A stretch of 64,000 nt of DNA from an uncultured Ignavibacteria bacterium (GCA_964496505.1 CAZBZV010000001.1:117209-181208), one strand, 5' to 3'; shown: positions 1 through 64,000, counted from the first letter of the stretch. Program-made: numbers and translations. Notes: generated by a model not told the origin, from the sequence alone.

Positions 1-1763
1 GACTTTTAATCATTGCGGATGAGATTTATGAAAAAGTTATTTACGATAATTTCAAGTTTACCTCGATAGCTTCATTGAGCGACAAGATCCGGGAAAAGAC
101 TGTTATTATAAACGGCGTATCCAAATCGTATTCAATGACCGGATGGCGTATCGGCTATGCTGCAGGACCGCGTGAGCTTATATCGGCAATGAATATCGTG
201 CAGTCGCATATGACCTCCAATCCGAATTCTGTAGCGCAGAAGGCGGCGGTTGAGGCATTTTCGGGCAATCAAGCTGCAATCGGACAGATGACCGCGCAGT
301 TCAATTCACGCCGAAATTATATGCTCAATAAGCTTAAGAGAATTCCCAATGTCTCTTGTTATGAGCCGCAGGGGGCATTTTATCTGTTCCCCAATACTTC
401 GGCTTACTACAATACCGAATTCGGCGGCATGAAAATCCGCAACTCATTCGGTCTGTCCTACTATCTTCTCAAAGAAGCGGCGGTGGCTGTGATTCCGGGA
501 AGCGCATTTGGCGCTGACCAGAATATCCGATTGTCGTATGCCACCTCGATGGAAAATATAGAGGAAGGGACTGACAGAATTATCGAGGCTATGGAGAAGT
601 TGAAGGAATCGCCTAAGTACAAAGAAGTGGCCTTGCAGAATGTGATGACCGAGCCGAAGGCAATGACAGATTCCAACCTGGAAATCTCTACCGAGGAGCG
701 CGACGCATTGGTTCAGGAGGCCGAAGCTGCCCTTCCTTATGACAGATATTTCGAATGGAATGCCAATATAAATGGCATCATCATTCAACTGCGCACTAAC
801 GTCCCGCATCTGTATGGTTTCTGGGTGGAGAACTGGTATCCGGCGCAGCTCGAATCCGATCTTGAGCCGCACGGGATTATCTATGCCGTTGACGGCGTCC
901 CCGGAAGAACGCCCTACGCATACTACAACCGTGCCATGAAAACCGCCATCATGTTTAATACGACATATTACGGTCAGGTGCGAAGCTGGGCGCTGGGTAT
1001 GGTTGCCGATTTGAGCGAGCGGCTTCTGGATGTACACGGGATTCGTGCGGCATGTATTGATTATGAGGGCAAAGCAATTGCCTTGATTGGTCCCAAGGGA
1101 CTCAAGCGCGGCTCGACATTTATAAGGCTTCTGGAAGATGATGAATCGAATTTCGTTACGAACGATTTTATCTTCGTGCGTTATCGTGCCGCCGATGCTG
1201 TGGCCGATTCTCCCGAGCGTAAATTCTATTTCAAGACCGTGATTGCCAAAGACCATCCTCATTATGAAAGAGTTTTCGACCGCAGTAAATGCGAAAATGT
1301 TGTCACCAAACGTTCCGACTGGACCAACACTGATATAATCAGCGAGGAGCTTCCTCTCGATCTGGGCGAACCATACTGCTACTGGGGCAGCAAAGATTCG
1401 CGAGCGATGGTCGATCCGGCCTGGATTAAGGGGCCGCATAAAGTAGTCAAGCGTTCACGAATAAAGGCGGTGGCTCTTCTTGCAAACGAGCCCAATGCTC
1501 CGGCGGTGGAGAAGCTTTCGCAGGACGATGCACTGGATTATATCTCACAGGGCAAGTACCGTCTTCCCAGCGGCGCCGGGATGGGACCTGTAAGGGAACA
1601 GCCCTTCTTCAATCCGTATATGCTGGGCGATCCTGTCGAGCTCGAAGATTTGCAGAGGCGCAATTTCCATCAGTTATTCCGTGTAGCCGATGCGTATAAA
1701 GTCAATATAGCGGCGATTCCCTCGGAGGCGCTTAAGTCGCGTGTCAAAGAGTTGATCGGGTAG
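1..1763 (+). CDS. 5'-partial class I/II (AspC-like) aminotransferase fused in-frame to a ~370-aa C-terminal domain carrying a degenerate P-loop (GPKGLKRGST...LLEDDE) reminiscent of HPrK/PEPCK-fold kinases
   Basis: Frame-3 ORF is open from window edge. N-part has the ADEIY and KSYSMTGWRIGY (PLP-Lys) aminotransferase motifs and ends ~pos 600. The ORF continues without a stop through ~370 aa with an 'AIALIGPKGLKRGSTFIRLLEDDESNFVTNDFIFV' block that aligns to the HPrK Walker-A/'RLVADD' region. Confidence 0.75.
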   Translation, partial: LLIIADEIYEKVIYDNFKFTSIASLSDKIREKTVIINGVSKSYSMTGWRIGYAAGPRELISAMNIVQSHMTSNPNSVAQKAAVEAFSGNQAAIGQMTAQFNSRRNYMLNKLKRIPNVSCYEPQGAFYLFPNTSAYYNTEFGGMKIRNSFGLSYYLLKEAAVAVIPGSAFGADQNIRLSYATSMENIEEGTDRIIEAMEKLKESPKYKEVALQNVMTEPKAMTDSNLEISTEERDALVQEAEAALPYDRYFEWNANINGIIIQLRTNVPHLYGFWVENWYPAQLESDLEPHGIIYAVDGVPGRTPYAYYNRAMKTAIMFNTTYYGQVRSWALGMVADLSERLLDVHGIRAACIDYEGKAIALIGPKGLKRGSTFIRLLEDDESNFVTNDFIFVRYRAADAVADSPERKFYFKTVIAKDHPHYERVFDRSKCENVVTKRSDWTNTDIISEELPLDLGEPYCYWGSKDSRAMVDPAWIKGPHKVVKRSRIKAVALLANEPNAPAVEKLSQDDALDYISQGKYRLPSGAGMGPVREQPFFNPYMLGDPVELEDLQRRNFHQLFRVADAYKVNIAAIPSEALKSRVKELIG

Positions 1764-1774
1764 GAGGAAAGATT

Positions 1775-2200
1775 ATGGCGAATACACTTGGAATCGTTAA
1801 GCCCGACGGCGTCAAACGCAAGCTGGTTGGAAATGTTATTTCCAGGATAGAAAAGGCTGATCTGGTTTTACGCGGTATGAAAGTCCTGAAGCTATCAAAA
1901 GATCAGGCGCAGAAGTTTTATGCGGTTCATGAGGGTAAGCCGTTTTATAATTCACTGGTGGAATTCATGACCTCCGGGCCAATCGTTGTGATGGTAATTG
2001 GCGGACATGATTCGATTAGGAGATGGCGTGACCTGATGGGTGCCACCGATCCGGCTAAGGCAAAGTATAACACAATCCGGCGCGAATATGGAACATCGGT
2101 CGAGAAAAATGTCGTCCATGGCTCAGATAGCGAGGTTACCTCTAAAGCCGAGGTATCGTTCTTTTTCAATGATGATGAAATTCTTCCCAAGGGGATTTAA
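1775..2200 (+). CDS. ndk: nucleoside diphosphate kinase
   Basis: 141 aa; IVKPDGV, YxxHxGKPFY, MTSGPIVVMV and NxxHGSDS motifs typical of Ndk; RBS GGAGGAAAG upstream. Confidence 0.95.
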   Translation: MANTLGIVKPDGVKRKLVGNVISRIEKADLVLRGMKVLKLSKDQAQKFYAVHEGKPFYNSLVEFMTSGPIVVMVIGGHDSIRRWRDLMGATDPAKAKYNTIRREYGTSVEKNVVHGSDSEVTSKAEVSFFFNDDEILPKGI

Positions 2201-2202
2201 AA

Positions 2203-4059
2203 ATGTCCGATTCTCTCTATGACATGAATTACTACAGCCGTTTCAATCGCGACCTTCAAAGGCGCTTGAACAGTCCCAATATAAAAGAAGTAAAGCTGAG
2301 TGACATGAAGGAGCCGTCCTATCAAACCGGACAGCGCACGAAGTACGGTTCATGGGGATGGCGTTCTGCAGTGTCCAGCAGAATCGGCGGCAAGACGGTT
2401 TATCTTGGATCAGAGAAATGCCGTGAATATCATCTGACAGACGGCAAGAAACAGATTATCCGCAATGCCCCCGAAGAGCTTGATAAGGTTTTGCATTTGA
2501 TGGAAACCTTGCCTATTGTCAAACTGCGCCGTCAGATGGGCGAGAATCCGGAGTTCAATCCTAAATGCAATTTGTATATGTCCATGGCCGATCCCAAGAA
2601 TGCGCGTAACGCTCTGATGTGGGGACATACTATGGGCAAACCGACCAATGCACCCGGCCCGGAATTTACCCTGATACATATCCCGGAAGAACATCATATC
2701 CGCCAGCAGGTGCTGATGCTGCCCGATTATAATACCACGATAGTACTTGGCTCGGATTATATGGGTGAGGACAAGAAGGGATTTCTGCGCAATGGCATGT
2801 ATTCAGCCGACAAGCTTAATATGCTGGGGCTTCATGCCGGTACCAAGGTTGTGATTATCCAGGATAAAAAGAGCGGCAAACTGAAAAAATACGGTGTGCT
2901 TCTTTTTGGTCTTTCTGCTACCGGCAAAAGCACCTGGTCATGCCATCAGCTTGGCCTCGACTGGAAGAAAGACGAGCGCACTCTTGTATGCCAGGACGAT
3001 ATCTGCTTTTTGAAGAATGACGGTTCCGCATACGGCTCCGAGCAGAATTATTTCGTCAAGACCGATGTCGATAAAAAGCTTCAGGAGTCGATGTATAATG
3101 CGCTGGTGCATAAGAGTGCGATGTATGAAAATGTCATGATCGACTCTGCCGGCAATCCGCAGTTTCTGGATGAGAATCTTTGCGGCAATGGCCGCGCGGT
3201 TATTATGCGCAAGCAGTTGAAGATCAAACGCGGTCACTGGCCGTTTGCGATGAAAGATATCTGGTATCCGACTTTAAATCTTCCGCCGGTAGAGGAGCTT
3301 GACGGGATAGTTTTTGCCTTTATTACAAGGCGTAATACGATCATGACCTTCTCGCAGCGCTTGACACCCACTCAGGCGGCACTTGCATATCTCTGGGGCG
3401 AGTCCAGTCACAGCTATGCCTCCAATCCGGCCAAGGCGGGCGAATCGGTTCGTACGGTGGGGACTGATCCGTTTATCGTGGGATCGCGCGCCGCCAAAGT
3501 GAATATGTTTTACAATATCGTTATGGACCTCGCCAACAGCTATCCTGACAAGGTTCATTTCTATCAGTACAACACCGGCGGTATGGGCGAGATTATCGAT
3601 AAGGACAGAGACGGCAACAAGAATATGATTCGCAAAACAGAGCGTGTGCCGATCGATACGATGGCTGCAATACAGCGCGGCGATTTGCGCGGCACCAATG
3701 AATACCGTCCCAGCCTTTTCGGCACCGAGGAAATAATTTCAGCCGAGGGCGTTGACCTTAGTATGTATCGTCCCGAGAAATATTACTCGCAGGAGCAGAT
3801 CGATAATTACCTGCGTGATCTGGTAAACGGCCGCCGCAAGTTTACCGAGAATGTTGCGGAGGAGGGTTTGATGCCGGAGATAATAAGAGCAGCCGAGGTA
3901 TCATACAGCATCGCGCCCGATTCCGGTACGACTGTTTCGATGGCAACTATAAGACAGAAGGAGGAGCCGCCTCCTCCCAAAGAAAAGCCGGTGACAAAGC
4001 TGACCGACTGGAAACCGAATCCGCGTCTTGCGCGCGACCGCGGCTGGCGATATGGTTGA
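2203..4059 (+). CDS. pckA: phosphoenolpyruvate carboxykinase (ATP)-like protein, divergent with extended termini
   Basis: The block 'GSDYMGEDKKG...LHAGTKVV...FGLSATGKST...CQDDICF...NYFVKT...GNGRAVIM' parallels E. coli PckA 'GTWYGGEMKKG...H...FGLSGTGKTTLS...IGDDEHGW...CYAKT...ENTRVSYP'. Catalytic Lys/His/Lys/Asp/Arg equivalents are present. Confidence 0.8.
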   Translation: MSDSLYDMNYYSRFNRDLQRRLNSPNIKEVKLSDMKEPSYQTGQRTKYGSWGWRSAVSSRIGGKTVYLGSEKCREYHLTDGKKQIIRNAPEELDKVLHLMETLPIVKLRRQMGENPEFNPKCNLYMSMADPKNARNALMWGHTMGKPTNAPGPEFTLIHIPEEHHIRQQVLMLPDYNTTIVLGSDYMGEDKKGFLRNGMYSADKLNMLGLHAGTKVVIIQDKKSGKLKKYGVLLFGLSATGKSTWSCHQLGLDWKKDERTLVCQDDICFLKNDGSAYGSEQNYFVKTDVDKKLQESMYNALVHKSAMYENVMIDSAGNPQFLDENLCGNGRAVIMRKQLKIKRGHWPFAMKDIWYPTLNLPPVEELDGIVFAFITRRNTIMTFSQRLTPTQAALAYLWGESSHSYASNPAKAGESVRTVGTDPFIVGSRAAKVNMFYNIVMDLANSYPDKVHFYQYNTGGMGEIIDKDRDGNKNMIRKTERVPIDTMAAIQRGDLRGTNEYRPSLFGTEEIISAEGVDLSMYRPEKYYSQEQIDNYLRDLVNGRRKFTENVAEEGLMPEIIRAAEVSYSIAPDSGTTVSMATIRQKEEPPPPKEKPVTKLTDWKPNPRLARDRGWRYG

Positions 4060-4091
4060 TAATGTTTTGGAATTATTGTATAAATATAAAT

Positions 4092-4119
4092 ACCGCCTGA
4101 GATAACAAGGCGGTTTTTT
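4092..4119 (+). terminator. rho-independent terminator after pckA-like gene
   Basis: accgcc-tgagataacaa-ggcggt stem-loop followed by TTTTTTG. Confidence 0.7.
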
Positions 4120-4144
4120 GTAGAGGATGGATTGATTAAAATGT

Positions 4145-4158
4145 AGCCCACCTGAAAG
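4145..4158. repeat. 14-bp direct repeat agcccacctgaaag (copy 1 of 2)
   Basis: Exact 14-mer recurs at 4861..4874; each copy lies ~200/45 bp upstream of a 76-bp palindromic element. Confidence 0.6.
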
Positions 4159-4274
4159 ATGGGGAGCAGCCAACATTCACCTGCTGTGTTTCTTTTCAAA
4201 ATCGGACGTAGCAGTTGAAAAATATTATGCCCGCCCGTTGGGTGGGATACAAAAGGTACAAAATGATTTCCCAG

Positions 4275-4355
4275 GGTGACCCAATCTTTAGATTGGGTAA
4301 GGGCTTTCGCCATATGAATATTCCTCCCAAGCTGAAGCTTGGTGCACCCGGGCAA
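4275..4355. repeat. ~80-bp hairpin-pair dispersed repeat (ggtgacccaatcttYagattggg ... cccaagctgaagcttggYRcacccRggcaa), copy 1
   Basis: Two short perfect hairpins ~40 bp apart; same two-hairpin unit recurs at 7491..7571; second hairpin recurs inverted at 45981..46005. Confidence 0.75.
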
Positions 4356-4363
4356 ACTTATCC

Positions 4364-4439
4364 TGTCATTCTGAGCGTAGTGAAGAATCTTTTTGAATCG
4401 TGCGAGATTCTTCGGTCGTTTCACTCCCTTAGAATGACA
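4364..4439. repeat. 76-bp imperfect palindromic element with 12-bp terminal inverted repeats tgtcattctgag/cttagaatgaca (copy 1)
   Basis: Second copy ~85% identical at 4905..4980. Internal gaatct/agattc and gtgaa/ttcac pairings give a long bulged hairpin/cruciform. Confidence 0.8.
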
Positions 4440-4458
4440 TCAATAGCATATATAAAAT

Positions 4459-4851
4459 ATGATCAGGTTCGAATTTACAGTTGAGGGGACGCCGATCTCG
4501 CAACAGGCCAAAAAGCGGCGCGTTCTTAATCAATGGAAGGCACAGGTGCGCAACACTGCACGCAAGTACTGGCCTCATAAACAGCCCCCGACCAGGGATC
4601 AGATTCGTATGACCCTGACGTATTTTTATAAATTCGAAGCTCTGGATGTTGACAATATGATCAAGCCGATTCAGGATGCCTTGATCGGACTGGTCTATAA
4701 TGATGATAAGCAGATCACCGATGTTTACAGCCGCAAGCGCAAACTTAATACGAGCTTTCGTTTGTTGAACGTCTCGCCGGCAATTGCACGCGGACTTGCC
4801 AGTGGCCGGGAGTTTTTGCATGTGCTGATCGAAGATGCAAGGATGGTATAA
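4459..4851 (+). CDS. rusA: RusA-family Holliday junction resolvase (endodeoxyribonuclease RusA)
   Basis: 130 aa; 'DVDNMIKPIQDALIGLVYNDDKQI' matches the RusA catalytic D-x-DN...DAL...Y-DD-Q signature. No SD; ATG immediately follows TATAAAAT (possible leaderless transcript). Confidence 0.8.
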   Translation: MIRFEFTVEGTPISQQAKKRRVLNQWKAQVRNTARKYWPHKQPPTRDQIRMTLTYFYKFEALDVDNMIKPIQDALIGLVYNDDKQITDVYSRKRKLNTSFRLLNVSPAIARGLASGREFLHVLIEDARMV

Positions 4852-4860
4852 AATAATTGC

Positions 4861-4874
4861 AGCCCACCTGAAAG
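4861..4874. repeat. 14-bp direct repeat agcccacctgaaag (copy 2)
   Basis: Identical to 4145..4158. Confidence 0.6.
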
Positions 4875-4904
4875 GGCTTGTTGGAAAAGTATGTTGATTT
4901 AATC

Positions 4905-4980
4905 TGTCATTCTGAGCGAAGCGAAGAATCTGCATGATTCGTGAAAGATTCTTCGGTCGTTTCACTCACTCAGAATGACA
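4905..4980. repeat. 76-bp imperfect palindromic element (copy 2), TIRs tgtcattctgag/ctcagaatgaca
   Basis: Near-identical to 4364..4439; the two copies bracket rusA. Confidence 0.8.
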
Positions 4981-5004
4981 GTACAAGGGCATTTTAAAAA
5001 ATAT

Positions 5005-5664
5005 ATGGCGCAGCGAAAAACAGACAGAGAACGCAAACGGATCACCGCAATCGCGCGGGAGTATGCCGAGAAGGGGTATGATGTTAATGTCAGCCCGAAT
5101 CGTGATGAGCTCCCGGAATTTCTGCAGAACTTCCGTCCTGATATCGTTGCCACAAGCTACAACGAAAATGTTGTGGTGGAGGTCAAGGCGGGAAAGAATC
5201 TGGTCAAGTCGCCATATCTTCCCAAGCTGGCCAAGGCTATCGAGGAAAACGAGTGCTGGCGTTTCGAGATGGTGGTCACCAATCCGCGCCGCAAGAATGA
5301 ACCGATTGAAGATGATATCGATGTCCTGAATAAAGGGGATATCATAAAGCGTATCGATGAGATAAAACATCTTCTGGAAATAGGGCAGATCGAGGCGGCG
5401 ATTCTTTTGGGATGGTCGGCAATCGAGGGCACGCTCAGGCTTCTGGCAAAAAAAGAAAGAGTTAAGATAAAGCGACGGACGCCCTCATACGTGGCTAAAA
5501 AGATGCTCAACCTGGGAATCATCACTCAGGAGGATCATGACATCCTTCATGACGCCATCGAACTCCGCAACGCAGTTATCCACGGCTACAAAACGGCCCA
5601 GGCCGATTCGGGTGTGGTGGTGGATATGCTGGCGATAGTGGAAAAATTATTGACAGATTTATAA
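5005..5664 (+). CDS. fusion protein: N-terminal Hjc/AHJR-like PD-(D/E)xK nuclease-fold domain + C-terminal HEPN domain (Rx4HxY)
   Basis: N-part 'ERKRITAIAREYAEKGYDV...RPDIVATSYNENVVVEVKAGKN' matches the E...G+xV...PDIxA...EVK pattern of archaeal Hjc/restriction-endonuclease fold. C-part 'IELRNAVIHGY' is a canonical HEPN R-x4-H-x-Y motif. Start moved to ATG 5005 because 4975 lies inside the palindromic repeat. Confidence 0.6.
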   Translation: MAQRKTDRERKRITAIAREYAEKGYDVNVSPNRDELPEFLQNFRPDIVATSYNENVVVEVKAGKNLVKSPYLPKLAKAIEENECWRFEMVVTNPRRKNEPIEDDIDVLNKGDIIKRIDEIKHLLEIGQIEAAILLGWSAIEGTLRLLAKKERVKIKRRTPSYVAKKMLNLGIITQEDHDILHDAIELRNAVIHGYKTAQADSGVVVDMLAIVEKLLTDL

Positions 5665-5948
5665 AACTGCTGGCAAAAGCCTGAACAATTTACATGCAGT
5701 ACAAAATAACCTTATGAGACGCAGTTCATTCCGAATCCGTCCTGGGCAATTCTAATCTCTAACGGTAATCAGACTCTCTCTTATATGAGTCAGTTCTCCT
5801 AAAGTGATTATTGGATCCGGTCGATGAATTAAGGGTGAAAATAAATGCTGGAGATATTTGTTGGAGCAAATGTCTTCCGTTATCATCCTCTGTAGTGACA
5901 CCGCGGAAAAAATCATAGAATAAAAAATAAGTAGGGAAAGAGGTTTTT

Positions 5949-6218
5949 ATGGCTCTATCAAGATGTCTCGAGCGGCACTCGCCGCCCAAAAGCAATCGAT
6001 ATGTTTCTTATGCGTTTCCATTAGGCTATCCAAACTCATCGACAATCTGTGGAAATCCAAACTGTCAAAATCCCGGAGTCATATGGCTAAAGAGAGATGA
6101 GAAGGGCAAGTACCAAAATGGAATGAGGTTCTTTTCATACGATTCGCATGTTGCCAGTGTAAGAGTAGGTGACCAAAATATAAAGACACTTCAGACTAGA
6201 ATAGATAACGAATCTTGA
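5949..6218 (+). CDS. hypothetical small Cys-containing protein (possible zinc ribbon: C..H / CGNPNCQNPG)
   Basis: 89-aa ORF with good SD (GGAAAGAGG, 8 nt upstream); no recognisable family. Confidence 0.35.
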   Translation: MALSRCLERHSPPKSNRYVSYAFPLGYPNSSTICGNPNCQNPGVIWLKRDEKGKYQNGMRFFSYDSHVASVRVGDQNIKTLQTRIDNES

Positions 6219-6231
6219 GAGGAGGAAAAAA

Positions 6232-7164
6232 ATGGGAGGCGTCAGACTGATGAAATCCATAGTTTTAGGATTTTTATTATTATTTACGCTCAGTGTGGCC
6301 TGTAGCCTGAGCAAAGAGGAAGCCGAGGCCAGAGAAGCCGCACGGCAAGTTAGAGTGTTTTTTGATAACATTTTGCAGAAGGGCGACTTGAAAACTGCTT
6401 ATGGAATGCTTTCGGCAGATACAAGGGTGACATGGCTTATGTATGGCGGAGAATACTATAATTCAATTGTTACAGCTGTTATAAGGGATGATAGCGAAAC
6501 CCTGCCGGATAACGTTAAACTCATTAGGGAAGCAGTCGCTGAATTTACCCCCGTACCTATGAACTTGATTCGTTATGAAATTGGTAATCCGAAATATTTT
6601 AATGATTCTGCCATAGTGCCCATAACTTTTTGTGTCGCTTCGGTACCTGAATTAGACCAACTTTTTGATTCATTTATAGAGATGGTCGAAAATAACAATT
6701 TTAATGATATGACTTACAATATGAAAAAGGAGACGATTGTATGGACAGCCCAAAAAATTAAAAGTGCCGTTAAGGACAAAACCTTTGAAATGCAGGTAAA
6801 AGCTAGAGATATAACATTAATCAAAGAAAATGGAAAATGGAAACTATCACTCGCTGAAAGCCCTGAAACTGCGTTAAAACAGAACAAGACCGAAGAAGCC
6901 CAGCTTGTCTTAAAGCAGATCTATATAATGCAGCGCACATACAGAAAGCAGTTTGATACCTATTCGGAAGATTTGATGGCTTTAGGTGTTGAAATTCCCT
7001 GGAACGCCCGGTATGATTATTCAATAGTCTCGTTTGACTCTACCACATTCGTGGCTCAGGCACATTTGTCTTCTCCGGGTGTCGACGATGACCCCACTCC
7101 TGACACCTGGACAATTGATCAAGACGGGAGTATCATGCATGTGTCGAATGATATAACAAACTAA
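6232..7164 (+). CDS. lipoprotein with C-terminal pilin/pseudopilin-like segment
   Basis: Strong SD GAGGAGG. Signal peptide with lipobox LSVAC. C-terminal 'EAQLVLKQIYIMQRTYRKQFDTYSEDLMALGVEIP' resembles the N-terminal helix region of type IV pilin-like/GspG proteins. Confidence 0.55.
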   Translation: MGGVRLMKSIVLGFLLLFTLSVACSLSKEEAEAREAARQVRVFFDNILQKGDLKTAYGMLSADTRVTWLMYGGEYYNSIVTAVIRDDSETLPDNVKLIREAVAEFTPVPMNLIRYEIGNPKYFNDSAIVPITFCVASVPELDQLFDSFIEMVENNNFNDMTYNMKKETIVWTAQKIKSAVKDKTFEMQVKARDITLIKENGKWKLSLAESPETALKQNKTEEAQLVLKQIYIMQRTYRKQFDTYSEDLMALGVEIPWNARYDYSIVSFDSTTFVAQAHLSSPGVDDDPTPDTWTIDQDGSIMHVSNDITN

Positions 7165-7186
7165 ATAGTGGGCATTTACATTGGTA

Positions 7187-7220
7187 AGGTGTTGGCAAGA
7201 AAAGAGTCAACACCTTTCTT
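7187..7220 (+). terminator. bidirectional stem-loop terminator (ggtgttg...caacacc + TTTCTTATTT)
   Basis: 7-bp stem, 13-nt loop, T-rich tail on + strand; sits between converging lipoprotein gene and small minus-strand ORF. Confidence 0.5.
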
Positions 7221-7315
7221 ATTTCCAATAGTATTACCATTTATAATATTTAACATTATCAAAATCACCGAAAGATCTACCGCTTGATGCTCTTCTCGAC
7301 ATCGCCCAGCATCTC

Positions 7316-7390
7316 TAAAAGATTGGCAGCGACAAAGCCCGCAATTGCGAGCGCAACCATAATAATGATTATTATCAGAACGACATTCAT
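7316..7390 (-). CDS. candidate 24-aa hydrophobic peptide MNVVLIIIIIMVALAIAGFVAANL
   Basis: Hand translation of minus strand; near-consensus SD AGGAGGGG 6 nt upstream of ATG. Entirely hydrophobic single helix; below ORF-track size cutoff. Confidence 0.25.
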
Positions 7391-7490
7391 AGCCCCTCCT
7401 CTAAGGATTTGAATTTAAACTAACATTTTTGTATGGAGAGGTCAAGATTAAACAACGGGAGAGATTTTTGGGGGTGGCAAATAATCTCAA

Positions 7491-7571
7491 GGTGACCCAA
7501 TCTTCAGATTGGGAAGTTATTTTAATAAGCAAACCATTTATCCCAAGCTGAAGCTTGGCACACCCAGGCAA
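7491..7571. repeat. ~80-bp hairpin-pair dispersed repeat, copy 2
   Basis: ggtgacccaatcttcagattggg ... cccaagctgaagcttggcacacccaggcaa; matches 4275..4355 block-for-block. Confidence 0.75.
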
Positions 7572-7584
7572 TGACAGGGTGGCA

Positions 7585-7646
7585 CGCCCAAACTGGCTTT
7601 GGGCGGGTAGAAAATATTTAACCTGCCCAAACGAAGTTTGAGCAGG
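7585..7646. repeat. two further small palindromes (cgcccaaactggctttgggcg; cctgcccaaacgaagtttgagcagg)
   Basis: Same cccaaa/tttggg-type stem design as the neighbouring repeat family. Confidence 0.5.
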
Positions 7647-7828
7647 CCACCCGGATGATGCTTTCGGCCGATTATCCTTGAAATGACATTTTATAGCGGT
7701 AGGGCAGAATCCAAGCGAATCGCAGTGATCAAATTTTCAATACCAAAAAAATAGTCAGAACCACTTCGTTTTACTTAGGGTTCTGACCTACTCTTTTCTT
7801 CATAATATGTTGTGCTTTAATTCGATTC

Positions 7829-8746
7829 CTAATAAAACGCCAATGAAGCCGGGAGGTAGCATTCATCGTTGGCAAATGGACGGTCGCTCATTAAAAGTTC
7901 GTTTTCTTCCAGCTTGAACTTGTTCCTGAACAAAAAGTCAAGCACAGAACCATTACTCCCCGGCACCCATACCATCAGCTTTTCGAATTTCTGAGCGCGC
8001 ATGTAATTTATCGTTTCCGCCAGGCAGGGGATAAGGTACTTCGGTTTAGACACGGCTACCGGAGCAATCACACTGTCCCTTGTAATCCAGGTATATCCCA
8101 CCGGGCGGCCGCGGTATTTGTAAATAAAGCCGTGAACAAACTCGCTGTCTATCCAGAATTTATGATCCTCGGGACGGCATACCCCGCGGTTGGGCAGATC
8201 GAATTTATTCAAAATCGGAATCTGATCGTAATCCTCGATCGGCACAGCCTCCAGATCATAATCGGTCTTAATCTTTTGCACCCGCTTTTTCTTATCATAG
8301 GTCCAGGACATCATGGGCAGCATCTGAATCGGATACATCCCGAACTGAGCGTAAAGCTGAACAGCAAACGGATTGAAGGCAAAAGTCGCCAGTGAACGGG
8401 TATGGATTTCAGCCTCCTTATCGAAATTATATACGCGCTTTAATAACTTCCTGCCGATGCCCTTACCCTGGAAGCGTTGATCGGTAAAAAGATGCGCAAG
8501 ATACCAGTGGCCGTCGCGGATCATAGCCGAGGCATACCCCACCATCCGGTTGCCGGAAAATGCTCCTATCGTGCCGCCCGGATCGGTCCTGAGCAGATGG
8601 CACATCATCGTATTACGGGCGCGTCTCGGTTTATATGGCACCGGCGGCATGCTGTGGGTTTCACGCAGACGATTCATGGTGCGCATGACCAGCCGTTCGG
8701 CCAGCCGTGTATCATCAGGTTTTATCTTTCTTATGCTGAGTTTCAT
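7829..8746 (-). CDS. GNAT-family N-acetyltransferase with C-terminal extension
   Basis: 'FTDQRFQGKGIGRKLLKRV' acetyl-CoA binding Q/R-x-x-G-x-G/A motif. Confidence 0.75.
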   Translation of the reverse strand: MKLSIRKIKPDDTRLAERLVMRTMNRLRETHSMPPVPYKPRRARNTMMCHLLRTDPGGTIGAFSGNRMVGYASAMIRDGHWYLAHLFTDQRFQGKGIGRKLLKRVYNFDKEAEIHTRSLATFAFNPFAVQLYAQFGMYPIQMLPMMSWTYDKKKRVQKIKTDYDLEAVPIEDYDQIPILNKFDLPNRGVCRPEDHKFWIDSEFVHGFIYKYRGRPVGYTWITRDSVIAPVAVSKPKYLIPCLAETINYMRAQKFEKLMVWVPGSNGSVLDFLFRNKFKLEENELLMSDRPFANDECYLPASLAFY

Positions 8747-8994
8747 ATCAACCTCCCGGCGTTATTTCAGGTCTCTCCTTTTGACGATAATTACAGAGAG
8801 AGGTTTCAAAATGGGGTCAATCAACCGATTAATAATAAAAAGGAACCTACGCGCCGGATTGTCAACAAGAATAAAATGGCTAAAAAGCCCCAAAATATAG
8901 GCGGTTTTGTGCGTTTCATTTATAAGTTTTTATTGACTATTGCGAGATGGCCGGTAAATTATATCTTTTTAAGGTGTCATAACGGCGGTTGGCT

Positions 8995-9510
8995 ATGTTA
9001 AACAGGAATGTTCTTATCTTAAATCAGAATTATGAACCGTTGACTGTGTGTTCAGTCAAGAGGGCTGTTGTTATGATGTTATTGGGCAAAGTAGAAATGA
9101 TCGAGACAATGGACGGACATTTGCTGCATTCAGTCAGCGCGGCTATACGAGTTCCCTCGGTGGTGAGGCTGGGCTTTTATGTCAAGGTCCCGCGCAAGCG
9201 TATATTTCTTTCGCGCAAAAATATTATCAAGCGCGACGGGCATAAATGCATGTATTGCGGACGTACCGACGGTGCCATGACGGTGGATCATGTTGTGCCC
9301 AAGCGTATGGGCGGCAAGGATACCTGGGAGAACCTGGTTTGCGCCTGCACTAAATGCAATAACCGCAAGGGTGACCGTACCCCCGAGCAGGCCAATATGA
9401 CATTGATAAAAAAGCCTAAAAAACCCAATCATCTCATGTTCATACAACGGTTTATCGGAATATCCGACGACAACTGGAAGCCCTATTTGTTTATGGAGGA
9501 TTTTCATTAG
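8995..9510 (+). CDS. HNH endonuclease-family protein
   Basis: 'HKCMYCG...DHVVPKRMGGKDTWENLVCACTKCNNRKG' HNH/zinc-finger signature; start taken at ATG 8995 (track start 8989 is TTG). Confidence 0.85.
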   Translation: MLNRNVLILNQNYEPLTVCSVKRAVVMMLLGKVEMIETMDGHLLHSVSAAIRVPSVVRLGFYVKVPRKRIFLSRKNIIKRDGHKCMYCGRTDGAMTVDHVVPKRMGGKDTWENLVCACTKCNNRKGDRTPEQANMTLIKKPKKPNHLMFIQRFIGISDDNWKPYLFMEDFH

Positions 9511-10491
9511 ATGGCACAACAGGTTATTCTTTCCGGGATGCAGCCAACCGGATCACTTCATCTTGGAAATTACGAGGGGGCCTTAAAAAACTGGATCTCA
9601 CTTCAGAACGACTATGAAATGTATTGCTGCATTGTCGACTGGCATTCGTTGACGTCTCTTTATGATAAGACAGAGGTACTCAAGGACCAGATATTTCAGA
9701 TGGCGGTCGATTATATTTCGGCCGGGCTCGACCCGGAAAAATGCGCTATTTTCGTGCAGTCCCAGGTCAAGGAACATTCCGAATTACATCTGCTTTTGTC
9801 GATGATAATACCAACTCCGTGGCTTGAGAGGGTGCCGTCGTACAAGGAAAAATCCAAAACGATGGGACTGGAATCTTACGGCTTTCTGGGATATCCGCTT
9901 CTGCAGGCGGCCGATATTCTGCTCTATCGCGCCAATTACGTTCCAGTCGGCAAGGATCAGCTCCCGCATATCGAGCTGACACGCGAGGTCGCTCGAAGGT
10001 TTAACGGTTTTTACGGTGATGTTTTCCCAGAGCCGAAAGATAAGCTTACGAAATTTGCGGCGGTGCCGGGAGTAGACGGCAACCGTATGAGTAAATCTTA
10101 CGGCAATCATATCTGCCTGGCTGATACGCCCGAGGAAACCGCCAAGAAGATATCGCAGATGTTTACCGATCCTGAGAAGCTGCGCAAGGGTGATCCCGGA
10201 CGTCCGGAGGTTTGCCCGGTTTTCACTCTGCATCAAATCTATTCCAGTAAGGAAGAGGCTGAAAAGATCGACAAGGACTGCCGTTCAGGTGCGCTGGGAT
10301 GTGTGGCTGACAAAAAGCATCTGGCTGAAAATATAAATAATGCGCTGGCTCCGATCCGTGAGAAGGCGGCGGAACTCAGATCGAATCCCGACACTGTCTG
10401 GGATATTCTCAACGAGGGCGCGAACAAAGCACGCGCCAAGGCCGAGGAGACGATGGAAATGGTTCGCAAAGCGATGAGGTTGCTGCCGTGA
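9511..10491 (+). CDS. trpS: tryptophan--tRNA ligase
   Basis: Class I aaRS HIGH-type motif 'SLHLGNY' and KMSKS-type 'RMSKS'; 326 aa. Confidence 0.95.
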   Translation: MAQQVILSGMQPTGSLHLGNYEGALKNWISLQNDYEMYCCIVDWHSLTSLYDKTEVLKDQIFQMAVDYISAGLDPEKCAIFVQSQVKEHSELHLLLSMIIPTPWLERVPSYKEKSKTMGLESYGFLGYPLLQAADILLYRANYVPVGKDQLPHIELTREVARRFNGFYGDVFPEPKDKLTKFAAVPGVDGNRMSKSYGNHICLADTPEETAKKISQMFTDPEKLRKGDPGRPEVCPVFTLHQIYSSKEEAEKIDKDCRSGALGCVADKKHLAENINNALAPIREKAAELRSNPDTVWDILNEGANKARAKAEETMEMVRKAMRLLP

Positions 10492-11246
10492 CGGCTGAAG
10501 AACTTCTGAAAATCAATCCGTACTCCGGTGAGCTCGAGGAGAGCTATGAGGTCAAGCTGGAAAAATTCGAGGGGCCTCTGGATCTCCTGCTTTATCTGAT
10601 TAAGAAGGATGAGATAGACATATACGACATACCCATCGCCCGTATCACACGGCAGTATCTGGAATATGTCGAGATTATGAAGATGCTCAACCTCGATATA
10701 GCGGGGGAGTTTATCCTCATGGCCGCGACCCTTATAAATATAAAATCGCGCATGCTTCTGCCGAGACCTGAAGAGGATGAGTCAGAGGATCCCCGTGAGG
10801 CGCTGATTATGGCTCTGCTTGAATACGAGAAATTCAAGAGGGCCTCGGAAGTGCTGCGTGAAAAGGAATCCGTGGAACAGCAGTTCCTCAGACGGCAGGA
10901 TTATTCATATCTCGATCTCTCACCCGAGGAGTCTTTCACCCTCGAGGCTACGGTATTCGATTTAATGAGGGCTTTCAAGGAAGCGCTTGAAAATCTCGAG
11001 AAAGATATTTACCATACGGTGAAAGTGGAAGAGATAAGTATCGAGGAACGTGTTGAAATTATTGAAAAGATTTTAAATGAGAAAGGACAGGCCTCCTTCC
11101 ATGAACTTTATGCCGACCGACCCTATCGTCTGGTTTTGATCGTGACATTTTTGGCGGTTCTGGAAATGCTCAAACTCAATCGTCTGGTTTTAAGACAGGC
11201 CGTACCTTTCGGACCGATAAGGATTTATTTGAATAACGATGAATGA
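10488..11246 (+). CDS. scpA: segregation and condensation protein A
   Basis: 'KLEKFEGPLDLLLYLIKKDEIDIYDIPIARIT' canonical ScpA N-terminus; overlaps trpS stop. Confidence 0.9.
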   Translation: MTAEELLKINPYSGELEESYEVKLEKFEGPLDLLLYLIKKDEIDIYDIPIARITRQYLEYVEIMKMLNLDIAGEFILMAATLINIKSRMLLPRPEEDESEDPREALIMALLEYEKFKRASEVLREKESVEQQFLRRQDYSYLDLSPEESFTLEATVFDLMRAFKEALENLEKDIYHTVKVEEISIEERVEIIEKILNEKGQASFHELYADRPYRLVLIVTFLAVLEMLKLNRLVLRQAVPFGPIRIYLNNDE

Positions 11247-11976
11247 TAATATAACCGAAGAACTGACAGAAGAATTAACGGAACGGATGAACCTTACCGA
11301 AGCACTGCTGTTTGCCTCGCCGGAGCCTCTGGATCATAAGAAGATATCCCGCTTTCTGGGCAAACTGACGAAGGCTCAGGTAGGTGAAGTTATTCAGGCT
11401 CTCAACGAGAGGTATACCGAAGGCGGACACTCATTTCGGATACGTGAAATTGCCGACGGATTCCAGATTTGTCTTTTACCCAATATGACCATGGCGGTGG
11501 AGAAATTCCTTAAACGCCAGCGTGAACGCCGGCTTACCCAGGCGGGACTGGAAACCCTTTCGGTCATAGCCTATAAACAGCCTGTGACCAAGGGCGAGAT
11601 TGAGCATATCCGCGGGGTTGCGGTTGACGGCCCGCTTAATACACTTCTGGAACGCAAGCTGGTAACAATTGTAGGACGTGCTGAGAAAGTGGGACATCCG
11701 TTGCTGTACGGTACCACCAAGAAGTTTCTGGAATATTTCGGCTTGAAGAATCTGAAGGAGCTTCCGCGAATTGATGAGTTCACCGAAACATATAAAATCA
11801 AGAAAAAATCCTCACAGCAGGAACTGACCTTAAGCGAGGATGAGGAGGGCGAAGAGAAAGAGCCCAAATCCAGACTTAAATTCGTAATGAAAGCGCCAGA
11901 GGAGGATGAAAAAAGTGAGGAGCCCGGGACTGAGGGTATAGAGACTCCAATGGGACGTGATGATGAGGCTGAATAA
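11239..11976 (+). CDS. scpB: segregation and condensation protein B with acidic C-terminal tail
   Basis: 'LTEALLFASPEPL' ScpB start, tandem winged-helix region; follows scpA. Confidence 0.9.
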   Translation: MNDNITEELTEELTERMNLTEALLFASPEPLDHKKISRFLGKLTKAQVGEVIQALNERYTEGGHSFRIREIADGFQICLLPNMTMAVEKFLKRQRERRLTQAGLETLSVIAYKQPVTKGEIEHIRGVAVDGPLNTLLERKLVTIVGRAEKVGHPLLYGTTKKFLEYFGLKNLKELPRIDEFTETYKIKKKSSQQELTLSEDEEGEEKEPKSRLKFVMKAPEEDEKSEEPGTEGIETPMGRDDEAE

Positions 11977-12682
11977 ATTCCTGTCTCGTTGCGGTGTCGC
12001 CTCGCGAAGGCAGGCGGATGAGATGATTCTGGCAGGACGTGTTATAGTCAACGGCCAGAAGGTCGGTCAGCTCGGATTGGTAATTGACGAAATCAATGAT
12101 GTCGTTCGTGTTGATGAGGAAACTGTCCGTCTCCCCGCCGAAGAATCCTATGTCATTCTCAACAAACCCAAAGGATATATCTCCAGTCTGGTGGATAAGT
12201 TCAACCGTCCTACGGTGATCGATTTAATCAAGGGTGTGAAAGATCGTGTCTATCCAGTGGGGCGTCTCGATCTTGATACAGAGGGAATTCTGCTTTTAAC
12301 CAATGACGGTGAGCTGGCTTATCGCCTGGCGCATCCCAAGTATGAAATCAAAAAGGAATATGTAGTAACAATTAAGGGCCTTTTTCCGGAACATTTAACC
12401 GAAAAGATGGAAAAGGGAGTGAAGCTCGAGGATGGTTATCTGGCCAAATCCAAAGCCAAGCTTCTTTCGGCCAACGAGTCCAATTCTGTTATTCAGATGG
12501 TGCTTACCGAGGGCAAGAAAAGGGAAATAAAGAGGATTTTTGCCGCACTGGGATATAATGTTAAGCATCTGAAAAGAATTCGCTTTGCGGATATTTCCTG
12601 CGAGGGGATGCGCACCGGAAGCTGGCGCCAATTAAATCGTAAAGAGGTATTGAAATTAAAGCGCAAGGTCGGTTTGCAATAA
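11957..12682 (+). CDS. rluB: RluB/RsuA-family 23S rRNA pseudouridine synthase
   Basis: S4 domain 'RLNKFLSRCGVASRRQADEMI'; catalytic 'PVGRLDLDTEGILLLTNDGELA'. Confidence 0.85.
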   Translation: MMMRLNKFLSRCGVASRRQADEMILAGRVIVNGQKVGQLGLVIDEINDVVRVDEETVRLPAEESYVILNKPKGYISSLVDKFNRPTVIDLIKGVKDRVYPVGRLDLDTEGILLLTNDGELAYRLAHPKYEIKKEYVVTIKGLFPEHLTEKMEKGVKLEDGYLAKSKAKLLSANESNSVIQMVLTEGKKREIKRIFAALGYNVKHLKRIRFADISCEGMRTGSWRQLNRKEVLKLKRKVGLQ

Positions 12683-12710
12683 CTTCCGGATCAATAAACT
12701 TGCCAATGTA

Positions 12711-13391
12711 ATGTCTTCATTCACCAAAATAATCGCCATAGACGGTCCCGCCGGGTCGGGAAAATCTACCACCGCCCGAAAGGTGGCCGACAGGCTGGGC
12801 TTTATCTTTCTGGATACGGGTGCTATGTATCGTGCCGTTACTTTTCTCGCGCTTGATAAAAAGATTCCGCTTTCCGATTCTGAGGCATTGCAGGATCTGG
12901 CGGCATCAATGCAGATCGAGTTCTCCGACGATTCCGAAGGGCAAAGGGTATCGGTAAATGGCAGAGACGTTACCTCCCAAATCAGGACACCCGAGGTTAC
13001 CGCCGCTGTCAGCGAGGTCTCCGCGCATGCCGGAGTTCGCAGGCACATGGTTGCCAAGCAGAAGGAGATGGGCGAGAAATATGATATTGTTGCCGAAGGC
13101 AGAGATACCACCAGTGTGGTTTTTCCGGATGCCACGTTGAAGGTCTATTTGATGGCCTCGATCGAGGAACGCGCCAAAAGAAGGGTGATAGATTTTCAGA
13201 GAATGGGAAAAATAACCACCGTGCAGGAACAGCTTAAGGCGATTCAGGCTAGGGATGACTACGATTCAGGCCGGGAACATTCACCTCTGAAAATGACCGA
13301 TGATTCCATACAGGTCGACACTACCAAGCTTACCATAGAGGGGCAGGTAAATAAGATCATTGAGCTTTTCAAAGAAAAGATCGGGGAATGA
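12711..13391 (+). CDS. cmk: cytidylate kinase
   Basis: 'IIAIDGPAGSGKSTTARKVA...LDTGAMYRA'. Confidence 0.95.
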   Translation: MSSFTKIIAIDGPAGSGKSTTARKVADRLGFIFLDTGAMYRAVTFLALDKKIPLSDSEALQDLAASMQIEFSDDSEGQRVSVNGRDVTSQIRTPEVTAAVSEVSAHAGVRRHMVAKQKEMGEKYDIVAEGRDTTSVVFPDATLKVYLMASIEERAKRRVIDFQRMGKITTVQEQLKAIQARDDYDSGREHSPLKMTDDSIQVDTTKLTIEGQVNKIIELFKEKIGE

Positions 13392-14005
13392 AACCGTTTT
13401 ATAAATTTTCTTCGGCGGCGGCCAGAATATTCGCCAAATTATTCTACGGTGTAAAAGTGTACGGGCTAGAAAATCTTGATTTCGAGGGACCGGCGCTTCT
13501 GGCTTCCAATCATATTTCACTTTTCGATCCTCCCCTTGTAGGCGGGATAGCGCCTTTCGAGATTCACTTCATGGCCAAGTCGGAGCTTTTCAAAAATCCG
13601 GTGTTCGGGAAACTGATCAGTTCGCTTAATGCATTCCCGGTGAAAAGAGGCTTAATTGACCGCAGGGCTCTCAAGCTCTCGAGCGAGATACTTAAGGGTG
13701 GTGGGAGAATTCTGGTTTTTCCCGAGGGCACGCGGCAAAAAAGCGGCAAATTGTCCAAACCACGTCCGGGCGCAGCCAAGCTTGCGATTGACAATAATGT
13801 CCCGGTTATGCCGGTTTGTCTGATGAATACAAATAAACTCCGCAAGATGGTCTTTTCCCGCGATCATCTGAGGGTCTGCTATGGTAAACTGATAGATACA
13901 GCCACATTTATGCCCGAGGCTGGGGAAAAAGAGCGAATATATGGTCTTTCAGATAAGATTATGGCAGAAATTGCAAATTTACAGGAATTCTTAAAGACCA
14001 CATAA
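13388..14005 (+). CDS. plsC: 1-acyl-sn-glycerol-3-phosphate acyltransferase
   Basis: 'NHISLFDPP' (HxxxxD) and 'FPEGTR' acyltransferase motifs. Confidence 0.8.
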   Translation: MKPFYKFSSAAARIFAKLFYGVKVYGLENLDFEGPALLASNHISLFDPPLVGGIAPFEIHFMAKSELFKNPVFGKLISSLNAFPVKRGLIDRRALKLSSEILKGGGRILVFPEGTRQKSGKLSKPRPGAAKLAIDNNVPVMPVCLMNTNKLRKMVFSRDHLRVCYGKLIDTATFMPEAGEKERIYGLSDKIMAEIANLQEFLKTT

Positions 14006-14155
14006 ACATCCATTCTAATCCAAATTTATCTTAATCTTATTCGTAGTTTATGTGAAAATCTATCGTCGTTTTCCGATGATCAGCAGGTAGTTATAATCAT
14101 GATTTCAGGGGTAACGGGAATAGTGATAATATCAGGGGGAATTTCGCAAAATCCA

Positions 14156-14185
14156 TTGACAAACCTGAAATATTGATTATATACT
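14156..14185 (+). promoter_or_regulatory. sigma70-type promoter for rpsA (TTGACA-N17/18-TATACT)
   Basis: ttgacaaacctgaaatattgattatatact ~50 nt upstream of rpsA ATG with AAAGGAGG RBS. Confidence 0.55.
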
Positions 14186-14237
14186 CGCTAACCCTTTCAA
14201 GGGCAATGCTTGTATGTAAAGGAGGAATTACCGCAAA

Positions 14238-16415
14238 ATGGCAGAGAATGCTGAAAAAAAGAAAAAAACTGCTAAGCGAACAGGAGGTGGTAAAAAGAGT
14301 TCTAAGAAAATCGGAACGAAGGATAAGAGACAGAAGTCAGCCACCCAGAGAAAGCGTTCCAAAGTTGAAGAACGCGCATCGCGTCTGGTTACAGAGGTAG
14401 CCGGAGACGTTCAAACACAAGAAACGAAGCGCCGCAGGCGTGTGGCCAGAAAGGCCGAGGAGAAGCCTGCAAAGCCTGTCGAAGAGGAAATCGAGACAGT
14501 CGAATCGATGAAGCTTACCGATCTCGATGACTCCGATTACGATTCATCAGAGTATGAAGAACTGATGAAGATGTATGAGGAGACTCTCTCGGATTTGAGA
14601 GAGGGCGAGATTATAAGCGGCAAGGTGCTGGGGGTAACGCGTGACGATGTCATAGTAGACGTCGGTTTCAAATCGGAGGGTATAATTCCCATTGAGGAAT
14701 TCCCTGAGCCGGTTAATATCTCGGTCGGAGACGATATTGAGGTATATCTTGATGCTTTCGAGGATCAGAACGGCCAGTTGGTGCTCTCCAAGCGCAAAGC
14801 TGATTTCCTGCGGGTTTGGGATAGAATCCGCGAGTCTTATGAATCCGGAGAACTGGTTCCCGGCCGTGTCAGTCGCAGAATCAAGGGCGGTCTGGTAGTG
14901 GATCTGTTCGGGGTGGATGCATTCCTTCCCGGTTCGCAGGTTGCGTTGCGCCAGGTGCCCAATTTTGACGAGCTGGTGGGGCGGGAGATGGAACTCAAGA
15001 TCATCAAGCTGAACAAAAACCGCAGAAACATAGTCGTCTCACGGCGGGTGGTTCTGGAGCAGGAGCGCGAAGAACTTCGCAGCAAACTGCTGGCGGAAAT
15101 CGAGGCCGGACAGGTCAGAGAAGGTGTGGTCAAAAATATCACCGACTTTGGCGTGTTTATCGATCTCGGCGGTGTTGATGGTCTGTTGCACATTACCGAT
15201 ATGTCATGGGGCCGTATTTCGCATCCATCGGAGATGGTCTCCCTGGGTGAAACGATCAATGTCAAAATCCTTGATTTCGATAAGGAAACAGGCCGCATAT
15301 CACTGGGCTTGAAGCAGCTCTCGCCTTATCCCTGGGAGAATATCGAAGAGAAGTATCCTGTGGGTAAGAAGATCGAGGGCCTGGTCGTATCGTTGACCGA
15401 TTACGGCGCCTTTATCGAACTTGAAAAAGGCATTGAGGGCCTGATACATATTTCCGAAATGTCCTGGACTCAACATATCAAACACCCTTCCAAGATAATG
15501 CAGGTGGGCGATAAGATTGAGGCGGTAGTTCTTTCAGTGGATAAAGAAAACGAGAAGATTTCGCTTGGACTTAAGCAGCTCGTCGAAGATCCCTGGAAGA
15601 CAATTGACGAGAAATATCCGGTAGGCATGAAGCTTAAGGGCCGGGTAAGAAATCTGACAACATTCGGCGCATTTATCGAGCTCGAAGAGGGTATCGACGG
15701 GCTGATTCATATTTCCGACATGTCCTGGACCAAGCGTATCCAGCATCCCTCGGAGATTATGAAGAAGGGCGATGTGGTTGATGTTGTCGTTTTGAAAATC
15801 GATAAGGAAAACCGCAGAATCTCGCTGGGCCATAAGCAGCTCTTCGACGATCCCTGGCCGAATCTGTCCAAGAATTATGCGGTCGGCGCCGATGTGCTCG
15901 GCACTATCGTGCGTATTCTGGATCGCGGCGTGATTGTTGAACTGCCGGGTGGAGTTGAAGGATTCGTTCCGACTAACCAGCTCGGCAAGGACGAACTTGC
16001 CAAACCCGAGGATGCGTTCAAGATCGGCGATGAACTGCCTCTGCAGGTCATCGAATTCGATCAGCCCGGACGCAGAATTGTGCTCTCGGTCGACGCTTAT
16101 TACAAGAAGCGCGAACGCAATGAGCTGGAGCAGTTCCTGGCCAAACATCCGACCAAGACCGTTGGTATGGAGGAGTTTGCCGGTGAAGAGGTGAAGGAGT
16201 CGGAGGAAGGCGGTTCAGAGACTGAAGCCGCTCCCGAAGCTGCCGAGCCAAAACCGGAAGAAGCCGAGGAAAAAGAGCCCGAGGAAGAAAAGAAGCCGGA
16301 GGAAACTCCGGCCGCTCCCGAGCCGCAGGCTCAGGAGGAAGAAGAAAAGCCTTCCGAGGAATCATCCCAATCTGCGGAATCTGAGGACGATGAGGAAAAA
16401 CCGTCTTCAGAATAA
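14238..16415 (+). CDS. rpsA: 30S ribosomal protein S1 with ~90-aa Lys-rich N-terminal and ~90-aa Glu/Pro-rich C-terminal extensions
   Basis: Six S1-domain repeats (…GxV..I.DFGAF…); 725 aa. Confidence 0.95.
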   Translation: MAENAEKKKKTAKRTGGGKKSSKKIGTKDKRQKSATQRKRSKVEERASRLVTEVAGDVQTQETKRRRRVARKAEEKPAKPVEEEIETVESMKLTDLDDSDYDSSEYEELMKMYEETLSDLREGEIISGKVLGVTRDDVIVDVGFKSEGIIPIEEFPEPVNISVGDDIEVYLDAFEDQNGQLVLSKRKADFLRVWDRIRESYESGELVPGRVSRRIKGGLVVDLFGVDAFLPGSQVALRQVPNFDELVGREMELKIIKLNKNRRNIVVSRRVVLEQEREELRSKLLAEIEAGQVREGVVKNITDFGVFIDLGGVDGLLHITDMSWGRISHPSEMVSLGETINVKILDFDKETGRISLGLKQLSPYPWENIEEKYPVGKKIEGLVVSLTDYGAFIELEKGIEGLIHISEMSWTQHIKHPSKIMQVGDKIEAVVLSVDKENEKISLGLKQLVEDPWKTIDEKYPVGMKLKGRVRNLTTFGAFIELEEGIDGLIHISDMSWTKRIQHPSEIMKKGDVVDVVVLKIDKENRRISLGHKQLFDDPWPNLSKNYAVGADVLGTIVRILDRGVIVELPGGVEGFVPTNQLGKDELAKPEDAFKIGDELPLQVIEFDQPGRRIVLSVDAYYKKRERNELEQFLAKHPTKTVGMEEFAGEEVKESEEGGSETEAAPEAAEPKPEEAEEKEPEEEKKPEETPAAPEPQAQEEEEKPSEESSQSAESEDDEEKPSSE

Positions 16416-16434
16416 GATAAATCTGATTCTAATC

Positions 16435-16472
16435 AAACGGGCGGTTTTAGCCGCCCGTTTTTTTCTGACAAT
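16435..16472 (+). terminator. rho-independent terminator after rpsA
   Basis: aaacgggcgg-tttta-gccgcccgttt + TTTTTT. Confidence 0.85.
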
Positions 16473-16508
16473 ATTATTATTATCGGATTATTATTGAGGC
16501 CGGAAAAA

Positions 16509-17783
16509 ATGGCTAAAGTTTCATTTTATACTGTCGGATGCAAACTTAATCAATATGAAACCGAGCTTATAGCACAAAAGCTGGTCGATCTGGGCTTTGA
16601 GCGGGTCGACTGGGCCCAGAGCGCCGACCTGTACATTATAAACAGCTGCACTGTCACAAAAAAGGCGGCCGCCGATTCCCGGCGCAAGCTCTTTGCCGCC
16701 AAAAGACAATCCCCCAATGCCAAGGTGATAATAACCGGCTGCTACGCGCAGATTTGCGCGGAGCTTTTGGGCTCAATGCCGGAGGTCGATCTGGTTGTCT
16801 GTAACGATGATAAGGATAAGATCATATCCAAGATATCGCAGATTTATCCCGATATCGATGCCGATCTTTGTTCGAACGGTAATCCGGCTTTGCGTTCGCT
16901 TCACAAGCACAGCCGGGCCTTGATTAAGATTCAGGACGGCTGTAATCAGCATTGCAGTTACTGTGTGATTCCTCTGGGTCGCGGTTCGGAAAGATCACGC
17001 GATTATAATGAGATCATTGAGGAAATCAAAACGATGGCCTCAAATGGCTATAAAGAGGCTATTTTGACAGGTGTTCATATCGGAAGATATCGCTATAATA
17101 ATGATAACCTCGCCTCGCTTCTCCGGCGGATTTTGGCTGAGACCGATATCGAAAGGCTGCGGCTGTCGTCGGTGGAAGTGAATGAATTAGACAATGACCT
17201 GATCACATTAGCGGCTGAAAATAACCGCATCTGCCCGCATTTCCATATACCTCTGCAAAGCGGATCGGATAAAATACTCAGGTCCATGAGCCGTCCGTAT
17301 AAAACGGATAGATACCGAGAGGTGACCGAAAAGCTGAAATCCACGGTTTCAAACTCCATGGTAGGCGCCGATATAATTGTCGGATTCCCTGGTGAGGGCG
17401 AGCGTGAATTCGAGAGCACCCTGGAATTCGTTGAAAACAGTCCGATCGATTACCTGCATGTCTTCAGCTATTCGGATCATACTCAGGCCAGAAGCCACAA
17501 TTTTAATGGCAAAATAAAGGGGGATATAATAAAGGAACGCAACCACAGGCTTACCAGCCTCGGAAAGCTGAAATGGAATAGATTTCTGAAATCGCAGATG
17601 AGACGCGATTTGCCGGTACTATTCGAGAAGCGTTTTTCAAAAGACTCCGGTATGCTTACCGGCTTATCCGACAATTACATACGTGTTGAATGCCATGGCG
17701 ATGAAAGCTCCTTCAATTCCATAAAATATGTTACCCCCCAAAAAATTCGCGACGGCCGCGTCGAAGGCGATTTAAAACTCTAA
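16509..17783 (+). CDS. mtaB: MiaB-like radical-SAM tRNA methylthiotransferase (MtaB/YqeV-type)
   Basis: MTTase N-domain 'VSFYTVGCKLNQYETE', radical SAM 'CNQHCSYCVIP'; start at ATG 16509 with GAGG RBS (track start 16494 is TTG). Confidence 0.8.
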   Translation: MAKVSFYTVGCKLNQYETELIAQKLVDLGFERVDWAQSADLYIINSCTVTKKAAADSRRKLFAAKRQSPNAKVIITGCYAQICAELLGSMPEVDLVVCNDDKDKIISKISQIYPDIDADLCSNGNPALRSLHKHSRALIKIQDGCNQHCSYCVIPLGRGSERSRDYNEIIEEIKTMASNGYKEAILTGVHIGRYRYNNDNLASLLRRILAETDIERLRLSSVEVNELDNDLITLAAENNRICPHFHIPLQSGSDKILRSMSRPYKTDRYREVTEKLKSTVSNSMVGADIIVGFPGEGEREFESTLEFVENSPIDYLHVFSYSDHTQARSHNFNGKIKGDIIKERNHRLTSLGKLKWNRFLKSQMRRDLPVLFEKRFSKDSGMLTGLSDNYIRVECHGDESSFNSIKYVTPQKIRDGRVEGDLKL

Positions 17784-17952
17784 GATTCATCGATTTAATT
17801 ACCTCTTTAAAGCCTGATTTTGGAAAGATTTGACCTCGAAAAGGGAAATCTTTTCTTGCCGAAATCCATCCCAAGTCATCCCGCACAGCGGTTATAAAAA
17901 TATAAATTGTTGTATATCAGAGCATTGCGGTCACTCCCACATCAAGCTCAAC

Positions 17953-17970
17953 TTGGGCATGCACCTTGCA
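17953..17970 (+). promoter_or_regulatory. candidate sigma54 (-24/-12) promoter upstream of the flagellar operon
   Basis: gGGCAtgcaccTTGCA: GG and GC spaced exactly as in TGGCAC-N5-TTGCA; ~45 nt upstream of ylxF-like ATG. Confidence 0.35.
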
Positions 17971-18013
17971 AAGAGATTCATTGAGTAAATTTATTTTTTG
18001 TGGGAGACCATAT

Positions 18014-18694
18014 ATGGCTGATGAATTGGAAGGTAAGGAGCCCGCAATTGAAGAACCCGAACAAACCAAATCAGGATCGGCAGCTTTGAATAAAACAACA
18101 ATTTTAATCGGCGTTGTAACTTTTGTGGTCTTCATGGTAGTGTTTGTAATGCTGGGCGGCAATTCCACCCCGCCCGAGGAGACACAAACCGCAGAAGCAG
18201 TGGAGGATTCCACAGAAACCAAAGAAGAGCATGCCGCTTATGAGGATGAGGATGTCTCACCCGACGGGTGGCATGAAGAGTATTCTGATTATCCCTTTAA
18301 AGAAGGAGGTGATGAAGAGGATTCTGCTATGAGCGAAGAGGATTCCATTGAACATGTTGAATGGTACAAAGCTCAGAAGCAGGAAATCGACAGAGAATTA
18401 GCGAAAGTGAGGGCCGAGTCCGCGCAATTGCAGCAGTTAAAGATGGAGACCAAAGCTCTTCTGGAAAGAAGGAAGCAGCTCGAGGAAACTAATATCGCGA
18501 ATTTGGCCAAGTTGTTTGAAACTATGGACGCGGATGAAGTTGCTAATATCATGGAGAACATACCCAATCCGAAAGTGGGTCTGATACTTCAGAAGATGAA
18601 GAAGCAGAACGCTTCCGAAGTTATGGCACAACTTCCCGCAGAAAGGGCAGCAAAAATATCTATGGAACTAATTGACCTGGGAGGCGAATTTTGA
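18014..18694 (+). CDS. ylxF: flagellar-operon protein with MgtE-N-like domain (B. subtilis YlxF-like), single TM helix and acidic linker
   Basis: C-terminal 'LAKLFETMDADEVANIMENIPNPKVGLILQKMKKQNASEVMAQLPAERAAKI' is MgtE_N-like; position immediately upstream of fliK as in Bacillus. Confidence 0.6.
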   Translation: MADELEGKEPAIEEPEQTKSGSAALNKTTILIGVVTFVVFMVVFVMLGGNSTPPEETQTAEAVEDSTETKEEHAAYEDEDVSPDGWHEEYSDYPFKEGGDEEDSAMSEEDSIEHVEWYKAQKQEIDRELAKVRAESAQLQQLKMETKALLERRKQLEETNIANLAKLFETMDADEVANIMENIPNPKVGLILQKMKKQNASEVMAQLPAERAAKISMELIDLGGEF

Positions 18695-20430
18695 TGCAGG
18701 CCAACATGAAAATGCTTGATTTGCTTGCAGCTCTCATTCCCGGCAATAACCATCTCAACCAGGGCAAAGCGGCCGCAGGAGAAGATAACGGCGGCCTGAT
18801 GTTCTTTGATGTGCTTAATGCTATCACGGAACTGAACCAGAAGGGCGGAAAGAATCCTATGAATTCCGGCTTTCTCAATCCTGACGAGATGGATTTAATT
18901 GCCTCGATGATGGCTGATGGCGGCAAATCTAAAGCTGCGCCTGTTATTATACCCCTTTCAGAGGGAGAAAACAGATTCGTCTCATTAAATCCCGTTGAAT
19001 CAGGATTAATAAATCCAAAAGACATAGATGGTTTTTTGACAGATTCAGCGGTTAAGGCAGAACAGTCTGCCGATTCAAAATCATTGATTCTGGAAAATAT
19101 CCCAGCCACCCCAAGAGGTTCTTCGGACTATTTTATTCCTGCTGATTCAGATATTCAGCAAATATTTTCAATGGATAAGGCCAAAGACAGTCAGCGTTTT
19201 TTGCCGGTAATGGAGATCGCATCTCTGGAAGAGCTGCAAAATTTCAAGCCGGGCGAAAGACTGACATTAAGTATGCCTTTGAATGAAACCGGTCAAGCCG
19301 AAGAAATCAGTTTAATTAAGACCGGTAAAACGGAATCAATGGGAGGCAGGGAGTTTACCAAACTGGAAGTCGAGATTCTCTCCGGCGATAAGCTTTCCAA
19401 ATTGGATGCAGTCATGATTGGGGACAAAGACTCGGGCTCCGGTCAAAAGACTCTTGGCGATCTTTTAGGACGCCTCGAGCAGACCAACGGCCGCGAGGCC
19501 AAACTGGTGGTCTTTGTGCCTGAGGATGCGAAGATGGAACCGCTCAGGAATCATCTCAACCTGCAAAAGGAGCCTTCATTGAAGACCGACAATGCTGCAC
19601 AGGCTGTCAGGACTCAGGAGGTTTCGGGAAGATTTGTCGGCGATGATGCTCTGGCGCAGCTAAGACAACTGGAGATGAGAGAATCCAACCCGGACAAAAA
19701 CAACACGATCTTTAAAGAAGAGGCTGTCTCTCAGGATGACAGACGGCTCAATCTTGCCATAGGAAATGAAGGCAATTCCAAATTCAACCAAAACATGAGC
19801 AACCAGAACTTAAACAACGGCAGTGCAATGAAATCGGCATTTGACTTTGCCAACCCGCAGGGATTATCGGGCGAATCATTTTCCGATAAAATGGGAGAGA
19901 TGCAGTCGAGTGCGTCGACCGACAACAGCGCCGGCCGTGTTGCCGAGGGTATGAAAGCGGATATGCCGGAAATGAGGGACTTATCCCAGTTCAGGAATGT
20001 GGAATTCAAGCTGGAGCCGCCCAAAGGCGGAACCAGGATTCCCGAAGGCGGATATTTCCGGATTAAGCTGGAACCAGAATCTCTCGGCAAAATCGATGTG
20101 GAACTGAGGGTTGAGCATGACAAGCTGGTTGCCAGAATGAAGGTCGACACACCGTTGGCACGACAGGTTGTTGAGGCAAATCTGCCGCAGCTCCGCGAAT
20201 CGCTGCATCAAAACGGCATTAAGGCGGAAAATATAGTGGTTGATCTCAATAGCAATGCCAACAATTCCGACCATAATCCGGAAAACAGCAAAGCCGCTCA
20301 GAACCAGATGTTCCGCAATCTCAGGAACCGGAATTTGGGATTGGAGCCGGATGACGTTCAGAATCTGACGGAGATACCGGCAGCAAATTGGAATTTGAAT
20401 CTAAGAGGAAATCTTTCTCTGTTAGCATAG
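18691..20430 (+). CDS. fliK: flagellar hook-length control protein
   Basis: Long low-complexity central region plus C-terminal FliK domain 'FRIKLEPESLGKIDVELRVEHDKLVARMKVDTPLARQVVEANLPQLRESL'. Confidence 0.8.
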   Translation: MMQANMKMLDLLAALIPGNNHLNQGKAAAGEDNGGLMFFDVLNAITELNQKGGKNPMNSGFLNPDEMDLIASMMADGGKSKAAPVIIPLSEGENRFVSLNPVESGLINPKDIDGFLTDSAVKAEQSADSKSLILENIPATPRGSSDYFIPADSDIQQIFSMDKAKDSQRFLPVMEIASLEELQNFKPGERLTLSMPLNETGQAEEISLIKTGKTESMGGREFTKLEVEILSGDKLSKLDAVMIGDKDSGSGQKTLGDLLGRLEQTNGREAKLVVFVPEDAKMEPLRNHLNLQKEPSLKTDNAAQAVRTQEVSGRFVGDDALAQLRQLEMRESNPDKNNTIFKEEAVSQDDRRLNLAIGNEGNSKFNQNMSNQNLNNGSAMKSAFDFANPQGLSGESFSDKMGEMQSSASTDNSAGRVAEGMKADMPEMRDLSQFRNVEFKLEPPKGGTRIPEGGYFRIKLEPESLGKIDVELRVEHDKLVARMKVDTPLARQVVEANLPQLRESLHQNGIKAENIVVDLNSNANNSDHNPENSKAAQNQMFRNLRNRNLGLEPDDVQNLTEIPAANWNLNLRGNLSLLA

Positions 20431-20439
20431 GGGACAATC

Positions 20440-21105
20440 ATGGTAGATGCAGTCACAAATAACGGATCTTTTTCGGATGTGATGACCAATACTCCCTCGC
20501 AGGAGCTGGGCAAGGAGGAATTCCTTCAGCTTCTGGTGGCGCAGTTACGGCATCAGGATCCTCTTGAGCCGATGCAGGATACAGAGTTTATCGCTCAGAT
20601 GTCCCAATTCTCTTCGCTCGAACAGCTTATCAATATGAACAAGAACCTGACCAACTCAATCGACCTGGATTACATGACCTCGCAGTCAATCGCCAACAGC
20701 ATGGCCACCAGCCTTCTGGGCAAAACAATCACGGCCGATTCGGATATGATCTATCTCAGTGACGATAATGCCGAGATTAATTTCAATCTGGCGGGAGCCG
20801 CGAGCGAAGTCAAGGTCTCGATCTATAATGAAGAAGGCTCGCTTGTGAATGTCCTGTACGACGATTTCACTGCGGCCGGAATGAACAAGATCGAGTGGGA
20901 CGGCAAGAGCATTGACGGACTTCCCGTACCGCAGGGGCAGTACCGCATCGCTGTTGAAGCGGTGGCCGCGGACGGCAGTGAGATCAGCGCCAGGCCGTTT
21001 ATGGTCGGCAAAGCAACCAAGGTTCAATATATGAACGGCGCAGCTTATCTCTTGGTCGACGGCGCTATGGTCATGCTCGGCGACATCGTCGAGGTGGAAG
21101 CATAA
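20440..21105 (+). CDS. flgD: flagellar hook capping/assembly protein
   Basis: 'FLQLLVAQLRHQDPLEPMQDTEFIAQMSQFSSLEQL' FlgD N-domain. Confidence 0.9.
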   Translation: MVDAVTNNGSFSDVMTNTPSQELGKEEFLQLLVAQLRHQDPLEPMQDTEFIAQMSQFSSLEQLINMNKNLTNSIDLDYMTSQSIANSMATSLLGKTITADSDMIYLSDDNAEINFNLAGAASEVKVSIYNEEGSLVNVLYDDFTAAGMNKIEWDGKSIDGLPVPQGQYRIAVEAVAADGSEISARPFMVGKATKVQYMNGAAYLLVDGAMVMLGDIVEVEA

Positions 21106-21113
21106 GGAGCCGA

Positions 21114-21464
21114 ATGATGGATGAGCTGAATTTGCTGAATCAGATAAAAGCCGGTAAGGTTGCCTCACAGACGAGTCAGCCGGAAAAGCAGAGAAACGCC
21201 GAGAAGGCCAATGGTCTGGAATTTTCAAAGCATCTTATGGAAAGGATAAACAGGCGCAAACTGCAGGTAGGGCCCGAGGAAACCCGCAAGCTCTCGGAAG
21301 CGATGAATAAGGCCGAGGCCAAGGGTTCCAAAGACTCGCTTGTACTTTTAAACGATCTGGCCTTCATAGTATCCGTGCACAACCGCACGGTGGTTACAGC
21401 AATGGATAAAAGCAAGATGAATGAGGGCGTTTTCACCAATATTGACAGCGCAATCATAATGTAA
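21114..21464 (+). CDS. small 'flagellar operon protein' (flgD-flgE intergenic family, TIGR02530-like)
   Basis: 116 aa, position between flgD and flgE as in Firmicutes/spirochetes; weak sequence evidence only. Confidence 0.45.
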   Translation: MMDELNLLNQIKAGKVASQTSQPEKQRNAEKANGLEFSKHLMERINRRKLQVGPEETRKLSEAMNKAEAKGSKDSLVLLNDLAFIVSVHNRTVVTAMDKSKMNEGVFTNIDSAIIM

Positions 21465-21528
21465 AGGGTAAGTAATATCAGGGCTGGCCCTCCTTTGAGG
21501 AAGCCTTGTTGTAGGAGGATTTTAAAGA

Positions 21529-23460
21529 ATGATTAGTTCACTGTTTTCAGGAGTTTCAGGGCTGCGCAACCATCAGGTGCGCATGGATGTTCTCGGTAAT
21601 AATATCGCGAATATCAATACGATCGGCTTCAAGTCGAGCCGTGTAACATTTCAGGAGGCCCTGATTCAGACAATGCGCGGCGCGGGCAGACCTTCGGATA
21701 TCTCCGGTGGTACCAATGCGGTACAGCTGGGACTGGGTATGAACGTGGGCGGCATCGACAACCTGTTCTCACAGGGCGGTCTGGAGACCACAGGAAAAAT
21801 TACCGACCTGGCGATTCAGGGTAACGGCTTCTTTGTATTAACCGACGGTGCCGGGGCTGAATATTACAGCCGCGCGGGCGCATTCGGTTTCGATGCCAAC
21901 AGTTATATGGTCAATCCTGCCAACGGCTATTTCGTGATGGGTAAGATGGCCGACGATAACGGTAATATCCCCGCCACTGCAACTGTGGGACAGATTCGTT
22001 TGCCGTTCGGCCAGCAGGATCCGGCCAGGGAGACAGATCAAATCGATTTTGCCAATAATCTTAATTCCGTGGCGACTGATTCAACTGCGAGCCTGGTTTC
22101 GGCCGGAGCAACCGGTATCGATACTGTTACCGGCGTGGCCCGTGACGGCGCAGGCGGCACACATGAGATTACAATCACCGGATCCCAGGCCACATTTTCG
22201 ACTAATACCGGCTTAGCTACAGGTTTGACCGGAAATGAGACTCTGGCATCATTGGGCGTAACCGCTGCCGGAATCGCCGACGGTACCACGGTATCATTAG
22301 ATAATGGCGCGATTTCCGTGAATTTGACAGGTATTACGGTTGATTCCACTGTCAATGATGTGGTTTCAGCCATAAATACTCTTGACGGTGTTACCGCCGA
22401 GCTGAACGGTTCGGGCGAAATCGAAGTCACTCGCAATTTCGCCGGTGACGGTACCACCAAGAATGTGGAAATCACATTTGGGGGCGGCGCCCCGGCAGGC
22501 GAGACAATAGTGGAGAATCTGCTGGACGCCTCTGGTACATTCACAGCCAATAACGGCACGAATCATACATTCGCCGCCACCGATACATTCACTCCTACCG
22601 GAGGAATAGCATATCCGCCAGTCTCACTAGGAATTGAAGTCAGTGATGTGAACGGTCTGGCGACCGGAATAACAGGCGTTGGAGGCGGGGGTGTCAATGT
22701 GCAGTCGACAACCCAGCTTGCGGCCGGCGTTTTGAATATCGAAACGGAACAGACCCAGCATGCAACCTCGATTACGGTTTTCGATTCCCAGGGCGGCAAG
22801 CATACGGCTGTCTGCACCTTCACCAAAACCAAAATCCCGAATCTGTGGAATTGGGAGATGAGCCTGACCGGAGAAGAGATCATAAGATCCGGCTCGACCG
22901 GAACAGTCGAGTTCAATCCGGACGGCTCCATGCTTTCATTTGATTATGACGGCGGAGCACAGGCCTTTTCATTCGATCCCAATAACGGCGCCGATACACT
23001 GACAGTTGATATCAATGCCGGTACTACAGGCGAGTTCAACGGTTTAACCGGATTCGCCTCGAACTTTACCGCCACCGCTGTTAATCAGAACGGTTATGGT
23101 ATGGGTATCCTGGATAAGATCACCATCGATAATGCCGGGTTGATTTACGGTATCTTCACCAACGGTGTTTCACGTGCTCTGGCTCAGTTGACACTGGCAC
23201 AGTTCAACAATGAAGGCGGTCTGATGAAGGAGGGCGAATCTCTGTTTGTAGCTTCGGCCAACTCGGGTGAAGCGGTGCAGGGTGTGGCCGGTGAAACTAT
23301 TTCGGCCTCGATTTCCTCCGGCGCACTGGAGGCGTCGAACGTCGACCTGGCATCGGAGTTCACAGGTATGATAACAGCACAAAGAGGTTTTCAAGCTAAT
23401 GCCCGTGTGATTACGACATCTGATAGTATGCTTGATGAACTGGTTAACCTTAAGAGGTAA
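21529..23460 (+). CDS. flgE: flagellar hook protein with large Gly/Thr-rich variable insert
   Basis: N-terminal rod/hook helix 'MDVLGNNIANINTIGFK' and C-terminal 'ASNVDLASEFTGMITAQRGFQANARVITTSDSMLDELVNL'. Confidence 0.9.
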   Translation: MISSLFSGVSGLRNHQVRMDVLGNNIANINTIGFKSSRVTFQEALIQTMRGAGRPSDISGGTNAVQLGLGMNVGGIDNLFSQGGLETTGKITDLAIQGNGFFVLTDGAGAEYYSRAGAFGFDANSYMVNPANGYFVMGKMADDNGNIPATATVGQIRLPFGQQDPARETDQIDFANNLNSVATDSTASLVSAGATGIDTVTGVARDGAGGTHEITITGSQATFSTNTGLATGLTGNETLASLGVTAAGIADGTTVSLDNGAISVNLTGITVDSTVNDVVSAINTLDGVTAELNGSGEIEVTRNFAGDGTTKNVEITFGGGAPAGETIVENLLDASGTFTANNGTNHTFAATDTFTPTGGIAYPPVSLGIEVSDVNGLATGITGVGGGGVNVQSTTQLAAGVLNIETEQTQHATSITVFDSQGGKHTAVCTFTKTKIPNLWNWEMSLTGEEIIRSGSTGTVEFNPDGSMLSFDYDGGAQAFSFDPNNGADTLTVDINAGTTGEFNGLTGFASNFTATAVNQNGYGMGILDKITIDNAGLIYGIFTNGVSRALAQLTLAQFNNEGGLMKEGESLFVASANSGEAVQGVAGETISASISSGALEASNVDLASEFTGMITAQRGFQANARVITTSDSMLDELVNLKR

Positions 23461-23463
23461 TAG

Positions 23464-23673
23464 ATGATTCAGGTCACACGCCTAAATGACACGAAGCTGG
23501 TTATCAATGCGGATTTGATCGAATTCGTGGAGGAGATTCCGGATACGATTATCTCACTGACTACCGGCAAAAAGATCATGGTGAAAGAAGACGTAAAAGC
23601 AATCATTGAAAAAGTGGCTCAGTTTCGCAGGATGTCTACATGGCATCCTGCCGAAGCTGAACAAAATCTATAG
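23464..23673 (+). CDS. flbD: flagellar protein FlbD
   Basis: 'MIQVTRLNDTKLVINADLIEFVEEIPDTIISLTTGKKIMVKE' matches FlbD family. Confidence 0.85.
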   Translation: MIQVTRLNDTKLVINADLIEFVEEIPDTIISLTTGKKIMVKEDVKAIIEKVAQFRRMSTWHPAEAEQNL

Positions 23674-23685
23674 GAGAGAGCCAAT

Positions 23686-24267
23686 ATGCCAGAAGAACCG
23701 GAAGAGGGACTTTCAGAGGAAGAAATGGAGAATGATTCACCCTCGGAAGAAAGCGGGGGAGGGTCAAACAAGTTTATGATGATCGCGGTGGTGCTGATCG
23801 CACTGCTGGGAGCATACTTCGTTGCCAACGTTGTCGTTAAGCCGATGGTGGGCGGCGGCGGTGGAAAAACCTCCGAAAAAAAAGAGGAAGTCAAGGAAAA
23901 AAAGAAGGACGATCATGGCGGCGGTCATGATTCGCATGGATCTGCTGAAGGAGAACATGCCTCCGATGACGGTATCTTCAGGGTCGAAGGCGTTATTGTG
24001 AATCCTGCCGCAACCGGAGGATCGCGTTTCCTGACAACTACCATCGGTTTTGAACTGAAAGATCCGAGCGATCAGCATGTTTTTAAAAGCAAGGAGATAA
24101 AGATACGCGACGCTCTAATTTCGATTCTGTCTTCCAAGACAGTTTCGGAACTCGCCGACCTGAAATCGCGCGAGATGATCAGAAAACAGATATTGAAATA
24201 TGTCAACCAGATTTGCCAGCCGGCTGAAGCCGAGGCAATCTATTTCGTGGACTTTGTTCTGCAGTAA
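23686..24267 (+). CDS. fliL: flagellar basal-body-associated protein FliL
   Basis: Acidic N-term, single TM, C-terminal FliL domain 'FRVEGVIVNP...RFLTTTIGFELKD'. Confidence 0.8.
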   Translation: MPEEPEEGLSEEEMENDSPSEESGGGSNKFMMIAVVLIALLGAYFVANVVVKPMVGGGGGKTSEKKEEVKEKKKDDHGGGHDSHGSAEGEHASDDGIFRVEGVIVNPAATGGSRFLTTTIGFELKDPSDQHVFKSKEIKIRDALISILSSKTVSELADLKSREMIRKQILKYVNQICQPAEAEAIYFVDFVLQ

Positions 24268-24273
24268 TTAATT

Positions 24274-25254
24274 ATGGCTAAGATATTATCACAGGATGAA
24301 ATTGATGCGCTATTGACAAGCGTGGCCCCGGGAGAAGAAGAGGGCGATGTTGAAATCGAAGAAGAAGAGATAGCGCGGTCTATAGTTGCCTACGATTTCA
24401 AGCATCCCAACCGTGTCTCCAAGGACCAGATTCGAACTCTCGAGAACATACACGACAGCTTTGCAGGGCATCTGGGCTCATCGCTCTCGACAATTCAGCG
24501 GGCGATGGTTGATGTGGAATTGGTCTCGGTAGACCAGATTACCTACAGCGAATTTATCATGTCGCTACTCAATCCGAGTTGCACCTACACGATTTCCATG
24601 GATCCGCTCGAGGGCGCGTGTATAATCGATTTCAGTCCGCCGGTTTGTTTTCTGTTTATCGACAGGATGTTCGGCGGAATGGGCAAGCCGGCTGAGACCG
24701 ATCGTGAATTGACCGGCATCGAGAAATCCGTTATGAATCGAATCGCCACCAAAGTATTCACGGAGTTAGAAGTCGCCTGGGAGCAGATTATAAGCATGAA
24801 CATGAAGCAGGTCGGGTTCGAAACCAATCCGCAGTTCCTGCAGATCGTTCCGCCCGGGGAGACGGTAATCGTGATTTCCTTCAACCTGAAAATGCTGGGA
24901 TCGTCGGGATTGGTTACTATCTGTTATCCCTATGTCACGCTCGAGCCGATTGTGGAAAAACTCTCGGCACAGCATTGGATCGATGCTGGTAAACAGCGCT
25001 CGGTCGAGGACGATTATCAGACCAATTCCGATGCTCTGAAGGATGTGGAGGCGGACCTGACGGCGGTTATGGGACGTACGACCCTCAGAATGGGAGATTT
25101 TTTGAGATTGAGAGTCGGGGATGTGATTCCAATGGATCAGAGCATTCATGATGACATACTGATTAAAGTTGGAAATAAGTATAAATATCTGGGAAAGCCG
25201 GGTATCATAAATAAGCTGATGGCTGTACAGATAACATCGGACTATAAAGTATAG
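24274..25254 (+). CDS. fliM: flagellar motor switch protein FliM
   Basis: N-terminal CheY-P binding 'LSQDEIDALL'; 326 aa. Confidence 0.9.
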   Translation: MAKILSQDEIDALLTSVAPGEEEGDVEIEEEEIARSIVAYDFKHPNRVSKDQIRTLENIHDSFAGHLGSSLSTIQRAMVDVELVSVDQITYSEFIMSLLNPSCTYTISMDPLEGACIIDFSPPVCFLFIDRMFGGMGKPAETDRELTGIEKSVMNRIATKVFTELEVAWEQIISMNMKQVGFETNPQFLQIVPPGETVIVISFNLKMLGSSGLVTICYPYVTLEPIVEKLSAQHWIDAGKQRSVEDDYQTNSDALKDVEADLTAVMGRTTLRMGDFLRLRVGDVIPMDQSIHDDILIKVGNKYKYLGKPGIINKLMAVQITSDYKV

Positions 25255-25264
25255 GAGAATCCCA

Positions 25265-25942
25265 ATGGCGGATGAAGAACTGTTGGACGGGGACGAAGAA
25301 CAAAAAGATCCCGAGGAAGAACAGAATCAAGAGCAGGATTCCGCTCAGGAGCAGGCTCCGGAGAGCGAGGCTTCAGAATCAGCAGACAAAGCTCCGCAGG
25401 AGCCGCAGGGTGAGGTCGCTGTCGATCAGGAAGAACCGGAGCAGGATGAAAAATCGGATCAGGCCGGGCAGGAATCCGAAGGCGAATCATCCGAGGATGA
25501 TTCGGTAGACGACCTGGTCGAGCAACAAATGCTGGCCGAGCTGGAAAAGCTGGAATCCGAAGAGACAGCCGGCGGAGAAGGGGCTGCTGAACAATCCGCT
25601 GGAGGCGGTGAAGAGGAAATAGAGCAGGGTGTTCAGCGTCCGGAATTCCCGTCATTCGGTCAGACCACCAGCGCCTCGGAACAGAAAAACCTTGACCTTC
25701 TTCTTGATGTCAACCTTCCGATATCTATTGAGCTGGGACGTACTTCTATGAAGATCAAAGAGATCCTGAGTCTCGGACCCGGATCAGTGGTGGAACTCAA
25801 GAAACTCGCCGGCGAGCCGGTCGATCTTCTGGTAAATAATAAAATCGTGGCCAAAGGCGAGGTGGTTGTGGTGGACGAGAATTTCGGTCTGCGTATTACC
25901 AGCCTTCTCTCGCCCGAGGAAAGACTGAGGTCGCTGGAATGA
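25265..25942 (+). CDS. fliN: flagellar motor switch protein FliN with acidic N-terminal extension
   Basis: C-terminal SpoA domain 'LLLDVNLPISIELGRTSMKIKEILSLGPGSVVELKKLAGEPVDLLVNNKIVAKGEVVVVDENFGLRIT'. Confidence 0.85.
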   Translation: MADEELLDGDEEQKDPEEEQNQEQDSAQEQAPESEASESADKAPQEPQGEVAVDQEEPEQDEKSDQAGQESEGESSEDDSVDDLVEQQMLAELEKLESEETAGGEGAAEQSAGGGEEEIEQGVQRPEFPSFGQTTSASEQKNLDLLLDVNLPISIELGRTSMKIKEILSLGPGSVVELKKLAGEPVDLLVNNKIVAKGEVVVVDENFGLRITSLLSPEERLRSLE

Positions 25943-26442
25943 GAAAGATAATAATCCCGCTGATATTGATTCTGGCGCTTTCGATGAGCGCTGTATTCGC
26001 CCAGGAGACAGAGGCCGATACGGCAAAGACGATGCAGACACCGGGTTTGTCCGACAATTTGGGACCGACTCTGTTGAGAATGGGCTTTGCTTTGCTGCTG
26101 ATAGTCGGGCTTATATATCTCTCTGTTCTGATGCTTAAGAAGTTCTCCAATGCCCGTATGGGAAAACAGGGGATGGGTGGCACTATCAATGTGGTCGACC
26201 GTCATCACCTGGCGCCCAAAAAGCAGATATGCCTGATTAAGGTCGATAAAAAATACCTCCTGGTGGGAGTGACAGACCAGGCGGTAAATCTGGTAGCCGA
26301 TGTCTCTGACCAAAATTTCGAGCGCAAGGAAGCCGTGGCAAAACCGCAGTACCAGGGCTTCAGTTTCAAGAAATTACTCTCTGATGCAAGGATGAATCTG
26401 CCCATGTTTTCAAAACAGGCCGAGAATCCTCAAAAAAGCTGA
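25939..26442 (+). CDS. fliO: flagellar biosynthesis protein FliO/FliZ
   Basis: Signal peptide/TM helix and 'KQICLIKVDKKYLLVGVTDQAVNLVADV'; located between fliN and fliP. Confidence 0.7.
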   Translation: MRKIIIPLILILALSMSAVFAQETEADTAKTMQTPGLSDNLGPTLLRMGFALLLIVGLIYLSVLMLKKFSNARMGKQGMGGTINVVDRHHLAPKKQICLIKVDKKYLLVGVTDQAVNLVADVSDQNFERKEAVAKPQYQGFSFKKLLSDARMNLPMFSKQAENPQKS

Positions 26443-26444
26443 TT

Positions 26445-27203
26445 ATGTCGAAAAAGCATAAAATATTTCTTATAGTATGTGCAGCGCTGGTAGTTATCGG
26501 GATATTGCCTACCCAGCTTTCAGCGCAGGGTATACCAAAGCTGTCCCTTACGGTGGGCGAGTCCGATTCCCCCCAGGACTTCTCCGCCACCATGAAAATC
26601 CTGATAGGTTTGACCGTCCTGGCATTGGTGCCGACTATTCTGGTCATGGTAACCTCCTTTGTGAGGATAATAGTCGTTATCATGATGACCCGCCGTGCAA
26701 TGGGTACGCCGCAGATGCCGCCCTCGCAGGTGTTGATGGGGATGGCCCTGATTTTGACTATATTTGTTATGGCTCCGGTATTCAACCAGGTTTATACCGA
26801 TGCTGTCAAACCCTATATAGAGGGAGAGATGAGCAAGGAAGATGCATATAAGACCGGCATCGAACCGATCCGTAATTTCATGTTCAAGCAAACCCGTGAA
26901 CAGGATATCGAGCTTTTTGCCAAATTCGCAAAAATAGAGAAACCGAAAACCCGTGCAGACCTGCCGACTTATGTTCTGATCCCGAGCTTCTTGATCTCGG
27001 AGCTAAGGACGGCATTTCAGATATCATTCGTTATCTTCATACCATTTCTTGTGATCGATATGGTGGTGGCGTCTGTGCTGATGTCGATGGGTATGATGAT
27101 GCTGCCGCCGATTATGGTGGCGCTGCCCTTTAAGGTGCTGTTGTTCGTGATGGTTGACGGATGGTATCTGATCATACAATCACTGGTCGCATCATTTTAC
27201 TGA
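26445..27203 (+). CDS. fliP: flagellar export apparatus protein FliP
   Basis: 'ILVMVTSFVRIIVVIMMTRRAMGTPQMPPSQVLMGMALILTIFVMAPV'. Confidence 0.95.
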   Translation: MSKKHKIFLIVCAALVVIGILPTQLSAQGIPKLSLTVGESDSPQDFSATMKILIGLTVLALVPTILVMVTSFVRIIVVIMMTRRAMGTPQMPPSQVLMGMALILTIFVMAPVFNQVYTDAVKPYIEGEMSKEDAYKTGIEPIRNFMFKQTREQDIELFAKFAKIEKPKTRADLPTYVLIPSFLISELRTAFQISFVIFIPFLVIDMVVASVLMSMGMMMLPPIMVALPFKVLLFVMVDGWYLIIQSLVASFY

Positions 27204-27213
27204 GGAGTATAAT

Positions 27214-27483
27214 ATGACACCGGAATATGTACTGGCTTTAGGACGTGAAGCGGTAATGCTCACATTAATGGTATCGGGCCCGATGCTTCTTTTCGGCCTG
27301 ATAATCGGCCTGACAATTTCAATCCTTCAGGCGGTCACTCAGATTCATGAGATGACTCTGACATTTATACCCAAAATCGTGGCAGTCGCCGTAGCGCTGG
27401 TGATCTTTCTGCCCTGGATGATTACAATTATTGTAGATTTTACGCGTAACCTGTTTATCTCTATTCCTGCTCTGGCGAGCTGA
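27214..27483 (+). CDS. fliQ: flagellar export apparatus protein FliQ
   Basis: 89 aa, two TM helices, position after fliP. Confidence 0.9.
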   Translation: MTPEYVLALGREAVMLTLMVSGPMLLFGLIIGLTISILQAVTQIHEMTLTFIPKIVAVAVALVIFLPWMITIIVDFTRNLFISIPALAS

Positions 27484-27645
27484 AGAAATTCTTTCCCAAA
27501 AGATAGAAAATATTTTCCGAAAAGCGCCCACAACTTTCCCTCAAAAACACCTATAAGATATTGTTTCACAATGGGATAGTAATTGCCGCCTGAGGCGGCA
27601 TAGGGCTTGCTAATCTATATCACAGTTAAACTTATAGCCTGAATT

Positions 27646-28428
27646 ATGAATATTTTAGATTTTGCACATTTACGATTAGAAGTCGTTTTATTCGCTTTTT
27701 TCAGAATCACCGGCTTGTTTCTGATCGCCCCATTGTTCAGTCAGCAGGGAATGCCGGGACACCTGAAAATCATGTTCTCCCTGATCCTGGCATTGATTAT
27801 AAGCCCGGTTGTGGCCGAGCAGTCTTTTGAGGTACCCCAGCATCTGCTGGACGTAATCTCGCTCGGACTGAAAGAAATGCTGGTGGGCATTTTGATCGGT
27901 TTTGTTTTCTACACTCTCTTTGTAGGTGTGCAGATGGCCGGTGCGTTCGTGGGATTTCAGATGGGCTTCGCCATCGTTAACGTGATCGATCCGGTAACCT
28001 CACAGCAGATATCGATTCTGGCACAATTCAAATTTATCATGGCCATGTTGATATTTTTCCTTCTCAACGGCCATCACCTGATGCTTCAGGCTCTGGTTTC
28101 GAGTTACACGCTTGTCCCCATAGGGGAGGCTGTCTTTAAATATTCGGTACATTCCGAAATTGCAAAATTGATAATAGGTGTTTTTGTCATCGCTATTAAA
28201 CTTGCCGCACCTGTAATGGCAACTCTGGTTCTAACCGATGTCGGACTGGGTGTCGTTTCCCGTACGGTCCCGCAGATGAATATTTTCATCGTAGGCTTTC
28301 CTCTGAAAATCGCCCTGGGACTGTTCTTCACAGGCGCCGCACTTCCGATTTTCGGGATTGTATTTCGCAAAGCGCTGGCAATGATAAACGAGGAATCTTA
28401 CAAAATCATGAGTTTACTGGCGAGGTAG
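27646..28428 (+). CDS. fliR: flagellar export apparatus protein FliR
   Basis: 260-aa polytopic membrane protein; 'RITGLFLIAPLF' FliR N-terminus. Confidence 0.9.
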   Translation: MNILDFAHLRLEVVLFAFFRITGLFLIAPLFSQQGMPGHLKIMFSLILALIISPVVAEQSFEVPQHLLDVISLGLKEMLVGILIGFVFYTLFVGVQMAGAFVGFQMGFAIVNVIDPVTSQQISILAQFKFIMAMLIFFLLNGHHLMLQALVSSYTLVPIGEAVFKYSVHSEIAKLIIGVFVIAIKLAAPVMATLVLTDVGLGVVSRTVPQMNIFIVGFPLKIALGLFFTGAALPIFGIVFRKALAMINEESYKIMSLLAR

Positions 28429-28431
28429 CAA

Positions 28432-29496
28432 TTGTCTAAGGATTCGGCGCAGGAGAAAACAGAACCCGCAACTCCGCGACGTAAACAGGAGGCGCGCAAA
28501 GAGGGCAAGGTCGCTCGGAGTCAGGAGACCTCGTCTGTGGCGATCCTTCTTTTCGGCGCGATCGCAATGTATTTCTTTTTGCCGGGGACGTTTTCCAAGC
28601 TCGGCAATCTTGCCAAACATCTTTATATCAATGCTCCCAAAATCGAGTTCACGGCCGAAACATTTTCATCGTTCTTCATCAGCATACTGGGCACCTTCGC
28701 ATCAGCAGCGGCGCCCATAATCTTCACAGTCGGAATAATCGCATTCGCAATAACATATATTCAGGTCGGGCCGCTGCTCTCGGCCAAAGCCATGGAACCC
28801 AAACTTGACAAGCTGAATGTTATCAAGGGCCTGGGACGGCTTTTCTCGGCCAAGTCACTTTTCCAGCTATTTCGTGATATGCTGAAGCTGGCAATCATTG
28901 GCCTGGTCGGATATTTCGCGATAACGGCCGAATTCAAAAAAGTTATTCCGCTGGCCGATTCGGATATTCTCGCAATTCTCCCCTTCATAGGCAAAGCGGC
29001 ATTTCGGGTGGTAATAAAGATCTGTCTGGTCATGATCGTGATTGCCGTATTGGATTTCTTCTACCAGAGATATGACTATGAGAAATCGCTGCGCATGTCC
29101 AAGCAGGAAATTAAAGAGGAGATGAAGCGCTTCGAGGGATCGCCGGAATTGAAGGGCAGAATCCGCAGGGTACAGCGCGAGATGGCCCAGGCGCGAATGA
29201 TGCAGGATGTGCCGGAATCCGATGTTGTGGTTACCAACCCGACTCATCTGGCCGTGGCCTTGAAGTATGACGCCGATACAATGAGCGCACCTACGGTGGT
29301 TGCCAAGGGACAGCGTCTGGTCGCCGAGAAGATCAAGGAGATCGCCCGCGAACATGATGTGCCTGTTGTGGAAAACAAGCCGCTGGCCAGAGCGCTGTTC
29401 AAAGCTGTCGATATCGGCATGACCATACCGGGCAACCTCTATAAGGCCGTAGCCGAGATTCTGGCCTATGTCTACAGATTGAAAGGAAAGGCATAA
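28432..29496 (+). CDS. flhB: flagellar export switch protein FlhB
   Basis: 'EKTEPATPRRKQEARKEGKVARSQE' N-terminus and NPTH autocleavage site 'VVTNPTHLAVALKY'; TTG start. Confidence 0.95.
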   Translation: MSKDSAQEKTEPATPRRKQEARKEGKVARSQETSSVAILLFGAIAMYFFLPGTFSKLGNLAKHLYINAPKIEFTAETFSSFFISILGTFASAAAPIIFTVGIIAFAITYIQVGPLLSAKAMEPKLDKLNVIKGLGRLFSAKSLFQLFRDMLKLAIIGLVGYFAITAEFKKVIPLADSDILAILPFIGKAAFRVVIKICLVMIVIAVLDFFYQRYDYEKSLRMSKQEIKEEMKRFEGSPELKGRIRRVQREMAQARMMQDVPESDVVVTNPTHLAVALKYDADTMSAPTVVAKGQRLVAEKIKEIAREHDVPVVENKPLARALFKAVDIGMTIPGNLYKAVAEILAYVYRLKGKA

Positions 29497-29501
29497 TATA
29501 A

Positions 29502-31589
29502 ATGGCTAAGAAGCAATCCGGATCAATCGTCAAAAAACTTCTGTCACAGTCCGATCTCGTGATGGCAATGGCTGTGGTTGGAATCATCCTGATTCTGGTT
29601 ATTCCGACCAGCCCGGCTCTTCTGGATATTCTAATCAGCTTCAATATATCCTTCGCCCTGGTCATTATGCTGACCACGCTGTATATCTCCCGGCCGCTGG
29701 AATTATCGGTCTTTCCGGGATTACTTCTGGTGGTCACGCTATTGCGCCTGGCCTTGAACGTGGCCTCAACGAGGTTGATTCTGGGAGATGCATACGCCGG
29801 AGATGTGATTTACGCCTTCGGAAATTTTGTGGTCAAGGGCAATTATGTCGTCGGATTAATTATCTTCCTGATTCTGGTAATCATCCAGTTCGTGGTGATT
29901 ACCAAGGGCGCCACGCGTATTTCCGAGGTGGCCGCACGCTTCACATTGGACGCCATGCCCGGTAAACAGATGGCAATCGATGCCGACCTGAACGCGGGAC
30001 TGATCGATGAGAGGCAGGCGCTCAATCGCCGTGAAGTGATTACAAAAGAAGCGGATTTCTACGGGGCTATGGACGGCGCCTCGAAATTCGTACGAGGCGA
30101 TGCTATTGCGGGAATAATCATAACATTGATAAATATAATAGGCGGCTTCATCATCGGCGCTCTCCAGCGCGGGATGAGTATGACCGAAGCGCTTTCTACA
30201 TATACCCTTCTTACGGTCGGTGATGGTCTTGTTACGCAGATTCCGGCCCTGATAGTCTCAACCTCGGCCGGCATCCTGGTGACACGTGCCGCCGCCAGTT
30301 CCAGCCTCGGTCATGATCTGGTGGAACAACTTTCATTCAGACCCCGGGCTGTGCTATCTGCGGCTGGTATCATGTTCATATTCGCGATCATGCCCGGTCT
30401 GCCGACAGTGCCGTTTGGGGTTCTCGGTACGATTATAGGCAGTTTCGGATTCGTGCTTCTGCGCCAGGAAAAGGCTCAGAAGAAAGAGCAGGAGGAGGAA
30501 GAGGATGTTCATAAGCCCAGTGATGATGCTCCGCCAGAAGCGCAGGCCGAAGATTTCCTGCGTTTGGATACCCTGGAAATAGAAATCGGTTACGGCCTCA
30601 TACCGTTGGTCGATACCGAGCAGGGCGGTGATTTACTCGACCGCGTGGGCATGATACGCCGCCAGCTGGCAGCCGACATGGGTATGATAGTGCCGCCGAT
30701 AAGAATTCGCGATAACATACAGCTTAAACCGAATCAGTATGTGGTCAAGCTCAAAGGCGTTCAGATAGACAGCTATGAGCTGATGATCGATCATCTGCTG
30801 GCTATCAATTCCGGTGTAGTTGATGATGATATAGATGGCTTCAAGACTACCGATCCCGCCTTTGGCCTGAACGCTAAATGGATCATCGCGAATTACAAGG
30901 AGATGGCCGAGATGAAAGGCTATACGGTGGTTGAACCGGCCGCTGTTATCGCAACTCATCTGACCGAAGTCGTAAAGAATCATGCCGCCGAAATCCTCAC
31001 ACGACAGGATGTCCAGAATTTGCTGGAAGTCGCAAAGAAAGAATATCCGGCGGTGGTGGAGGAGACGATTCCGGATGTTGTCGGTCTCGGTGTTTTGCAA
31101 AAGGTTCTTCAGAATCTGCTGATGGAAAAGATTCCAATCAAGGATATGCAGACCATTCTGGAGACTTTGAACGATTACGGGCCTCAGACCAAGGACGCCG
31201 ATCTTCTGGCGGAGTACTGCCGCTATTCTATGCGCAGGATTCTTACCAATATGTATCTCAATCCCGACGGCAAGATCAATGTCTTTACGCTCGATCCCAA
31301 CCTGGAAAAGAGCCTGGCGGATTCAGTCAATGTCCAGCAGCACGGTCTGACTCTGATTGTTCCGCCGGAGCTGGCTGAAAAGCTGACGATAGCTGTAGCC
31401 AAGGAGGCGGAGAAAATAATCAAGACAGGCGAGCTCCCGATCTGCCTGGTGGCGGCCAATCTGAGACGGGCGCTGTGGAAATTCCTCAATTCAAGCATAA
31501 GACAACTGGCAGTCCTGTCTTATAACGAAATTTTACCTGACGTCGAAGTTCATTCAGTCGGAATAGTGGAGATAGAAAATGCTGATTAA
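29502..31589 (+). CDS. flhA: flagellar export gate protein FlhA
   Basis: 695 aa; conserved 'FVRGDAIAGIIITLINIIGG' FHIPEP region. Confidence 0.95.
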   Translation: MAKKQSGSIVKKLLSQSDLVMAMAVVGIILILVIPTSPALLDILISFNISFALVIMLTTLYISRPLELSVFPGLLLVVTLLRLALNVASTRLILGDAYAGDVIYAFGNFVVKGNYVVGLIIFLILVIIQFVVITKGATRISEVAARFTLDAMPGKQMAIDADLNAGLIDERQALNRREVITKEADFYGAMDGASKFVRGDAIAGIIITLINIIGGFIIGALQRGMSMTEALSTYTLLTVGDGLVTQIPALIVSTSAGILVTRAAASSSLGHDLVEQLSFRPRAVLSAAGIMFIFAIMPGLPTVPFGVLGTIIGSFGFVLLRQEKAQKKEQEEEEDVHKPSDDAPPEAQAEDFLRLDTLEIEIGYGLIPLVDTEQGGDLLDRVGMIRRQLAADMGMIVPPIRIRDNIQLKPNQYVVKLKGVQIDSYELMIDHLLAINSGVVDDDIDGFKTTDPAFGLNAKWIIANYKEMAEMKGYTVVEPAAVIATHLTEVVKNHAAEILTRQDVQNLLEVAKKEYPAVVEETIPDVVGLGVLQKVLQNLLMEKIPIKDMQTILETLNDYGPQTKDADLLAEYCRYSMRRILTNMYLNPDGKINVFTLDPNLEKSLADSVNVQQHGLTLIVPPELAEKLTIAVAKEAEKIIKTGELPICLVAANLRRALWKFLNSSIRQLAVLSYNEILPDVEVHSVGIVEIENAD

Positions 31590-32703
31590 AAACTTTCAGG
31601 CAGACTCGATGCATGAGGCCATGAAACGGGTCAAGCAGGAATTCGGCACCGATGCCGTTATCCTCAATTCACAGGTAATCGAGGAGAAAGGCGTGCCCGG
31701 TTCGAAGCCCAAAAAGCGTTTCGAGATCACTGCCGGCAAGGACGTTCCCACGGGAAGCCGCATGACCGGCACTCAGGCGCCCTCGGCAAGATCTGAATCG
31801 CCAAGGCTGTCGGTCGAGGAGAAGAGGCTTATCGGGGATGTGGGTTTGGTGATACGGCGCTTCGAGAAGGAGCTGAATTATCTGGTACACACCCAGAAGG
31901 AAATCCGCGCCCTTTTGAAGACTCCGGCGGAGGCAAAATCACTCTGCGCCCATCTCGAGATGCATGACTTCGAAAAAGACCTGATTGCCCAAATCTTCAA
32001 CGATATTTCAGGCAAATCCGAAAACTCCGACGATCTGGAACAGATCCGGGCCGCACTTTTGCGCAACTGCGTGAATCCCCAGCCGATCAAGATGTTTGCC
32101 TCTGGGCTTAACAAGGCGGTCTTCGTGGGTCCTCCGGGATCGGGCAAGAGCGCGCTTCTGTCGAAGATTGCAACCAACTTCGTCTTCAAGCGCGGTATCA
32201 AGACCACGCTGGTGAATATGGACGACTATCAGCCCTTTGCCGGCAAGAGCCTTTCCGCCTATGCGGACATCCTCAAAATACCCTGCCATGAAGGCACCGA
32301 ATGGAGCGAGCCTCGTATCCTCGACGACTTCCATGTGATACTGGCCGATACCAAAGGCATACCGATTGGCGCCAAAGATGATCTCGAGCAACTGCAGGTT
32401 CAGCTCGAAAAATTCAACCCGGATGAGATTCATCTGGTGCTTCCGGCCTACTGTCTCTGGCGCGAAGCCTCCCGCTGGCTGGAATTCTTTGCGCCGCTGG
32501 GTCTGACTCAGATAGCGGTAACATTCCTGGATCAGACCGAATCCTATGGACTGCCGTTCAACCTGGCCGGGCATAAATCGCATAAGCTCTCCTATTTCAG
32601 CTGGGGCCGGAACAAGGCTTCTCTGGTTGAAGAGGCCGATCTGTTTTCACTTTCAAACAGGATTTTTGAAAATGTGGAGGATTTCGATGTTCAGTTCGCT
32701 TAA
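31579..32703 (+). CDS. flhF: flagellar SRP-like GTPase FlhF
   Basis: FlhF N-terminus 'MHEAMKRVKQEFGTDAVIL'; G-domain 'VFVGPPGSGKSALLSKIA...DTKG'. Confidence 0.8.
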   Translation: MLIKNFQADSMHEAMKRVKQEFGTDAVILNSQVIEEKGVPGSKPKKRFEITAGKDVPTGSRMTGTQAPSARSESPRLSVEEKRLIGDVGLVIRRFEKELNYLVHTQKEIRALLKTPAEAKSLCAHLEMHDFEKDLIAQIFNDISGKSENSDDLEQIRAALLRNCVNPQPIKMFASGLNKAVFVGPPGSGKSALLSKIATNFVFKRGIKTTLVNMDDYQPFAGKSLSAYADILKIPCHEGTEWSEPRILDDFHVILADTKGIPIGAKDDLEQLQVQLEKFNPDEIHLVLPAYCLWREASRWLEFFAPLGLTQIAVTFLDQTESYGLPFNLAGHKSHKLSYFSWGRNKASLVEEADLFSLSNRIFENVEDFDVQFA

Positions 32704-33628
32704 TGCAAGATTCAACATTCCTCCCATTATCTCAGTCGCATCCGGCAAGGGAGGAGTAGGCAAATCACTTCTCTCGGTATCGCTCTCCGCCCTGCTGTCG
32801 GAAAAAGGATTCAGGGTACTTCTGATCGACGCCGCTCTGGGACTGGGCAATCTGCATATAATGACAAACAGCATCCCGGTCGGGACTCTTGAAGATATCT
32901 TCGAGAATAACTGCGAGGTCAGGGACGCTGTTTTGAATATCAGTGAAAACCTTGACCTGATACCGTCAGCATCCGGAATCAGAACAAACAACCGCAATAT
33001 CGACGAGAACAGGCTGCGGGTCAAACTTGCCGGGCTTAAGAGTGAATACGATTTGATAATCCTCGACACACCCAGCGGAATTTCGGACAGGAGCCTCAGA
33101 TTTATCGCGCTCGCCGATGCCCTGATCCTGATAGTTACTCCCGAGCTGGGCTCGCTTGCGGACGGTTACGCTGTGCTGAAGCTGATCAATTCCGAGCAGC
33201 AAAACAGAGAATGCATGCTGATGGTAAATATGTCCCGGTCCGCGAGTGAGGGCAAATCCACTGCCGAGAAATTCGCGGAAATGACTAAACGGTTTCTGAG
33301 TTTAAAATTGAAACATATCGGCTGGCTGCCGGAGGACTCGAAGATAAAAAAGGTCCTCATGCGCCAGAATATATTGAACAGTCAGAGGGAGGATTGTCCT
33401 TTCTTTGAACATTTGCACGAAGCAGTGCAATATATTTTCCCCGATCTCGTAAAACATGAGGTTAAGGGCAAAGACAAAAGCAGGGGTAAGATAAATTCTG
33501 ATTTTATGTTAAGTTCTCCGTCGCCACTGACCGATAGAAGTAATGGTATTCCACGTGCGGGGGAACTTGAGAACAACATCGTAAACACAAATGTCAAAGC
33601 TCAAGGGAAGACTCTTTATGAAAGCTAA
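32687..33628 (+). CDS. flhG: MinD/ParA-family flagellar number regulator FlhG (YlxH/FleN)
   Basis: Deviant Walker A 'SGKGGVGKS'; start placed at ATG 32687 with GGAGG RBS, overlapping flhF end. Confidence 0.85.
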   Translation: MFSSLNARFNIPPIISVASGKGGVGKSLLSVSLSALLSEKGFRVLLIDAALGLGNLHIMTNSIPVGTLEDIFENNCEVRDAVLNISENLDLIPSASGIRTNNRNIDENRLRVKLAGLKSEYDLIILDTPSGISDRSLRFIALADALILIVTPELGSLADGYAVLKLINSEQQNRECMLMVNMSRSASEGKSTAEKFAEMTKRFLSLKLKHIGWLPEDSKIKKVLMRQNILNSQREDCPFFEHLHEAVQYIFPDLVKHEVKGKDKSRGKINSDFMLSSPSPLTDRSNGIPRAGELENNIVNTNVKAQGKTLYES

Positions 33629-34382
33629 GGATGCGATCTGGGAGGCATACCGAAAGGAATGCGCGCCCGAAATCAGGGAAGAGCTGCTGTCGCAGTATTT
33701 GCCGCTGGTGAGAAATGTCGCCAGCCGCATGGCGATTGGGTTTCCAAAATCGGTTGAGGTTGGTGACCTGGTCAATACCGGAGTCATCGGTTTGATTGAG
33801 GCATTCAGGAACTTCGATCCCGAAAGGGGCGTCAAGTTCGAAACCTATGCTGTTCCCAGAATCCGGGGAGCTATCCTCGATGAGTTGAGGTCGCTGGATT
33901 GGGTTCCGCGGTCAACACGTGCCAGAGCCAGGGAGATAGAAAGAGCCCTCGTCAGATTAGAGGGAAAATTAGGCAGAGCTCCCAGTGATCTGGAACTGGC
34001 CGGAGAACTCAATTATGAACTCAACGATCTGTATAAGGCTTTGGACGATTCCAACTGCACCGTGCTTTTGTCCCTGGACGAAATGATCTATCGCGAGGAT
34101 GACAATCGTCAGGTGCCCAGAGTTGAAACGGTCAAGGCCGAATCGAAAGAGTCGGTGCTCAATGATCTCGAAAAGCAGGAGATGCGTGCGTATCTGACAA
34201 TCGCAATTTCGAATCTAACCGAGCAGGAGAAGCTTGTTATTGCTCTTTATTATTACGAAGAATTAACCTTGAAGGAAATCGGCGAAGTTATGTCGATCTC
34301 CGAGTCGCGAGTCTCACAAATTCACACCAAGGCGGTATTGAAACTCAGAGGAATGGTGAGAGAAAAATTCGCGCTCACTTAA
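33591..34382 (+). CDS. fliA: flagellar sigma factor sigma-28 (FliA/SigD)
   Basis: Region 2 'LIEAFRNFDPERGVKFETYAVPRIRGAILDELR' and region 4 'LTLKEIGEVMSISESRVSQIHTKAVLKLR'. Confidence 0.9.
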   Translation: MSKLKGRLFMKAKDAIWEAYRKECAPEIREELLSQYLPLVRNVASRMAIGFPKSVEVGDLVNTGVIGLIEAFRNFDPERGVKFETYAVPRIRGAILDELRSLDWVPRSTRARAREIERALVRLEGKLGRAPSDLELAGELNYELNDLYKALDDSNCTVLLSLDEMIYREDDNRQVPRVETVKAESKESVLNDLEKQEMRAYLTIAISNLTEQEKLVIALYYYEELTLKEIGEVMSISESRVSQIHTKAVLKLRGMVREKFALT

Positions 34383-34395
34383 AACGCGGGAGTGA

Positions 34396-34686
34396 GTGAT
34401 GGTCCGTGCAATAGAACTGGCGGACTTGCTGGCAAAAACAACTGCGGCCGAGAAGGTGACGCAGATCGAAAAAGCCTCTCCGGATGTGGCACAGAGGCAG
34501 TTTGCCGCTGAGCTTGAGGAGAAGAAAGCCGAACGCCGGCAGAAGTCTGTGCCTACCTCGAAAACCGATGAGGCCATCATTCATCGCGATCAACATGGCA
34601 AGGATAAAGAGGGCCAGCAAAAGAAAAAAAAGAAGGAGCAGGATAAGAAGAAGAAAGAGTCTATGAGCATAGATATCAAGGCATAG
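34396..34686 (+). CDS. hypothetical small protein with poly-Lys/Glu C-terminal tail
   Basis: 96-aa ORF immediately after fliA; no family recognised. Confidence 0.4.
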   Translation: MMVRAIELADLLAKTTAAEKVTQIEKASPDVAQRQFAAELEEKKAERRQKSVPTSKTDEAIIHRDQHGKDKEGQQKKKKKEQDKKKKESMSIDIKA

Positions 34687-34762
34687 GAAATATCAGGACA
34701 AGCATTACCGGGAAGCTGGCGCAATTCGCCGGATTGGATAAAGTCCCGGTAATTGCAGGACT

Positions 34763-37501
34763 ATGGGAAAGGATTGGATGATGTCCAGGCAACTCGGTAA
34801 ACCGGGGCAGAGATACGGGACAAAGAGAAGAAATACAGCAGATGAATCCAAAAGGGGAGCTAAGAAAAGAGTTTATGGGAAGATAAGACAGTTAAATGAT
34901 TCAAGAGATCCATTAAGTCACAGTCCCTATCCGCCCAGAACCGGGAGAGAAAGTCTCCAAAACCACGAGGCCAAGAGCCGGAATTTGAATAGCGTCTCCG
35001 AATTAAAGAGACGCTTTGGAAAAAGAAATGACGTCTATGGCAGGAAGTCCGTCTATGCCCACAATGATATTTCCTGCTCCCCCGCCGCCCATGAAAATGC
35101 CGAGCACATCCTATCTGCGAAACTCGACAGGCCCTGGATCGAATCATCCTGCAACAGCGATCCGGATTCGGCACAGGTTGAACGGCAAATCAAACCCCTG
35201 AATCCCAATTCAAATGCCAAAGACATTCCCGCAGCATTATCGGATCCTGAGGCCAAACAGTCCCCGAGCCGTAAGAAAAGCAAAACCAGAACCGGAAGCA
35301 AAGCTAAAAACAGCACCACGAAAAATCAATCGGAAATAGAGTTTGTCGGCGAGACCAGAAATGAAACAGAGGATATTCCCCGTAATGACATTTTCGATAA
35401 TGAAGTTCAGGATCATCTCGATACACTTGAGACTCATATCGATGCCGTATTCGATGATGGAGAAATTACAAAAGAACATACTCCCGAGGCCGAAACAACC
35501 GAAAAAGCAACGCCGCCCGCGCGAAAAATTACATTATTCAGGCCGCCGGAAATTTCCAGAAAAGACAGAGGGGATGATAAGGCAGACCAGGAACAAATCT
35601 CCTTCGATGATGATCTTCGGGAATTTATAAATACAATCCTTACTCCCGGCAGCACCAAGGAACAAGCAGTTTCAGATGAGCGGATATCGGCATCTAAAGC
35701 CGCTCCCTCGATAGAGAAAAAGTCCGAGATACCCGAAAAAGTCGAGACTGTAAGTGCTGAGACAGAAAGCAGTGATCCTGTACTCTCATCGGCTGAGGCA
35801 GTTTCAGTAAGCCCCTCAGGCATTGCCACTGAGACAGCATCTGAAAATGTCGAACCACAGGCATTGTCTGAGTCAGTGACAGCGGTGCTGGAAGAAGAAG
35901 TCCACAGCCCTCAGGATTCCGGTGAACGCCTGAGATTTGAAATAGCCGAGATAGAGGAGAGGCCGGATGAATCGGATGCTCCTGATGAGAACGATGCAAA
36001 TCGAATTAGACAATTCGATACAAGTGCGGAAGAGGCCAGGGAGATAATCCCCGAAAACGAGTCCGAGACGGAAGAAAACCAATCCATGGAATCGCCAGAC
36101 GATGAAAAAAAGATTGATAGGGAGGATGCGCAGGAAGCTGAAAAAGAACCGCCTAAGAAAGCCGGCAAATCGAAAATCGTGCTGCTGCGTTCCTCGGAAG
36201 AAATTCGTCCCCAGATTGCCAAACCGGATCTCTCGAAACGTCATCAGCGTCCTGATCGCCCCTGGAGCCTGGATGTCGATATCGCTCTTCGTGAGCTAAT
36301 GGGAGATATCCCCCGTAATACAAAGATATCGCTGGAGCAGATGGCCCTGGCATGGAAGCGCGGATACGAATCATATTTCTCAAGACCGTTAACCGACAGC
36401 AGGTTTCCATACCTCTGGGCGGATGTAAAACAGATAAAGTTCGGCAGCAATTTCAATAGAAATTATCTTAGTATAGTAGGCGTCAATCTGAGCGGTGAAC
36501 GCAAACTCCTGGCGCTTTCTGAGGCTGAGACAAATTCCCCGGAAATCTGGCATATGCTTCTGAGACGTCTTGAGCGCTGTGATCTCGGCAATCCCAGACT
36601 GTTCGTGGGCAGGGCAGATCTGCCTTTATGGGATGTGTTGCCGCAGGTCTTTCCACGGACTGAGATTCAGTTCTGCTGGAATGATTTCAAAGTGAATATG
36701 CTCGAACAGTTCCCTAAGGAGTTTTCAGATCAAGTCGAGTCGCGGCTTCTGAAAATACAGTTTGCCGAGAGCAGAGAATCCGCCGAAGACTGGATCGATT
36801 ATTTCAAGAACAGTTTCGGAAAGAAATATCCCCGAGCTGTTACCGACTTGCTGAAAAATAAAAACAACCTTCTAAGCTATCTTTCCTTCCCGCGCAGGCA
36901 CTGGCGCAATTTACGCACCGATGGTTTCATCGGCCCCTGGTATCCTTCCCGAGCACTTCTGGAAACGGTCTGCAAATACGAGCCGATGAAGGATGTTACT
37001 CTTTATCTGGTATTCAATTACCTTATCCGGTCCCAGCCCGACTGGCCCCGACTGAAAGGGCGGCGTGCGTTGAGGAATGCCCGGAAGGGCAGGAAATTCA
37101 TTAATGGCAAACAAGTAAGCCGCCGAAAGCTGAAAAAAATCAACTCCTCTGCCGATAAAGAAACTAAGGACAGCCATTTTGGCATTTTGAAAAAATGGTA
37201 CTCAAGAGCCTTGAAGCTGATTGCCGGTAAGCCAAAGAAATCCAAAAAGTTTCACTCTAAACCGGCGATCGACAAAAGAAAATCGGCTCAGAAAACGCCG
37301 GATACGGGAAGAGAGTTGCTGGAAAAAGGCCTGATGGAGAGATGGCGCAAAAAGACTGGAGCGGGAAATGGTAGGAAGGCAGCCCCGCAATCCGCTAAGT
37401 CGAAATCAAACAGGTTCACACCCGGTAAGGATGCCGATAAGAAACAGCTTTCAGGTATGGAGCGCGAGCTTCTTGAGGATTTGAGGTCTGAAAAAGTATG
37501 A
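34763..37501 (+). CDS. 912-aa protein: ~500-aa acidic/disordered N-region + C-terminal Mutator/IS256-family transposase core domain lacking the catalytic Glu
   Basis: Residues ~510-800 align motif-by-motif with IS256 Tnp. 'PYLWADVKQIKF' ~ YLxxDGIYxKVR. 'VGVNLSGERKLLAL...SPEIWHMLLRRLERCDLGNPRLFVGRADLPLW...VFPRTEIQFCWNDFKVNMLEQ' ~ IGID.DG.KEVLG...ES.EFW..FL.DLK.RGL..V.LVVSDG..GL..A...VFP.A..QRC.VHLVRN. 'KYPRAVTDLLKNKNNLLSYLSFPRRHWRNLRTDGFIG' ~ KYP.......NW..LL.FF.FP..IRR.IYTTNAIES. D1 and D2 are retained; E of TTNAIES is replaced by RTDGFIG. No terminal IRs seen. Confidence 0.7.
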   Translation: MGKDWMMSRQLGKPGQRYGTKRRNTADESKRGAKKRVYGKIRQLNDSRDPLSHSPYPPRTGRESLQNHEAKSRNLNSVSELKRRFGKRNDVYGRKSVYAHNDISCSPAAHENAEHILSAKLDRPWIESSCNSDPDSAQVERQIKPLNPNSNAKDIPAALSDPEAKQSPSRKKSKTRTGSKAKNSTTKNQSEIEFVGETRNETEDIPRNDIFDNEVQDHLDTLETHIDAVFDDGEITKEHTPEAETTEKATPPARKITLFRPPEISRKDRGDDKADQEQISFDDDLREFINTILTPGSTKEQAVSDERISASKAAPSIEKKSEIPEKVETVSAETESSDPVLSSAEAVSVSPSGIATETASENVEPQALSESVTAVLEEEVHSPQDSGERLRFEIAEIEERPDESDAPDENDANRIRQFDTSAEEAREIIPENESETEENQSMESPDDEKKIDREDAQEAEKEPPKKAGKSKIVLLRSSEEIRPQIAKPDLSKRHQRPDRPWSLDVDIALRELMGDIPRNTKISLEQMALAWKRGYESYFSRPLTDSRFPYLWADVKQIKFGSNFNRNYLSIVGVNLSGERKLLALSEAETNSPEIWHMLLRRLERCDLGNPRLFVGRADLPLWDVLPQVFPRTEIQFCWNDFKVNMLEQFPKEFSDQVESRLLKIQFAESRESAEDWIDYFKNSFGKKYPRAVTDLLKNKNNLLSYLSFPRRHWRNLRTDGFIGPWYPSRALLETVCKYEPMKDVTLYLVFNYLIRSQPDWPRLKGRRALRNARKGRKFINGKQVSRRKLKKINSSADKETKDSHFGILKKWYSRALKLIAGKPKKSKKFHSKPAIDKRKSAQKTPDTGRELLEKGLMERWRKKTGAGNGRKAAPQSAKSKSNRFTPGKDADKKQLSGMERELLEDLRSEKV

Positions 37502-37523
37502 ATGGGAGATTGTAGAGGAAATC

Positions 37524-38729
37524 ATGACAAAGCAGCAAGATTCACCGATTTTTATGTCCAAGGTAGAGTGTCCGGTATGCGGCACAAAATTTGAAGTCGA
37601 AACGATTAAAGTTGGTGCTTATAATGAGGAGGGCCGCGATACGGATTTCCGGCCTAAGAAAAGAAAATGGCTTAATCCAGATTTCCAGAAGTATAATCCG
37701 CTTCTTTTCTTTATGGCTGTTTGTCCAAACTGCTTTTTTACCAAGGAGTTCACCTCAAAATATAAGGACTGGAAAAGCGACACGGTTTTTAAGAATTATC
37801 GCCAGAAAAACCTCAAGGATAAGCATCTCAAGGAATTCAAGAATGATGACGGCGTAATTAAAACTCTGGCTCATAACATCGACGCCGACAAATACCCGTT
37901 CCAGACGGCGGTGCTTAAAATGCTGCTGGGTATATATGACGAGCAGTTTAACCTGCAATACTCTAACCTGGATATCGGCCGGTATTTTCTGCGAATCGCC
38001 TGGCTCTTCCGCGAAAATTCTCAAAGCGATAAAAGCGGCGAAGGACAGCTTGCCAGCCACGCCATGAAAATAGAAGATATTATTCTCAGGCTCTCGGGTT
38101 ACTATGAGCAAATCCGTGAGGATGAAAAAGCGCTGGCCGCTTCATCGGCCGAGTTCATCAAAGATCCCCTCTTTCCGGAAGGCGACAAGAAAAGAGAATT
38201 ATCGGAATGCTATAATGATGCTCTCTCCGATCTGGATGAGACAGTCGAGAAATATAAATCGGCAGTGGTCAAGCTGAAAGGCAGCATATCTTCCAGCAGC
38301 GAGATAGTGGGGGTTAACGCTGAATCGATGGCTCCTCTGGAGCAGCCCTTCAACGGTCACACCAGCTTTCGGGAATATCTCCGTGAATTGAAGAAGATAT
38401 GGCCCGAAGCGCCAACCTCCGAGCACGAGGCCATGAATTCAGCCGCAGAATACTATAGGGCCGCCTATGAAGAGGGCAAGGAAATCTCCGCCGGAAATCA
38501 GGCTATCCAGGCGGTCTATCTTATAGCGGAATTGTCTCGCCGTATCGGCAAAAACAGGGAAGCTCGAGGCTATTTCAACACATCGATAAAATTAGCGCAG
38601 GAATATATTCATGCCAATAAAGGGGACCGTTCGAGGACGGCGCTGGCGCGTAAGATCCTGGAACTCGCACTGGAACAGGGAAAACTGAATCTGAAAACAC
38701 TGGAACAGAGGAAGAATGTCTCCGCTTGA
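37524..38729 (+). CDS. zinc-ribbon protein (DUF2225-like N-terminus CPVCG...VCPNC) with helical C-terminal region
   Basis: 'VECPVCGTKFEVE...DFRPKKRKWLNPDFQKYNPLLFFMAVCPNCFFTKEF'; 401 aa. Confidence 0.55.
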   Translation: MTKQQDSPIFMSKVECPVCGTKFEVETIKVGAYNEEGRDTDFRPKKRKWLNPDFQKYNPLLFFMAVCPNCFFTKEFTSKYKDWKSDTVFKNYRQKNLKDKHLKEFKNDDGVIKTLAHNIDADKYPFQTAVLKMLLGIYDEQFNLQYSNLDIGRYFLRIAWLFRENSQSDKSGEGQLASHAMKIEDIILRLSGYYEQIREDEKALAASSAEFIKDPLFPEGDKKRELSECYNDALSDLDETVEKYKSAVVKLKGSISSSSEIVGVNAESMAPLEQPFNGHTSFREYLRELKKIWPEAPTSEHEAMNSAAEYYRAAYEEGKEISAGNQAIQAVYLIAELSRRIGKNREARGYFNTSIKLAQEYIHANKGDRSRTALARKILELALEQGKLNLKTLEQRKNVSA

Positions 38730-39474
38730 AAAAACATCCGCAAATAACGTGAAAATTCAGCTCTGGGAAAAGCTGGAGCTGGAATGCGGGAAAAACGAGA
38801 ATACCGGAATTTACTTTGCCAGAGTGCAGGACCTTTCCAACGGCGGTATTCTGATCGACCGCCCGATCTGGCTGAGCGGTGAGCCAACATTCAATCCGGA
38901 TGAGTATTTTCTGGTAACGGTCATGCGTGAAGACGGCGCTTACCGATTCAACGGCAGAATAATCAAATCCTTCAAGAAAGGCGATAAGCAATTCTATGTC
39001 ATAAAATACCCGGACAAATTGTACCGGTATCAGAGAAGGGGGTATGTCAGGGTGGAGCTGGATATGAATGTTCATTTCAAGCTTCTAAATGATGTTCTGG
39101 ATTCCAAAATATCTCTGGAGAAATCCAAAGAGTATGTATCTTGCAGTATAAATCTGTCGGCCTCGGGAATCCTGATTAATTCCCTCAAGGTGTTGAAAAA
39201 GGACGATATGGTTGCACTTTATCTGAAGGAAAAATCTCTGCAAATGGATTTTCCGGTTTTTGGCATTGTGCGCAGGATAGTGGATGCGGAGAACAACCGT
39301 ATTCATGCCGGCATTGAGTTTATAACAGCAGAAGAACTCGAGAAACAGCTCGATGCCGAACAGCTAAAGCGCCTCCCGGATTCAATTTTCAGCTTCACCG
39401 ATCGCAGAAGGCAGGCTCTGGTTCAATTCGTATTTAATTATCAGATTAAGCTCAGGCAGAAAGGCCTGATATAG
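38716..39474 (+). CDS. YcgR/MotI(DgrA)-like c-di-GMP-binding flagellar brake protein (PilZN + PilZ)
   Basis: PilZ motifs 'YQRRGYVRV' (RxxxR) and 'NLSASGILI' ((D/N)xSxGG variant). Confidence 0.75.
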   Translation: MSPLEKTSANNVKIQLWEKLELECGKNENTGIYFARVQDLSNGGILIDRPIWLSGEPTFNPDEYFLVTVMREDGAYRFNGRIIKSFKKGDKQFYVIKYPDKLYRYQRRGYVRVELDMNVHFKLLNDVLDSKISLEKSKEYVSCSINLSASGILINSLKVLKKDDMVALYLKEKSLQMDFPVFGIVRRIVDAENNRIHAGIEFITAEELEKQLDAEQLKRLPDSIFSFTDRRRQALVQFVFNYQIKLRQKGLI

Positions 39475-39482
39475 GAGGTATT

Positions 39483-39995
39483 ATGGCCCCGCAAAATCCT
39501 GCTAAGGGAAAAACAGCCGGAAAAACAGGCAAAAAACCGACTGTTAAAAAACCATTTAAGGTCTTCCATCACAAGAGAAGAAAGTATGTCAGACTGGAAG
39601 TCAATAGCCCCATAAAATTCAAGACCTTCAATCCGATTGAGCCGGATTTGAAACTCGATGAGAATGAGACCTGCGAGGGAACGATTCTCAATATCTCCGG
39701 CGGAGGCGTTCTCTTTGAGACCGATTACACCGTGCGCGAAAACGACTACCTCGTATTGGAAATGACCCTGGCCGATGCGGACACCATAACGGGAATCATC
39801 GGCAAGGTCAAGCGTGTCGATACCGATGAGGGCACGCCTTTGGTGGGAATCGAATTCATGTCTCCGGAAAAACTCAAAGCCGAGCTGCCCTCGCATGTGC
39901 TGGATAAAATCGGTGAAGAGATTTACAGCTTCGACGAGCAGTTGAGAAAAATGCTCTTGAAGTATGTCTTCACGCAGAAAGTGGAAAAGGTATAG
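39483..39995 (+). CDS. PilZ-domain protein with basic N-terminal tail
   Basis: 'HHKRRKYVRLEV' (RxxxR) and 'NISGGGVLF' (DxSxGG). Confidence 0.7.
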   Translation: MAPQNPAKGKTAGKTGKKPTVKKPFKVFHHKRRKYVRLEVNSPIKFKTFNPIEPDLKLDENETCEGTILNISGGGVLFETDYTVRENDYLVLEMTLADADTITGIIGKVKRVDTDEGTPLVGIEFMSPEKLKAELPSHVLDKIGEEIYSFDEQLRKMLLKYVFTQKVEKV

Positions 39996-39996
39996 C

Positions 39997-40614
39997 ATGA
40001 AAAGTCCGGCCATTGTATTCTTATTGCTTATCTTTTGCATTGTCGGATCAGTATCCGCCGCCGATCAGATCATGGTCCTGCACGTTATCCAATCCGATGT
40101 CGAGTATATAGATCTCGATCTCAAGAACAGGCTCGGATTTGTCCTCTCCGGTGTCAACGGCCTCGAGCTGGTCTGGGCCGAGGAGATAGAGAGCTGGAAG
40201 GCGGGAAGCGATTTCAGACCCGGGGAGCTACACTCTCATAGATTCCAGCGGGAACTTGTCAATGATTTTGACGCCGATTATCTGATCTGGGTGAAAGTCT
40301 TAAGGGCTCAGTCGAATATCAGCTCATCAACGGTGCTCCCTTTCGTCTTCAAATCTCATAAACGCAAATTCTACCTGGAAACCGAGCTGAGGATAATCGA
40401 TGCCAGAAGCGGCAGGATTGTAAGTCAGGAAAGATTCGAGGAGAGCAGTAATGGTTCGCGAAGTCTGGCTTATCTGGATCTGGATGCCAGCAACGAGCCC
40501 GCCCTGCACTCGCCGTATACGCAGCAGATTATGGCCTTCAGGGAGCTGGAAGAAAAGACCGCACGCAAGATAGCCAAAGCCGTAATAGAAACTGCAAAAC
40601 AGAACCGTCCCTGA
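39997..40614 (+). CDS. hypothetical exported protein
   Basis: Signal peptide MKSPAIVFLLLIFCIVGSVSA; start moved to ATG 39997. Confidence 0.5.
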   Translation: MKSPAIVFLLLIFCIVGSVSAADQIMVLHVIQSDVEYIDLDLKNRLGFVLSGVNGLELVWAEEIESWKAGSDFRPGELHSHRFQRELVNDFDADYLIWVKVLRAQSNISSSTVLPFVFKSHKRKFYLETELRIIDARSGRIVSQERFEESSNGSRSLAYLDLDASNEPALHSPYTQQIMAFRELEEKTARKIAKAVIETAKQNRP

Positions 40615-40708
40615 ACTGTTATAAATATTATGGGGAGATCAGCAGAATCCCAAAAATCCGTGATTTCCCCTTGACATTCCAGGGATATCCTCAAAGCGGG
40701 ATAAAAAG

Positions 40709-42457
40709 ATGTCGTCATCAGTAAAAGCCCTACATGCAAATATCCCTTCCGAGGGAATCTCTGTAAATTCAATAGAGAATCTGCCCTTTCCGTCATTTTT
40801 ATGCAATGAGAATCTGGATGTCATTTCGGTAAATCAGGCTATGACAAATCTTCTCGGAGTTAATGCCCATGGGGATATGCAAATAACCAGCCTGGGACAA
40901 ATCGAATCTCTTCTGGGTGCCCGTTTGCATCCTCAAAATTACCATAACAGCAGTAACAAAGGCGGTCTGGTAAGCTTCACGAATCTCCGGGGTGAGATGC
41001 GTTACTGTACCGTTTCCATGATGCCTCTGGATTTGAAGGACGGTTCGGTATTTATGTATATCCTTCAGGATGAGAGCAGAACATATCTTCTGGGGGAAAG
41101 GCTGGCACGCAAAGATTCCGAGCTGTCGATTTTCTCCCAGGTCGTTTCAGCCCTGGGTTCTCTTTTGAATTTTGATGAAATCCTGCAGATAATTCTGATT
41201 GCGATTACCGCCCGTGAAGGATTGGGCTTTAACCGCGCTTTTTTGTTTTTATACGATCAGGATAAAGCGCAACTGGAAGGTTATACCGGAATCGGACCGT
41301 CATCGCCCGAGGAGGCGGGGCGGATATGGAATTCCCTTCCGGATGAAGGCCGCAGCCTTATTGAGGTTCTGAAAACATATTCGGCAACTATTAACAATTC
41401 TGCGGAAAGTATTGCCGAAAAAGTCAAGAATATCAAAATCCCTCTGGATGCCGAATCTCACCTGCTAAATCAGGTTGTCCTGCACAAAGCTCCTCGAATC
41501 ATCAGTATTGATAATTGCGGCTGCAAGAGTGAATGCGAAGTCTGTATTGCAATGGAAGTGGATCAATTTGCTGCTGTTCCGATGGTGGCAGGGGAGAATG
41601 TACTGGGGGTAATAACCGCTGATAATTTAATAACCGGCCGCTCTATAAAAGAGCGCGATTTATCGCAATTGCAGGTCTTTGCGAATCAGGCCGCGATTGC
41701 CATAGAAAGAACCCGTCTCTACCAGAGCCTTTCAGATTACCTTAAGAAGCTTGAAAAAGCCAACATAAATCTGCGCAATGCCCAGGAAGAATTATTAAAA
41801 ATCGAAAGGGTAACTCTCTGGAGCGAACTCACCTCCGACATTGCTCACGAACTCAGGAATCCCGCCTCCATAATCGGCGGTTTTGCCGCCCTGATCTGTA
41901 AATCTCAGGATTTGCCCGATAATCTAAAAGAACAGGCCAAAATAATTTTTGATGAATGTTCGCGACTCGAGAGCGCGCTGAACACCGTTCTGGATTTCTC
42001 CAAATCGTTTGCTCAGGAAAAAACCGGATTCTGTCTCTTGGATGTTGTTCGGGAAACCTGCGAAATCGTTCTTACCAAAGAGGTTAATCGCCGAATCAGG
42101 ATCCAAGATCCGGAGGATAAATCCTGCTATGTGGTTGAGGGGCGTGTGGATCAGATAAAGTTTGCATATTATACTATAATGTCCATGATATCAGAACGGC
42201 TGTCGCCCTCATGTACCATTAACATCCGCTTTTATTCTGCCGATACTAATCATAAGGCGGTATTTGAGATAGAGTCACCGGATTCGCCAAAAACCGACTA
42301 TCTGGAGGAGATCGCAAATCCGAGTACTGGGAAAGTCGCACTCAGGATGAGTATGGCGGTCGAAGCCATAAAATATAACGGCGGAAATCTCGGAATTGAA
42401 TCGAGTGCCGAGGGGAGGACACGCATTTACGTGGAATGGCCTTATGCAAGGAGATGA
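40709..42457 (+). CDS. cytoplasmic sensor histidine kinase (sensory N-region, GAF domain, HisKA, HATPase_c)
   Basis: H-box 'ELTSDIAHELRNPASIIGG'; GAF-like 'REGLGFNRAFLFLYDQDKAQLEGYTGIGP'; C-terminal ATPase region ending 'GGNLGIESSAEGRTRIYVEW'. Confidence 0.85.
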   Translation: MSSSVKALHANIPSEGISVNSIENLPFPSFLCNENLDVISVNQAMTNLLGVNAHGDMQITSLGQIESLLGARLHPQNYHNSSNKGGLVSFTNLRGEMRYCTVSMMPLDLKDGSVFMYILQDESRTYLLGERLARKDSELSIFSQVVSALGSLLNFDEILQIILIAITAREGLGFNRAFLFLYDQDKAQLEGYTGIGPSSPEEAGRIWNSLPDEGRSLIEVLKTYSATINNSAESIAEKVKNIKIPLDAESHLLNQVVLHKAPRIISIDNCGCKSECEVCIAMEVDQFAAVPMVAGENVLGVITADNLITGRSIKERDLSQLQVFANQAAIAIERTRLYQSLSDYLKKLEKANINLRNAQEELLKIERVTLWSELTSDIAHELRNPASIIGGFAALICKSQDLPDNLKEQAKIIFDECSRLESALNTVLDFSKSFAQEKTGFCLLDVVRETCEIVLTKEVNRRIRIQDPEDKSCYVVEGRVDQIKFAYYTIMSMISERLSPSCTINIRFYSADTNHKAVFEIESPDSPKTDYLEEIANPSTGKVALRMSMAVEAIKYNGGNLGIESSAEGRTRIYVEWPYARR

Positions 42458-42458
42458 T

Positions 42459-42812
42459 ATGCCAAGGGTATTGATCGTCGATGATGAGGAGAACTTCAGA
42501 AAGCTCTACAGCATGGAGCTGAGTTCTGAAGGTTATGATGTTAGTCTGGCGGACTCCGGTCAGGCGGCTATCCGGAGTGTATCCGAAGAGGCCCCTGACA
42601 TAGTGGTCCTGGATGTTAAGATGTCCGGCAAGGACGGGCTGGAAACATTATCCGAACTGAAGAAAAAAAACAAGGCCCTGCCGGTAATCCTGAACACCGC
42701 CTACAACTCGTACAAGAACAACTTTCAGTCCTGGCTGGCCGAGGACTATGTTATCAAATCCGCCGATCTGAGTGAACTGAAAATGAAAATCAGGAATCTA
42801 TTGAAGATCTGA
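42459..42812 (+). CDS. single-domain response regulator (CheY-like receiver)
   Basis: 'RVLIVDDEENFRKL...DIVVLDVKMSGKDGLETL'; start at ATG 42459 just after kinase stop. Confidence 0.85.
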   Translation: MPRVLIVDDEENFRKLYSMELSSEGYDVSLADSGQAAIRSVSEEAPDIVVLDVKMSGKDGLETLSELKKKNKALPVILNTAYNSYKNNFQSWLAEDYVIKSADLSELKMKIRNLLKI

Positions 42813-43171
42813 TGGAAAGCAAAGTCAAACAGATTAAGCCCGAAAATCGGGAAGTGCCGGATAGTATCGTAAGCCTTCTGGAGGAAATCCGTCTAACTTC
42901 GCTGAATCTGGCGGTGGCATCAGCAAAATTCCAGGCCTACAACATTCGCCAGGACAAGATAAAAAAGGACCTGACCGAGGTTGTAGCCCTTGCTCTGGAG
43001 TCTGTGCAGTTTCTATCCAGATTCCTGGAGGAGATCGGCATGAAAACTGCGCAAAAATCATGGCTGACCGAGGAGGTCGACCATGAGAAAGTAAACGAAA
43101 ATCTCAGGAAGCTTTACGATTATCTTGAAAACATAACGGACAATTTCATGAAGGATAAAGGATTGCGCTAA
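42812..43171 (+). CDS. hypothetical helical protein (weak resemblance of 'EIRLTSLNLAVASAKF' to MCP signalling-tip motif)
   Basis: 119-aa ORF translationally coupled to receiver gene; family not recognised. Confidence 0.4.
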   Translation: MESKVKQIKPENREVPDSIVSLLEEIRLTSLNLAVASAKFQAYNIRQDKIKKDLTEVVALALESVQFLSRFLEEIGMKTAQKSWLTEEVDHEKVNENLRKLYDYLENITDNFMKDKGLR

Positions 43172-43265
43172 TAAGAGAGGCAATCATCTTTTGGGGTGTT
43201 TTAATTCGGGTTACCGATCCGTTTTTTGCTTTAAACGAATATGTCACTTAATCGATTTGTACATC

Positions 43266-43292
43266 TAAGCTTAAGTCGTGTTCTGCCGATAA
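43266..43292 (+). promoter_or_regulatory. sigma-28 (FliA/SigD) promoter TAAG-N15-GCCGATAA
   Basis: Exact 15-nt spacer and full -10 GCCGATAA consensus 30 nt upstream of the CheB-like gene start. Confidence 0.6.
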
Positions 43293-43321
43293 TATAAGTT
43301 TAGAAAGGTAAGAAAGGGAAT

Positions 43322-43936
43322 TTGCAATTGGATAACAAGATCATAATTCTGGCGGCATCATTGGGCGGGCCGCCTCTGGTGAATGATATCCTTTCCGGTC
43401 TGCATCCATCATTCGATTTGCCAGTTATGGTACTCCAGCAGATGGAGTCCGATTTCTCCGAGCCTTTAACCCAGGCCTGGAGCAAAACATCCGCACTTCG
43501 AGTGGTAAGATTGTCCGAGGAGGAGGAGATCAGATGCGGCAGCGCCTATGTAATTCCCTATGCTGTTTTTCCCGTATTCTCGAAACATGTTGATGGAATG
43601 AAAGCTCATTCCAGCACTCTGGAAGCGGGCCAGGATGTCAATAATCAATGGGCCAGAGCTATCAAGGAATCGGTTAATGAATACGAGGTTATTCTGGTGC
43701 TGCTGTCCTACATAGGTCTGGATGTATATCAGCTTCATGATTCCCTCGATCTTCTGCGCGAGGGGGAGGGAGTAATCATAAGATGTGTCCCTTCCGGTGA
43801 GAATGATGATGCGCATATTTTTGATGATTCGGATGATGCGGCGTGGCTAGACATGGATATCGATCAGATCGTGGAATATCTGAACAGAATTTCTAGGAGT
43901 AAGTACATATCGGCCAGAAGCGAATCTGGTCATTAG
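43322..43936 (+). CDS. CheB-methylesterase-like domain protein with His->Gln at the catalytic triad position and acidic C-terminal tail
   Basis: 'IIILAASLGGPPLVNDILSGLHPSFDLPVMVLQQMESDF...RVVRLSEEEEIRCGSAYVIPY' aligns to CheB 'IAIGASTGGTEAI...LLITQHMPPGF...[20 protein letters not shown]'. Ser of GASTGG is retained; QHM is QQM here. TTG start. Confidence 0.65.
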   Translation: MQLDNKIIILAASLGGPPLVNDILSGLHPSFDLPVMVLQQMESDFSEPLTQAWSKTSALRVVRLSEEEEIRCGSAYVIPYAVFPVFSKHVDGMKAHSSTLEAGQDVNNQWARAIKESVNEYEVILVLLSYIGLDVYQLHDSLDLLREGEGVIIRCVPSGENDDAHIFDDSDDAAWLDMDIDQIVEYLNRISRSKYISARSESGH

Positions 43937-43968
43937 AATATTTATATTGTTGGTATGGAGGCTGGAAG

Positions 43969-44373
43969 ATGGATGATGCTGTTATACTGGTAGTGGATGA
44001 TGAAGAGATGCTTCGCAAACTCCTCTTCAAAATCCTCGATAAGGAGGGATACAATGTACTCCTGGCGTCATCAGGCAGGGAAGCGCTGGATATACTATCC
44101 AGGGAACGAGTGGATCTGATAGTTACTGATGTTAAGATGCCCGAAATGGATGGCTTTGATCTTTTGAAAAAGGTCAAAGAGAAATATTCGCGCATCGGCG
44201 TTATAGTGATGACGGCATTTGGAGATGCCTATACTGTCAGAGACGCACTGCTTCTCGGCGCGGATGAATATATTACGAAACCGTTTAAGAGCTTCGAGAT
44301 TGTAATGGTCGTCGAGCGGGCGCATTGGAGAATACAATCCTCAAGTCCAAAAGAGGAGTCACCGAAGGCATAA
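43969..44373 (+). CDS. single-domain response regulator (CheY-like receiver)
   Basis: 'VILVVDDEEMLRKLL...LIVTDVKMPEMDGFDLLKKVK...EYITKPF'. Confidence 0.85.
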   Translation: MDDAVILVVDDEEMLRKLLFKILDKEGYNVLLASSGREALDILSRERVDLIVTDVKMPEMDGFDLLKKVKEKYSRIGVIVMTAFGDAYTVRDALLLGADEYITKPFKSFEIVMVVERAHWRIQSSSPKEESPKA

Positions 44374-44436
44374 TAAAAAAAAGGGGCATCCGCAGGATTT
44401 AGATCAGCGGGAAAAGGGCAGAAAGCGGGGAAACCC

Positions 44437-45936
44437 ATGGTACGTGTGACAGACGATATGAAGCTGGCCAAAGTAGATGAGGCATTTAAAATAACTGTGT
44501 CTCATGACAAGCTGCAGGCCTATCTTCGGATTGATTCGGAAAAATTTGAGAATAAGGAACTTACCCCGGAAGTAATTATGGCCAACCTGAAGGCCGCAGG
44601 GGTGGATTTCGGCTTTAAAGAAGATGAGATTCAAAGAATTGTCTCCGAGCTGGTTTTTAATGAGCGCGTTTTAATCGCCGAGGGCCTCCCGCCTCAGACC
44701 GGTAAATCCGCCGAGTTCGAATTCTGTTTTGATCCGGAAAGAAAAGTCGCACCCAAAGAGGGCAGCGACGGCCGTATCGACTACCGTGACATGGATTTTC
44801 TCCAAAACGCCGAACCCGGCCAGGTTCTGATAAAAAAGATTCCCCCGGTCGATGGCACTCCCGGAAAATCAGTAAAAAATGAGGAAATTCCTGCCAAGCC
44901 GGGCAAAGATAAGAAACTGCCCAAAGGCGCTAATACCGATATATCTCCGGACGGCCTCACACTTTCGGCCGAAAAGGCCGGTACAATCGTGTACGCCGGC
45001 GGCATAGTGAGTATCCAGCCGGTGACTGCCATTTCCGGCAGCGTCGATATTTCCACCGGAAATATAACCTGCAAGGGATCGCTGAAGGTGGGCAAGGATA
45101 TCAAGTCCGATTTCAAGGTCGTTGTGAATGGCAACCTTGAAGTCAACGGCAATGTTGAGGATGCCGAGATAGATTGCAAGGGCAATGTCATTGTCAAAGG
45201 CGGTTTCATCGGCAGGGGGGACGGTTGTATCAATGCCGAGGGTGATGTCACCCTGAAATATATTATCAATCAGACTATAAACTCCAGAGGCAATGTCACT
45301 ATTGGCGGCGAGGCGGTTAACGCCAAAATTCATGCCCGTGACAGGATCGAAATGATCGGTTCCAAAGCAAAGGTCGTGGGGGGATGTATGACTGCGCGAA
45401 GGCTAATCAAGGGCGTGACGCTTGGCGCTGATGCTGGAACCAACACGGTGCTAAAAGTCGCGTACGATACGAAGCTTATGGAGCATTATCGCCAGGTCCA
45501 GTCGGAGATTGAGAGGCTCAAGGAAGATGAAAAGCGGGTCAAGGCCGCGCTGGTCGATCTATACCGTTTGCATATGAACAAAAAGCTTCCGCCTCAGAAA
45601 CAGGCTGTTATGAAAAAGCTGGAGGAGTTCAAGAAGAGCCTTCCGGCCCAGTTCGAGGAACTCGACGTTCAGAAAAAAGAGCTGGACAAAAAGATGGCAG
45701 AGTTCAAGAATGCCAAGGTGATCGCCGAGAAGGATGTATATCCCGGAGTGCAGGTTCATATCGGCAAGCAGTACAAAGAATCCGACAGCGTGCGCGGACC
45801 GATGATCTTCGAATTATACAGCGACAGCATAGTGGCATCATCCTACGATAAACAATCGTACGAAGCCAAGGAGAAAGCGCGCAGGGACAAAGAGCAGAAG
45901 GCGCGCCAGGCTCTTGAAGCAGCAGAAAACAGATAA
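44437..45936 (+). CDS. FapA (flagellar assembly protein A, DUF342) family protein
   Basis: N-domain, central beta-helix repeats (GNVxVxGxV... x several) and C-terminal coiled coil, as in DUF342/FapA. Confidence 0.7.
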   Translation: MVRVTDDMKLAKVDEAFKITVSHDKLQAYLRIDSEKFENKELTPEVIMANLKAAGVDFGFKEDEIQRIVSELVFNERVLIAEGLPPQTGKSAEFEFCFDPERKVAPKEGSDGRIDYRDMDFLQNAEPGQVLIKKIPPVDGTPGKSVKNEEIPAKPGKDKKLPKGANTDISPDGLTLSAEKAGTIVYAGGIVSIQPVTAISGSVDISTGNITCKGSLKVGKDIKSDFKVVVNGNLEVNGNVEDAEIDCKGNVIVKGGFIGRGDGCINAEGDVTLKYIINQTINSRGNVTIGGEAVNAKIHARDRIEMIGSKAKVVGGCMTARRLIKGVTLGADAGTNTVLKVAYDTKLMEHYRQVQSEIERLKEDEKRVKAALVDLYRLHMNKKLPPQKQAVMKKLEEFKKSLPAQFEELDVQKKELDKKMAEFKNAKVIAEKDVYPGVQVHIGKQYKESDSVRGPMIFELYSDSIVASSYDKQSYEAKEKARRDKEQKARQALEAAENR

Positions 45937-45980
45937 TCCGAATATGTTTTAAATCATAATTTTATGATGTTTTGAAAGCA

Positions 45981-46005
45981 GGGGTGCCCCAAACTTCAGC
46001 TTGGG
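45981..46005. repeat. inverted copy of the cccaagctgaagcttgg hairpin repeat
   Basis: ggggtgccccaaacttcagcttggg = reverse complement of cccaagctgaagYttggggcacccc seen at 4326 and 7542. Confidence 0.6.
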
Positions 46006-46035
46006 CTTCTCTTTAAAAATTAATCTCCCAATTTT

Positions 46036-46150
46036 TTCGTTGTGCAGGGTCTTGGCCCCCGATGCAATCGAGGGGTGTGACCCTGCGCCTTTTTGATTAA
46101 TAGGATTTTGCGTTGGGTCACACCCTCGACTCCGTAGGGGCAAGACCCAA
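46036..46150. repeat. long imperfect inverted repeat (~45-bp arms, gggtcttggcccc..gggtgtgaccc / gggtcacaccc..ggggcaagaccc) in GC-rich structured intergenic region
   Basis: Arms separated by a ~25-nt AT-rich loop; further small hairpins follow up to ~46300. Confidence 0.6.
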
Positions 46151-46391
46151 CGCTAAGATGTATAAGAGCCTATATACGTCACTCCGAGGGAGTCCCGCCG
46201 AAGGCGAGGACGACAGTGGGAATCTCCTCGGTTGCCTCAAGAATAGTCGTGGAAATTGCCACGTCGCTTTGCTCCTCGCAATGACAAATATCGACGCATT
46301 CAGGGTTTTATCAACACACCCTGAAAATCGGATTACCCAAATATTACAAACCAATCCATCATATTACACCACCGAATCCGTATTATTTTGC

Positions 46392-46420
46392 TTGACATCC
46401 GAATGCGGCTGATGTTAGAT
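46392..46420 (+). promoter_or_regulatory. sigma70 promoter for tRNA-Gly (TTGACA-N17-TTAGAT)
   Basis: Perfect -35, 17-nt spacer, TAnnnT -10, ~7 nt before tRNA 5' end. Confidence 0.65.
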
Positions 46421-46433
46421 ATTTGTTAATCAG

Positions 46434-46506
46434 GCGCGAGTAGCTCAGTTGGTAGAGCCCCAGCTTCCCAAGCTGGCTGTCGCGGGTTCGAGCCCCGTCT
46501 CGCGCT
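46434..46506 (+). tRNA. tRNA-Gly (anticodon CCC)
   Basis: Hand-folded cloverleaf: 7-bp acceptor GCGCGAG/CTCGCGC, D-arm GCTC..GAGC, anticodon stem CCAGC/GCTGG with loop TTCCCAA, T-arm GCGGG-TTCGAGC-CCCGT, discriminator U; followed by T-run. Confidence 0.9.
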
Positions 46507-46524
46507 TTTTGTATTGGTTGGATT

Positions 46525-47814
46525 ATGAAAAAGATAGTGGAAATAAAAGATCGGACTTTAATAGAGACAATCGGGATATACCCCGGCGATAAACTCATCT
46601 CCATCAACGAGCATGAGATCAACGATATGCTGGATTATCAGTTTCATGCGGCTGATGAGGTGCTGGAGATAGTGATCGAAAAGCCGGGCGGGAGCAGTGT
46701 ATCGTTTGAATATGACGTCTACGAGAACGGCCCACTGGAAATGGAGCTTGAACCTGATCCGATCCAACGCTGTAAGAATAAATGTGTCTTTTGCTTTATT
46801 CATCAGCTTCCCAAAGGCCTGCGCAAATCGCTTTATGTCAAGGACGAGGATTATCGGCTGTCATTCACTCACGGCAACTATATCACCCTGACCAACCTGA
46901 GCGAGGAGGATTTCGAGAGGATCATCGAGATGCGTCTTTCGCCTCTGTATATCTCGGTGCATACGACCGACGAGGAACTGCGCAGGTATATGCTGGGCAA
47001 GTCGAATATCGATCCGCTCATGCCGCAGATCAAACGTCTGGTCGAATCCGAAATCCAACTGCATACGCAAATTGTGGTCTGCCCCGGCATAAACGACAAG
47101 GAACATCTGACCAAAACAGTCTCCGACCTGGCCTTATTCTATCCGCATTTGCAGTCGGTGGCGATCGTCCCTGTCGGCCTGACCGAACATCGCGAGCGTC
47201 TTCCCAAACTCGATCCGGTCACGCCTGAAATCGCAGACGAAATTCTTGAGCAGTGTGATAGATTACAGAAGCAATATTTAGATCAACTCGGTACCCGCTT
47301 TCTTTTTCCGGCCGATGAGTTCTTTCTTTTAGTGGATGAGCCGATACCGCCTAAAAAATATTATGAGTATTTTCCGCAGATCGAAAACGGTGTGGGGATG
47401 GTTCGCGATCTTATGTCTTCACGCAAACTCCCAAAGCTGAAACTGAAAAAGAAGCTGAGAGCCACGATAGCAACCGGAAAGCTTGCCGCGCCTGTGCTCG
47501 AAAAGGTGTTCAGGGAAAAGCTGCGGGATGTTGAAGGTCTCGAATATGAAATTGTACCGATCGAGAACCGTTTAATGGGAAAATCTGTAACAGTCTCAGG
47601 GCTTCTTGGAGGCAAAGACTTTTATCGGGAATTGAAGAGTTCAGGTAACCGTGGCGATATTATGATTTTACCGCCTGACTGCCTCAATGATGACGGGCTT
47701 TTTCTGGACGACTGGACGCCCGCTGACCTCGAAAAAAAGTTGAAATTGCCTGTGGTAGCGGGATGTTATTCTGTGTATAATACCTTCATGCCGATTTTCA
47801 GGAGACTGACATAA
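46525..47814 (+). CDS. DUF512 radical-SAM-like protein with N-terminal PDZ-like domain (der-associated)
   Basis: 'CKNKCVFCFIHQLP' cluster; conserved gene pair DUF512-der. Confidence 0.75.
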   Translation: MKKIVEIKDRTLIETIGIYPGDKLISINEHEINDMLDYQFHAADEVLEIVIEKPGGSSVSFEYDVYENGPLEMELEPDPIQRCKNKCVFCFIHQLPKGLRKSLYVKDEDYRLSFTHGNYITLTNLSEEDFERIIEMRLSPLYISVHTTDEELRRYMLGKSNIDPLMPQIKRLVESEIQLHTQIVVCPGINDKEHLTKTVSDLALFYPHLQSVAIVPVGLTEHRERLPKLDPVTPEIADEILEQCDRLQKQYLDQLGTRFLFPADEFFLLVDEPIPPKKYYEYFPQIENGVGMVRDLMSSRKLPKLKLKKKLRATIATGKLAAPVLEKVFREKLRDVEGLEYEIVPIENRLMGKSVTVSGLLGGKDFYRELKSSGNRGDIMILPPDCLNDDGLFLDDWTPADLEKKLKLPVVAGCYSVYNTFMPIFRRLT

Positions 47815-49121
47815 TGCCGTTGCCGCTGGTAGCAATAATAGGCCGTCCCAATGTGGGCAAGTCGACTATGTTCAACCGTATCCTGGGAGACCGTCTGGCG
47901 ATTACCGAGGATATCCCCGGAGTGACCCGTGACCGTATATATGGCCAAGCCGAATGGTCGGGACGGGATTTCAACCTGATCGACACCGGCGGATTTATAC
48001 CATCCTCGGTGGATGTGATCGAGACCATGGTACGTGAACAGGCCGAGGTGGCAATCGAGGAGGCGGATTTGATCCTGTTCGTGGTCGATGCCAAGGTTGG
48101 CCCGACCGATCTCGACATCGAAATTGCGCGTTTGCTTCTAAAACGCAAACGTCCGGTGCTCCTGATTGCCAACAAAACCGACAATGAAAATATCGCTGCG
48201 GAAAAATACGAATTCATGAAGCTTGGGCTGGGAGAGCCGATTTGTGTGTCCTCAACCAACGGCCTAAATTACGGCGACTTTCTGGATGATGTGATCGCGC
48301 GTCTGCCGCAAAGAGAACCGGAACCGGAAAGCGAGGCGCTTAAGATCGCAATACTCGGCCGACCCAATGTGGGGAAATCATCGATGGTTAATTTCCTGGC
48401 GGGAAAGGCTCGTCAAATAGTAACCGATATCCCCGGCACGACCCGCGATGCCATCGACCTGAAAATAAAGACCGACGGCAAGGAGTATATTCTGATCGAT
48501 ACAGCCGGTCTAAGGCGTAAATCACGGATTAAGGAAAACCTTGAGTTCTTTATGAGCCTGCGTACGGTCAAGGCTCTGGAGCGGGCGGATGTGGCCGCGC
48601 TTTTGATCGAAGGGCATACCGGTTTGGTCAAGCAGGATATCCAGATAATCGAGGAGATCGCACGTTTCAGAAAGCCGATGATAATCTGCGTGAACAAATG
48701 GGACCTGGTGGAAAAAGACAATAACACCGCCGGACGTTTCAAAGCCGAGTTCAAGCAAAAACTGCCTACGCTGAGCTATATGCCCTTGATGTTTATGTCT
48801 GCCGTTAGCGGCAAGCGTGTAAAGACAGTCTTTGAGCAGCTGGAATATGTTTATGGTGAATATACCAAACGAATACAGACCTCGGTTTTGAATGAGTTTC
48901 TGTTAGAGGCCGTCAACAAACGTCATCCCGCCGCAGTACGTGGAAAATATATCAGGTTGTTCTATATGACCCAGGCTGAAACCGCGCCGCCCCGCTTTAT
49001 CATATTTTCAAATTATCCAAAATTCCTCAAGGAAGAATACAAGCGTTATCTCGAGAACCGTCTTCGGGAGAAATTTGGTTTCGAGGGCGTACCCTTAACG
49101 ATAAACTTCAAGAAAAGATAA
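47814..49121 (+). CDS. der: ribosome-associated GTPase Der (EngA)
   Basis: Two GTPase domains 'IIGRPNVGKSTMFNRI' and 'ILGRPNVGKSSMVNFL' plus KH-like C-terminus. Confidence 0.95.
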   Translation: MPLPLVAIIGRPNVGKSTMFNRILGDRLAITEDIPGVTRDRIYGQAEWSGRDFNLIDTGGFIPSSVDVIETMVREQAEVAIEEADLILFVVDAKVGPTDLDIEIARLLLKRKRPVLLIANKTDNENIAAEKYEFMKLGLGEPICVSSTNGLNYGDFLDDVIARLPQREPEPESEALKIAILGRPNVGKSSMVNFLAGKARQIVTDIPGTTRDAIDLKIKTDGKEYILIDTAGLRRKSRIKENLEFFMSLRTVKALERADVAALLIEGHTGLVKQDIQIIEEIARFRKPMIICVNKWDLVEKDNNTAGRFKAEFKQKLPTLSYMPLMFMSAVSGKRVKTVFEQLEYVYGEYTKRIQTSVLNEFLLEAVNKRHPAAVRGKYIRLFYMTQAETAPPRFIIFSNYPKFLKEEYKRYLENRLREKFGFEGVPLTINFKKR

Positions 49122-49122
49122 T

Positions 49123-50163
49123 ATGTCTGATAAAACCAATCTCTATGGCCTGACATACCAGGAACTTGAGGACCTGATGGTGTCGCTGGGATACAAGAAA
49201 TATTCCGGACGGCAGATATTTCAATGGATGTACCAGAAGAAAATATTCGACTTCGGGCAGATGACTAACCTTTCCAAGAAGCTACGCGCTGAGCTTGAAG
49301 AGAGTTATGCAATCAAAATACCCCGCGTTCTTGAGGCCAGGGTTTCAGAGGATCAGACGGTGAAGTATCTTTTTGAGCTTAATGATAAAAGCCTGATCGA
49401 GGCGGTAAAAATCCCCGACGATCCTCGTCTGACTCTTTGTATGTCCTCGCAGGTTGGATGTCCGCTCGGCTGTAAGTTCTGCAAAACCGCCCAGATTGGA
49501 TTCAAGCGCAATCTGGAAGTGGGGGAGATACTGTCGCAGCTGGCACTGGTGCAGGTGATGCTCAAGCCCGATGAACGTATTACCAATCTGGTCTTCATGG
49601 GTATGGGAGAGCCGTTTCTGAATTATAATAATGTCAAAGCCGCTATCGAAACAATCATGTCGGTGCTGGCATTCGGTATCGGTCACAGCAAAATAACTCT
49701 TTCTACGGCGGGACATGTGCCGGGTATATATCGTATGACCGATGAAGGCCTCAAGGTCAGGCTGGCTGTCTCATTGAATTCTGCCGATCCCGAAATCCGC
49801 CGCAAGCTGATGCCTGTAACGAAAAAGTATCCACTGGATGAATTGAGAAAGGCCCTGATCTATCATACTTCACAGATCGGCAGAAGGGTAACATTCGAGT
49901 ATCTGTTGATATCAGACATAACGGATACGATAGCCTCGGCTAAAAAGCTGGTGAAGTTCGTGGACGGTATACCATGCAAGATCAACCTGATCAATTATAA
50001 TCCTTCCGAGGGACTTCCCGAAAAGTTTAAGCCCTCGAATGAGAATGATCTACTAAAATTCCGCGACTATCTTTACCCGCGTACACCTGCCGTAACGGTA
50101 CGCGCCTCCAAGGGTATCGATATCAAAGCGGCATGCGGTCAGCTTGCCGCGAAACACCAATAA
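49123..50163 (+). CDS. rlmN: 23S rRNA/tRNA adenine-C2 methyltransferase RlmN (radical SAM)
   Basis: 'CMSSQVGCPLGCKFCKT' CxxxCxxC and C-terminal 'GIDIKAACGQL' catalytic Cys. Confidence 0.9.
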   Translation: MSDKTNLYGLTYQELEDLMVSLGYKKYSGRQIFQWMYQKKIFDFGQMTNLSKKLRAELEESYAIKIPRVLEARVSEDQTVKYLFELNDKSLIEAVKIPDDPRLTLCMSSQVGCPLGCKFCKTAQIGFKRNLEVGEILSQLALVQVMLKPDERITNLVFMGMGEPFLNYNNVKAAIETIMSVLAFGIGHSKITLSTAGHVPGIYRMTDEGLKVRLAVSLNSADPEIRRKLMPVTKKYPLDELRKALIYHTSQIGRRVTFEYLLISDITDTIASAKKLVKFVDGIPCKINLINYNPSEGLPEKFKPSNENDLLKFRDYLYPRTPAVTVRASKGIDIKAACGQLAAKHQ

Positions 50164-50214
50164 ATTGTTTTTGCTTGACACTCGATAATCAAAGCATATT
50201 TTAATTCACAAGAC

Positions 50215-50395
50215 ATATAGCCGGTGCATTCAGCCTAACAGGGAAGGCGGTGAGAGTCCGCCACAGCCCCGCTACTGTATGCGCGCTACTGGAGCTTGAA
50301 CCGCAAGTGCGGATTAGCCACTGTCGCAAGATGGGAAGGCCTCAGGCTCCGGGTCTGATGCCGTAAGTCAGGAGACCTGCCGGTTATGAAAGGCA
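50215..50395 (+). ncRNA. cobalamin (B12) riboswitch
   Basis: GGTGC...GGGAAGGCGGTGAGAGTCCGCCACAGCCCCGCTACTGT...GCCACTG...GGGAAGGC...GCCGTAAGTCAGGAGACCTGCC (B12 box); 35 nt upstream of btuB-like start. Confidence 0.9.
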
Positions 50396-50428
50396 AATTT
50401 AAACCTTGCGCGGGCGAGGGAAGTCTTT

Positions 50429-52666
50429 ATGGCCGAAAAAACTTCAAAGCTTCTTTCGCCGGGAATAAAACCGGCATTTTTATTTCTCCTATCTTTATTA
50501 ATATATCCGGCCCTGATTTATTCTCAGTCCGGGCTTTCCCTTTGGGGGCAAATTACCGATTCTGAATCCGGCCTTCCTGTCGAAGATGCTATCGTCCGGC
50601 TGATTCCCGAAGGGCGCACAACAAGCAGCAACAAGGACGGCATCTATCGATTTTTTAATCTCAAATATAAATCTGCGACAATAGAGATTAAAGCGGAAGG
50701 ATATGAATCCCTGAAAAGAGAGGGATTGACGCTCGATGATGCTCTGGCATCAAGGCGGGACTTTGCGCTTGCAACGCGGCTCTTTTATGATCAGGATCAA
50801 ATCGTAATCGGAGAAGTTGAGGTTGAACAGCCCGGGAAGATCATAATCGATGAAAGCTCGCCCGAATTCAAAAACGCCCGCACGCTCTCGGAGATTCTGG
50901 AATATATACCCCGGGTGATTGTGGCGCAATCGGGCGGATCGAATCAGACCGCCTCGATTTCAATCGGAGGGGCGCCTGCCAAACATACCGGAATATATAT
51001 CGATGGCATGCCGGTAAACTCGCATCTAACCGGCGAATTTGACCTGAACAGCATTCCTAAACAGGCGGTAAAGCGGATCGAAGTCTATACCGACGGTGCG
51101 GCCGCCGAGATGGGCGCGGGTTCTCTGGCAGGAGCGGTCAATATCATCACACGAAAAGCGGCCTTTCAGGGTGAATTTGGATTCGATCAGAATATCGGCA
51201 GTTATAATTCCGATGAAACCAATCTGACGGTGCAGAATATCTTCCATGAGAAGCTTTCCGGCCTGTTTATATTCTCCAGAAACACCGCATCCAACGACTT
51301 CAAGTATGACGATCCGAAAGCGGGAGAGATAAGACGGCAGAACAATTATCGCGATCTCGACAGCAAATACGCCAGCCTGAATTATAAAATCAATCAGCAT
51401 GATAATATATACATGAATTTCTCTTATGTCCACTCAAGAGCCGGATTGCCGGGAGCGGTGTATTCGCTCACCCCCAGTGCGGAAAAATCGGAATCTTTTC
51501 GGACATGGAATCTGGGTGCGGATTTATCGCCGCTGGATAATCTTATGCTGGCGGTTTCAACGCAGCATTACCTCTCTCATCAGCATTTCACCGATTACGA
51601 CACCTTTATTCCATACGACAGCAAATATCGCGACAGCAGACTCAGTTTTAATATAAATCCGAAGTATATAATCAGTCCCGATCATTATCTCTCAGCCCGC
51701 CTGAACCTGAGTTTCGACCGTTTCCGGCAGGGGTATATGCTTAATGAAGATCAGGATCCAATCGAAGTTAATGAGGATCGGGTTCAATCGAATATAAGCT
51801 ATGATGGGCGTATGGCATTAGAAAAACCTGCACTGTTTTTCGATTACCTGAATTTGAAGCTGGCTTTCTCACAAACCGCATCCGACCTTTATCGTCCGCT
51901 TATTTCTCCTCTCATACGAGCAGATTTGGAAAAAGGCGATGCGAATAAGATGATCTTGTATGCGGCCTATGCCAATTCATACCGCGCGCCCACTTATGCC
52001 TCGCTTTTCTGGAGCGAGGATGCTTTCTCGGTCGGTAATCCCAATTTGCTGCCGGAAAAGTCTGAGGACTTTTCGACTGGCTTGCGGCTTATTTTCAGAC
52101 GTGCCGGAATCTGGAACCTGGGAGTTGAGTACGAGCATTCATTTATAAAGGATCTGATATATTGGGAGCGGCGTTTTGACGGCAAGTATGCGCCGCGCAA
52201 TCTCTCTGCCGCCCGAGTATCGTCGGTTATATGGAATGTGGAATGGAAATCGTATGATGATATTGTAGGCATTTCCCTTTCCCACACACTTTCCGATCCC
52301 AGGGACCGAAGCTGGGAGCCGAATCAGCATGATAATATCCTGACTTTTCGTCCCCGCAAAATCACTGATCTAAAGCTCAGCTTCAATCCGGGGGTGGTCT
52401 TTGTCTCGATGCAGACAAGATGGGTGTCGGAGCGCTATATCCGACGGGCAAATACTAAAGCCCTGAGTAAATATTCGGTCACTGATCTCAAGGCGGGAGT
52501 AAATCAGAAAATCGGCAAATTCGAAATATCTTTAAACGCTAAAGTAGACAACCTCTTTTCAGAAGAATACGAAATCCTCGAGCGCTACCCGCTGCCCGAG
52601 AGGTCCTACGGCCTTGGGGTTGGACTTACCTATAATTTTGAATCCGGGGGAAGAAATGAAAAATAG
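50429..52666 (+). CDS. btuB: TonB-dependent outer-membrane receptor (BtuB-like) with N-terminal carboxypeptidase-regulatory-like domain
   Basis: Signal peptide; CarbopepD_reg-like 'GQITDSESGLPVEDAIVRL...TSSNKDGIYRF'; plug domain 'SGGSNQTASISIGGAPAKHTGIYIDGMPVN'; 22-strand barrel-sized C-region; downstream of B12 riboswitch. Confidence 0.85.
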   Translation: MAEKTSKLLSPGIKPAFLFLLSLLIYPALIYSQSGLSLWGQITDSESGLPVEDAIVRLIPEGRTTSSNKDGIYRFFNLKYKSATIEIKAEGYESLKREGLTLDDALASRRDFALATRLFYDQDQIVIGEVEVEQPGKIIIDESSPEFKNARTLSEILEYIPRVIVAQSGGSNQTASISIGGAPAKHTGIYIDGMPVNSHLTGEFDLNSIPKQAVKRIEVYTDGAAAEMGAGSLAGAVNIITRKAAFQGEFGFDQNIGSYNSDETNLTVQNIFHEKLSGLFIFSRNTASNDFKYDDPKAGEIRRQNNYRDLDSKYASLNYKINQHDNIYMNFSYVHSRAGLPGAVYSLTPSAEKSESFRTWNLGADLSPLDNLMLAVSTQHYLSHQHFTDYDTFIPYDSKYRDSRLSFNINPKYIISPDHYLSARLNLSFDRFRQGYMLNEDQDPIEVNEDRVQSNISYDGRMALEKPALFFDYLNLKLAFSQTASDLYRPLISPLIRADLEKGDANKMILYAAYANSYRAPTYASLFWSEDAFSVGNPNLLPEKSEDFSTGLRLIFRRAGIWNLGVEYEHSFIKDLIYWERRFDGKYAPRNLSAARVSSVIWNVEWKSYDDIVGISLSHTLSDPRDRSWEPNQHDNILTFRPRKITDLKLSFNPGVVFVSMQTRWVSERYIRRANTKALSKYSVTDLKAGVNQKIGKFEISLNAKVDNLFSEEYEILERYPLPERSYGLGVGLTYNFESGGRNEK

Positions 52667-53900
52667 ACAAACACTGATAACATTGGCATCGATCATTTTG
52701 CTTCTGGTTACCTCTTCCGGATTGCACGCTGATGAATTAATCGTGATAAACAGTCTCGGGGAAACATTGAGCAAAATCGATCTTGAAACCGGAACGGTGG
52801 ATAATAATTTCGTGACCGTGGGATTGATTCCGAATGCCATTGTTTGCGATGGCGATAGGGCCTATGTGGCAAATTCCGGTTCGGATGATTTATATATAGT
52901 TGATCTGGAAAGCGAGACAATTGAGGATATAATAGATCTCGGCTCAGGGCGAAATCCGTGGTCCTTGAGCTTTTTGGACGACAGTACGCTCCTTGTTACG
53001 AATTTTATCTCCAGTACAATTTCAAAGGTGAATATAAATACGAGGACTGTGGTTGGTGAATGGGCTGTCGACACCCGTCCCCAGGGACTTATGACCATCG
53101 GGGAGAGAACCTATATTGCCATTAGCGGCTTTAATCCTGCAGATACCTCTTACGGTCCCGGATCGGTGGCAGTCTGGGACAATCAAGGCGACAGCATTGT
53201 GCAGTATATCAGCGTCGGCACCAACCCGCAAGACCTCGATATCGGTCCCGACGGAAGATTAAATATCGTCTGTACTGGAAATTATGAGGGGCTGCCGGGG
53301 ATGCTCTATGTGGTTGATACTGCCAGCCTGAGCGTGGCGGATTCATTTCAGACCGCTACCACATTTTTCCCGCCTTCTGATATTGTTGTAACGAGTGATG
53401 GCATCGGCTTTCTTGCGGCCGGGGGCTGGATAGATAAGGGAGAGGTCTATACATTCGATCCTGTAAATTCCGTAATGCTTCACGACCAGAACAATCCGCT
53501 TACCACCGGCCTGGGAGTGATTGCGGTTTCGAAGGCCACCGACAGCACTATTTTCAGCTATAATTTCGGCGCTGATAATATAACCGAGATGGATTCCTCT
53601 GGGCTGATTCTCAATACCTATAATGTGGGTGATGGTCCACAAACCGGCGATATCCGTATCACCGCCCCGGATTATATTTGCGGAGATGTGAATGATGATA
53701 TGGCCGTTAATGTCAGCGACGCGGTTTTTGTGATCAATTATGTCTTCATCGGGGGAGAGGCGCCCGCTCCACTGGAATCCGGAGATACCAATTGCGATAC
53801 TGCTGTTAATGTCAGCGATGCGGTCTGGATTATCAATTATGTATTTATCGGCGGAAAAGCGCCCTGCGATACCGACGGGGATAATATTACGGACTGTTAG
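52656..53900 (+). CDS. secreted YVTN-type beta-propeller protein with two C-terminal dockerin-like repeats
   Basis: Signal peptide MKNRQTLITLASIILLLVTSSGLHA; repeated ~40-aa blades (...YVANSGSDDLYIVD..., ...LLVTNFISSTISKVN..., ...YIAISGF...); tandem 'GDVNDDMAVNVSDAVFVINYVFIGG'/'GDTNCDTAVNVSDAVWIINYVFIGG'. Confidence 0.7.
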   Translation: MKNRQTLITLASIILLLVTSSGLHADELIVINSLGETLSKIDLETGTVDNNFVTVGLIPNAIVCDGDRAYVANSGSDDLYIVDLESETIEDIIDLGSGRNPWSLSFLDDSTLLVTNFISSTISKVNINTRTVVGEWAVDTRPQGLMTIGERTYIAISGFNPADTSYGPGSVAVWDNQGDSIVQYISVGTNPQDLDIGPDGRLNIVCTGNYEGLPGMLYVVDTASLSVADSFQTATTFFPPSDIVVTSDGIGFLAAGGWIDKGEVYTFDPVNSVMLHDQNNPLTTGLGVIAVSKATDSTIFSYNFGADNITEMDSSGLILNTYNVGDGPQTGDIRITAPDYICGDVNDDMAVNVSDAVFVINYVFIGGEAPAPLESGDTNCDTAVNVSDAVWIINYVFIGGKAPCDTDGDNITDC

Positions 53901-54416
53901 GCTTTATATCTGAATCCGTCAGGTAACAATCCCGTCTTGGACGGGATCAGGACCTGATGAAACCAAGAATACTCAAGCATATTTCATAAATCCATTCGAT
54001 TTCGTTTCAAGAATATGCAAAATGTTGCATATTAACTTAAGATAAATGCCGAATAGCCAATAGAATTTTAGATTCTTCTCGTACTAAATTATGGAGCCTG
54101 GGTGGCAGGATACTCCCATAAGTACTAACCTTATGCAGCATTGTAAAATACGCTTTTAACTTAAAGCAGTTCTAAAATATAGATAAAGCACTTCCGTTTT
54201 TAGTGCTAAGGCATGCGAGTTGCTTTTGTTTCATAGTGAAAATATGGAATGGAACTTCTGACAAATTTAGGGAGTGGTGTGTGCTGTTAATCAGCCACCT
54301 GACGGTAGAGTCGGGCATCCCCCCTCCACCACTCCCTAAGCTTTTATCCCCGCAGAAATTAACAATCGAAATCAGAACGCAATTGACATTTAATGAGATT
54401 TTGGTGAAATTGCGGG

Positions 54417-55400
54417 ATGCTTTTCGAATCGATCAAAGATATTGTCAAAATCTTCTCTCTGCCTGAAGGCAATCCGTTAGATGACGAAAATCGAACGCTT
54501 GCGCAAATCTGCGGATTTTCAGGAAATGACAGACTCCTCATAGTCAATGCCGATGATTTTGGTCTCTGCTCAAGCACCAATCGGGCGGTTGCAGAGCTTA
54601 TCGATAAAGGGGTGGTCAATTCAGTCTCAATGTTCGCATCGGCGGAAAACACTGATGAAGGCCTCAAGCTTCTGGGGGAGAGAGAACAATCCACCGGAAT
54701 TCACTTGACCCTGACCTCAGAGTGGGAAAATCATGTGCTGTCTCCTGTTCTGCCTGCGGAAAAGGTGCAATCCCTGCTAAATGGCTCGGAGCAGTTTTAT
54801 TCCGAGATTAAGCATCTCTACCTGACCGCTGATAATGATGAAATAGAGGCTGAATGCCGGGCCCAGATTAATCGCATGCTTGACTCGGGGATTATAATCG
54901 ATCATCTGGATACCCATATGGGCGCTATGCAGCTCAGGCCGGATTTCGTGGAAATATATCTCAAACTGGCTTCGGAATATAATCTGCCAGTGCGCATGGG
55001 CTCTCAAAGCCTGGCACAGCTTATGGGGCTTCCGGCTGAACAACTGGATAATGCCAGAACGATGGGGCTGGCATTTCCGGATAATCTGATTTATATCCCG
55101 ATGTCATTTACGCCCGACAAGGAAATCCGCTTCCGGGCTTATGAATATGCTATACAGAATATTCCCTCCGGAATTGCGGAGATATACTTTCATCCTACTT
55201 ATAATGGCGATGATTTTAAAGCGCTTCAGCATGAATATTCGAAGCGTAAAGATATCAGCTATGAATCGATCAGGCTCTGGGATTATGAATTTTTGGCCGA
55301 TGGATGCCTGAGTCGAATTCTGGAAGAGGAAGAAATAAAGCTGATTTCTTATGCGGATTTGATGAAAGTTCAGCGGGAAACACTTAAAGTAAAAGATTAA
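54417..55400 (+). CDS. YdjC/ChbG-family carbohydrate deacetylase-like protein
   Basis: 'RLLIVNADDFGLCSSTNRAVAELIDKGVV' YdjC signature and His-rich 'DHLDTHMG'. Confidence 0.75.
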   Translation: MLFESIKDIVKIFSLPEGNPLDDENRTLAQICGFSGNDRLLIVNADDFGLCSSTNRAVAELIDKGVVNSVSMFASAENTDEGLKLLGEREQSTGIHLTLTSEWENHVLSPVLPAEKVQSLLNGSEQFYSEIKHLYLTADNDEIEAECRAQINRMLDSGIIIDHLDTHMGAMQLRPDFVEIYLKLASEYNLPVRMGSQSLAQLMGLPAEQLDNARTMGLAFPDNLIYIPMSFTPDKEIRFRAYEYAIQNIPSGIAEIYFHPTYNGDDFKALQHEYSKRKDISYESIRLWDYEFLADGCLSRILEEEEIKLISYADLMKVQRETLKVKD

Positions 55401-55409
55401 TCCAAAGCC

Positions 55410-57779
55410 CTAACTCTTTTTTATTTTTACGACTGTAACTCCCGAACCGCCCTCATTGAAATATCCCAGACGATGGCTTTCCACAAGTGGATGGATCCTT
55501 AGATATGAGTTGACAGCCTTTCTCAGTGCTCCGGTACCCTTGCCATGAAGTATGTAGACCGTCTCGAGATTTGCAATAGAGACCGAATCCAGATATTTTT
55601 CGACTGCCGTTACGGCTTCCTCGGCAGTCATTCCCCGCACCGATAATTGCATGGGAATATTTTCAAACGGAGCATAATTAACACCCGGGGGGATAGATCG
55701 TTTTGGTTCATTCTTGTGAATTTTTTTCAGGAGGTTCGATTTTACAGTTGCCACCATGCTTCCGGTCTGAACCCGCCAGCTATCCGCTTTCTCGTTGTAG
55801 TCCAGAAGCTCGCCCTCGGAACGAAGATTCTCTATAAAGACGCGGTCGCCGGGGGAGAGGCTTTCCTCTTTTTTGGAAGGCTCCTTTTGTACCTTTATCT
55901 GGTTCAGCCGATCACGGAATTCATCCTGCTTTTCGCGGATGAATTTATGGGCAGCCTTCACGCTTTGCTTATCGGCCTTCTGCTCCTTGATGTTTCGCAC
56001 GAGCTGCTCGAGTCGGCCGCGCGTGCCCTCAACCATTTCCTGAGCCTCCCGCATTGCTTTTTCCTTGTATGCCTGCTGCTCATCTGCGATTTTGTCCTGC
56101 CGTTCGACATAATGTTTGCGCAGCCTATCGACTTCCTCTTTTTCCTTGTCTATCAGTTTTCTGGCCTCTTCGGCCTGCTGGGTTTCCGACTGCATGCGTT
56201 CGATAAGCTCTGCCAGATTTCGCTCCTGCGTGCCCATAAGCCCGACCGCATCTTCAACCACATCCTGCGGCATGCCCAGGCGTTTGGCCATCTCGATAGC
56301 ATAAGATGATCCCGGAAGCCCGATTATCAGCCGGTAAGTCGGCTTTAGCGTTTTCTGATCGAATTCAAGGGAGGCGTTCTGGATACGTTTATCTTTTTCA
56401 GACAATGTCTTGAGCGCAGAATAATGAGTCGTAATAATCGCTTTTCCCTTGCAGTCCAGTATTTTCTTAAGGATTGCCTCGCCCAACGCCGAACCTTCGA
56501 CCGGATCGGTACCGGCGCCAAGCTCATCCATAAGTATCAGGCTGTTTTCATCACAGTTTTTTAAAGCTCCGATGATCTTGGAAATGTGTGAGGAAAAGGT
56601 TGAAAGAGACAGTTCAATCGACTGCTCGTCTCCTATATCGGCAAACACATTATGGAAAATCCCTACCGCCGAATCCTTATGAGCCGGTATAAGCATACCG
56701 GACTGAACCATTATGGTCAAGAGTCCAACTGTTTTAAGAGCTACTGTTTTGCCGCCCATATTGGGGCCTGTGATTACAATGCAATCGAATTCTTTTGCCA
56801 GATGAATATCGAGCGGGATGACCTCGGATTTTTTCTCTACGGATTTAAGCAGAAGCGGATGACGAGCTTCCCTTAAATTTACATAAGGCCTGTCAACCAG
56901 CTCCGGAGGATTACAGTCAAGACGAACTGCAAGGCGCGCTTTGGCATGGATGAAATCGATCATTCCGATCATCTCATAATTGTGCCGGAATTCATCAAGT
57001 TGAGAACGAACCGAATCGCCGATATCAATCAGGATTCTCTCGATCTCCGCCTCTTCATCATTGATCAATTCCCTCAGATGATTATTCATTTCAACCGTTG
57101 CCATCGGCTCCACGAATAAGGTCATACCGGTTTTGGAATGTCCGTGTATCACACCGGTTTTCCCGGTAACATCGGAGGTCGGCATGGGAATAACGTAGCG
57201 GCTGTCGCGAATTGTGATGACGTCATCCTGGCGGGTCTCGTCGCTGCGCCGGGATTGAATCATAGATTCAAGTTTTGCCAGTATTTTATTGCGCACCAAT
57301 TGTTTTTCGATTCTGATCTTGCGCAGCCGGGAGGATGCCGAGTCCATTATTTCGCCGCTTTTGTCGATAGCCTTTTCTATTTTCTGAAGGACCTCATGTC
57401 CCGGTTGAATCTCGGAAACATAGGCATTAATCAGTGGATATTTATCGGTCTTGCCCTTCATATAACTTTTCAGACTATGACAAACCCTCAAAAAGTGGGC
57501 AATTTTGAGATATTCGGTAGAGGCGATATATGTATTTTCAACCTTAAGGCGCGAAAGATAAACATCAATCGGATCAAGTGTCTGTAATACGAACGGCTCC
57601 TCGAACCTGAGGATCTCGGTCAACTGCCCGGTCTCCGCCAGCTCTTTTTTGATCTGCTCGTAATCTGTTTTAGGATAAAGATATTCAGCCCTTGCTATGC
57701 CCGCCGGGGTGTGACAGATATCACGCAGGAGGCTTTTAATCTTATCGAATTCCAGTTTATTTAAGGTATGCTCATCCAT
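55410..57779 (-). CDS. mutS2: endonuclease MutS2 (MutS domain + C-terminal Smr)
   Basis: Walker A 'GPNMGGKTVALKTVGL'; C-terminal Smr 'VYILHGKGTGALRKAV'. Confidence 0.95.
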   Translation of the reverse strand: MDEHTLNKLEFDKIKSLLRDICHTPAGIARAEYLYPKTDYEQIKKELAETGQLTEILRFEEPFVLQTLDPIDVYLSRLKVENTYIASTEYLKIAHFLRVCHSLKSYMKGKTDKYPLINAYVSEIQPGHEVLQKIEKAIDKSGEIMDSASSRLRKIRIEKQLVRNKILAKLESMIQSRRSDETRQDDVITIRDSRYVIPMPTSDVTGKTGVIHGHSKTGMTLFVEPMATVEMNNHLRELINDEEAEIERILIDIGDSVRSQLDEFRHNYEMIGMIDFIHAKARLAVRLDCNPPELVDRPYVNLREARHPLLLKSVEKKSEVIPLDIHLAKEFDCIVITGPNMGGKTVALKTVGLLTIMVQSGMLIPAHKDSAVGIFHNVFADIGDEQSIELSLSTFSSHISKIIGALKNCDENSLILMDELGAGTDPVEGSALGEAILKKILDCKGKAIITTHYSALKTLSEKDKRIQNASLEFDQKTLKPTYRLIIGLPGSSYAIEMAKRLGMPQDVVEDAVGLMGTQERNLAELIERMQSETQQAEEARKLIDKEKEEVDRLRKHYVERQDKIADEQQAYKEKAMREAQEMVEGTRGRLEQLVRNIKEQKADKQSVKAAHKFIREKQDEFRDRLNQIKVQKEPSKKEESLSPGDRVFIENLRSEGELLDYNEKADSWRVQTGSMVATVKSNLLKKIHKNEPKRSIPPGVNYAPFENIPMQLSVRGMTAEEAVTAVEKYLDSVSIANLETVYILHGKGTGALRKAVNSYLRIHPLVESHRLGYFNEGGSGVTVVKIKKS

Positions 57780-58096
57780 ATTAATTTACTCTCAAAACTC
57801 AGTAGAAGATATGGCTTTGTGCAGAATTTGCAAACCCGAAAATTGTTAAAATACTGCTGTTTTTTTGGAACCACTTTTTATGTCGGGTGTATATCCTAGT
57901 AGAAAAGGCAAGAAAACCTAAGTTACGTGACCAATCCACAAGGCTCTGACCCTGAAGCCTGCTCATCAAAGCAGGCTTTTTTTTGTGAACTAAATCTTAG
58001 ATTTTCCGGTTGTTTAAAATAAAGGGTGTATTTTATGTCAGTTCCGCAAAAGAGTACTTATCTATTATTAGGCAGTAATTTTCAAAATTAGGAGGA

Positions 58097-58465
58097 ATGA
58101 TGTCTATTTCCAGGCTGCCTGACGGTTCCCTTTGTCATACTGAGATTTATGCCAATGACCTGGGGGAGACCATGATGTTTTATGCCGAATTGTTTGATTG
58201 GGAAGTTCGTAATTCTATGAACGGCTATGGGATGTGGAAGGACGGCAATGGCTGCGAAGGAGGCTTTTCCACTACCGGCAGGCCCAATGATACCGGCTGC
58301 AGTCTTTATTTAAAGGTCGAAAATATGGAGGATTATATCTCCCGGCTTCGCGAAAAGGGAGCGGAGATTATTCAGGAGAAAACCCAAATCGCCCCGGACT
58401 TTGGATACTTTTCATTATTCAAGGATCCTGGTGGAAATGTTGTGGGCCTCTGGTCGAAAAAATAG
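58097..58465 (+). CDS. VOC/glyoxalase-family protein
   Basis: 122 aa; 'HTEIYANDLGETMMFYAELFDWEV...FKDPGGNVVGLW' glyoxalase-fold pattern. Confidence 0.7.
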   Translation: MMSISRLPDGSLCHTEIYANDLGETMMFYAELFDWEVRNSMNGYGMWKDGNGCEGGFSTTGRPNDTGCSLYLKVENMEDYISRLREKGAEIIQEKTQIAPDFGYFSLFKDPGGNVVGLWSKK

Positions 58466-58546
58466 CATCATGAAAATATGAGTGAAAACAATAAAGGCGG
58501 AGCTTCCCCAATGCTCCGCCTTTATCTATCTGGGAATCAGAGAGGA

Positions 58547-59137
58547 TTAATTTCGTTTTGTATACTGCGCTTTTCCGGTTGTGTGCCATGTCTTGCCGCC
58601 ATCCATAGACAATTCATATGTCCAATCGAAACTATTATCCTTGATGTTATGAATCGTAATTCTGTCTTGATATTTCTGGCCCTGCCAGACCGCCTCATGG
58701 GTGAATACCATCTTTCCATCTTTATAGTGGCCCTCGTAATAGCTGATATGCGCACCCATGTTATCGGTCCAAGTCTGCTGCCACTTTTCGGTTTCACGAT
58801 TAAAAGCCAGAAGGCCAAGGCCCTCGAATGGCATACCCATCATCTCGGAATCAAATGTATGGCGCATGGCCGCTCCGCCCAGAATCATTTCATATTTTGC
58901 CACACCCTCCGAGGTCTGCCATTCCTGATCTGAGGGATCCATTTTCCAATCCTGTGTTACATCCCAGGTTCCGGCAAGATGGGCAATCTGTTGCATTTCC
59001 TCCGGCGGTCCCATAGGCGGCATGCCCTCGGCCGTCATTTCGGATTTCTGACCCTCCTGGTCTTCTCCCGCGATTGCGGCGGCGCCGATTATAACGGCAA
59101 TCAATGAAAATACAAATATTATTCTTAATGCTGTCAT
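58547..59137 (-). CDS. hypothetical secreted Trp/Met-rich protein (possibly DUF1579-like)
   Basis: Signal peptide MTALRIIFVFSLIAVIIGAAAIAG; start placed at internal Met with signal peptide. Confidence 0.5.
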   Translation of the reverse strand: MTALRIIFVFSLIAVIIGAAAIAGEDQEGQKSEMTAEGMPPMGPPEEMQQIAHLAGTWDVTQDWKMDPSDQEWQTSEGVAKYEMILGGAAMRHTFDSEMMGMPFEGLGLLAFNRETEKWQQTWTDNMGAHISYYEGHYKDGKMVFTHEAVWQGQKYQDRITIHNIKDNSFDWTYELSMDGGKTWHTTGKAQYTKRN

Positions 59138-59349
59138 CTGAATTCCTCCGTACTGCAAAAAGTATAATCGAGACAAATTATATACGGTATTAAACACGAT
59201 ATTATGGGTTATGTTTCAAAAGGTCAAGTAAAAAGTATATTAATTTTATCCATTATCTGGGATGCCAATGGGATGCACGGATTAATTCTTCTATCCCGGC
59301 TTACAGTCTGCTGCAAATTGGGGCGTCGATTGTTATAGAAGATATTGCT

Positions 59350-61092
59350 TTATGTCAGCGGGTAATCGAGCTCGGCAAACCATTCGATTTTTATATCGGG
59401 GAATATGCTGTCCTGATTCTCCATATCTCCCAGGAAAGTCCAATCCTCTTCATCGACATCGTCACCCGCGGCATATCGTTCAGCCATATTTGCCAGACGC
59501 AGGAATCTTTTGTGATGACGTGCCAGGCGCATCTCGGCGTAATCCCGTGCCGCCCAGGTCGAGATCAGGAACTGCCAGTCAGAGGCGACGAGGAGCATAA
59601 GTTCGCGAGCGGCCTGTTTGAGGATATTTAGCAAATCCTTATCATCGCTATCCCTATGTTTTTTAGCCAGCGACTGCATGCGGAGTTCGTCTTCGTAGAT
59701 GTGTTTCCAGCTCCATTCAGTCCATTCATTCAGCCAGATATAATGATATCCGCCCTGACCCCAGCTTCCCTCGGGCATGGAGATCACATCGGTCGGCAGC
59801 GCTTCATCGAGAAAACTTCCGCAGGTGCGTGTTTCGATTTGCTGATCGTTATTGACATACTCTGTAACCAGTTTGAGAAAATTCACGCCCTCGAACCACC
59901 AGTGTCCGAAAAGCTCGCAGTCAAAAGGTGCGCAGAGAAATCCTTTTTTGCCCGATTTTTCATTAAATTCGGACAGGACCTCCTTGACCAGCGATTTGAA
60001 ATGTGCGGCATTTTCAGGCACGCGCCCCATTGCTCTTTTGTGATTATATTCCTCTTTATCGGCCAGATCGCTTTTGGCCGAGGTAACCATCCAGTAGCGA
60101 TGGCCTCCCGGGAAACGCTTTTTGTGGAAGTCGAGGTAGTTGCCGTCCCCGGGGTAGCCATATTCCCCGGACCAGACCTGAAGCCCGGTCTTGGGATCGC
60201 GTGTAAAGACCGCCACCGGTTTTTTGTTTTCATCCCCGGATGAGACAAGGTAAATCTCCTGCGGGCTGCGTTCTTTAATTTCCTCGGGCGGTTTATATTC
60301 CTTTTCAAACTGTCCCCAGAGTTTTTTAAGCGCCTCGAATCTGTCGATATACACTCCGATTGCCTCACCGCCCTTCAAAAGAGCGCTGTCGACAATGAAA
60401 TACTCAATGCCGTTTTCAGACAGAATTTCCTCCACGCCTTTGCGAAGATAGCTTTTATCCAGCCCCTCGATTTGTACGGGCGGTTTCCATTCGTAACGCG
60501 GACGATAGGCGCATTCCGGGAGCCAGATTCCGCGCGGTTTTCGTCCGAAAAAGTTCTCATAGGATTGAATTGCCTGCTTTACCTGGGCCTGCAGGGTAGT
60601 ATCCCGCGAGAGAAGGGGGAAGTAGCCGTGAGTTGCGGCACAGGTCATAATCTCGATATGACCGTCATCCTGCATCTTTTTGAAGGCCTCCGGCAGGTTT
60701 TGATCATACTTGTTCTCGAAGTTATTTTTTGTCCGGCCGTAGAAATTTATCCACATCTGAGCCAGCTCCGACATATTGGTATCGCCGTGTCGGTCAAAAA
60801 CCTCTTTATCGGTTTCGGCCGCCTGGATTTTGTTATCCAGATAGGAGCAGAATTCAGGCGGGAATGCTTCATGCCCGAGCTGTTCGCATAAAACAGGGGA
60901 GATGCTGATTGTAAGATTGGGAGATTGCCCGTCCTCCACAATCTCGTTGAGCATATCCAGAATGGGTATATATGTTTCCGCGCAGGCCTCGTTGAGCCAG
61001 TCGGTACCGTGGGGCCAGCGCCCGTGAGAGAGAACATAGGGTAGATGAGAATGGAGCACAAAGGAAAATGCTCCGATTTTGTCCTCGGACAT
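59350..61092 (-). CDS. glycoside hydrolase family 57 alpha-glucan branching-enzyme-like protein
   Basis: GH57 motif 'SFVLHSHLPYV' and overall 580-aa GH57 architecture. Confidence 0.85.
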   Translation of the reverse strand: MSEDKIGAFSFVLHSHLPYVLSHGRWPHGTDWLNEACAETYIPILDMLNEIVEDGQSPNLTISISPVLCEQLGHEAFPPEFCSYLDNKIQAAETDKEVFDRHGDTNMSELAQMWINFYGRTKNNFENKYDQNLPEAFKKMQDDGHIEIMTCAATHGYFPLLSRDTTLQAQVKQAIQSYENFFGRKPRGIWLPECAYRPRYEWKPPVQIEGLDKSYLRKGVEEILSENGIEYFIVDSALLKGGEAIGVYIDRFEALKKLWGQFEKEYKPPEEIKERSPQEIYLVSSGDENKKPVAVFTRDPKTGLQVWSGEYGYPGDGNYLDFHKKRFPGGHRYWMVTSAKSDLADKEEYNHKRAMGRVPENAAHFKSLVKEVLSEFNEKSGKKGFLCAPFDCELFGHWWFEGVNFLKLVTEYVNNDQQIETRTCGSFLDEALPTDVISMPEGSWGQGGYHYIWLNEWTEWSWKHIYEDELRMQSLAKKHRDSDDKDLLNILKQAARELMLLVASDWQFLISTWAARDYAEMRLARHHKRFLRLANMAERYAAGDDVDEEDWTFLGDMENQDSIFPDIKIEWFAELDYPLT

Positions 61093-61151
61093 GCTTTAAT
61101 CCTTTCCAAAGTGGTTTATGCTTTATTCAAATAATGGAATTAAACTAGCAC

Positions 61152-61478
61152 TTAATCAGTATCCAGTTTATGATCAGTGGCGGTTTGGAAGCCGATAGAT
61201 TTTTCCTCTTTACCGAACATCTTGATCGGTCCGAACTGACCTTCATATTTTTTGATACTATTTTCAAGATTGTTCAATAGCGCCTTGGCTGTTGTTGGAT
61301 TCAGTATCAGGCGCGCATGTACCTTTGCCTTTTTCATGCCCGGTGAGAATCTGGCAAAGTCCAGAATAAATTCAGCCGGTGAAAAATTTATGATCTGCAA
61401 ATTGGAATATACCTCGTCGGGAAGGTCATCTCCAAGCGCTACTTTGATCTGTTGCGGCTGGCCCTGTGGCTGTTTCAT
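61152..61478 (-). CDS. DUF3467-like small protein
   Basis: 'NLQIINFSPAEFILDF' core; start at second ATG which carries AGGAGG RBS. Confidence 0.5.
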   Translation of the reverse strand: MKQPQGQPQQIKVALGDDLPDEVYSNLQIINFSPAEFILDFARFSPGMKKAKVHARLILNPTTAKALLNNLENSIKKYEGQFGPIKMFGKEEKSIGFQTATDHKLDTD

Positions 61479-61553
61479 AAGATTTCCTCCTTGAACTTTT
61501 CGCATAAAAGTATTACAATTCAGCTCAAAGTCAATAGCAAAAAGGAATTCGGG

Positions 61554-62561
61554 TTGGTAGTTGAGAAACCGAGGATAGACGAAATCTTTTCACATCTGGG
61601 GGGCAATTCCATCATTATTTTAGGCGACCTTATGATGGACCGCTATATGTGGGGGGAGGTCAACCGTATCTCACCTGAAGCGCCGGTGCCGGTGGTTGAA
61701 GTAAGAAACGAGACCCTTCTTCTGGGGGGCGCCGCCAATGTTGCGGTTAATATCAGCAAGCTTGGGGATGAACCTTACCTGGTCGGTGTTGTCGGCAATG
61801 ATCTGCGTTCGGAAACATTCAATATTCTTCTGGGGGATAACGGCATCCGTTCGGACGGAATCGTAATGCATAACGGACGTCCGACCACGATTAAAACCCG
61901 AATCATCGCGCACAATCAGCAAGTCGTGCGTGCCGATCATGAAACCACCGATGAGATCGAGCGGGAAACCGAGGAAGATATTTACAAGAAGATTGTGGAG
62001 AAAATTGATGAGGCCAGGGGCTTGATTATCTCCGATTACGGCAAGGGAGTTATTACCAAAGGCCTTCTGGAAAAAGTGATCGCACTTTGCCGTGAGAAAA
62101 ATGTCTTCGTGGCGGTCGATCCGAAGGATGTCAACTTCAAGTCATACAAGCGGGTTTCTGTTATTACTCCCAACCATCATGAGGCCGGATTTGCCTATGG
62201 CAAACGGATACGCAATGAGGATGATTTAAAAGAAGTGGGATGGGGGCTCCTGAAGATTCTGGATGCCGAGTCGCTTCTTATAACACGCGGTGCGGAGGGT
62301 ATGGCGCTTTTTGAAAAAAACGGCAGCCTGACATTTCTTCCAACTGCCGCACGCAAGGTTTATGATGTTACCGGGGCGGGCGATACGGTTATCTCCGCTT
62401 TTGTTTCGGCCATGGCGGCCGGGGCCGCTCTTCCCGAGGCCGCCTACATATCGAATCAGGCTGCGGGAATTGTGGTGGGCGAGATCGGTACAGCCCAGGC
62501 CACGAAAGAATCACTTATCAAAGAGATAAATAAACGTCTAAAAGGAAATAATAATGGGTAG
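61554..62561 (+). CDS. hldA: D-glycero-beta-D-manno-heptose-7-phosphate kinase (RfaE domain I / HldA, PfkB family)
   Basis: 'IIILGDLMMDRYMWGEVNRISPEAPVPVV' and 'DVTGAGDT'; TTG start at 61554 in frame with GGA-rich RBS (track ORF start lies inside the antisense DUF3467 gene). Confidence 0.8.
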   Translation: MVVEKPRIDEIFSHLGGNSIIILGDLMMDRYMWGEVNRISPEAPVPVVEVRNETLLLGGAANVAVNISKLGDEPYLVGVVGNDLRSETFNILLGDNGIRSDGIVMHNGRPTTIKTRIIAHNQQVVRADHETTDEIERETEEDIYKKIVEKIDEARGLIISDYGKGVITKGLLEKVIALCREKNVFVAVDPKDVNFKSYKRVSVITPNHHEAGFAYGKRIRNEDDLKEVGWGLLKILDAESLLITRGAEGMALFEKNGSLTFLPTAARKVYDVTGAGDTVISAFVSAMAAGAALPEAAYISNQAAGIVVGEIGTAQATKESLIKEINKRLKGNNNG

Positions 62562-63027
62562 AGTAATAGGAGTACAGCGGCTGGTAGAACTGAGATGCAG
62601 TTGGCGAAGCTGCTATGTTGTGTTCACCAACGGTGTTTTCGATCTGATACATTACGGCCATCTTAAACTTCTTGAAGACTGCAAGATTATGGGGACAGTG
62701 CTTATTGTGGGCATGAATTCGGATGCGTCCGTGAAGAAGATAAAAGGCCCGAAACGTCCCATAATGCCGTACAAGGACAGGAGCAAACTGCTGGCGGCTT
62801 TGAAGCCGGTGGATTATGTGGTTTCGTTTGGCGAGGAAACGCCGCTGAAATTAATCAAGAAGCTAAAGCCGGATGTACTGGTTAAAGGCGCCGACTACAA
62901 GCTTGAAGAAATAGTTGGAGCAAAAGAGGTAAAGGAATGGGGCGGAAGAGTTAAACGCGTGAAGCTTTTGCCGGGACGCTCGACCTCTGAGCTGATTAAG
63001 AAGATTGGCAAGCTCTCTGGAAGATAA
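62554..63027 (+). CDS. hldC: D-glycero-beta-D-manno-heptose-1-phosphate adenylyltransferase (RfaE domain II / HldC)
   Basis: Cytidylyltransferase 'VVFTNGVFDLIHYGHLKLL'; overlaps hldA by 8 nt. Confidence 0.85.
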   Translation: MGRVIGVQRLVELRCSWRSCYVVFTNGVFDLIHYGHLKLLEDCKIMGTVLIVGMNSDASVKKIKGPKRPIMPYKDRSKLLAALKPVDYVVSFGEETPLKLIKKLKPDVLVKGADYKLEEIVGAKEVKEWGGRVKRVKLLPGRSTSELIKKIGKLSGR

Positions 63028-63078
63028 AGTTTTACTTGACAGTGTTTAAGTGCAGGTTTAACTTTTGAGCTTGGAAGG

Positions 63079-63684
63079 TTGAGTGTGATAAAATTATCTC
63101 TTGCAAAAGGGAAGTCGGATTCTGAGATTGCGGTTCTGGAGAAACATCTACCGGAATCATTTGCACGACTGGCTGATGTTTACTTTGCCAGAGGTGAGCG
63201 CCAGAAGGCCCTCGAGATTTTAAAGGAGCATGCTGATAGCTTTCCCGAGTATCCCACAGGTTTCTGGATGCTCGGTAAGGTTTTTTACAGCCTGAAGGAA
63301 AAGGAGAAAGCTTTAGCTTACCTGCATAGAACATTACAGATAATACCCGAGCATCTGGCGGCGCTGGAATTGATCGGAAAGATTTATATGGAGAGCGGGG
63401 AGCATGCTCTGGCAAGGTCTTATCTGAAACAAGTCGGTCAGGCCGATGAGCTGGGAGAAATTGTATTCAAAACAAAATCCGATGAAGCCAAGGTTAAGGC
63501 CGAAAAAGAGAAGATAGAGGATGTTCGTGAGCGGGCCAAAGGCAAGTTCGCTACCGAGACTATGGTTAATCTCTATATAAGACAGGGACATAAGAGGCTT
63601 GCCAGGGAACTTTGCGAGGAGATACTGGTTATGCAACCTGAAAACACCCGTATAAAAACAATTTTAAAGGAGCTGGAGAGTTAA
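63079..63684 (+). CDS. TPR-repeat protein
   Basis: Tandem 34-aa helical repeats (…ALEILKEHADSFPEYPTGFWMLGKVFY…AYLHRTLQIIPEHLAALELIGKIY…); TTG start with GGAAGG RBS. Confidence 0.65.
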   Translation: MSVIKLSLAKGKSDSEIAVLEKHLPESFARLADVYFARGERQKALEILKEHADSFPEYPTGFWMLGKVFYSLKEKEKALAYLHRTLQIIPEHLAALELIGKIYMESGEHALARSYLKQVGQADELGEIVFKTKSDEAKVKAEKEKIEDVRERAKGKFATETMVNLYIRQGHKRLARELCEEILVMQPENTRIKTILKELES

Positions 63685-63685
63685 T

Positions 63686-64000
63686 ATGCCATCCAATTTA
63701 AAACGCTTACAGCAATTGGTTAAAAAAGAAAATCTGGACTGTCTGCTTGTTACCGAGGTTACCAATATTCGTTATCTGACCGGTTACTCGGGATCCTCAG
63801 CCAAGCTTCTGGTATTTCCGACACAGACATACTTTTTCACCGATTTCCGTTATAAGGATCAGGTGAAGAAAGAGGTTAAGGGCGCAAAAATTGAGATCGG
63901 CCAGCGTGATCCGATGATGGATTTTCCCAGGTTCAAACCGCTGCAAAAGAAGAATATCACAATCGGCTTCCAATCAGAATATATTACTCATGCCATGCTT
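63686..64000 (+). CDS. pepP: Xaa-Pro aminopeptidase (M24B) N-terminal creatinase-like domain, 3'-truncated by window end
   Basis: 'LKRLQQLVKKENLDCLLVTEVTNIRYLTGYSGSSAKLLV' Creatinase_N pattern; RBS GGAGAG. Confidence 0.7.
   Translation, partial: MPSNLKRLQQLVKKENLDCLLVTEVTNIRYLTGYSGSSAKLLVFPTQTYFFTDFRYKDQVKKEVKGAKIEIGQRDPMMDFPRFKPLQKKNITIGFQSEYITHAML

Follow-up and report, generated by a model that had tools for sequence, protein, structure and literature searches.

Gene X, encoding a homolog of IS256-family transposases, lies in a flagellar operon of the analyzed window (the whole 64-kb stretch of DNA), immediately downstream of the flhF-flhG-fliA segment (Table 1). The tightly packed, co-oriented arrangement noted in the preliminary description, with fliA and a Lys-rich mini-protein (p96) upstream and DUF2225 and PilZ genes downstream, is indeed observed: fliA, p96, X, DUF2225 and both PilZ genes share one orientation with gaps of 13–76 nt. 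No plus-strand terminator was found within the fliA-DUF2225 stretch, and the promoter and terminator scans gave nothing exceeding shuffled expectation. Pfam and NCBIfam profile searches yielded no family assignment for p96, an ORF (~95 aa) conserved in both the X clade and sister Zixibacteria (dN/dS 0.11).

Table 1. Genes and gene X segments, in coordinates of the window.
Feature	Position	Strand	Basis or properties
fliA (sigma-28), upstream neighbor	33591..34382	+	Sigma70_r2/r3/r4 domains in orthologous loci
p96, 96-aa Lys-rich ORF	34396..34686	+	flanked in every case by fliA and the slot gene
gene X, 912-aa IS256-family transposase homolog	34763..37501 (incl. stop)	+	ORF intact
basic N-terminal segment, residues 1–100	34763..35062	+	26 K/R, 9 D/E, net +17; predicted disordered
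long disordered region, residues 101–469	35063..36169	+	AlphaFold2, charge
short linear motif RKITLFRPPEISRKD, residues 254–268, within disordered region	35522..35566	+	conserved
pre-core motif SKIVLLRSSEEIRPQIAKPDL, residues 470–490	36170..36232	+	kept in most family members
HTH-domain remnant of transposase, residues ~499–541, RPWSLDVDIALRELMGD...ISLEQMALAWKRGYESYF	36257..36385	+	alignment, helices
RNase H-like catalytic-domain fold + all-alpha insertion domain, residues ~542–790	36386..37132	+	Pfam, AF2, Foldseek
basic tail, residues 791–893	37133..37441	+	31 K/R, 10 D/E; not in transposases
C-terminal helix LSGMERELLEDLRSEKV, residues 896–912	37448..37498	+	conserved; helix 898–911 predicted
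DUF2225 gene (zinc-ribbon/TPR-like), invariant downstream neighbor	37524..38729	+	Pfam PF09986, E=5.2e-24
two PilZ-domain genes	38716..39995	+	YcgR-like PilZNR+PilZ 38716–39474; PilZ 39483–39995

The previously noted 2.7-kb ORF was recovered at exactly the same coordinates, and its start site is backed by an N-terminal sequence, MGK(D/E)..MS, common to orthologs. The ~500-aa low-complexity acidic N-terminus is likewise present, as ~490 aa of predicted disorder (AlphaFold2 pLDDT 31–52, zero secondary structure) in which a basic tip precedes an acidic body (net charge −46 over residues 201–469). Between orthologs the disordered region is unalignable and varies in length from ~180 to ~990 aa, and several of their N-termini are Lys/Ala-rich. 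A pattern set post hoc around the short linear motif, [ILVFM]x[ILVFM]2[RK][PA][PS][EDS][IVQ], occurs in 7/11 family N-termini vs. 0.09% of shuffles. The transposase-like portion, earlier described as the C-terminal third, does contain an IS256 core, but the core spans residues ~500–790 only and is followed by a 120-aa basic tail with predicted helices at 787–820 and 848–865. Within the C-terminal helix of the family, S897 is invariant, and E902 and K911 are nearly so.

The transposase-derived core and its active site

Profile and fold comparisons, the checks proposed for the IS256/Mutator assignment, both confirmed it. Pfam PF00872 (Transposase_mut) matches residues 535–719 (E=1.3e-20; 74.1 bits, cutoff 21), although this match spans profile positions 148–334 of 379 only, and the NCBIfam IS256 model NF033543 scores 106.9 bits, under its 150-bit equivalog cutoff. 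The core is modeled by AF2 with pLDDT >95, and its sole significant Foldseek matches in the PDB are five chains of the ISCth4 transposase (E 3e-13 to 2e-11). The latter (PDB 6xg8/6xgw/6xgx; triad D175/D241/E348) contains an NDB domain for sequence-specific subterminal DNA binding and a DD domain, its main dimer interface (PMC7780238). Neither domain has a counterpart in X, where profile and structure matches begin at residues ~500–523 and residues 1–490 are devoid of domain matches; because the DD domain is absent, oligomerization of X is not to be assumed.

The claim that the DNA-binding N-terminus of the transposase had been replaced by ~500 aa of low-complexity sequence holds for DD and NDB but not for the HTH domain, a remnant of which is still present. 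It lines up with the 'GLSxxDFxxAL..LLG...LSxSxISRLxxxW' region of seven transposases and comprises AF2 helices at 503–513 and 524–540 (the NCBIfam match begins at residue 523). Its recognition-helix signature is altered, from 'LSxS(T)xxSRL' in 7/7 transposases to '(I/S)(S/F)(L/F)EQMA' in the clade, with an acidic residue added and the Arg gone. By alignment comparison, the pre-core motif SKIVLLRSSEEIRPQIAKPDL is not present in true transposases.

Catalytic residues were read from a gap-free alignment over ~290 residues with seven genuine IS256 transposases and from the HMMER alignment to ISCth4. The first Asp (D1) is retained as D554, as the preliminary description had it, but the second (D2), also thought to be kept, is lost: ISCth4 D241 aligns with R617, and D620, three residues downstream, is non-homologous to it. 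Loss of the Glu within RTDGFIGPW was correctly called, its position being G724, and in the CxxH motif C638 is kept with D641 at the His position. All of D, D, C, H and E are present in each of the seven genuine transposases. In the X clade, D1 is found in 10/11 members (the remaining one has H), D2 in 3/11, E in 1/11 and the CxxH His in 0/11, and none of the 11 has a full DDE triad. Judged from these alignments, the active site is more degraded than the earlier reading held, the D2, E and CxxH His positions being variable across the clade.

This pattern bears on the reading that X retains an enzymatic activity on nucleic acids, e.g., as a site-specific nuclease or recombinase for flagellar phase variation, with catalysis by D554 and other acidic side chains, for instance those of D620 or D720. 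The intact RNase H fold, the near-universal D1 and the two nearby acidic residues of the window protein would fit it; yet position 620 is D/G/R/E/S/N and position 720 is D/G/S/A/V/E across the clade, the other catalytic positions vary freely, D1 itself is replaced in one member, and no inverted repeats of the invertible-segment type were seen near the gene. We consider such an activity extremely improbable.

Synteny, selection and domestication

Homologs were gathered by a domain-only search, exhaustive phmmer and a genome scan with a trimmed alignment, the X family being sampled solely from uncultured MAGs and metagenomes. Orthologs with the same fusion, which the preliminary description had proposed to look for, occupy the identical operon position in at least 10 distinct diverged loci with the order fliA, ~95-aa ORF, X, DUF2225, PilZ (L001, L002, L003, L005, L012/L013, L014, L015, L016/L017, L020, L021). 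Their lengths range from 576 to 1432 aa and their core identities from 92% down to 32% (32–34% for the most distant), and the slot is unchanged even where FlhA identity between lineages is down to 81%.

Pairwise Nei-Gojobori estimates for the core (dN/dS 0.12 vs. L005 and 0.088 vs. L003; dS 0.31–0.51) reveal purifying selection on the transposase-like part, at 0.09–0.12 near the 0.04–0.11 of neighboring flagellar genes. Among the folded proteins encoded in the operon, none evolves faster than the X core. Higher values characterize the disordered region (0.33–0.74, about 0.40), where indels are in-frame only, and the basic tail (0.33–0.53). The reading frame is held in every X member across 180–990 aa of fast-evolving N-terminus, and, in keeping with the preliminary description, no terminal inverted repeats (TIRs) flank the ORF and no frameshifts indicative of pseudogenization were found in gene X. 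No other IS256-like copy is present within the 64-kb window. An apparent split gene in L002 was rejected as a pseudogene, the split being a scaffold gap of Ns. In L004, a 99%-identical contig at 3x coverage, a single CAG>TAG change places a stop at the invariant Q636, to be explained by an error in sequencing or else by X being dispensable.

A plain IS256 insertion, active or decaying, with a fortuitous long ORF would account for the clear transposase homology, for the premature stop in that near-identical contig and for the IS256 elements of related genomes, including a genuine copy ~6 kb from the operon in one sister lineage. It is, however, effectively refuted by the lack of TIRs, the identical site maintained over the above divergence of FlhA and of the X core, the low core dN/dS, the frame kept in every member and the lost catalytic residues. 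Within one Zixibacteria clade, X holds a fixed place in the flhA-flhF-flhG-fliA operon as a single-copy gene passed on vertically. The view that it serves a host function, rather than being a decaying IS, is supported by synteny, dN/dS and the absence of TIRs, and X is very likely a domesticated, non-transposing gene of the flagellar operon.

Set against ISCth4 and other IS256 transposases, X has kept the homologous HTH remnant, RNase H-like domain and four-helix insertion domain (Foldseek E about 1e-12), which form a well-folded module subject to purifying selection. Missing from X are the DD and NDB domains for dimerization and DNA binding at the N-terminus, the second Asp, the Glu, the CxxH His and the TIRs. 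Besides its single copy and fixed operon position, its gains comprise a ~500-aa disordered arm, basic at the tip, acidic along the body and bearing conserved short motifs, and the 120-aa basic tail with its conserved terminal helix.

Well-supported examples of DDE transposases domesticated into a conserved host operon abound in eukaryotes but have seldom been documented for bacteria. FHY3/FAR1/MUSTANG are eukaryotic domesticated MULE transposases that act as transcription factors and keep their N-terminal DNA-binding domain. They have in common with X the transposase superfamily, immobility, a single locus, purifying selection and host recruitment, but X is bacterial, is devoid of a DNA-binding N-terminus, resides in a flagellar operon and is known from sequence alone. 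Our literature searches on transposase domestication returned only eukaryotic cases and TldR proteins, RNA-guided flagellin repressors that evolved from TnpB and are dead as nucleases; they are often phage-encoded and act on fliC promoters (PMC10705468; PMC13418256). Common to TldR and X are an origin in a bacterial transposon gene, the loss of catalysis and recruitment to flagellar biology; the two differ in that TldR derives from RuvC-type TnpB and X from a DDE IS256 element, and in that X is chromosomal, operon-embedded, without guide RNA evidence and probably not a repressor. The preliminary description knew of no flagellum-associated Mutator-derived protein, and none of Mutator/IS256 type was described in the literature searched. 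P0015, whose N-terminus contains multiple TM segments and whose IS256-like part also seems to be dead, was rejected as a flagellar parallel, being without flagellar context. Overall, X represents a rare, well-supported bacterial case of a dead IS256 transposase very probably recruited to a host function. The comparative evidence is unusually clean, with synteny fixed across deep divergence, purifying selection and an active site that was progressively lost.

The operon slot and possible roles of X

FipA, an FlhF-interacting polar determinant of gammaproteobacteria, binds and localizes FlhF, is encoded just downstream of flhF-flhG-fliA, requires its TM helix for function and carries conserved residues G110/E126/L129 in a DUF2802 domain (PMC11620751). 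In sister Zixibacteria, the slot held by gene X is occupied by a small FipA-like membrane protein (TM helix plus DUF2802-like domain), with DUF2802 as the top Pfam family and the FipA signature G-x15-E-x2-L present in 36/52 of these proteins vs. 4.5% of shuffles. This indicates that FipA-like proteins exist in Zixibacteria, and the comparison of slots shows that one clade swapped its FipA-like protein for X, a completely different TM-less protein. Neither the window nor any of the X-clade loci (10–64 kb per genome) yielded a separate FipA-like ORF. In another lineage (L033/L036/L042), an IS481-type HTH-plus-core fragment with a clear transposase HTH is fused in frame to the FipA-like protein, showing that a different transposase fragment was joined there to a FipA-like gene.

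X and FipA are alike in this niche and in an E-x-x-L core of the X terminal helix, similar to E126/L129, which is all that this helix keeps of the FipA signature. They differ in most other respects: X is six times larger and carries a transposase fold, has no Pfam DUF2802 match and no match to the Zixibacteria FipA-like HMM at E<=10, and the G-x15-E-x2-L signature (G110-equivalent spacing) is lacking in 11/12 X sequences. No TM segment was detected in 17 X-family sequences (Kyte-Doolittle maximum 1.4) using a 19-residue window and a mean of >=1.6, at which the controls L018, L019, L030 and L033 were positive. Since FipA needs its TM helix and X has no TM segment, X cannot work in the way FipA does.

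The shared slot also raises the question of origin. An insertion of IS256 into an ancestral fipA, yielding a FipA::transposase::FipA chimera that binds FlhF via the last FipA helix, which carries the FlhF-contacting Leu, would be compatible with an adaptor mechanism for X. The terminal sequence of X, L-S-G-M-E-R-E-L-L, recalls those of the closest outgroups (L-S-R-S-E-M-E-L-M and L-T-R-A-E-R-E-F-M), in which the E..L positions correspond to FipA E126/L129, and the hhalign register of the terminal motifs is always identical; the IS256 copy near the operon of a sister lineage and the bona fide in-frame transposase::FipA fusion may be counted on the same side. However, the profile-profile similarity is non-significant (P 0.05–0.15), so that homology of the X tail to the FipA C-terminal domain was rejected despite the consistent register. 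An IS256 insertion inside fipA fared no better, as core-excised X scores −2.2 to 6.2 bits on the FipA HMM, no better than shuffled sequences (up to 8.5). Comparison of the pre-core motif with FipA likewise gave no similarity (P=0.85), and there is neither a TM remnant nor, in most X sequences, the G110-equivalent spacing. On balance, we regard the chimeric origin as decidedly improbable.

The best explanation overall, and in our estimate a reasonably probable one, is that X is an exapted IS256/Mutator transposase acting as a non-catalytic flagellar adaptor. In this inferred role, X would be soluble and support the FlhF/FlhG-dependent assembly or placement of flagella as a scaffold or adaptor, with its folded, transposase-derived module as the platform for binding. 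Partners may dock via the linear motifs (pre-core, RPPEV-type and the C-terminal SG-hydrophobic-ERE-L helix), FlhF being the prime candidate and DUF2225, PilZ and p96 the alternatives, and the charged disordered segments may provide multivalent, low-specificity contacts. The more specific proposal of an adaptor that functionally replaces FipA is put forward only tentatively. HubP/FimV polar landmark proteins are characterized by LysM, TM and FimV C-terminal domains. Like X, they are large and have long regions of acidic, disordered or repetitive sequence, and they work together with the FlhF/FlhG system (partly PMC11620751), but all three domains are missing in X and no homology appeared in profile searches. 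The case also bears on FlhF positioning outside gammaproteobacteria.

The main rival to the adaptor is a transposase-derived DNA-binding regulator of flagellar/motility genes, parallel to MULE-derived FHY3/FAR1 of plants or to the TldR repressors of flagellin. It would bind DNA via the HTH remnant and core or via the basic N- and C-terminal segments, possibly at sites left over from the ends of the ancestral IS. The persistence of an HTH remnant and of the DNA-cradling RNase H/insertion-domain fold, the positive net charges of the core (+17) and tail (+21), the histone-H1-like, Lys/Ala-rich N-termini of several orthologs and the location directly after the flagellar sigma factor gene fliA are all consistent with this role, as are the precedent of transposon-protein-derived flagellin regulators (PMC10705468) and the transposase HTH retained in the IS481-type fusion. 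On the other hand, X is missing the NDB and DD domains that provide ISCth4 with sequence-specific subterminal binding and dimerization, the recognition-helix signature has gained an acidic residue and lost its Arg, the 270-residue acidic arm (net −46) would disfavor DNA binding, and no TIR-like repeats were seen near gene X. A regulator thus appears unlikely. The adaptor model and this rival yield testable hypotheses on whether X binds FlhF or DNA and on what the linear motifs do.

A broader and quite unlikely generalization is that transposase-derived domains entered the fipA slot on two or more occasions, from separate IS families (IS256 and IS481), for their usefulness in FlhF-dependent placement. 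X would then constitute a new class of polarity/assembly factor that combines a dead transposase with a HubP-like acidic disordered arm. If such recurrence were adaptive rather than accidental, transposase folds would bring some particular benefit to the placement of flagella via FlhF, such as a coupling of the nascent flagellar assembly site to DNA/nucleoid or to a chromosomal landmark.

Domain architecture and catalytic decay of the 912-aa protein

The 912-aa ORF (here termed X) occupies exactly the position claimed in the preliminary description, and composition together with structure prediction divides its product into five parts (see table). A full-length AlphaFold2 model assigns pLDDT values of 31-52 and zero secondary structure to residues 1-490, which, along with composition, bears out the low-complexity N-terminal region noted earlier, and values > 90 to residues ~500-800. 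The latter region matches Pfam PF00872 (Transposase_mut; residues 535-719, E=1.3e-20, well over the gathering score) and the NCBIfam IS256 equivalog (residues 523-719; 106.9 bits, under its 150-bit cutoff), and the sole PDB sequence match of X is the IS256-family transposase ISCth4. A separate model of residues 490-912 based on a 43-sequence alignment (mean pLDDT 85.5; core > 95) yielded significant Foldseek PDB matches to only five ISCth4 chains (E 3e-13 to 2e-11, ~300 columns), followed by other RNase H-like transposases and integrases at E > 8e-3. The IS256/Mutator assignment of the core is upheld by the Pfam and Foldseek searches.

Additional segments distinguish the X clade (Zixibacteria with X orthologs in the flagellar operon). 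In length the N-terminal extension ranges between ~180 and ~990 aa, and its sequence can hardly be aligned; a motif of the type hydrophobic-x-hydrophobic-hydrophobic-(R/K)-P-P-E-V, a pattern defined post hoc, is found in 7/11 members vs. 0.09% of shuffles. True transposases stop directly after the core, whereas all X-clade members continue with a basic tail containing predicted helices and close with a conserved helix, L-S-G-(M/L)-E-R-E-L-L-E-(D/E)-L, whose S897 never varies.

An alignment of X-clade members and seven bona fide IS256 transposases of ~400-430 aa (without gaps in the core) corrected in part the earlier view that the first two catalytic Asp are retained. The first one is kept as D554; the second (D of G-D-G-x-L-G-L-W; ISCth4 D241) aligns with R617, in the same register as in a HMMER alignment of X to ISCth4, and D620, previously counted as this residue, sits three residues downstream of the homologous position. 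The catalytic Glu is replaced as described (G724), so that one of three triad residues is left rather than two; the CxxH His position is D641. While D, D, C, H, N and E are all kept in 7/7 control transposases, X-clade members retain the first Asp in 10/11 cases (H in one), the second in 3/11 (otherwise R, K, N, A or S), the Glu in 1/11 (otherwise G, K, L, D or S), the CxxH His in none of 11 and the full triad in none of 11. By these alignments the active site is decaying throughout the clade, and we consider it very improbable that X keeps residual enzymatic activity.

The transposase-derived part of X begins only with an HTH remnant, in which the segment LSxS(T)xxSRL, present in 7/7 transposases, has become (S/F)(L/F)EQMA in the X clade; going by this change, DNA recognition was probably lost. 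This bears on the main rival reading, in which X is a transposase-derived DNA-binding regulator. FHY3/FAR1 are regulators of this kind and provide a comparable case, and a precedent is known in TldR, which regulates flagellin (PMC10705468). We rate a regulator as unlikely, since X no longer has the DNA-recognition domains or the HTH signature.

Coordinates of the analyzed features (X residues, window positions, or positions in related loci)
Feature	Location	Remarks
Gene X	34763..37501 (+)	ATG start, 912 aa
Basic N-terminus	residues 1-100	26 K/R vs. 9 D/E
Long Glu/Asp/Ser/Pro-rich stretch	residues 101-469	net charge -46 over residues 201-469
RPPEV-type motif	residues 254-268	
Pre-core motif KIVLLRSSEEIRPQ..KPD	residues 470-490	kept in X clade
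RPWSLDVEIALRDLMG	start of X fold	short motif kept in X clade
Hydrophobic-rich block	residues ~500-790	
Basic tail	residues 791-893	
Short terminal motif	C-terminal end	
Stop in environmental contig	L004:748-750 (= window 36668-36670)	codon 636, CAG>TAG
p96	34396-34686 (+); L018:7362-7637; L019:7237-7548	~91-103-aa ORF
Downstream block	39964-42457 onward; cf. L012:15498-21408	3' of PilZ genes
tRNA-Gly(CCC)	46433-46507	
X-clade loci	L001, L002, L003; L005; L012/L013, L014, L015, L016/L017; L020, L021	
FipA-like genes	L018:7648-7986; L019:7567-8001; ~50 loci among L022-L099	
IS481::FipA-like genes	L033:2860-4323; L036:325-1788; L042:194-1636; L041:29-1033	another Zixibacteria lineage
IS256-family transposase fragment	L018:15815-16117 (-)	at contig end
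P0015	L100:1226-3277	IS256 homolog

Orthologs, operon position and selection

A homolog search combining a domain-only query with an exhaustive phmmer run over 1.84 billion representatives delineated a discrete X clade. It comprises about 12 clusters with E-values of 1e-128 to 1e-47 and identities of 34-61%, and almost all its members are long proteins (576-1432 aa) with the core close to the C-terminus; beyond the clade, scores fall to ordinary 400-430-aa transposases at <=32% identity. In all loci retrieved (genomic context was taken for every retrievable member), X is located between fliA with a 93-96-aa ORF and the DUF2225 and PilZ genes, usually within a complete fliM...flhA-flhF-flhG-fliA operon. 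Long core-bearing orthologs, which the preliminary description had proposed to look for, are therefore present at the same operon position, including an intact 909-aa ortholog in a Zixibacteria MAG (L005). Across these loci FlhA remains 81-98% identical, while the X core drops from 92% to 32%; the position has therefore been passed on by inheritance rather than arisen by repeated re-insertion.

Pairwise Nei-Gojobori dN/dS of the core, a check suggested at the outset, is 0.12 between the window and L005 (dS 0.31) and 0.088 between the window and another X-clade locus, L003 (dS 0.51). In the comparison with L005, seven neighbouring genes give 0.04-0.11, the X tail 0.33 and the disordered N-terminus about 0.40, and all indels in the N-terminus are in frame. 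Two apparent splits of the gene were inspected as signs of lineage-wide pseudogenisation, which was rejected: one (L002) is a scaffold gap of Ns, and the other is a single stop at the invariant Q636 in an environmental contig (L004; 99.06% identical to the window, 3x coverage), located within three mismatches in 22 nt and reflecting either a sequencing/assembly error or a rare natural null allele; it stands as a caveat.

In the window, the order fliA, 96-aa Lys-rich ORF (p96), X, DUF2225, YcgR-like PilZ and second PilZ, all co-oriented with short gaps or overlaps, agrees with the neighbourhood reported earlier, as does the lack of inverted repeats bracketing X in a search around the gene. The 64-kb window contains no second IS256-like sequence, and no terminator or promoter signals above shuffled expectation were found among the neighbours of X. 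We consider a decaying IS very improbable. Overall, X is an IS256 homolog that does not move, is under selection, has a degraded catalytic site and shares an operon with flhF/flhG/fliA; the support for its domestication is close to the best that comparative genomics can give.

A p96-type ORF always lies directly 3' of fliA, both in the X clade and in sister Zixibacteria. Its N-terminus is conserved (M.RP.[DE][IL].D..AK...EKV..I.KA.P...QRQFAA.L), its C-terminus is rich in Lys and Glu, its dN/dS is 0.11, and it gave no Pfam or NCBIfam matches. Past the PilZ genes, related loci extend the operon by a conserved motility-regulation block, which comprises an ORF of ~200-216 aa (weak FlgT_M match), a GAF-HisKA kinase, response regulators, CheB and FapA. 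Another IS256 homolog, P0015, apparently catalytically dead (K and S at the second Asp and Glu positions, Y at the CxxH His), carries several TM segments in its N-terminal domain, adjoins a hybrid histidine kinase rather than flagellar genes and may represent an independent domestication.

FipA-like genes and a second transposase capture at the same position

DUF2225 sequences show an identity break between about 16 clusters at 57-95%, corresponding to X-carrying genomes, and a large cloud of other Zixibacteria at <=48%. These sister lineages have the same operon with a small ORF in the slot between the ~95-aa ORF and DUF2225. Among 80 further loci anchored on DUF2225, about 50 encode a slot protein of 112-153 aa in which a TM helix at the N-terminus precedes a conserved C-terminal domain, and X-type genes are confined to the high-identity DUF2225 group. 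A signature G-x15-E-x2-(L/I/M/V/F) occurs in 36/52 small slot proteins vs. 4.5% of shuffles, and their top Pfam family is DUF2802 (7/30 members, best E=6.8e-6, below gathering). DUF2802 defines FipA, a single-pass membrane protein encoded just 3' of flhF-flhG-fliA, which binds FlhF via G110 and L129 and recruits it to the pole, its TM helix being essential (PMC11620751). The G110/L129 spacing is exactly that of the signature. Based on the TM helix, signature spacing, top family and gene position, we regard the sister-lineage gene as FipA-like. No FipA-like ORF was detectable in the window or any X-clade locus (positive controls, E 3e-11 to 7e-42); X has displaced the FipA-like gene and stands in for it.

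The slot is evolutionarily labile. In six Zixibacteria loci (L032, L037, L064, L065, L072, L075) fliA apparently ends ~40-120 nt before DUF2225, with neither p96 nor a slot gene. The closest X-less lineage (L018) carries, ~6 kb 3' of its flagellar operon, part of a genuine IS256-family transposase whose RTTNPIES motif is intact; thus, IS256 elements circulate next to this operon.

Another Zixibacteria lineage carries a 480-487-aa slot protein (cut by the contig end in L041), whose C-terminal ~130 residues can be aligned to FipA-like proteins (in L033 the TM helix is included) and whose first ~200 residues, fused in frame, match IS481-family transposases (HTH_28, E=5.9e-10; NF033577, E=8.4e-12 and 7e-10 over profile positions 1-163 and 2-192 of 284, far under the family cutoff). 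Since the L033 and L042 proteins share only 30% identity, the fusion is old and has been maintained. Here the slot gene captured transposase sequence a second time, independently of X.

A FipA origin of X is an attractive idea but gained no support. The closest outgroup slot proteins end in LSRSEMELM and LTRAEREFM vs. LSGMERELL in X, with E..L positions corresponding to FipA E126/L129, and hhalign places the terminal motifs in the same register, with P of only 0.05-0.15. Core-excised X scores inside the shuffled range against a FipA HMM, the pre-core motif has no similarity to FipA (P 0.85), and no TM segment is present in 17/17 X sequences. In view of these tests, we claim that X replaced the FipA-like gene in its position, and not that the two fused.

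Possible role of X and relation to known domestications

In these uncultured organisms, we infer that X would serve the FlhF/FlhG pathway as a scaffold or adaptor that is soluble and non-catalytic; its conserved linear motifs and terminal helix may be docking sites, and the charged disordered arm a multivalent tether reminiscent of HubP-type landmarks. Such a mechanism is weakened by the absence from X of the TM anchor that FipA needs and of the transposase dimerisation-domain interface, and X-clade genomes may carry a fipA copy elsewhere.

Literature searches on IS256/domesticated transposases and flagella, prokaryotic transposase domestication and Zixibacteria flagella found no description of X; the transposase-domestication cases found are, TldR excepted, eukaryotic. 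We classify X as an exapted DDE transposase, new in being bacterial, operon-embedded, furnished with a very long disordered region and displacing a polarity factor. The FipA connection makes X experimentally tractable. Characterisation of FipA has until now concerned gammaproteobacteria (PMC11620751). Most Zixibacteria carry a FipA-like gene between fliA/p96 and DUF2225.

Follow-up and report, generated by a model that had tools for sequence, protein, structure and literature searches.

A CheB descendant in a sigma28-linked signalling module of Zixibacteria: a candidate non-catalytic adaptor

What might a protein related to the chemotaxis methylesterase CheB do beside a sigma28 gene, at a locus without a chemotaxis operon? 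The question is raised by six genes at 40709-45936 of a 64-kb window (the whole stretch of DNA analysed here), every one of them on the + strand and at the positions that a first-pass annotation had given. No CheA, CheW, CheR or MCP domain was found in the roughly 60 ORFs scanned in the 64-kb window, which upholds the earlier statement that che core genes are missing from it, and none of these genes lies within 8-10 kb in related loci. The further claim that the module is ‘built from degenerate che-parts’ is right for the CheB-like protein and wrong for its neighbours, since the histidine kinase (HK)-like protein and the first receiver (REC1) are of the ThkA/TrrA type and the second receiver (REC2) is nearest to Spo0F. 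As judged from sequence, the module has one predicted chemotaxis-derived part only.

The CheB-like ORF (43322-43936, 204 aa) matches Pfam CheB_methylest over residues 8-132 (E=3.4e-13, 50 bits for a cut-off of 24), and TTG 43328 is the likelier start according to the orthologues and the location of the ribosome-binding site, for a product of 202 aa (43328..43936). Among PDB sequences, phmmer retrieves CheB 3sft (E=8e-8). The AF2 model (pLDDT 84, pTM 0.83) is matched by Foldseek to 3sft, 6ymz, 1chd and 1a2o, with E-values from 7e-11 to 1e-7 and TM-scores of 0.67-0.73, so that profile search and predicted structure both bear out the proposed kinship with CheB. The NCBIfam CheB cut-offs are not reached (37.8 bits versus 293 and 32.6 versus 342), and beyond the first 80 residues the similarity to canonical CheB is weak. 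The canonical C-terminal CheB region, with its VVFGMP motif, shapes the active-site cleft; here it is replaced by an acidic loop modelled with low confidence (residues 161-172).

The catalytic residues of Salmonella CheB, Ser164 (GASTGG), His190 (QHM) and Asp286 (GMGxDG), have met different fates. In HMMER alignments to PDB CheBs the serine is present as Ser13 (204-aa numbering; AASLGGPP aligned to GSSTGGP) and the histidine is replaced by Gln40 (VLQQM versus VVQHM), while D134 of the window protein aligns with the catalytic aspartate in a MAFFT alignment, that is, at the sequence level. Throughout the family, serine occupies the nucleophile site in 23/23 members and also in the deep orthologues P0025-27. 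The histidine site holds Q in 19 sequences, H in four and Y in one, with V, A or I in the deep orthologues, and its history is one of an ancestral glutamine with histidine nested within. The aspartate site holds D in 13, E in four and other residues in seven, K, Q, M, I and V being among those tolerated. These counts agree with the first description of a retained Ser, a His-to-Gln change and a loosely conserved Asp region. A motif specific to the family, Q(Q/H)MESDFSEPLTxAWxKT, is invariant, and conservation within the protein is highest in the active-site loops.

Such conservation invites the view that the protein, called pseudo-CheB hereafter, is still an enzyme, namely a hydrolase, esterase or deamidase dependent on its serine and using Ser/Asp with a base drawn from the invariant E42, D44, E47 or K55, and acting on an as yet unnamed protein, for example the 119-aa product of the same module or receptors encoded elsewhere. 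With Ser and Asp in place and Gln at the His site, a non-canonical hydrolytic activity of the window protein is conceivable; the invariant serine and the conserved loops speak for it, as does the family member P0010, which carries Ser, His and Asp. However, the range of residues accepted at the His and Asp sites, the exchange of the C-terminal CheB region for the acidic loop, the absence of CheR and MCP near every locus examined and a Glu-Glu pair in the 119-aa protein that is not conserved as E/Q-E/Q all make an enzyme unlikely.

Is the gene then simply degenerating? The first-pass annotation had raised the scenario of a decaying paralog, and the loss of the histidine, the variable aspartate and the weak similarity past residue 80 are what a functionless CheB paralogue on its way to a pseudogene could look like. 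Against this, dN/dS is 0.12-0.15 in four comparisons, one of them unsaturated, and 0.126 at a dS of 0.31 between the window and locus L012. The gene is thus under purifying selection (dN/dS about 0.13) and not decaying, and this value rules out the earlier scenario. The reading frame is moreover intact in at least 27 sequences, MESDFSEPL is invariant, and lineages with FlhA proteins only 67-69% identical share both the promoter and the gene order. Decay is hardly credible as an explanation.

Neither the CheB-like nor the 119-aa family was found outside Zixibacteria; in this group the gene order is constant, downstream of flhF-flhG-fliA. Members of the CheB-like family come from only five GTDB species, all Zixibacteriota-type MAGs. 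Five 50%-identity representatives are recovered at E<=1e-30, after which the scores fall from 157 to 83 and then to about 65 bits; as delimited by these scores, the family is narrow and sharply separated. The order HK-REC1-119aa-CheBlike-REC2-FapA recurs at loci L003-L006, L008, L009, L011 and L016, and a complete Zixibacteria genome has the same order up to the HK-like gene. The fliA gene (33591..34382, + strand; Pfam sigma70 regions r2, r3 and r4) is the syntenic anchor of the module and its product the presumed factor for the promoter at 43266.

That promoter, TAAG-N15-GCCGATAA (43266..43292, + strand), has no other exact match in the 64 kb, where about one match with at most one mismatch is expected by chance. 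Its conservation is more telling, as TAAGC-N14-GYCGATA occurs in exactly one copy, just 5′ of the CheB-like gene, in 13/13 fetched loci holding a close family member. Comparison of orthologous spacers reveals that the motif was kept while the rest of the spacer diverged, the consensus retained being TAAA/G-N15-GCCGATAA. The sigma28-type promoter proposed before the CheB-like gene is thereby confirmed as a conserved motif, and the prediction that it drives pseudo-CheB, REC2 and FapA is supported. The genes after pseudo-CheB encode REC2, a single-domain receiver of 134 aa (43969..44373; Pfam E=1e-31), and a FapA/DUF342 protein of 499 aa (44437..45936; Pfam FapA_N E=3e-47, FapA E=6e-57). Upstream, a hairpin followed by a T-run (43207..43231, + strand) resembles a terminator (consensus scan only) and would separate these genes from a first unit of three genes.

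That first unit begins with the HK-like protein (40709..42457, 582 aa), in which Pfam recognizes HisKA, GAF and a weak PAS domain. The true ATG of REC1 (42459..42812, 117 aa; Pfam Response_reg E=2e-24) lies 1 nt past the stop of the HK-like gene, and the REC1 stop (42812) is overlapped by the start of the 119-aa gene (42812..43171). The HisKA domain (E=1e-11) has an intact H-box with an invariant H380 (SDIAHELRNP), and Cys270, Cys276 and Cys279 of the GAF domain are invariant. No Pfam match to HATPase_c was found in the HK-like protein or in the precomputed Pfam hits of related loci. Alignment with ThkA, its best PDB match (3a0r_A, E=2e-25), has Met or Leu for the N-box Asn, no G1 box and GKxALK in place of the G2 motif GxGLGL, and 7/7 orthologues, deep ones included, lack the N, G1 and G2 boxes. 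The catalytic ATP-binding domain is probably degenerate and, given this loss in all orthologues, the protein is probably not an autokinase. The earlier label of a cytoplasmic GAF histidine kinase therefore keeps its GAF and HisKA domains and its location, no stretch resembling a transmembrane segment being seen, and probably loses the kinase.

The two receivers, described at first as CheY-like, have the fold and residues of receivers and other nearest relatives. REC1 is closest in the PDB to TrrA (3a0r_B, E=2e-28, 102 bits; the next match scores 61 bits) and REC2 to Spo0F (92 bits, CheY proteins scoring about 60-65 bits). The REC1 sequence shows the phospho-acceptor residues DD, D, T and K, and both proteins have the acidic pocket, Thr/Ser and Lys, which supports the prediction that they are phospho-competent.

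The 119-aa protein was thought to echo faintly the signalling tip of MCPs, a resemblance that failed in Pfam, hhalign, PDB-sequence and Foldseek tests. It has no sequence match in Pfam, NCBIfam or PDB; MCPsignal (PF00015) matches none of 20 family members at E<=10; hhalign of the family with a Tsr tip fragment (an approximate query) gives a probability of 1.7%; and the best Foldseek match has E=0.8, MCP 3g67 being found at E=4. AF2 predicts three helices (17-39, 45-74 and 91-115; pLDDT 75), and the invariant core comprises E24, R27, N32-L33-A34, S37, K39 and the LTEVVALALESVQ stretch. Its homologues form 22 clusters; every cluster that could be assigned, by an organism name or by its place on a fetched locus, belongs to Zixibacteria.

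Could pseudo-CheB serve a canonical chemotaxis pathway whose genes lie in another part of the genome, for instance as a dead CheB that competes for docking sites on receptors or CheA, or that tunes adaptation? The N-terminus of FliM keeps the CheY~P-binding motif LSQDEIDALL, which argues for a CheY-type input, so that such a pathway may exist elsewhere and use pseudo-CheB; the CheB fold maintained throughout the protein would suit this role. On the other side, che genes are absent from the window and from the 8-10 kb around related loci, the constant neighbours of pseudo-CheB are instead the HK-like, REC and 119-aa genes, and pseudo-CheB is retained in a sublineage from which fliM and fliN have been deleted with the other flagellar genes at the locus. 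An accessory of this kind is accordingly improbable.

This reduced sublineage has lost at the locus fliK..flhG (leaving a 3′ scar of flhG), fliM and fliN being among the deleted genes, as well as REC2, FapA, the YcgR-like gene and the small ORF that follows fliA. What remains, under purifying selection, is the HK-like gene, REC1, the 119-aa gene and pseudo-CheB, together with fliA; FliA is 96-98% identical there, the neighbouring genes being 66-88% identical. The suggestion that the module feeds into flagellar assembly or number fits the REC2-FapA part; the core persists where these genes and fliK..flhG are deleted. The core (the HK-like protein without an ATP site, the TrrA-like receiver, the three-helix protein and pseudo-CheB) might instead be a flagellum-independent regulator of sigma28 itself, that is, a phospho-dependent partner-switch or anti-sigma device in which the promoter of pseudo-CheB closes a feedback loop. 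We regard this as quite improbable; if true, it would explain why the core constantly travels with fliA, why it survived the deletion of the flagellar block under purifying selection and why FliA is so much more conserved than its neighbours, and the partner-switch would have as its components a kinase and a methylesterase that are both dead.

The reading favoured here, with confidence somewhat above even, is that the 202-aa protein descends from a CheB catalytic domain and became a non-catalytic adaptor in a sigma28-linked, two-operon phospho-signalling module found only in Zixibacteria. Since residues needed by their enzyme families have been lost, pseudo-CheB and the HK-like protein are probably binding or relay parts; as to which partners bind, in which direction phosphoryl groups pass and what output the module has, we infer the following. 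The module appears to sit within the sigma28 sub-module of the flagellar superoperon. Operon 1 would comprise the PAS/GAF-HisKA protein, the TrrA-like receiver and the orphan three-helix protein, with the HK-like protein most likely working, like Spo0B, ChpT or DivL, as a histidine phosphotransferase or phosphatase under the control of a signal. Operon 2, transcribed from the putative FliA-dependent promoter, would comprise pseudo-CheB, the Spo0F-like receiver and FapA. In native CheB, a receiver domain docks on the face of the fold that carries the active site, and the substrate bound is a helical hairpin. The remodelled, hyper-conserved active-site loops of pseudo-CheB may bind either or both of a receiver and the helical 119-aa protein, depending on phosphorylation, and a cytoplasmic signal sensed by GAF would be coupled to sigma28-stage functions.

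Several known systems help to place these proteins. With CheB (PF01339; 1CHD, 1A2O, 3SFT and 6YMZ), pseudo-CheB shares the fold over about 200 residues, the order of strands and helices and the nucleophile elbow (A/G)-x-S-x-G-G-P, and the lack of a fused REC domain is also found in some CheBs, e.g. P0063, which adjoins CheR. It differs in having the invariant MESDFSEPL in place of HMPPGFT, an acidic disordered loop in place of the C-terminal GMP region, Gln in place of the catalytic His and an unconserved Asp site.

The ThkA/TrrA pair of Thermotoga maritima (PDB 3A0R) provides the best PDB matches for the DHp-CA region of the HK-like protein and for REC1, respectively, and in both cases the genes are adjacent and the single-domain receiver is without an output domain. 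However, ThkA has the N, G1 and G2 boxes that the Zixibacteria protein lost, and the sensor region of the latter, PAS-like plus GAF with a Cys cluster, is unlike that of ThkA. The architecture of the HK-like protein is like that of Spo0B, ChpT and DivL, in which a DHp hairpin with a phosphorylatable His is combined with a CA-like alpha/beta domain unable to bind ATP, and which work with single-domain receivers (REC2 here being most similar to Spo0F). This likeness is one of architecture only, and unlike these proteins the HK-like protein carries PAS/GAF sensor domains. ChpT is described as an HK-like phosphotransferase in PMC3433190.

FapA is described as belonging to the sigma28 sub-module that flagellar superoperons contain, flhF-flhG-[flgV]-fliA-fapA (PMC11607428), and in Zixibacteria, too, flhF-flhG-fliA are followed by FapA in the same orientation. 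No FlgV was seen at the Zixibacteria locus, unlike in that sub-module, and in the Zixibacteria version fliA and fapA are set apart by about 10 kb of regulatory genes, namely a transposase-like gene, DUF2225, two PilZ genes, a secreted protein, the HK-like gene, REC1, the 119-aa gene, pseudo-CheB and REC2.

The module at 40709–45936 (six genes, all in the same orientation) encodes a protein related to the catalytic domain of CheB, which has been studied as an enzyme of chemoreceptor adaptation. This relationship, proposed in the first-pass annotation, is borne out by several methods. Pfam CheB_methylest covers residues 8–132 (E = 3.4e-13), phmmer against the PDB retrieves the Thermotoga CheB catalytic domain 3SFT (E = 8e-8) together with other CheBs, and an AF2 model computed with 24 family sequences as input (pLDDT 84, pTM 0.83) gives significant Foldseek matches to CheB structures only (E 7e-11 to 1e-7, TM 0.67–0.73), the next match appearing at E = 7e-3. 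The protein scores far under the NCBIfam CheB cut-offs. In alignments to CheBs of known structure, Ser13 (AASLGGPP; numbering of the 204-aa ORF) corresponds to the nucleophile, Gln40 (VLQQM) to the catalytic His, and D134 (SYIGLD) is aligned with the catalytic Asp; the retained Ser and the His-to-Gln replacement noted earlier are confirmed by these alignments and by the family. Across the 24 sequences the nucleophile is invariant, the His site is occupied by Gln (19), His (four) or Tyr (one), and the Asp site by Asp (13), Glu (four) or other residues (seven). Where canonical CheB has the HMPPGFT segment, the family has an invariant MESDFSEPLTxAWxKT, and where the canonical enzyme has the C-terminal part of its domain, AF2 places a low-confidence acidic loop. 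The invariant Ser and the substituted His site bear in opposite directions on whether the protein retains a residual, non-canonical hydrolase activity, which is considered unlikely.

Deep positional orthologues (P0025–27; 22–23% identity, same gene order) keep the Ser and carry Val, Ala or Ile at the His site. Because the four His-bearing sequences are nested among Gln-bearing ones in a neighbour-joining tree rooted on these sequences, loss of the His is ancestral for the family; the nesting and the outgroup residues rule out the His-bearing members as ancestral active enzymes. Purifying selection on the gene is clear from codon comparisons, dN/dS being 0.126 at an unsaturated dS of 0.31 (against a 91%-identical orthologue) and 0.12–0.15 in three further comparisons. 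These values contradict the view, raised at first pass, of a decaying CheB paralogue, which is now highly improbable, and they characterize the protein as maintained and pseudoenzyme-like. Its distribution is narrow. Among 1.84 billion representatives searched with a profile, only five clusters reached E ≤ 1e-30, with scores past the top clusters dropping steeply (157 to 83 to ~65 bits) into ordinary CheBs. The family was found in five MAGs of the GTDB species set (four named Zixibacteriota, one submitter-labelled Ignavibacteria) and at seven additional loci in JGI metagenomes. P0063, a homologue considered as a positional orthologue elsewhere, was rejected as an unrelated REC-less CheB adjoining HEAT and CheR genes; other ~200-aa matches lie on contigs too short for judging position.

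The first gene of the module encodes a 582-aa histidine kinase-like (HK-like) protein with weak PAS, GAF and HisKA matches in Pfam. It is followed by REC1, a Pfam receiver whose true ATG (42459) lies 1 base past the HK-like stop codon. The start of the next gene, for a 119-aa protein, overlaps the stop codon of REC1. Beyond a spacer of 150 nt come the CheB-like gene, read from TTG 43328 (202 aa) on the basis of ribosome-binding site position and orthologous N-termini, a second Pfam receiver (REC2) and, last, FapA/DUF342 (Pfam). In this spacer lie a hairpin resembling a terminator, together with a T-run (43207–43231), and the previously reported sigma28-type promoter, TAAG-N15-GCCGATAA (43266–43292). 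This is the sole exact match in the window, where ~1 match with ≤1 mismatch is expected by chance. The form TAAGC-N14-GYCGATA occurs in single copy, at the same place 5′ of the CheB-like gene, in 13/13 fetched loci, that is, all those with a close family member, in a spacer that is otherwise poorly conserved. It is absent from the deep orthologue locus L008, and another such locus, L011, has only a version with two mismatches. Given the unique match, its conservation within a diverged spacer and the presence of fliA (33591–34382) ~9 kb upstream, the promoter assignment is well supported by sequence comparison. A second sigma28 candidate before DUF2225, at 37433, was discarded for unfit −35 spacing.

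In the HK-like protein the H-box is intact (H380), and ThkA (3A0R_A, E = 2e-25) is the protein's top match in the PDB. Compared with ThkA, it has Met/Leu instead of the N-box Asn, the G1 box is missing, and the G2 box GxGLGL reads GKxALK. Since these degenerate motifs are common to seven orthologues, deep ones included, and Pfam detects HATPase_c neither in the protein nor in any orthologue, ATP binding is unlikely. The former label of GAF sensor kinase is accurate for the GAF and HisKA domains and for H380, and fails at the ATP-binding boxes. Within the GAF domain lies a Cys cluster, CGCKSECEVC (residues 270–279; 41516–41545), in which C270, C276 and C279 do not vary among five orthologues; it is a possible site of metal, Fe-S or redox sensing. 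The complete genome of a distant Zixibacteria relative (LS998015.1; L017, 19537–22076) has, ahead of the HK-like gene, a further and shorter gene of the GAF-HisKA type (291 aa). Both receivers possess the full set of phospho-acceptor residues. The top PDB match of REC1 is TrrA, the partner of ThkA (102 bits versus 61 for the next), and that of REC2 is Spo0F (92 bits, with CheYs at ~60–65), so that their initial description as CheY-like holds at the level of the fold only. The 119-aa protein is predicted to form three helices and has no relative in Pfam, NCBIfam, PDB sequences or Foldseek. Its 22 homologue clusters belong to Zixibacteria where an organism is named, and several unnamed ones are on the same contigs as fetched Zixibacteria loci. 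The suggested echo of the MCP signalling tip gained no support from Pfam searches with 20 members, a profile search of the PDB, a comparison by hhalign with a fragment of the Tsr tip (1.7% probability) or Foldseek, and was rejected; a likeness of the L008 orthologue to LLALNAAIEAAR, seen by eye, is backed by no method.

The flagellar block of the window comprises fliK, flgD, flgE, fliL, fliM, fliN, fliO, fliP, fliR, flhB, flhA, flhF, flhG and fliA. Between fliA and the module lie, in order, a 96-aa ORF, an IS256/Mutator-transposase-like gene, DUF2225, a YcgR-like PilZ gene, a second PilZ gene and a gene for a secreted 216-aa protein. Gene order from fliA to FapA is kept in every related locus of sufficient length and, up to the HK-like gene, also in the complete Zixibacteria genome, whose FlhA is only ~61% identical. 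Location of FapA 3′ of the sigma28 gene is a known trait of flagellar superoperons (PMC11607428), and the Zixibacteria arrangement looks like a sigma28-FapA sub-module with regulatory genes intercalated. In line with the first report, no che gene was found among the ~60 ORFs scanned in the window. The FliM N-terminus, MAKILSQDEIDALL (24274–24320), is a perfect CheY~P-binding peptide, and since LSQDEIDALL is kept, the motor probably receives some input of the CheY type. Set beside the che-free window, such an input bears on the possibility that the CheB-like protein is accessory to a che pathway whose genes lie elsewhere in the genome, which is regarded as improbable.

Two species-level lineages, SpSt-1246 with a 208-kb JGI contig and ACK-K077 with JABAHP01, have a reduced version of this locus. 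It consists of a MiaB-like gene, an flhG 3′ remnant, fliA, the transposase-like gene, DUF2225, one PilZ gene, the HK-like gene, REC1, the 119-aa gene and the CheB-like gene with its sigma28 motif, followed by DUF512. Lost from this locus are the stretch from fliK into flhG, most of which is gone, the small ORF 3′ of fliA and the YcgR-like, secreted-protein, REC2 and FapA genes. The remnant, directly 5′ of fliA (L002 2414–2690, L022 681–968; compare 32546–33628 in the window), corresponds to the last ~96 codons of flhG, is frameshifted in L002, and is evidently the scar of the deletion that took out fliK to flhG. FliA of this sublineage is 96–98% identical to that of the window (neighbouring genes 66–88%), and comparison of the two lineages gives a dN/dS of 0.147 for the CheB-like gene. 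No close FlhA match is assignable to either lineage, which is suggestive, but no proof, of flagellar loss. Because the reduced sublineage deleted one set of genes and kept the other, a core (fliA, HK-like protein, REC1, 119-aa protein, CheB-like protein) is separated from a flagellum-linked periphery (REC2, FapA, YcgR-like protein), a natural experiment on core function without adjacent flagellar genes.

Several neighbours deserve mention. The transposase-like gene (34763–37501; Pfam E = 1e-20; NCBIfam IS256 E = 1e-30, under cut-off) occupies the same position, with fliA on one side and DUF2225 on the other, in all close relatives, the reduced sublineage included (L002 3688–5418, L003 1191–4211, L005 1639–4167, L006 2332–4212, L022 1795–3465); the deeper loci L008, L009 and L017 lack it. 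The gene product (556–1006 aa overall) bears a long acidic low-complexity N-terminal extension of variable length, and the gene has the look of a domesticated transposase, not of a mobile element. The 96-aa basic ORF (34396–34686; pI 9.6, Lys-rich C-terminus, no Pfam match) is directly 3′ of fliA, where L003, L005, L006, L008, L017 and L018 have unannotated ORFs of 93–103 aa and the reduced sublineage has no space for one; it could encode a small protein specific to the flagellum, perhaps similar to FlgM or YjfB. DUF2225, the YcgR-like PilZNR+PilZ protein and the second PilZ protein occupy 37524–39995. Judged by eye, the c-di-GMP-binding motifs RxxxR and (D/N)xSxxG are retained in both PilZ domains, and a c-di-GMP input beside the phospho-signalling genes is suggested. 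In the 216-aa protein (39964–40614), a hydrophobic N-terminal stretch (KD 2.5 at residue 15) resembles a signal peptide, and the sole domain match, to FlgT_M, is weak (E = 0.08); its gene is syntenic in flagellated relatives. Further upstream, genes for an AHJR-like restriction endonuclease/HepT-like protein and an HNH endonuclease (4975–5664, 6001–8000, 8989–9510) flank a stretch of lower G+C (0.41 versus ~0.48), perhaps a small islet, mobile or defensive, with no connection to the module.

Beyond homology, conservation and context, the whole account of the module is what we infer. A non-catalytic CheB-derived adaptor in a phospho-signalling module is given somewhat better than an even chance, and any one specific binding partner far less. 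The catalytic domain of CheB natively packs a receiver domain over the active-site face and recognizes a helical hairpin (structure 1A2O). The CheB-like protein is proposed to be a binding module whose remodelled active-site loops would contact a receiver, the three-helix 119-aa protein, or both. Controlled by its PAS/GAF sensor with the invariant Cys cluster, the HK-like protein would shuttle phosphoryl groups on REC1 and REC2 or take them off, and output would fall on the sigma28 tier, through FapA-linked assembly in flagellated members and possibly through FliA itself.

All individual domains of the module are already known. What is new is a maintained, clade-specific CheB pseudoenzyme without linkage to receptors or CheR, its pairing with an HK-like protein lacking an ATP site, and the persistence of this pair with fliA after loss of adjacent flagellar genes. 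No report of this combination was found in the searchable literature, nor anything relevant on Zixibacteria motility/chemotaxis, DUF342 or CheB-like pseudoenzymes; to our knowledge, the phylum has no cultured model. If the adaptor reading is true, the che toolkit has been reused as a non-enzymatic signalling part, a CheB fold without its catalytic His and unlinked to receptors or CheR. The pair suggests a compact phosphorelay or partner-switch attached to the late (sigma28) flagellar tier. Among known systems, the HK-like protein resembles, in architecture, the HK-like phosphotransferases and pseudokinases of the Spo0B, ChpT and DivL type, ChpT being described as an HK-like phosphotransferase in PMC3433190.
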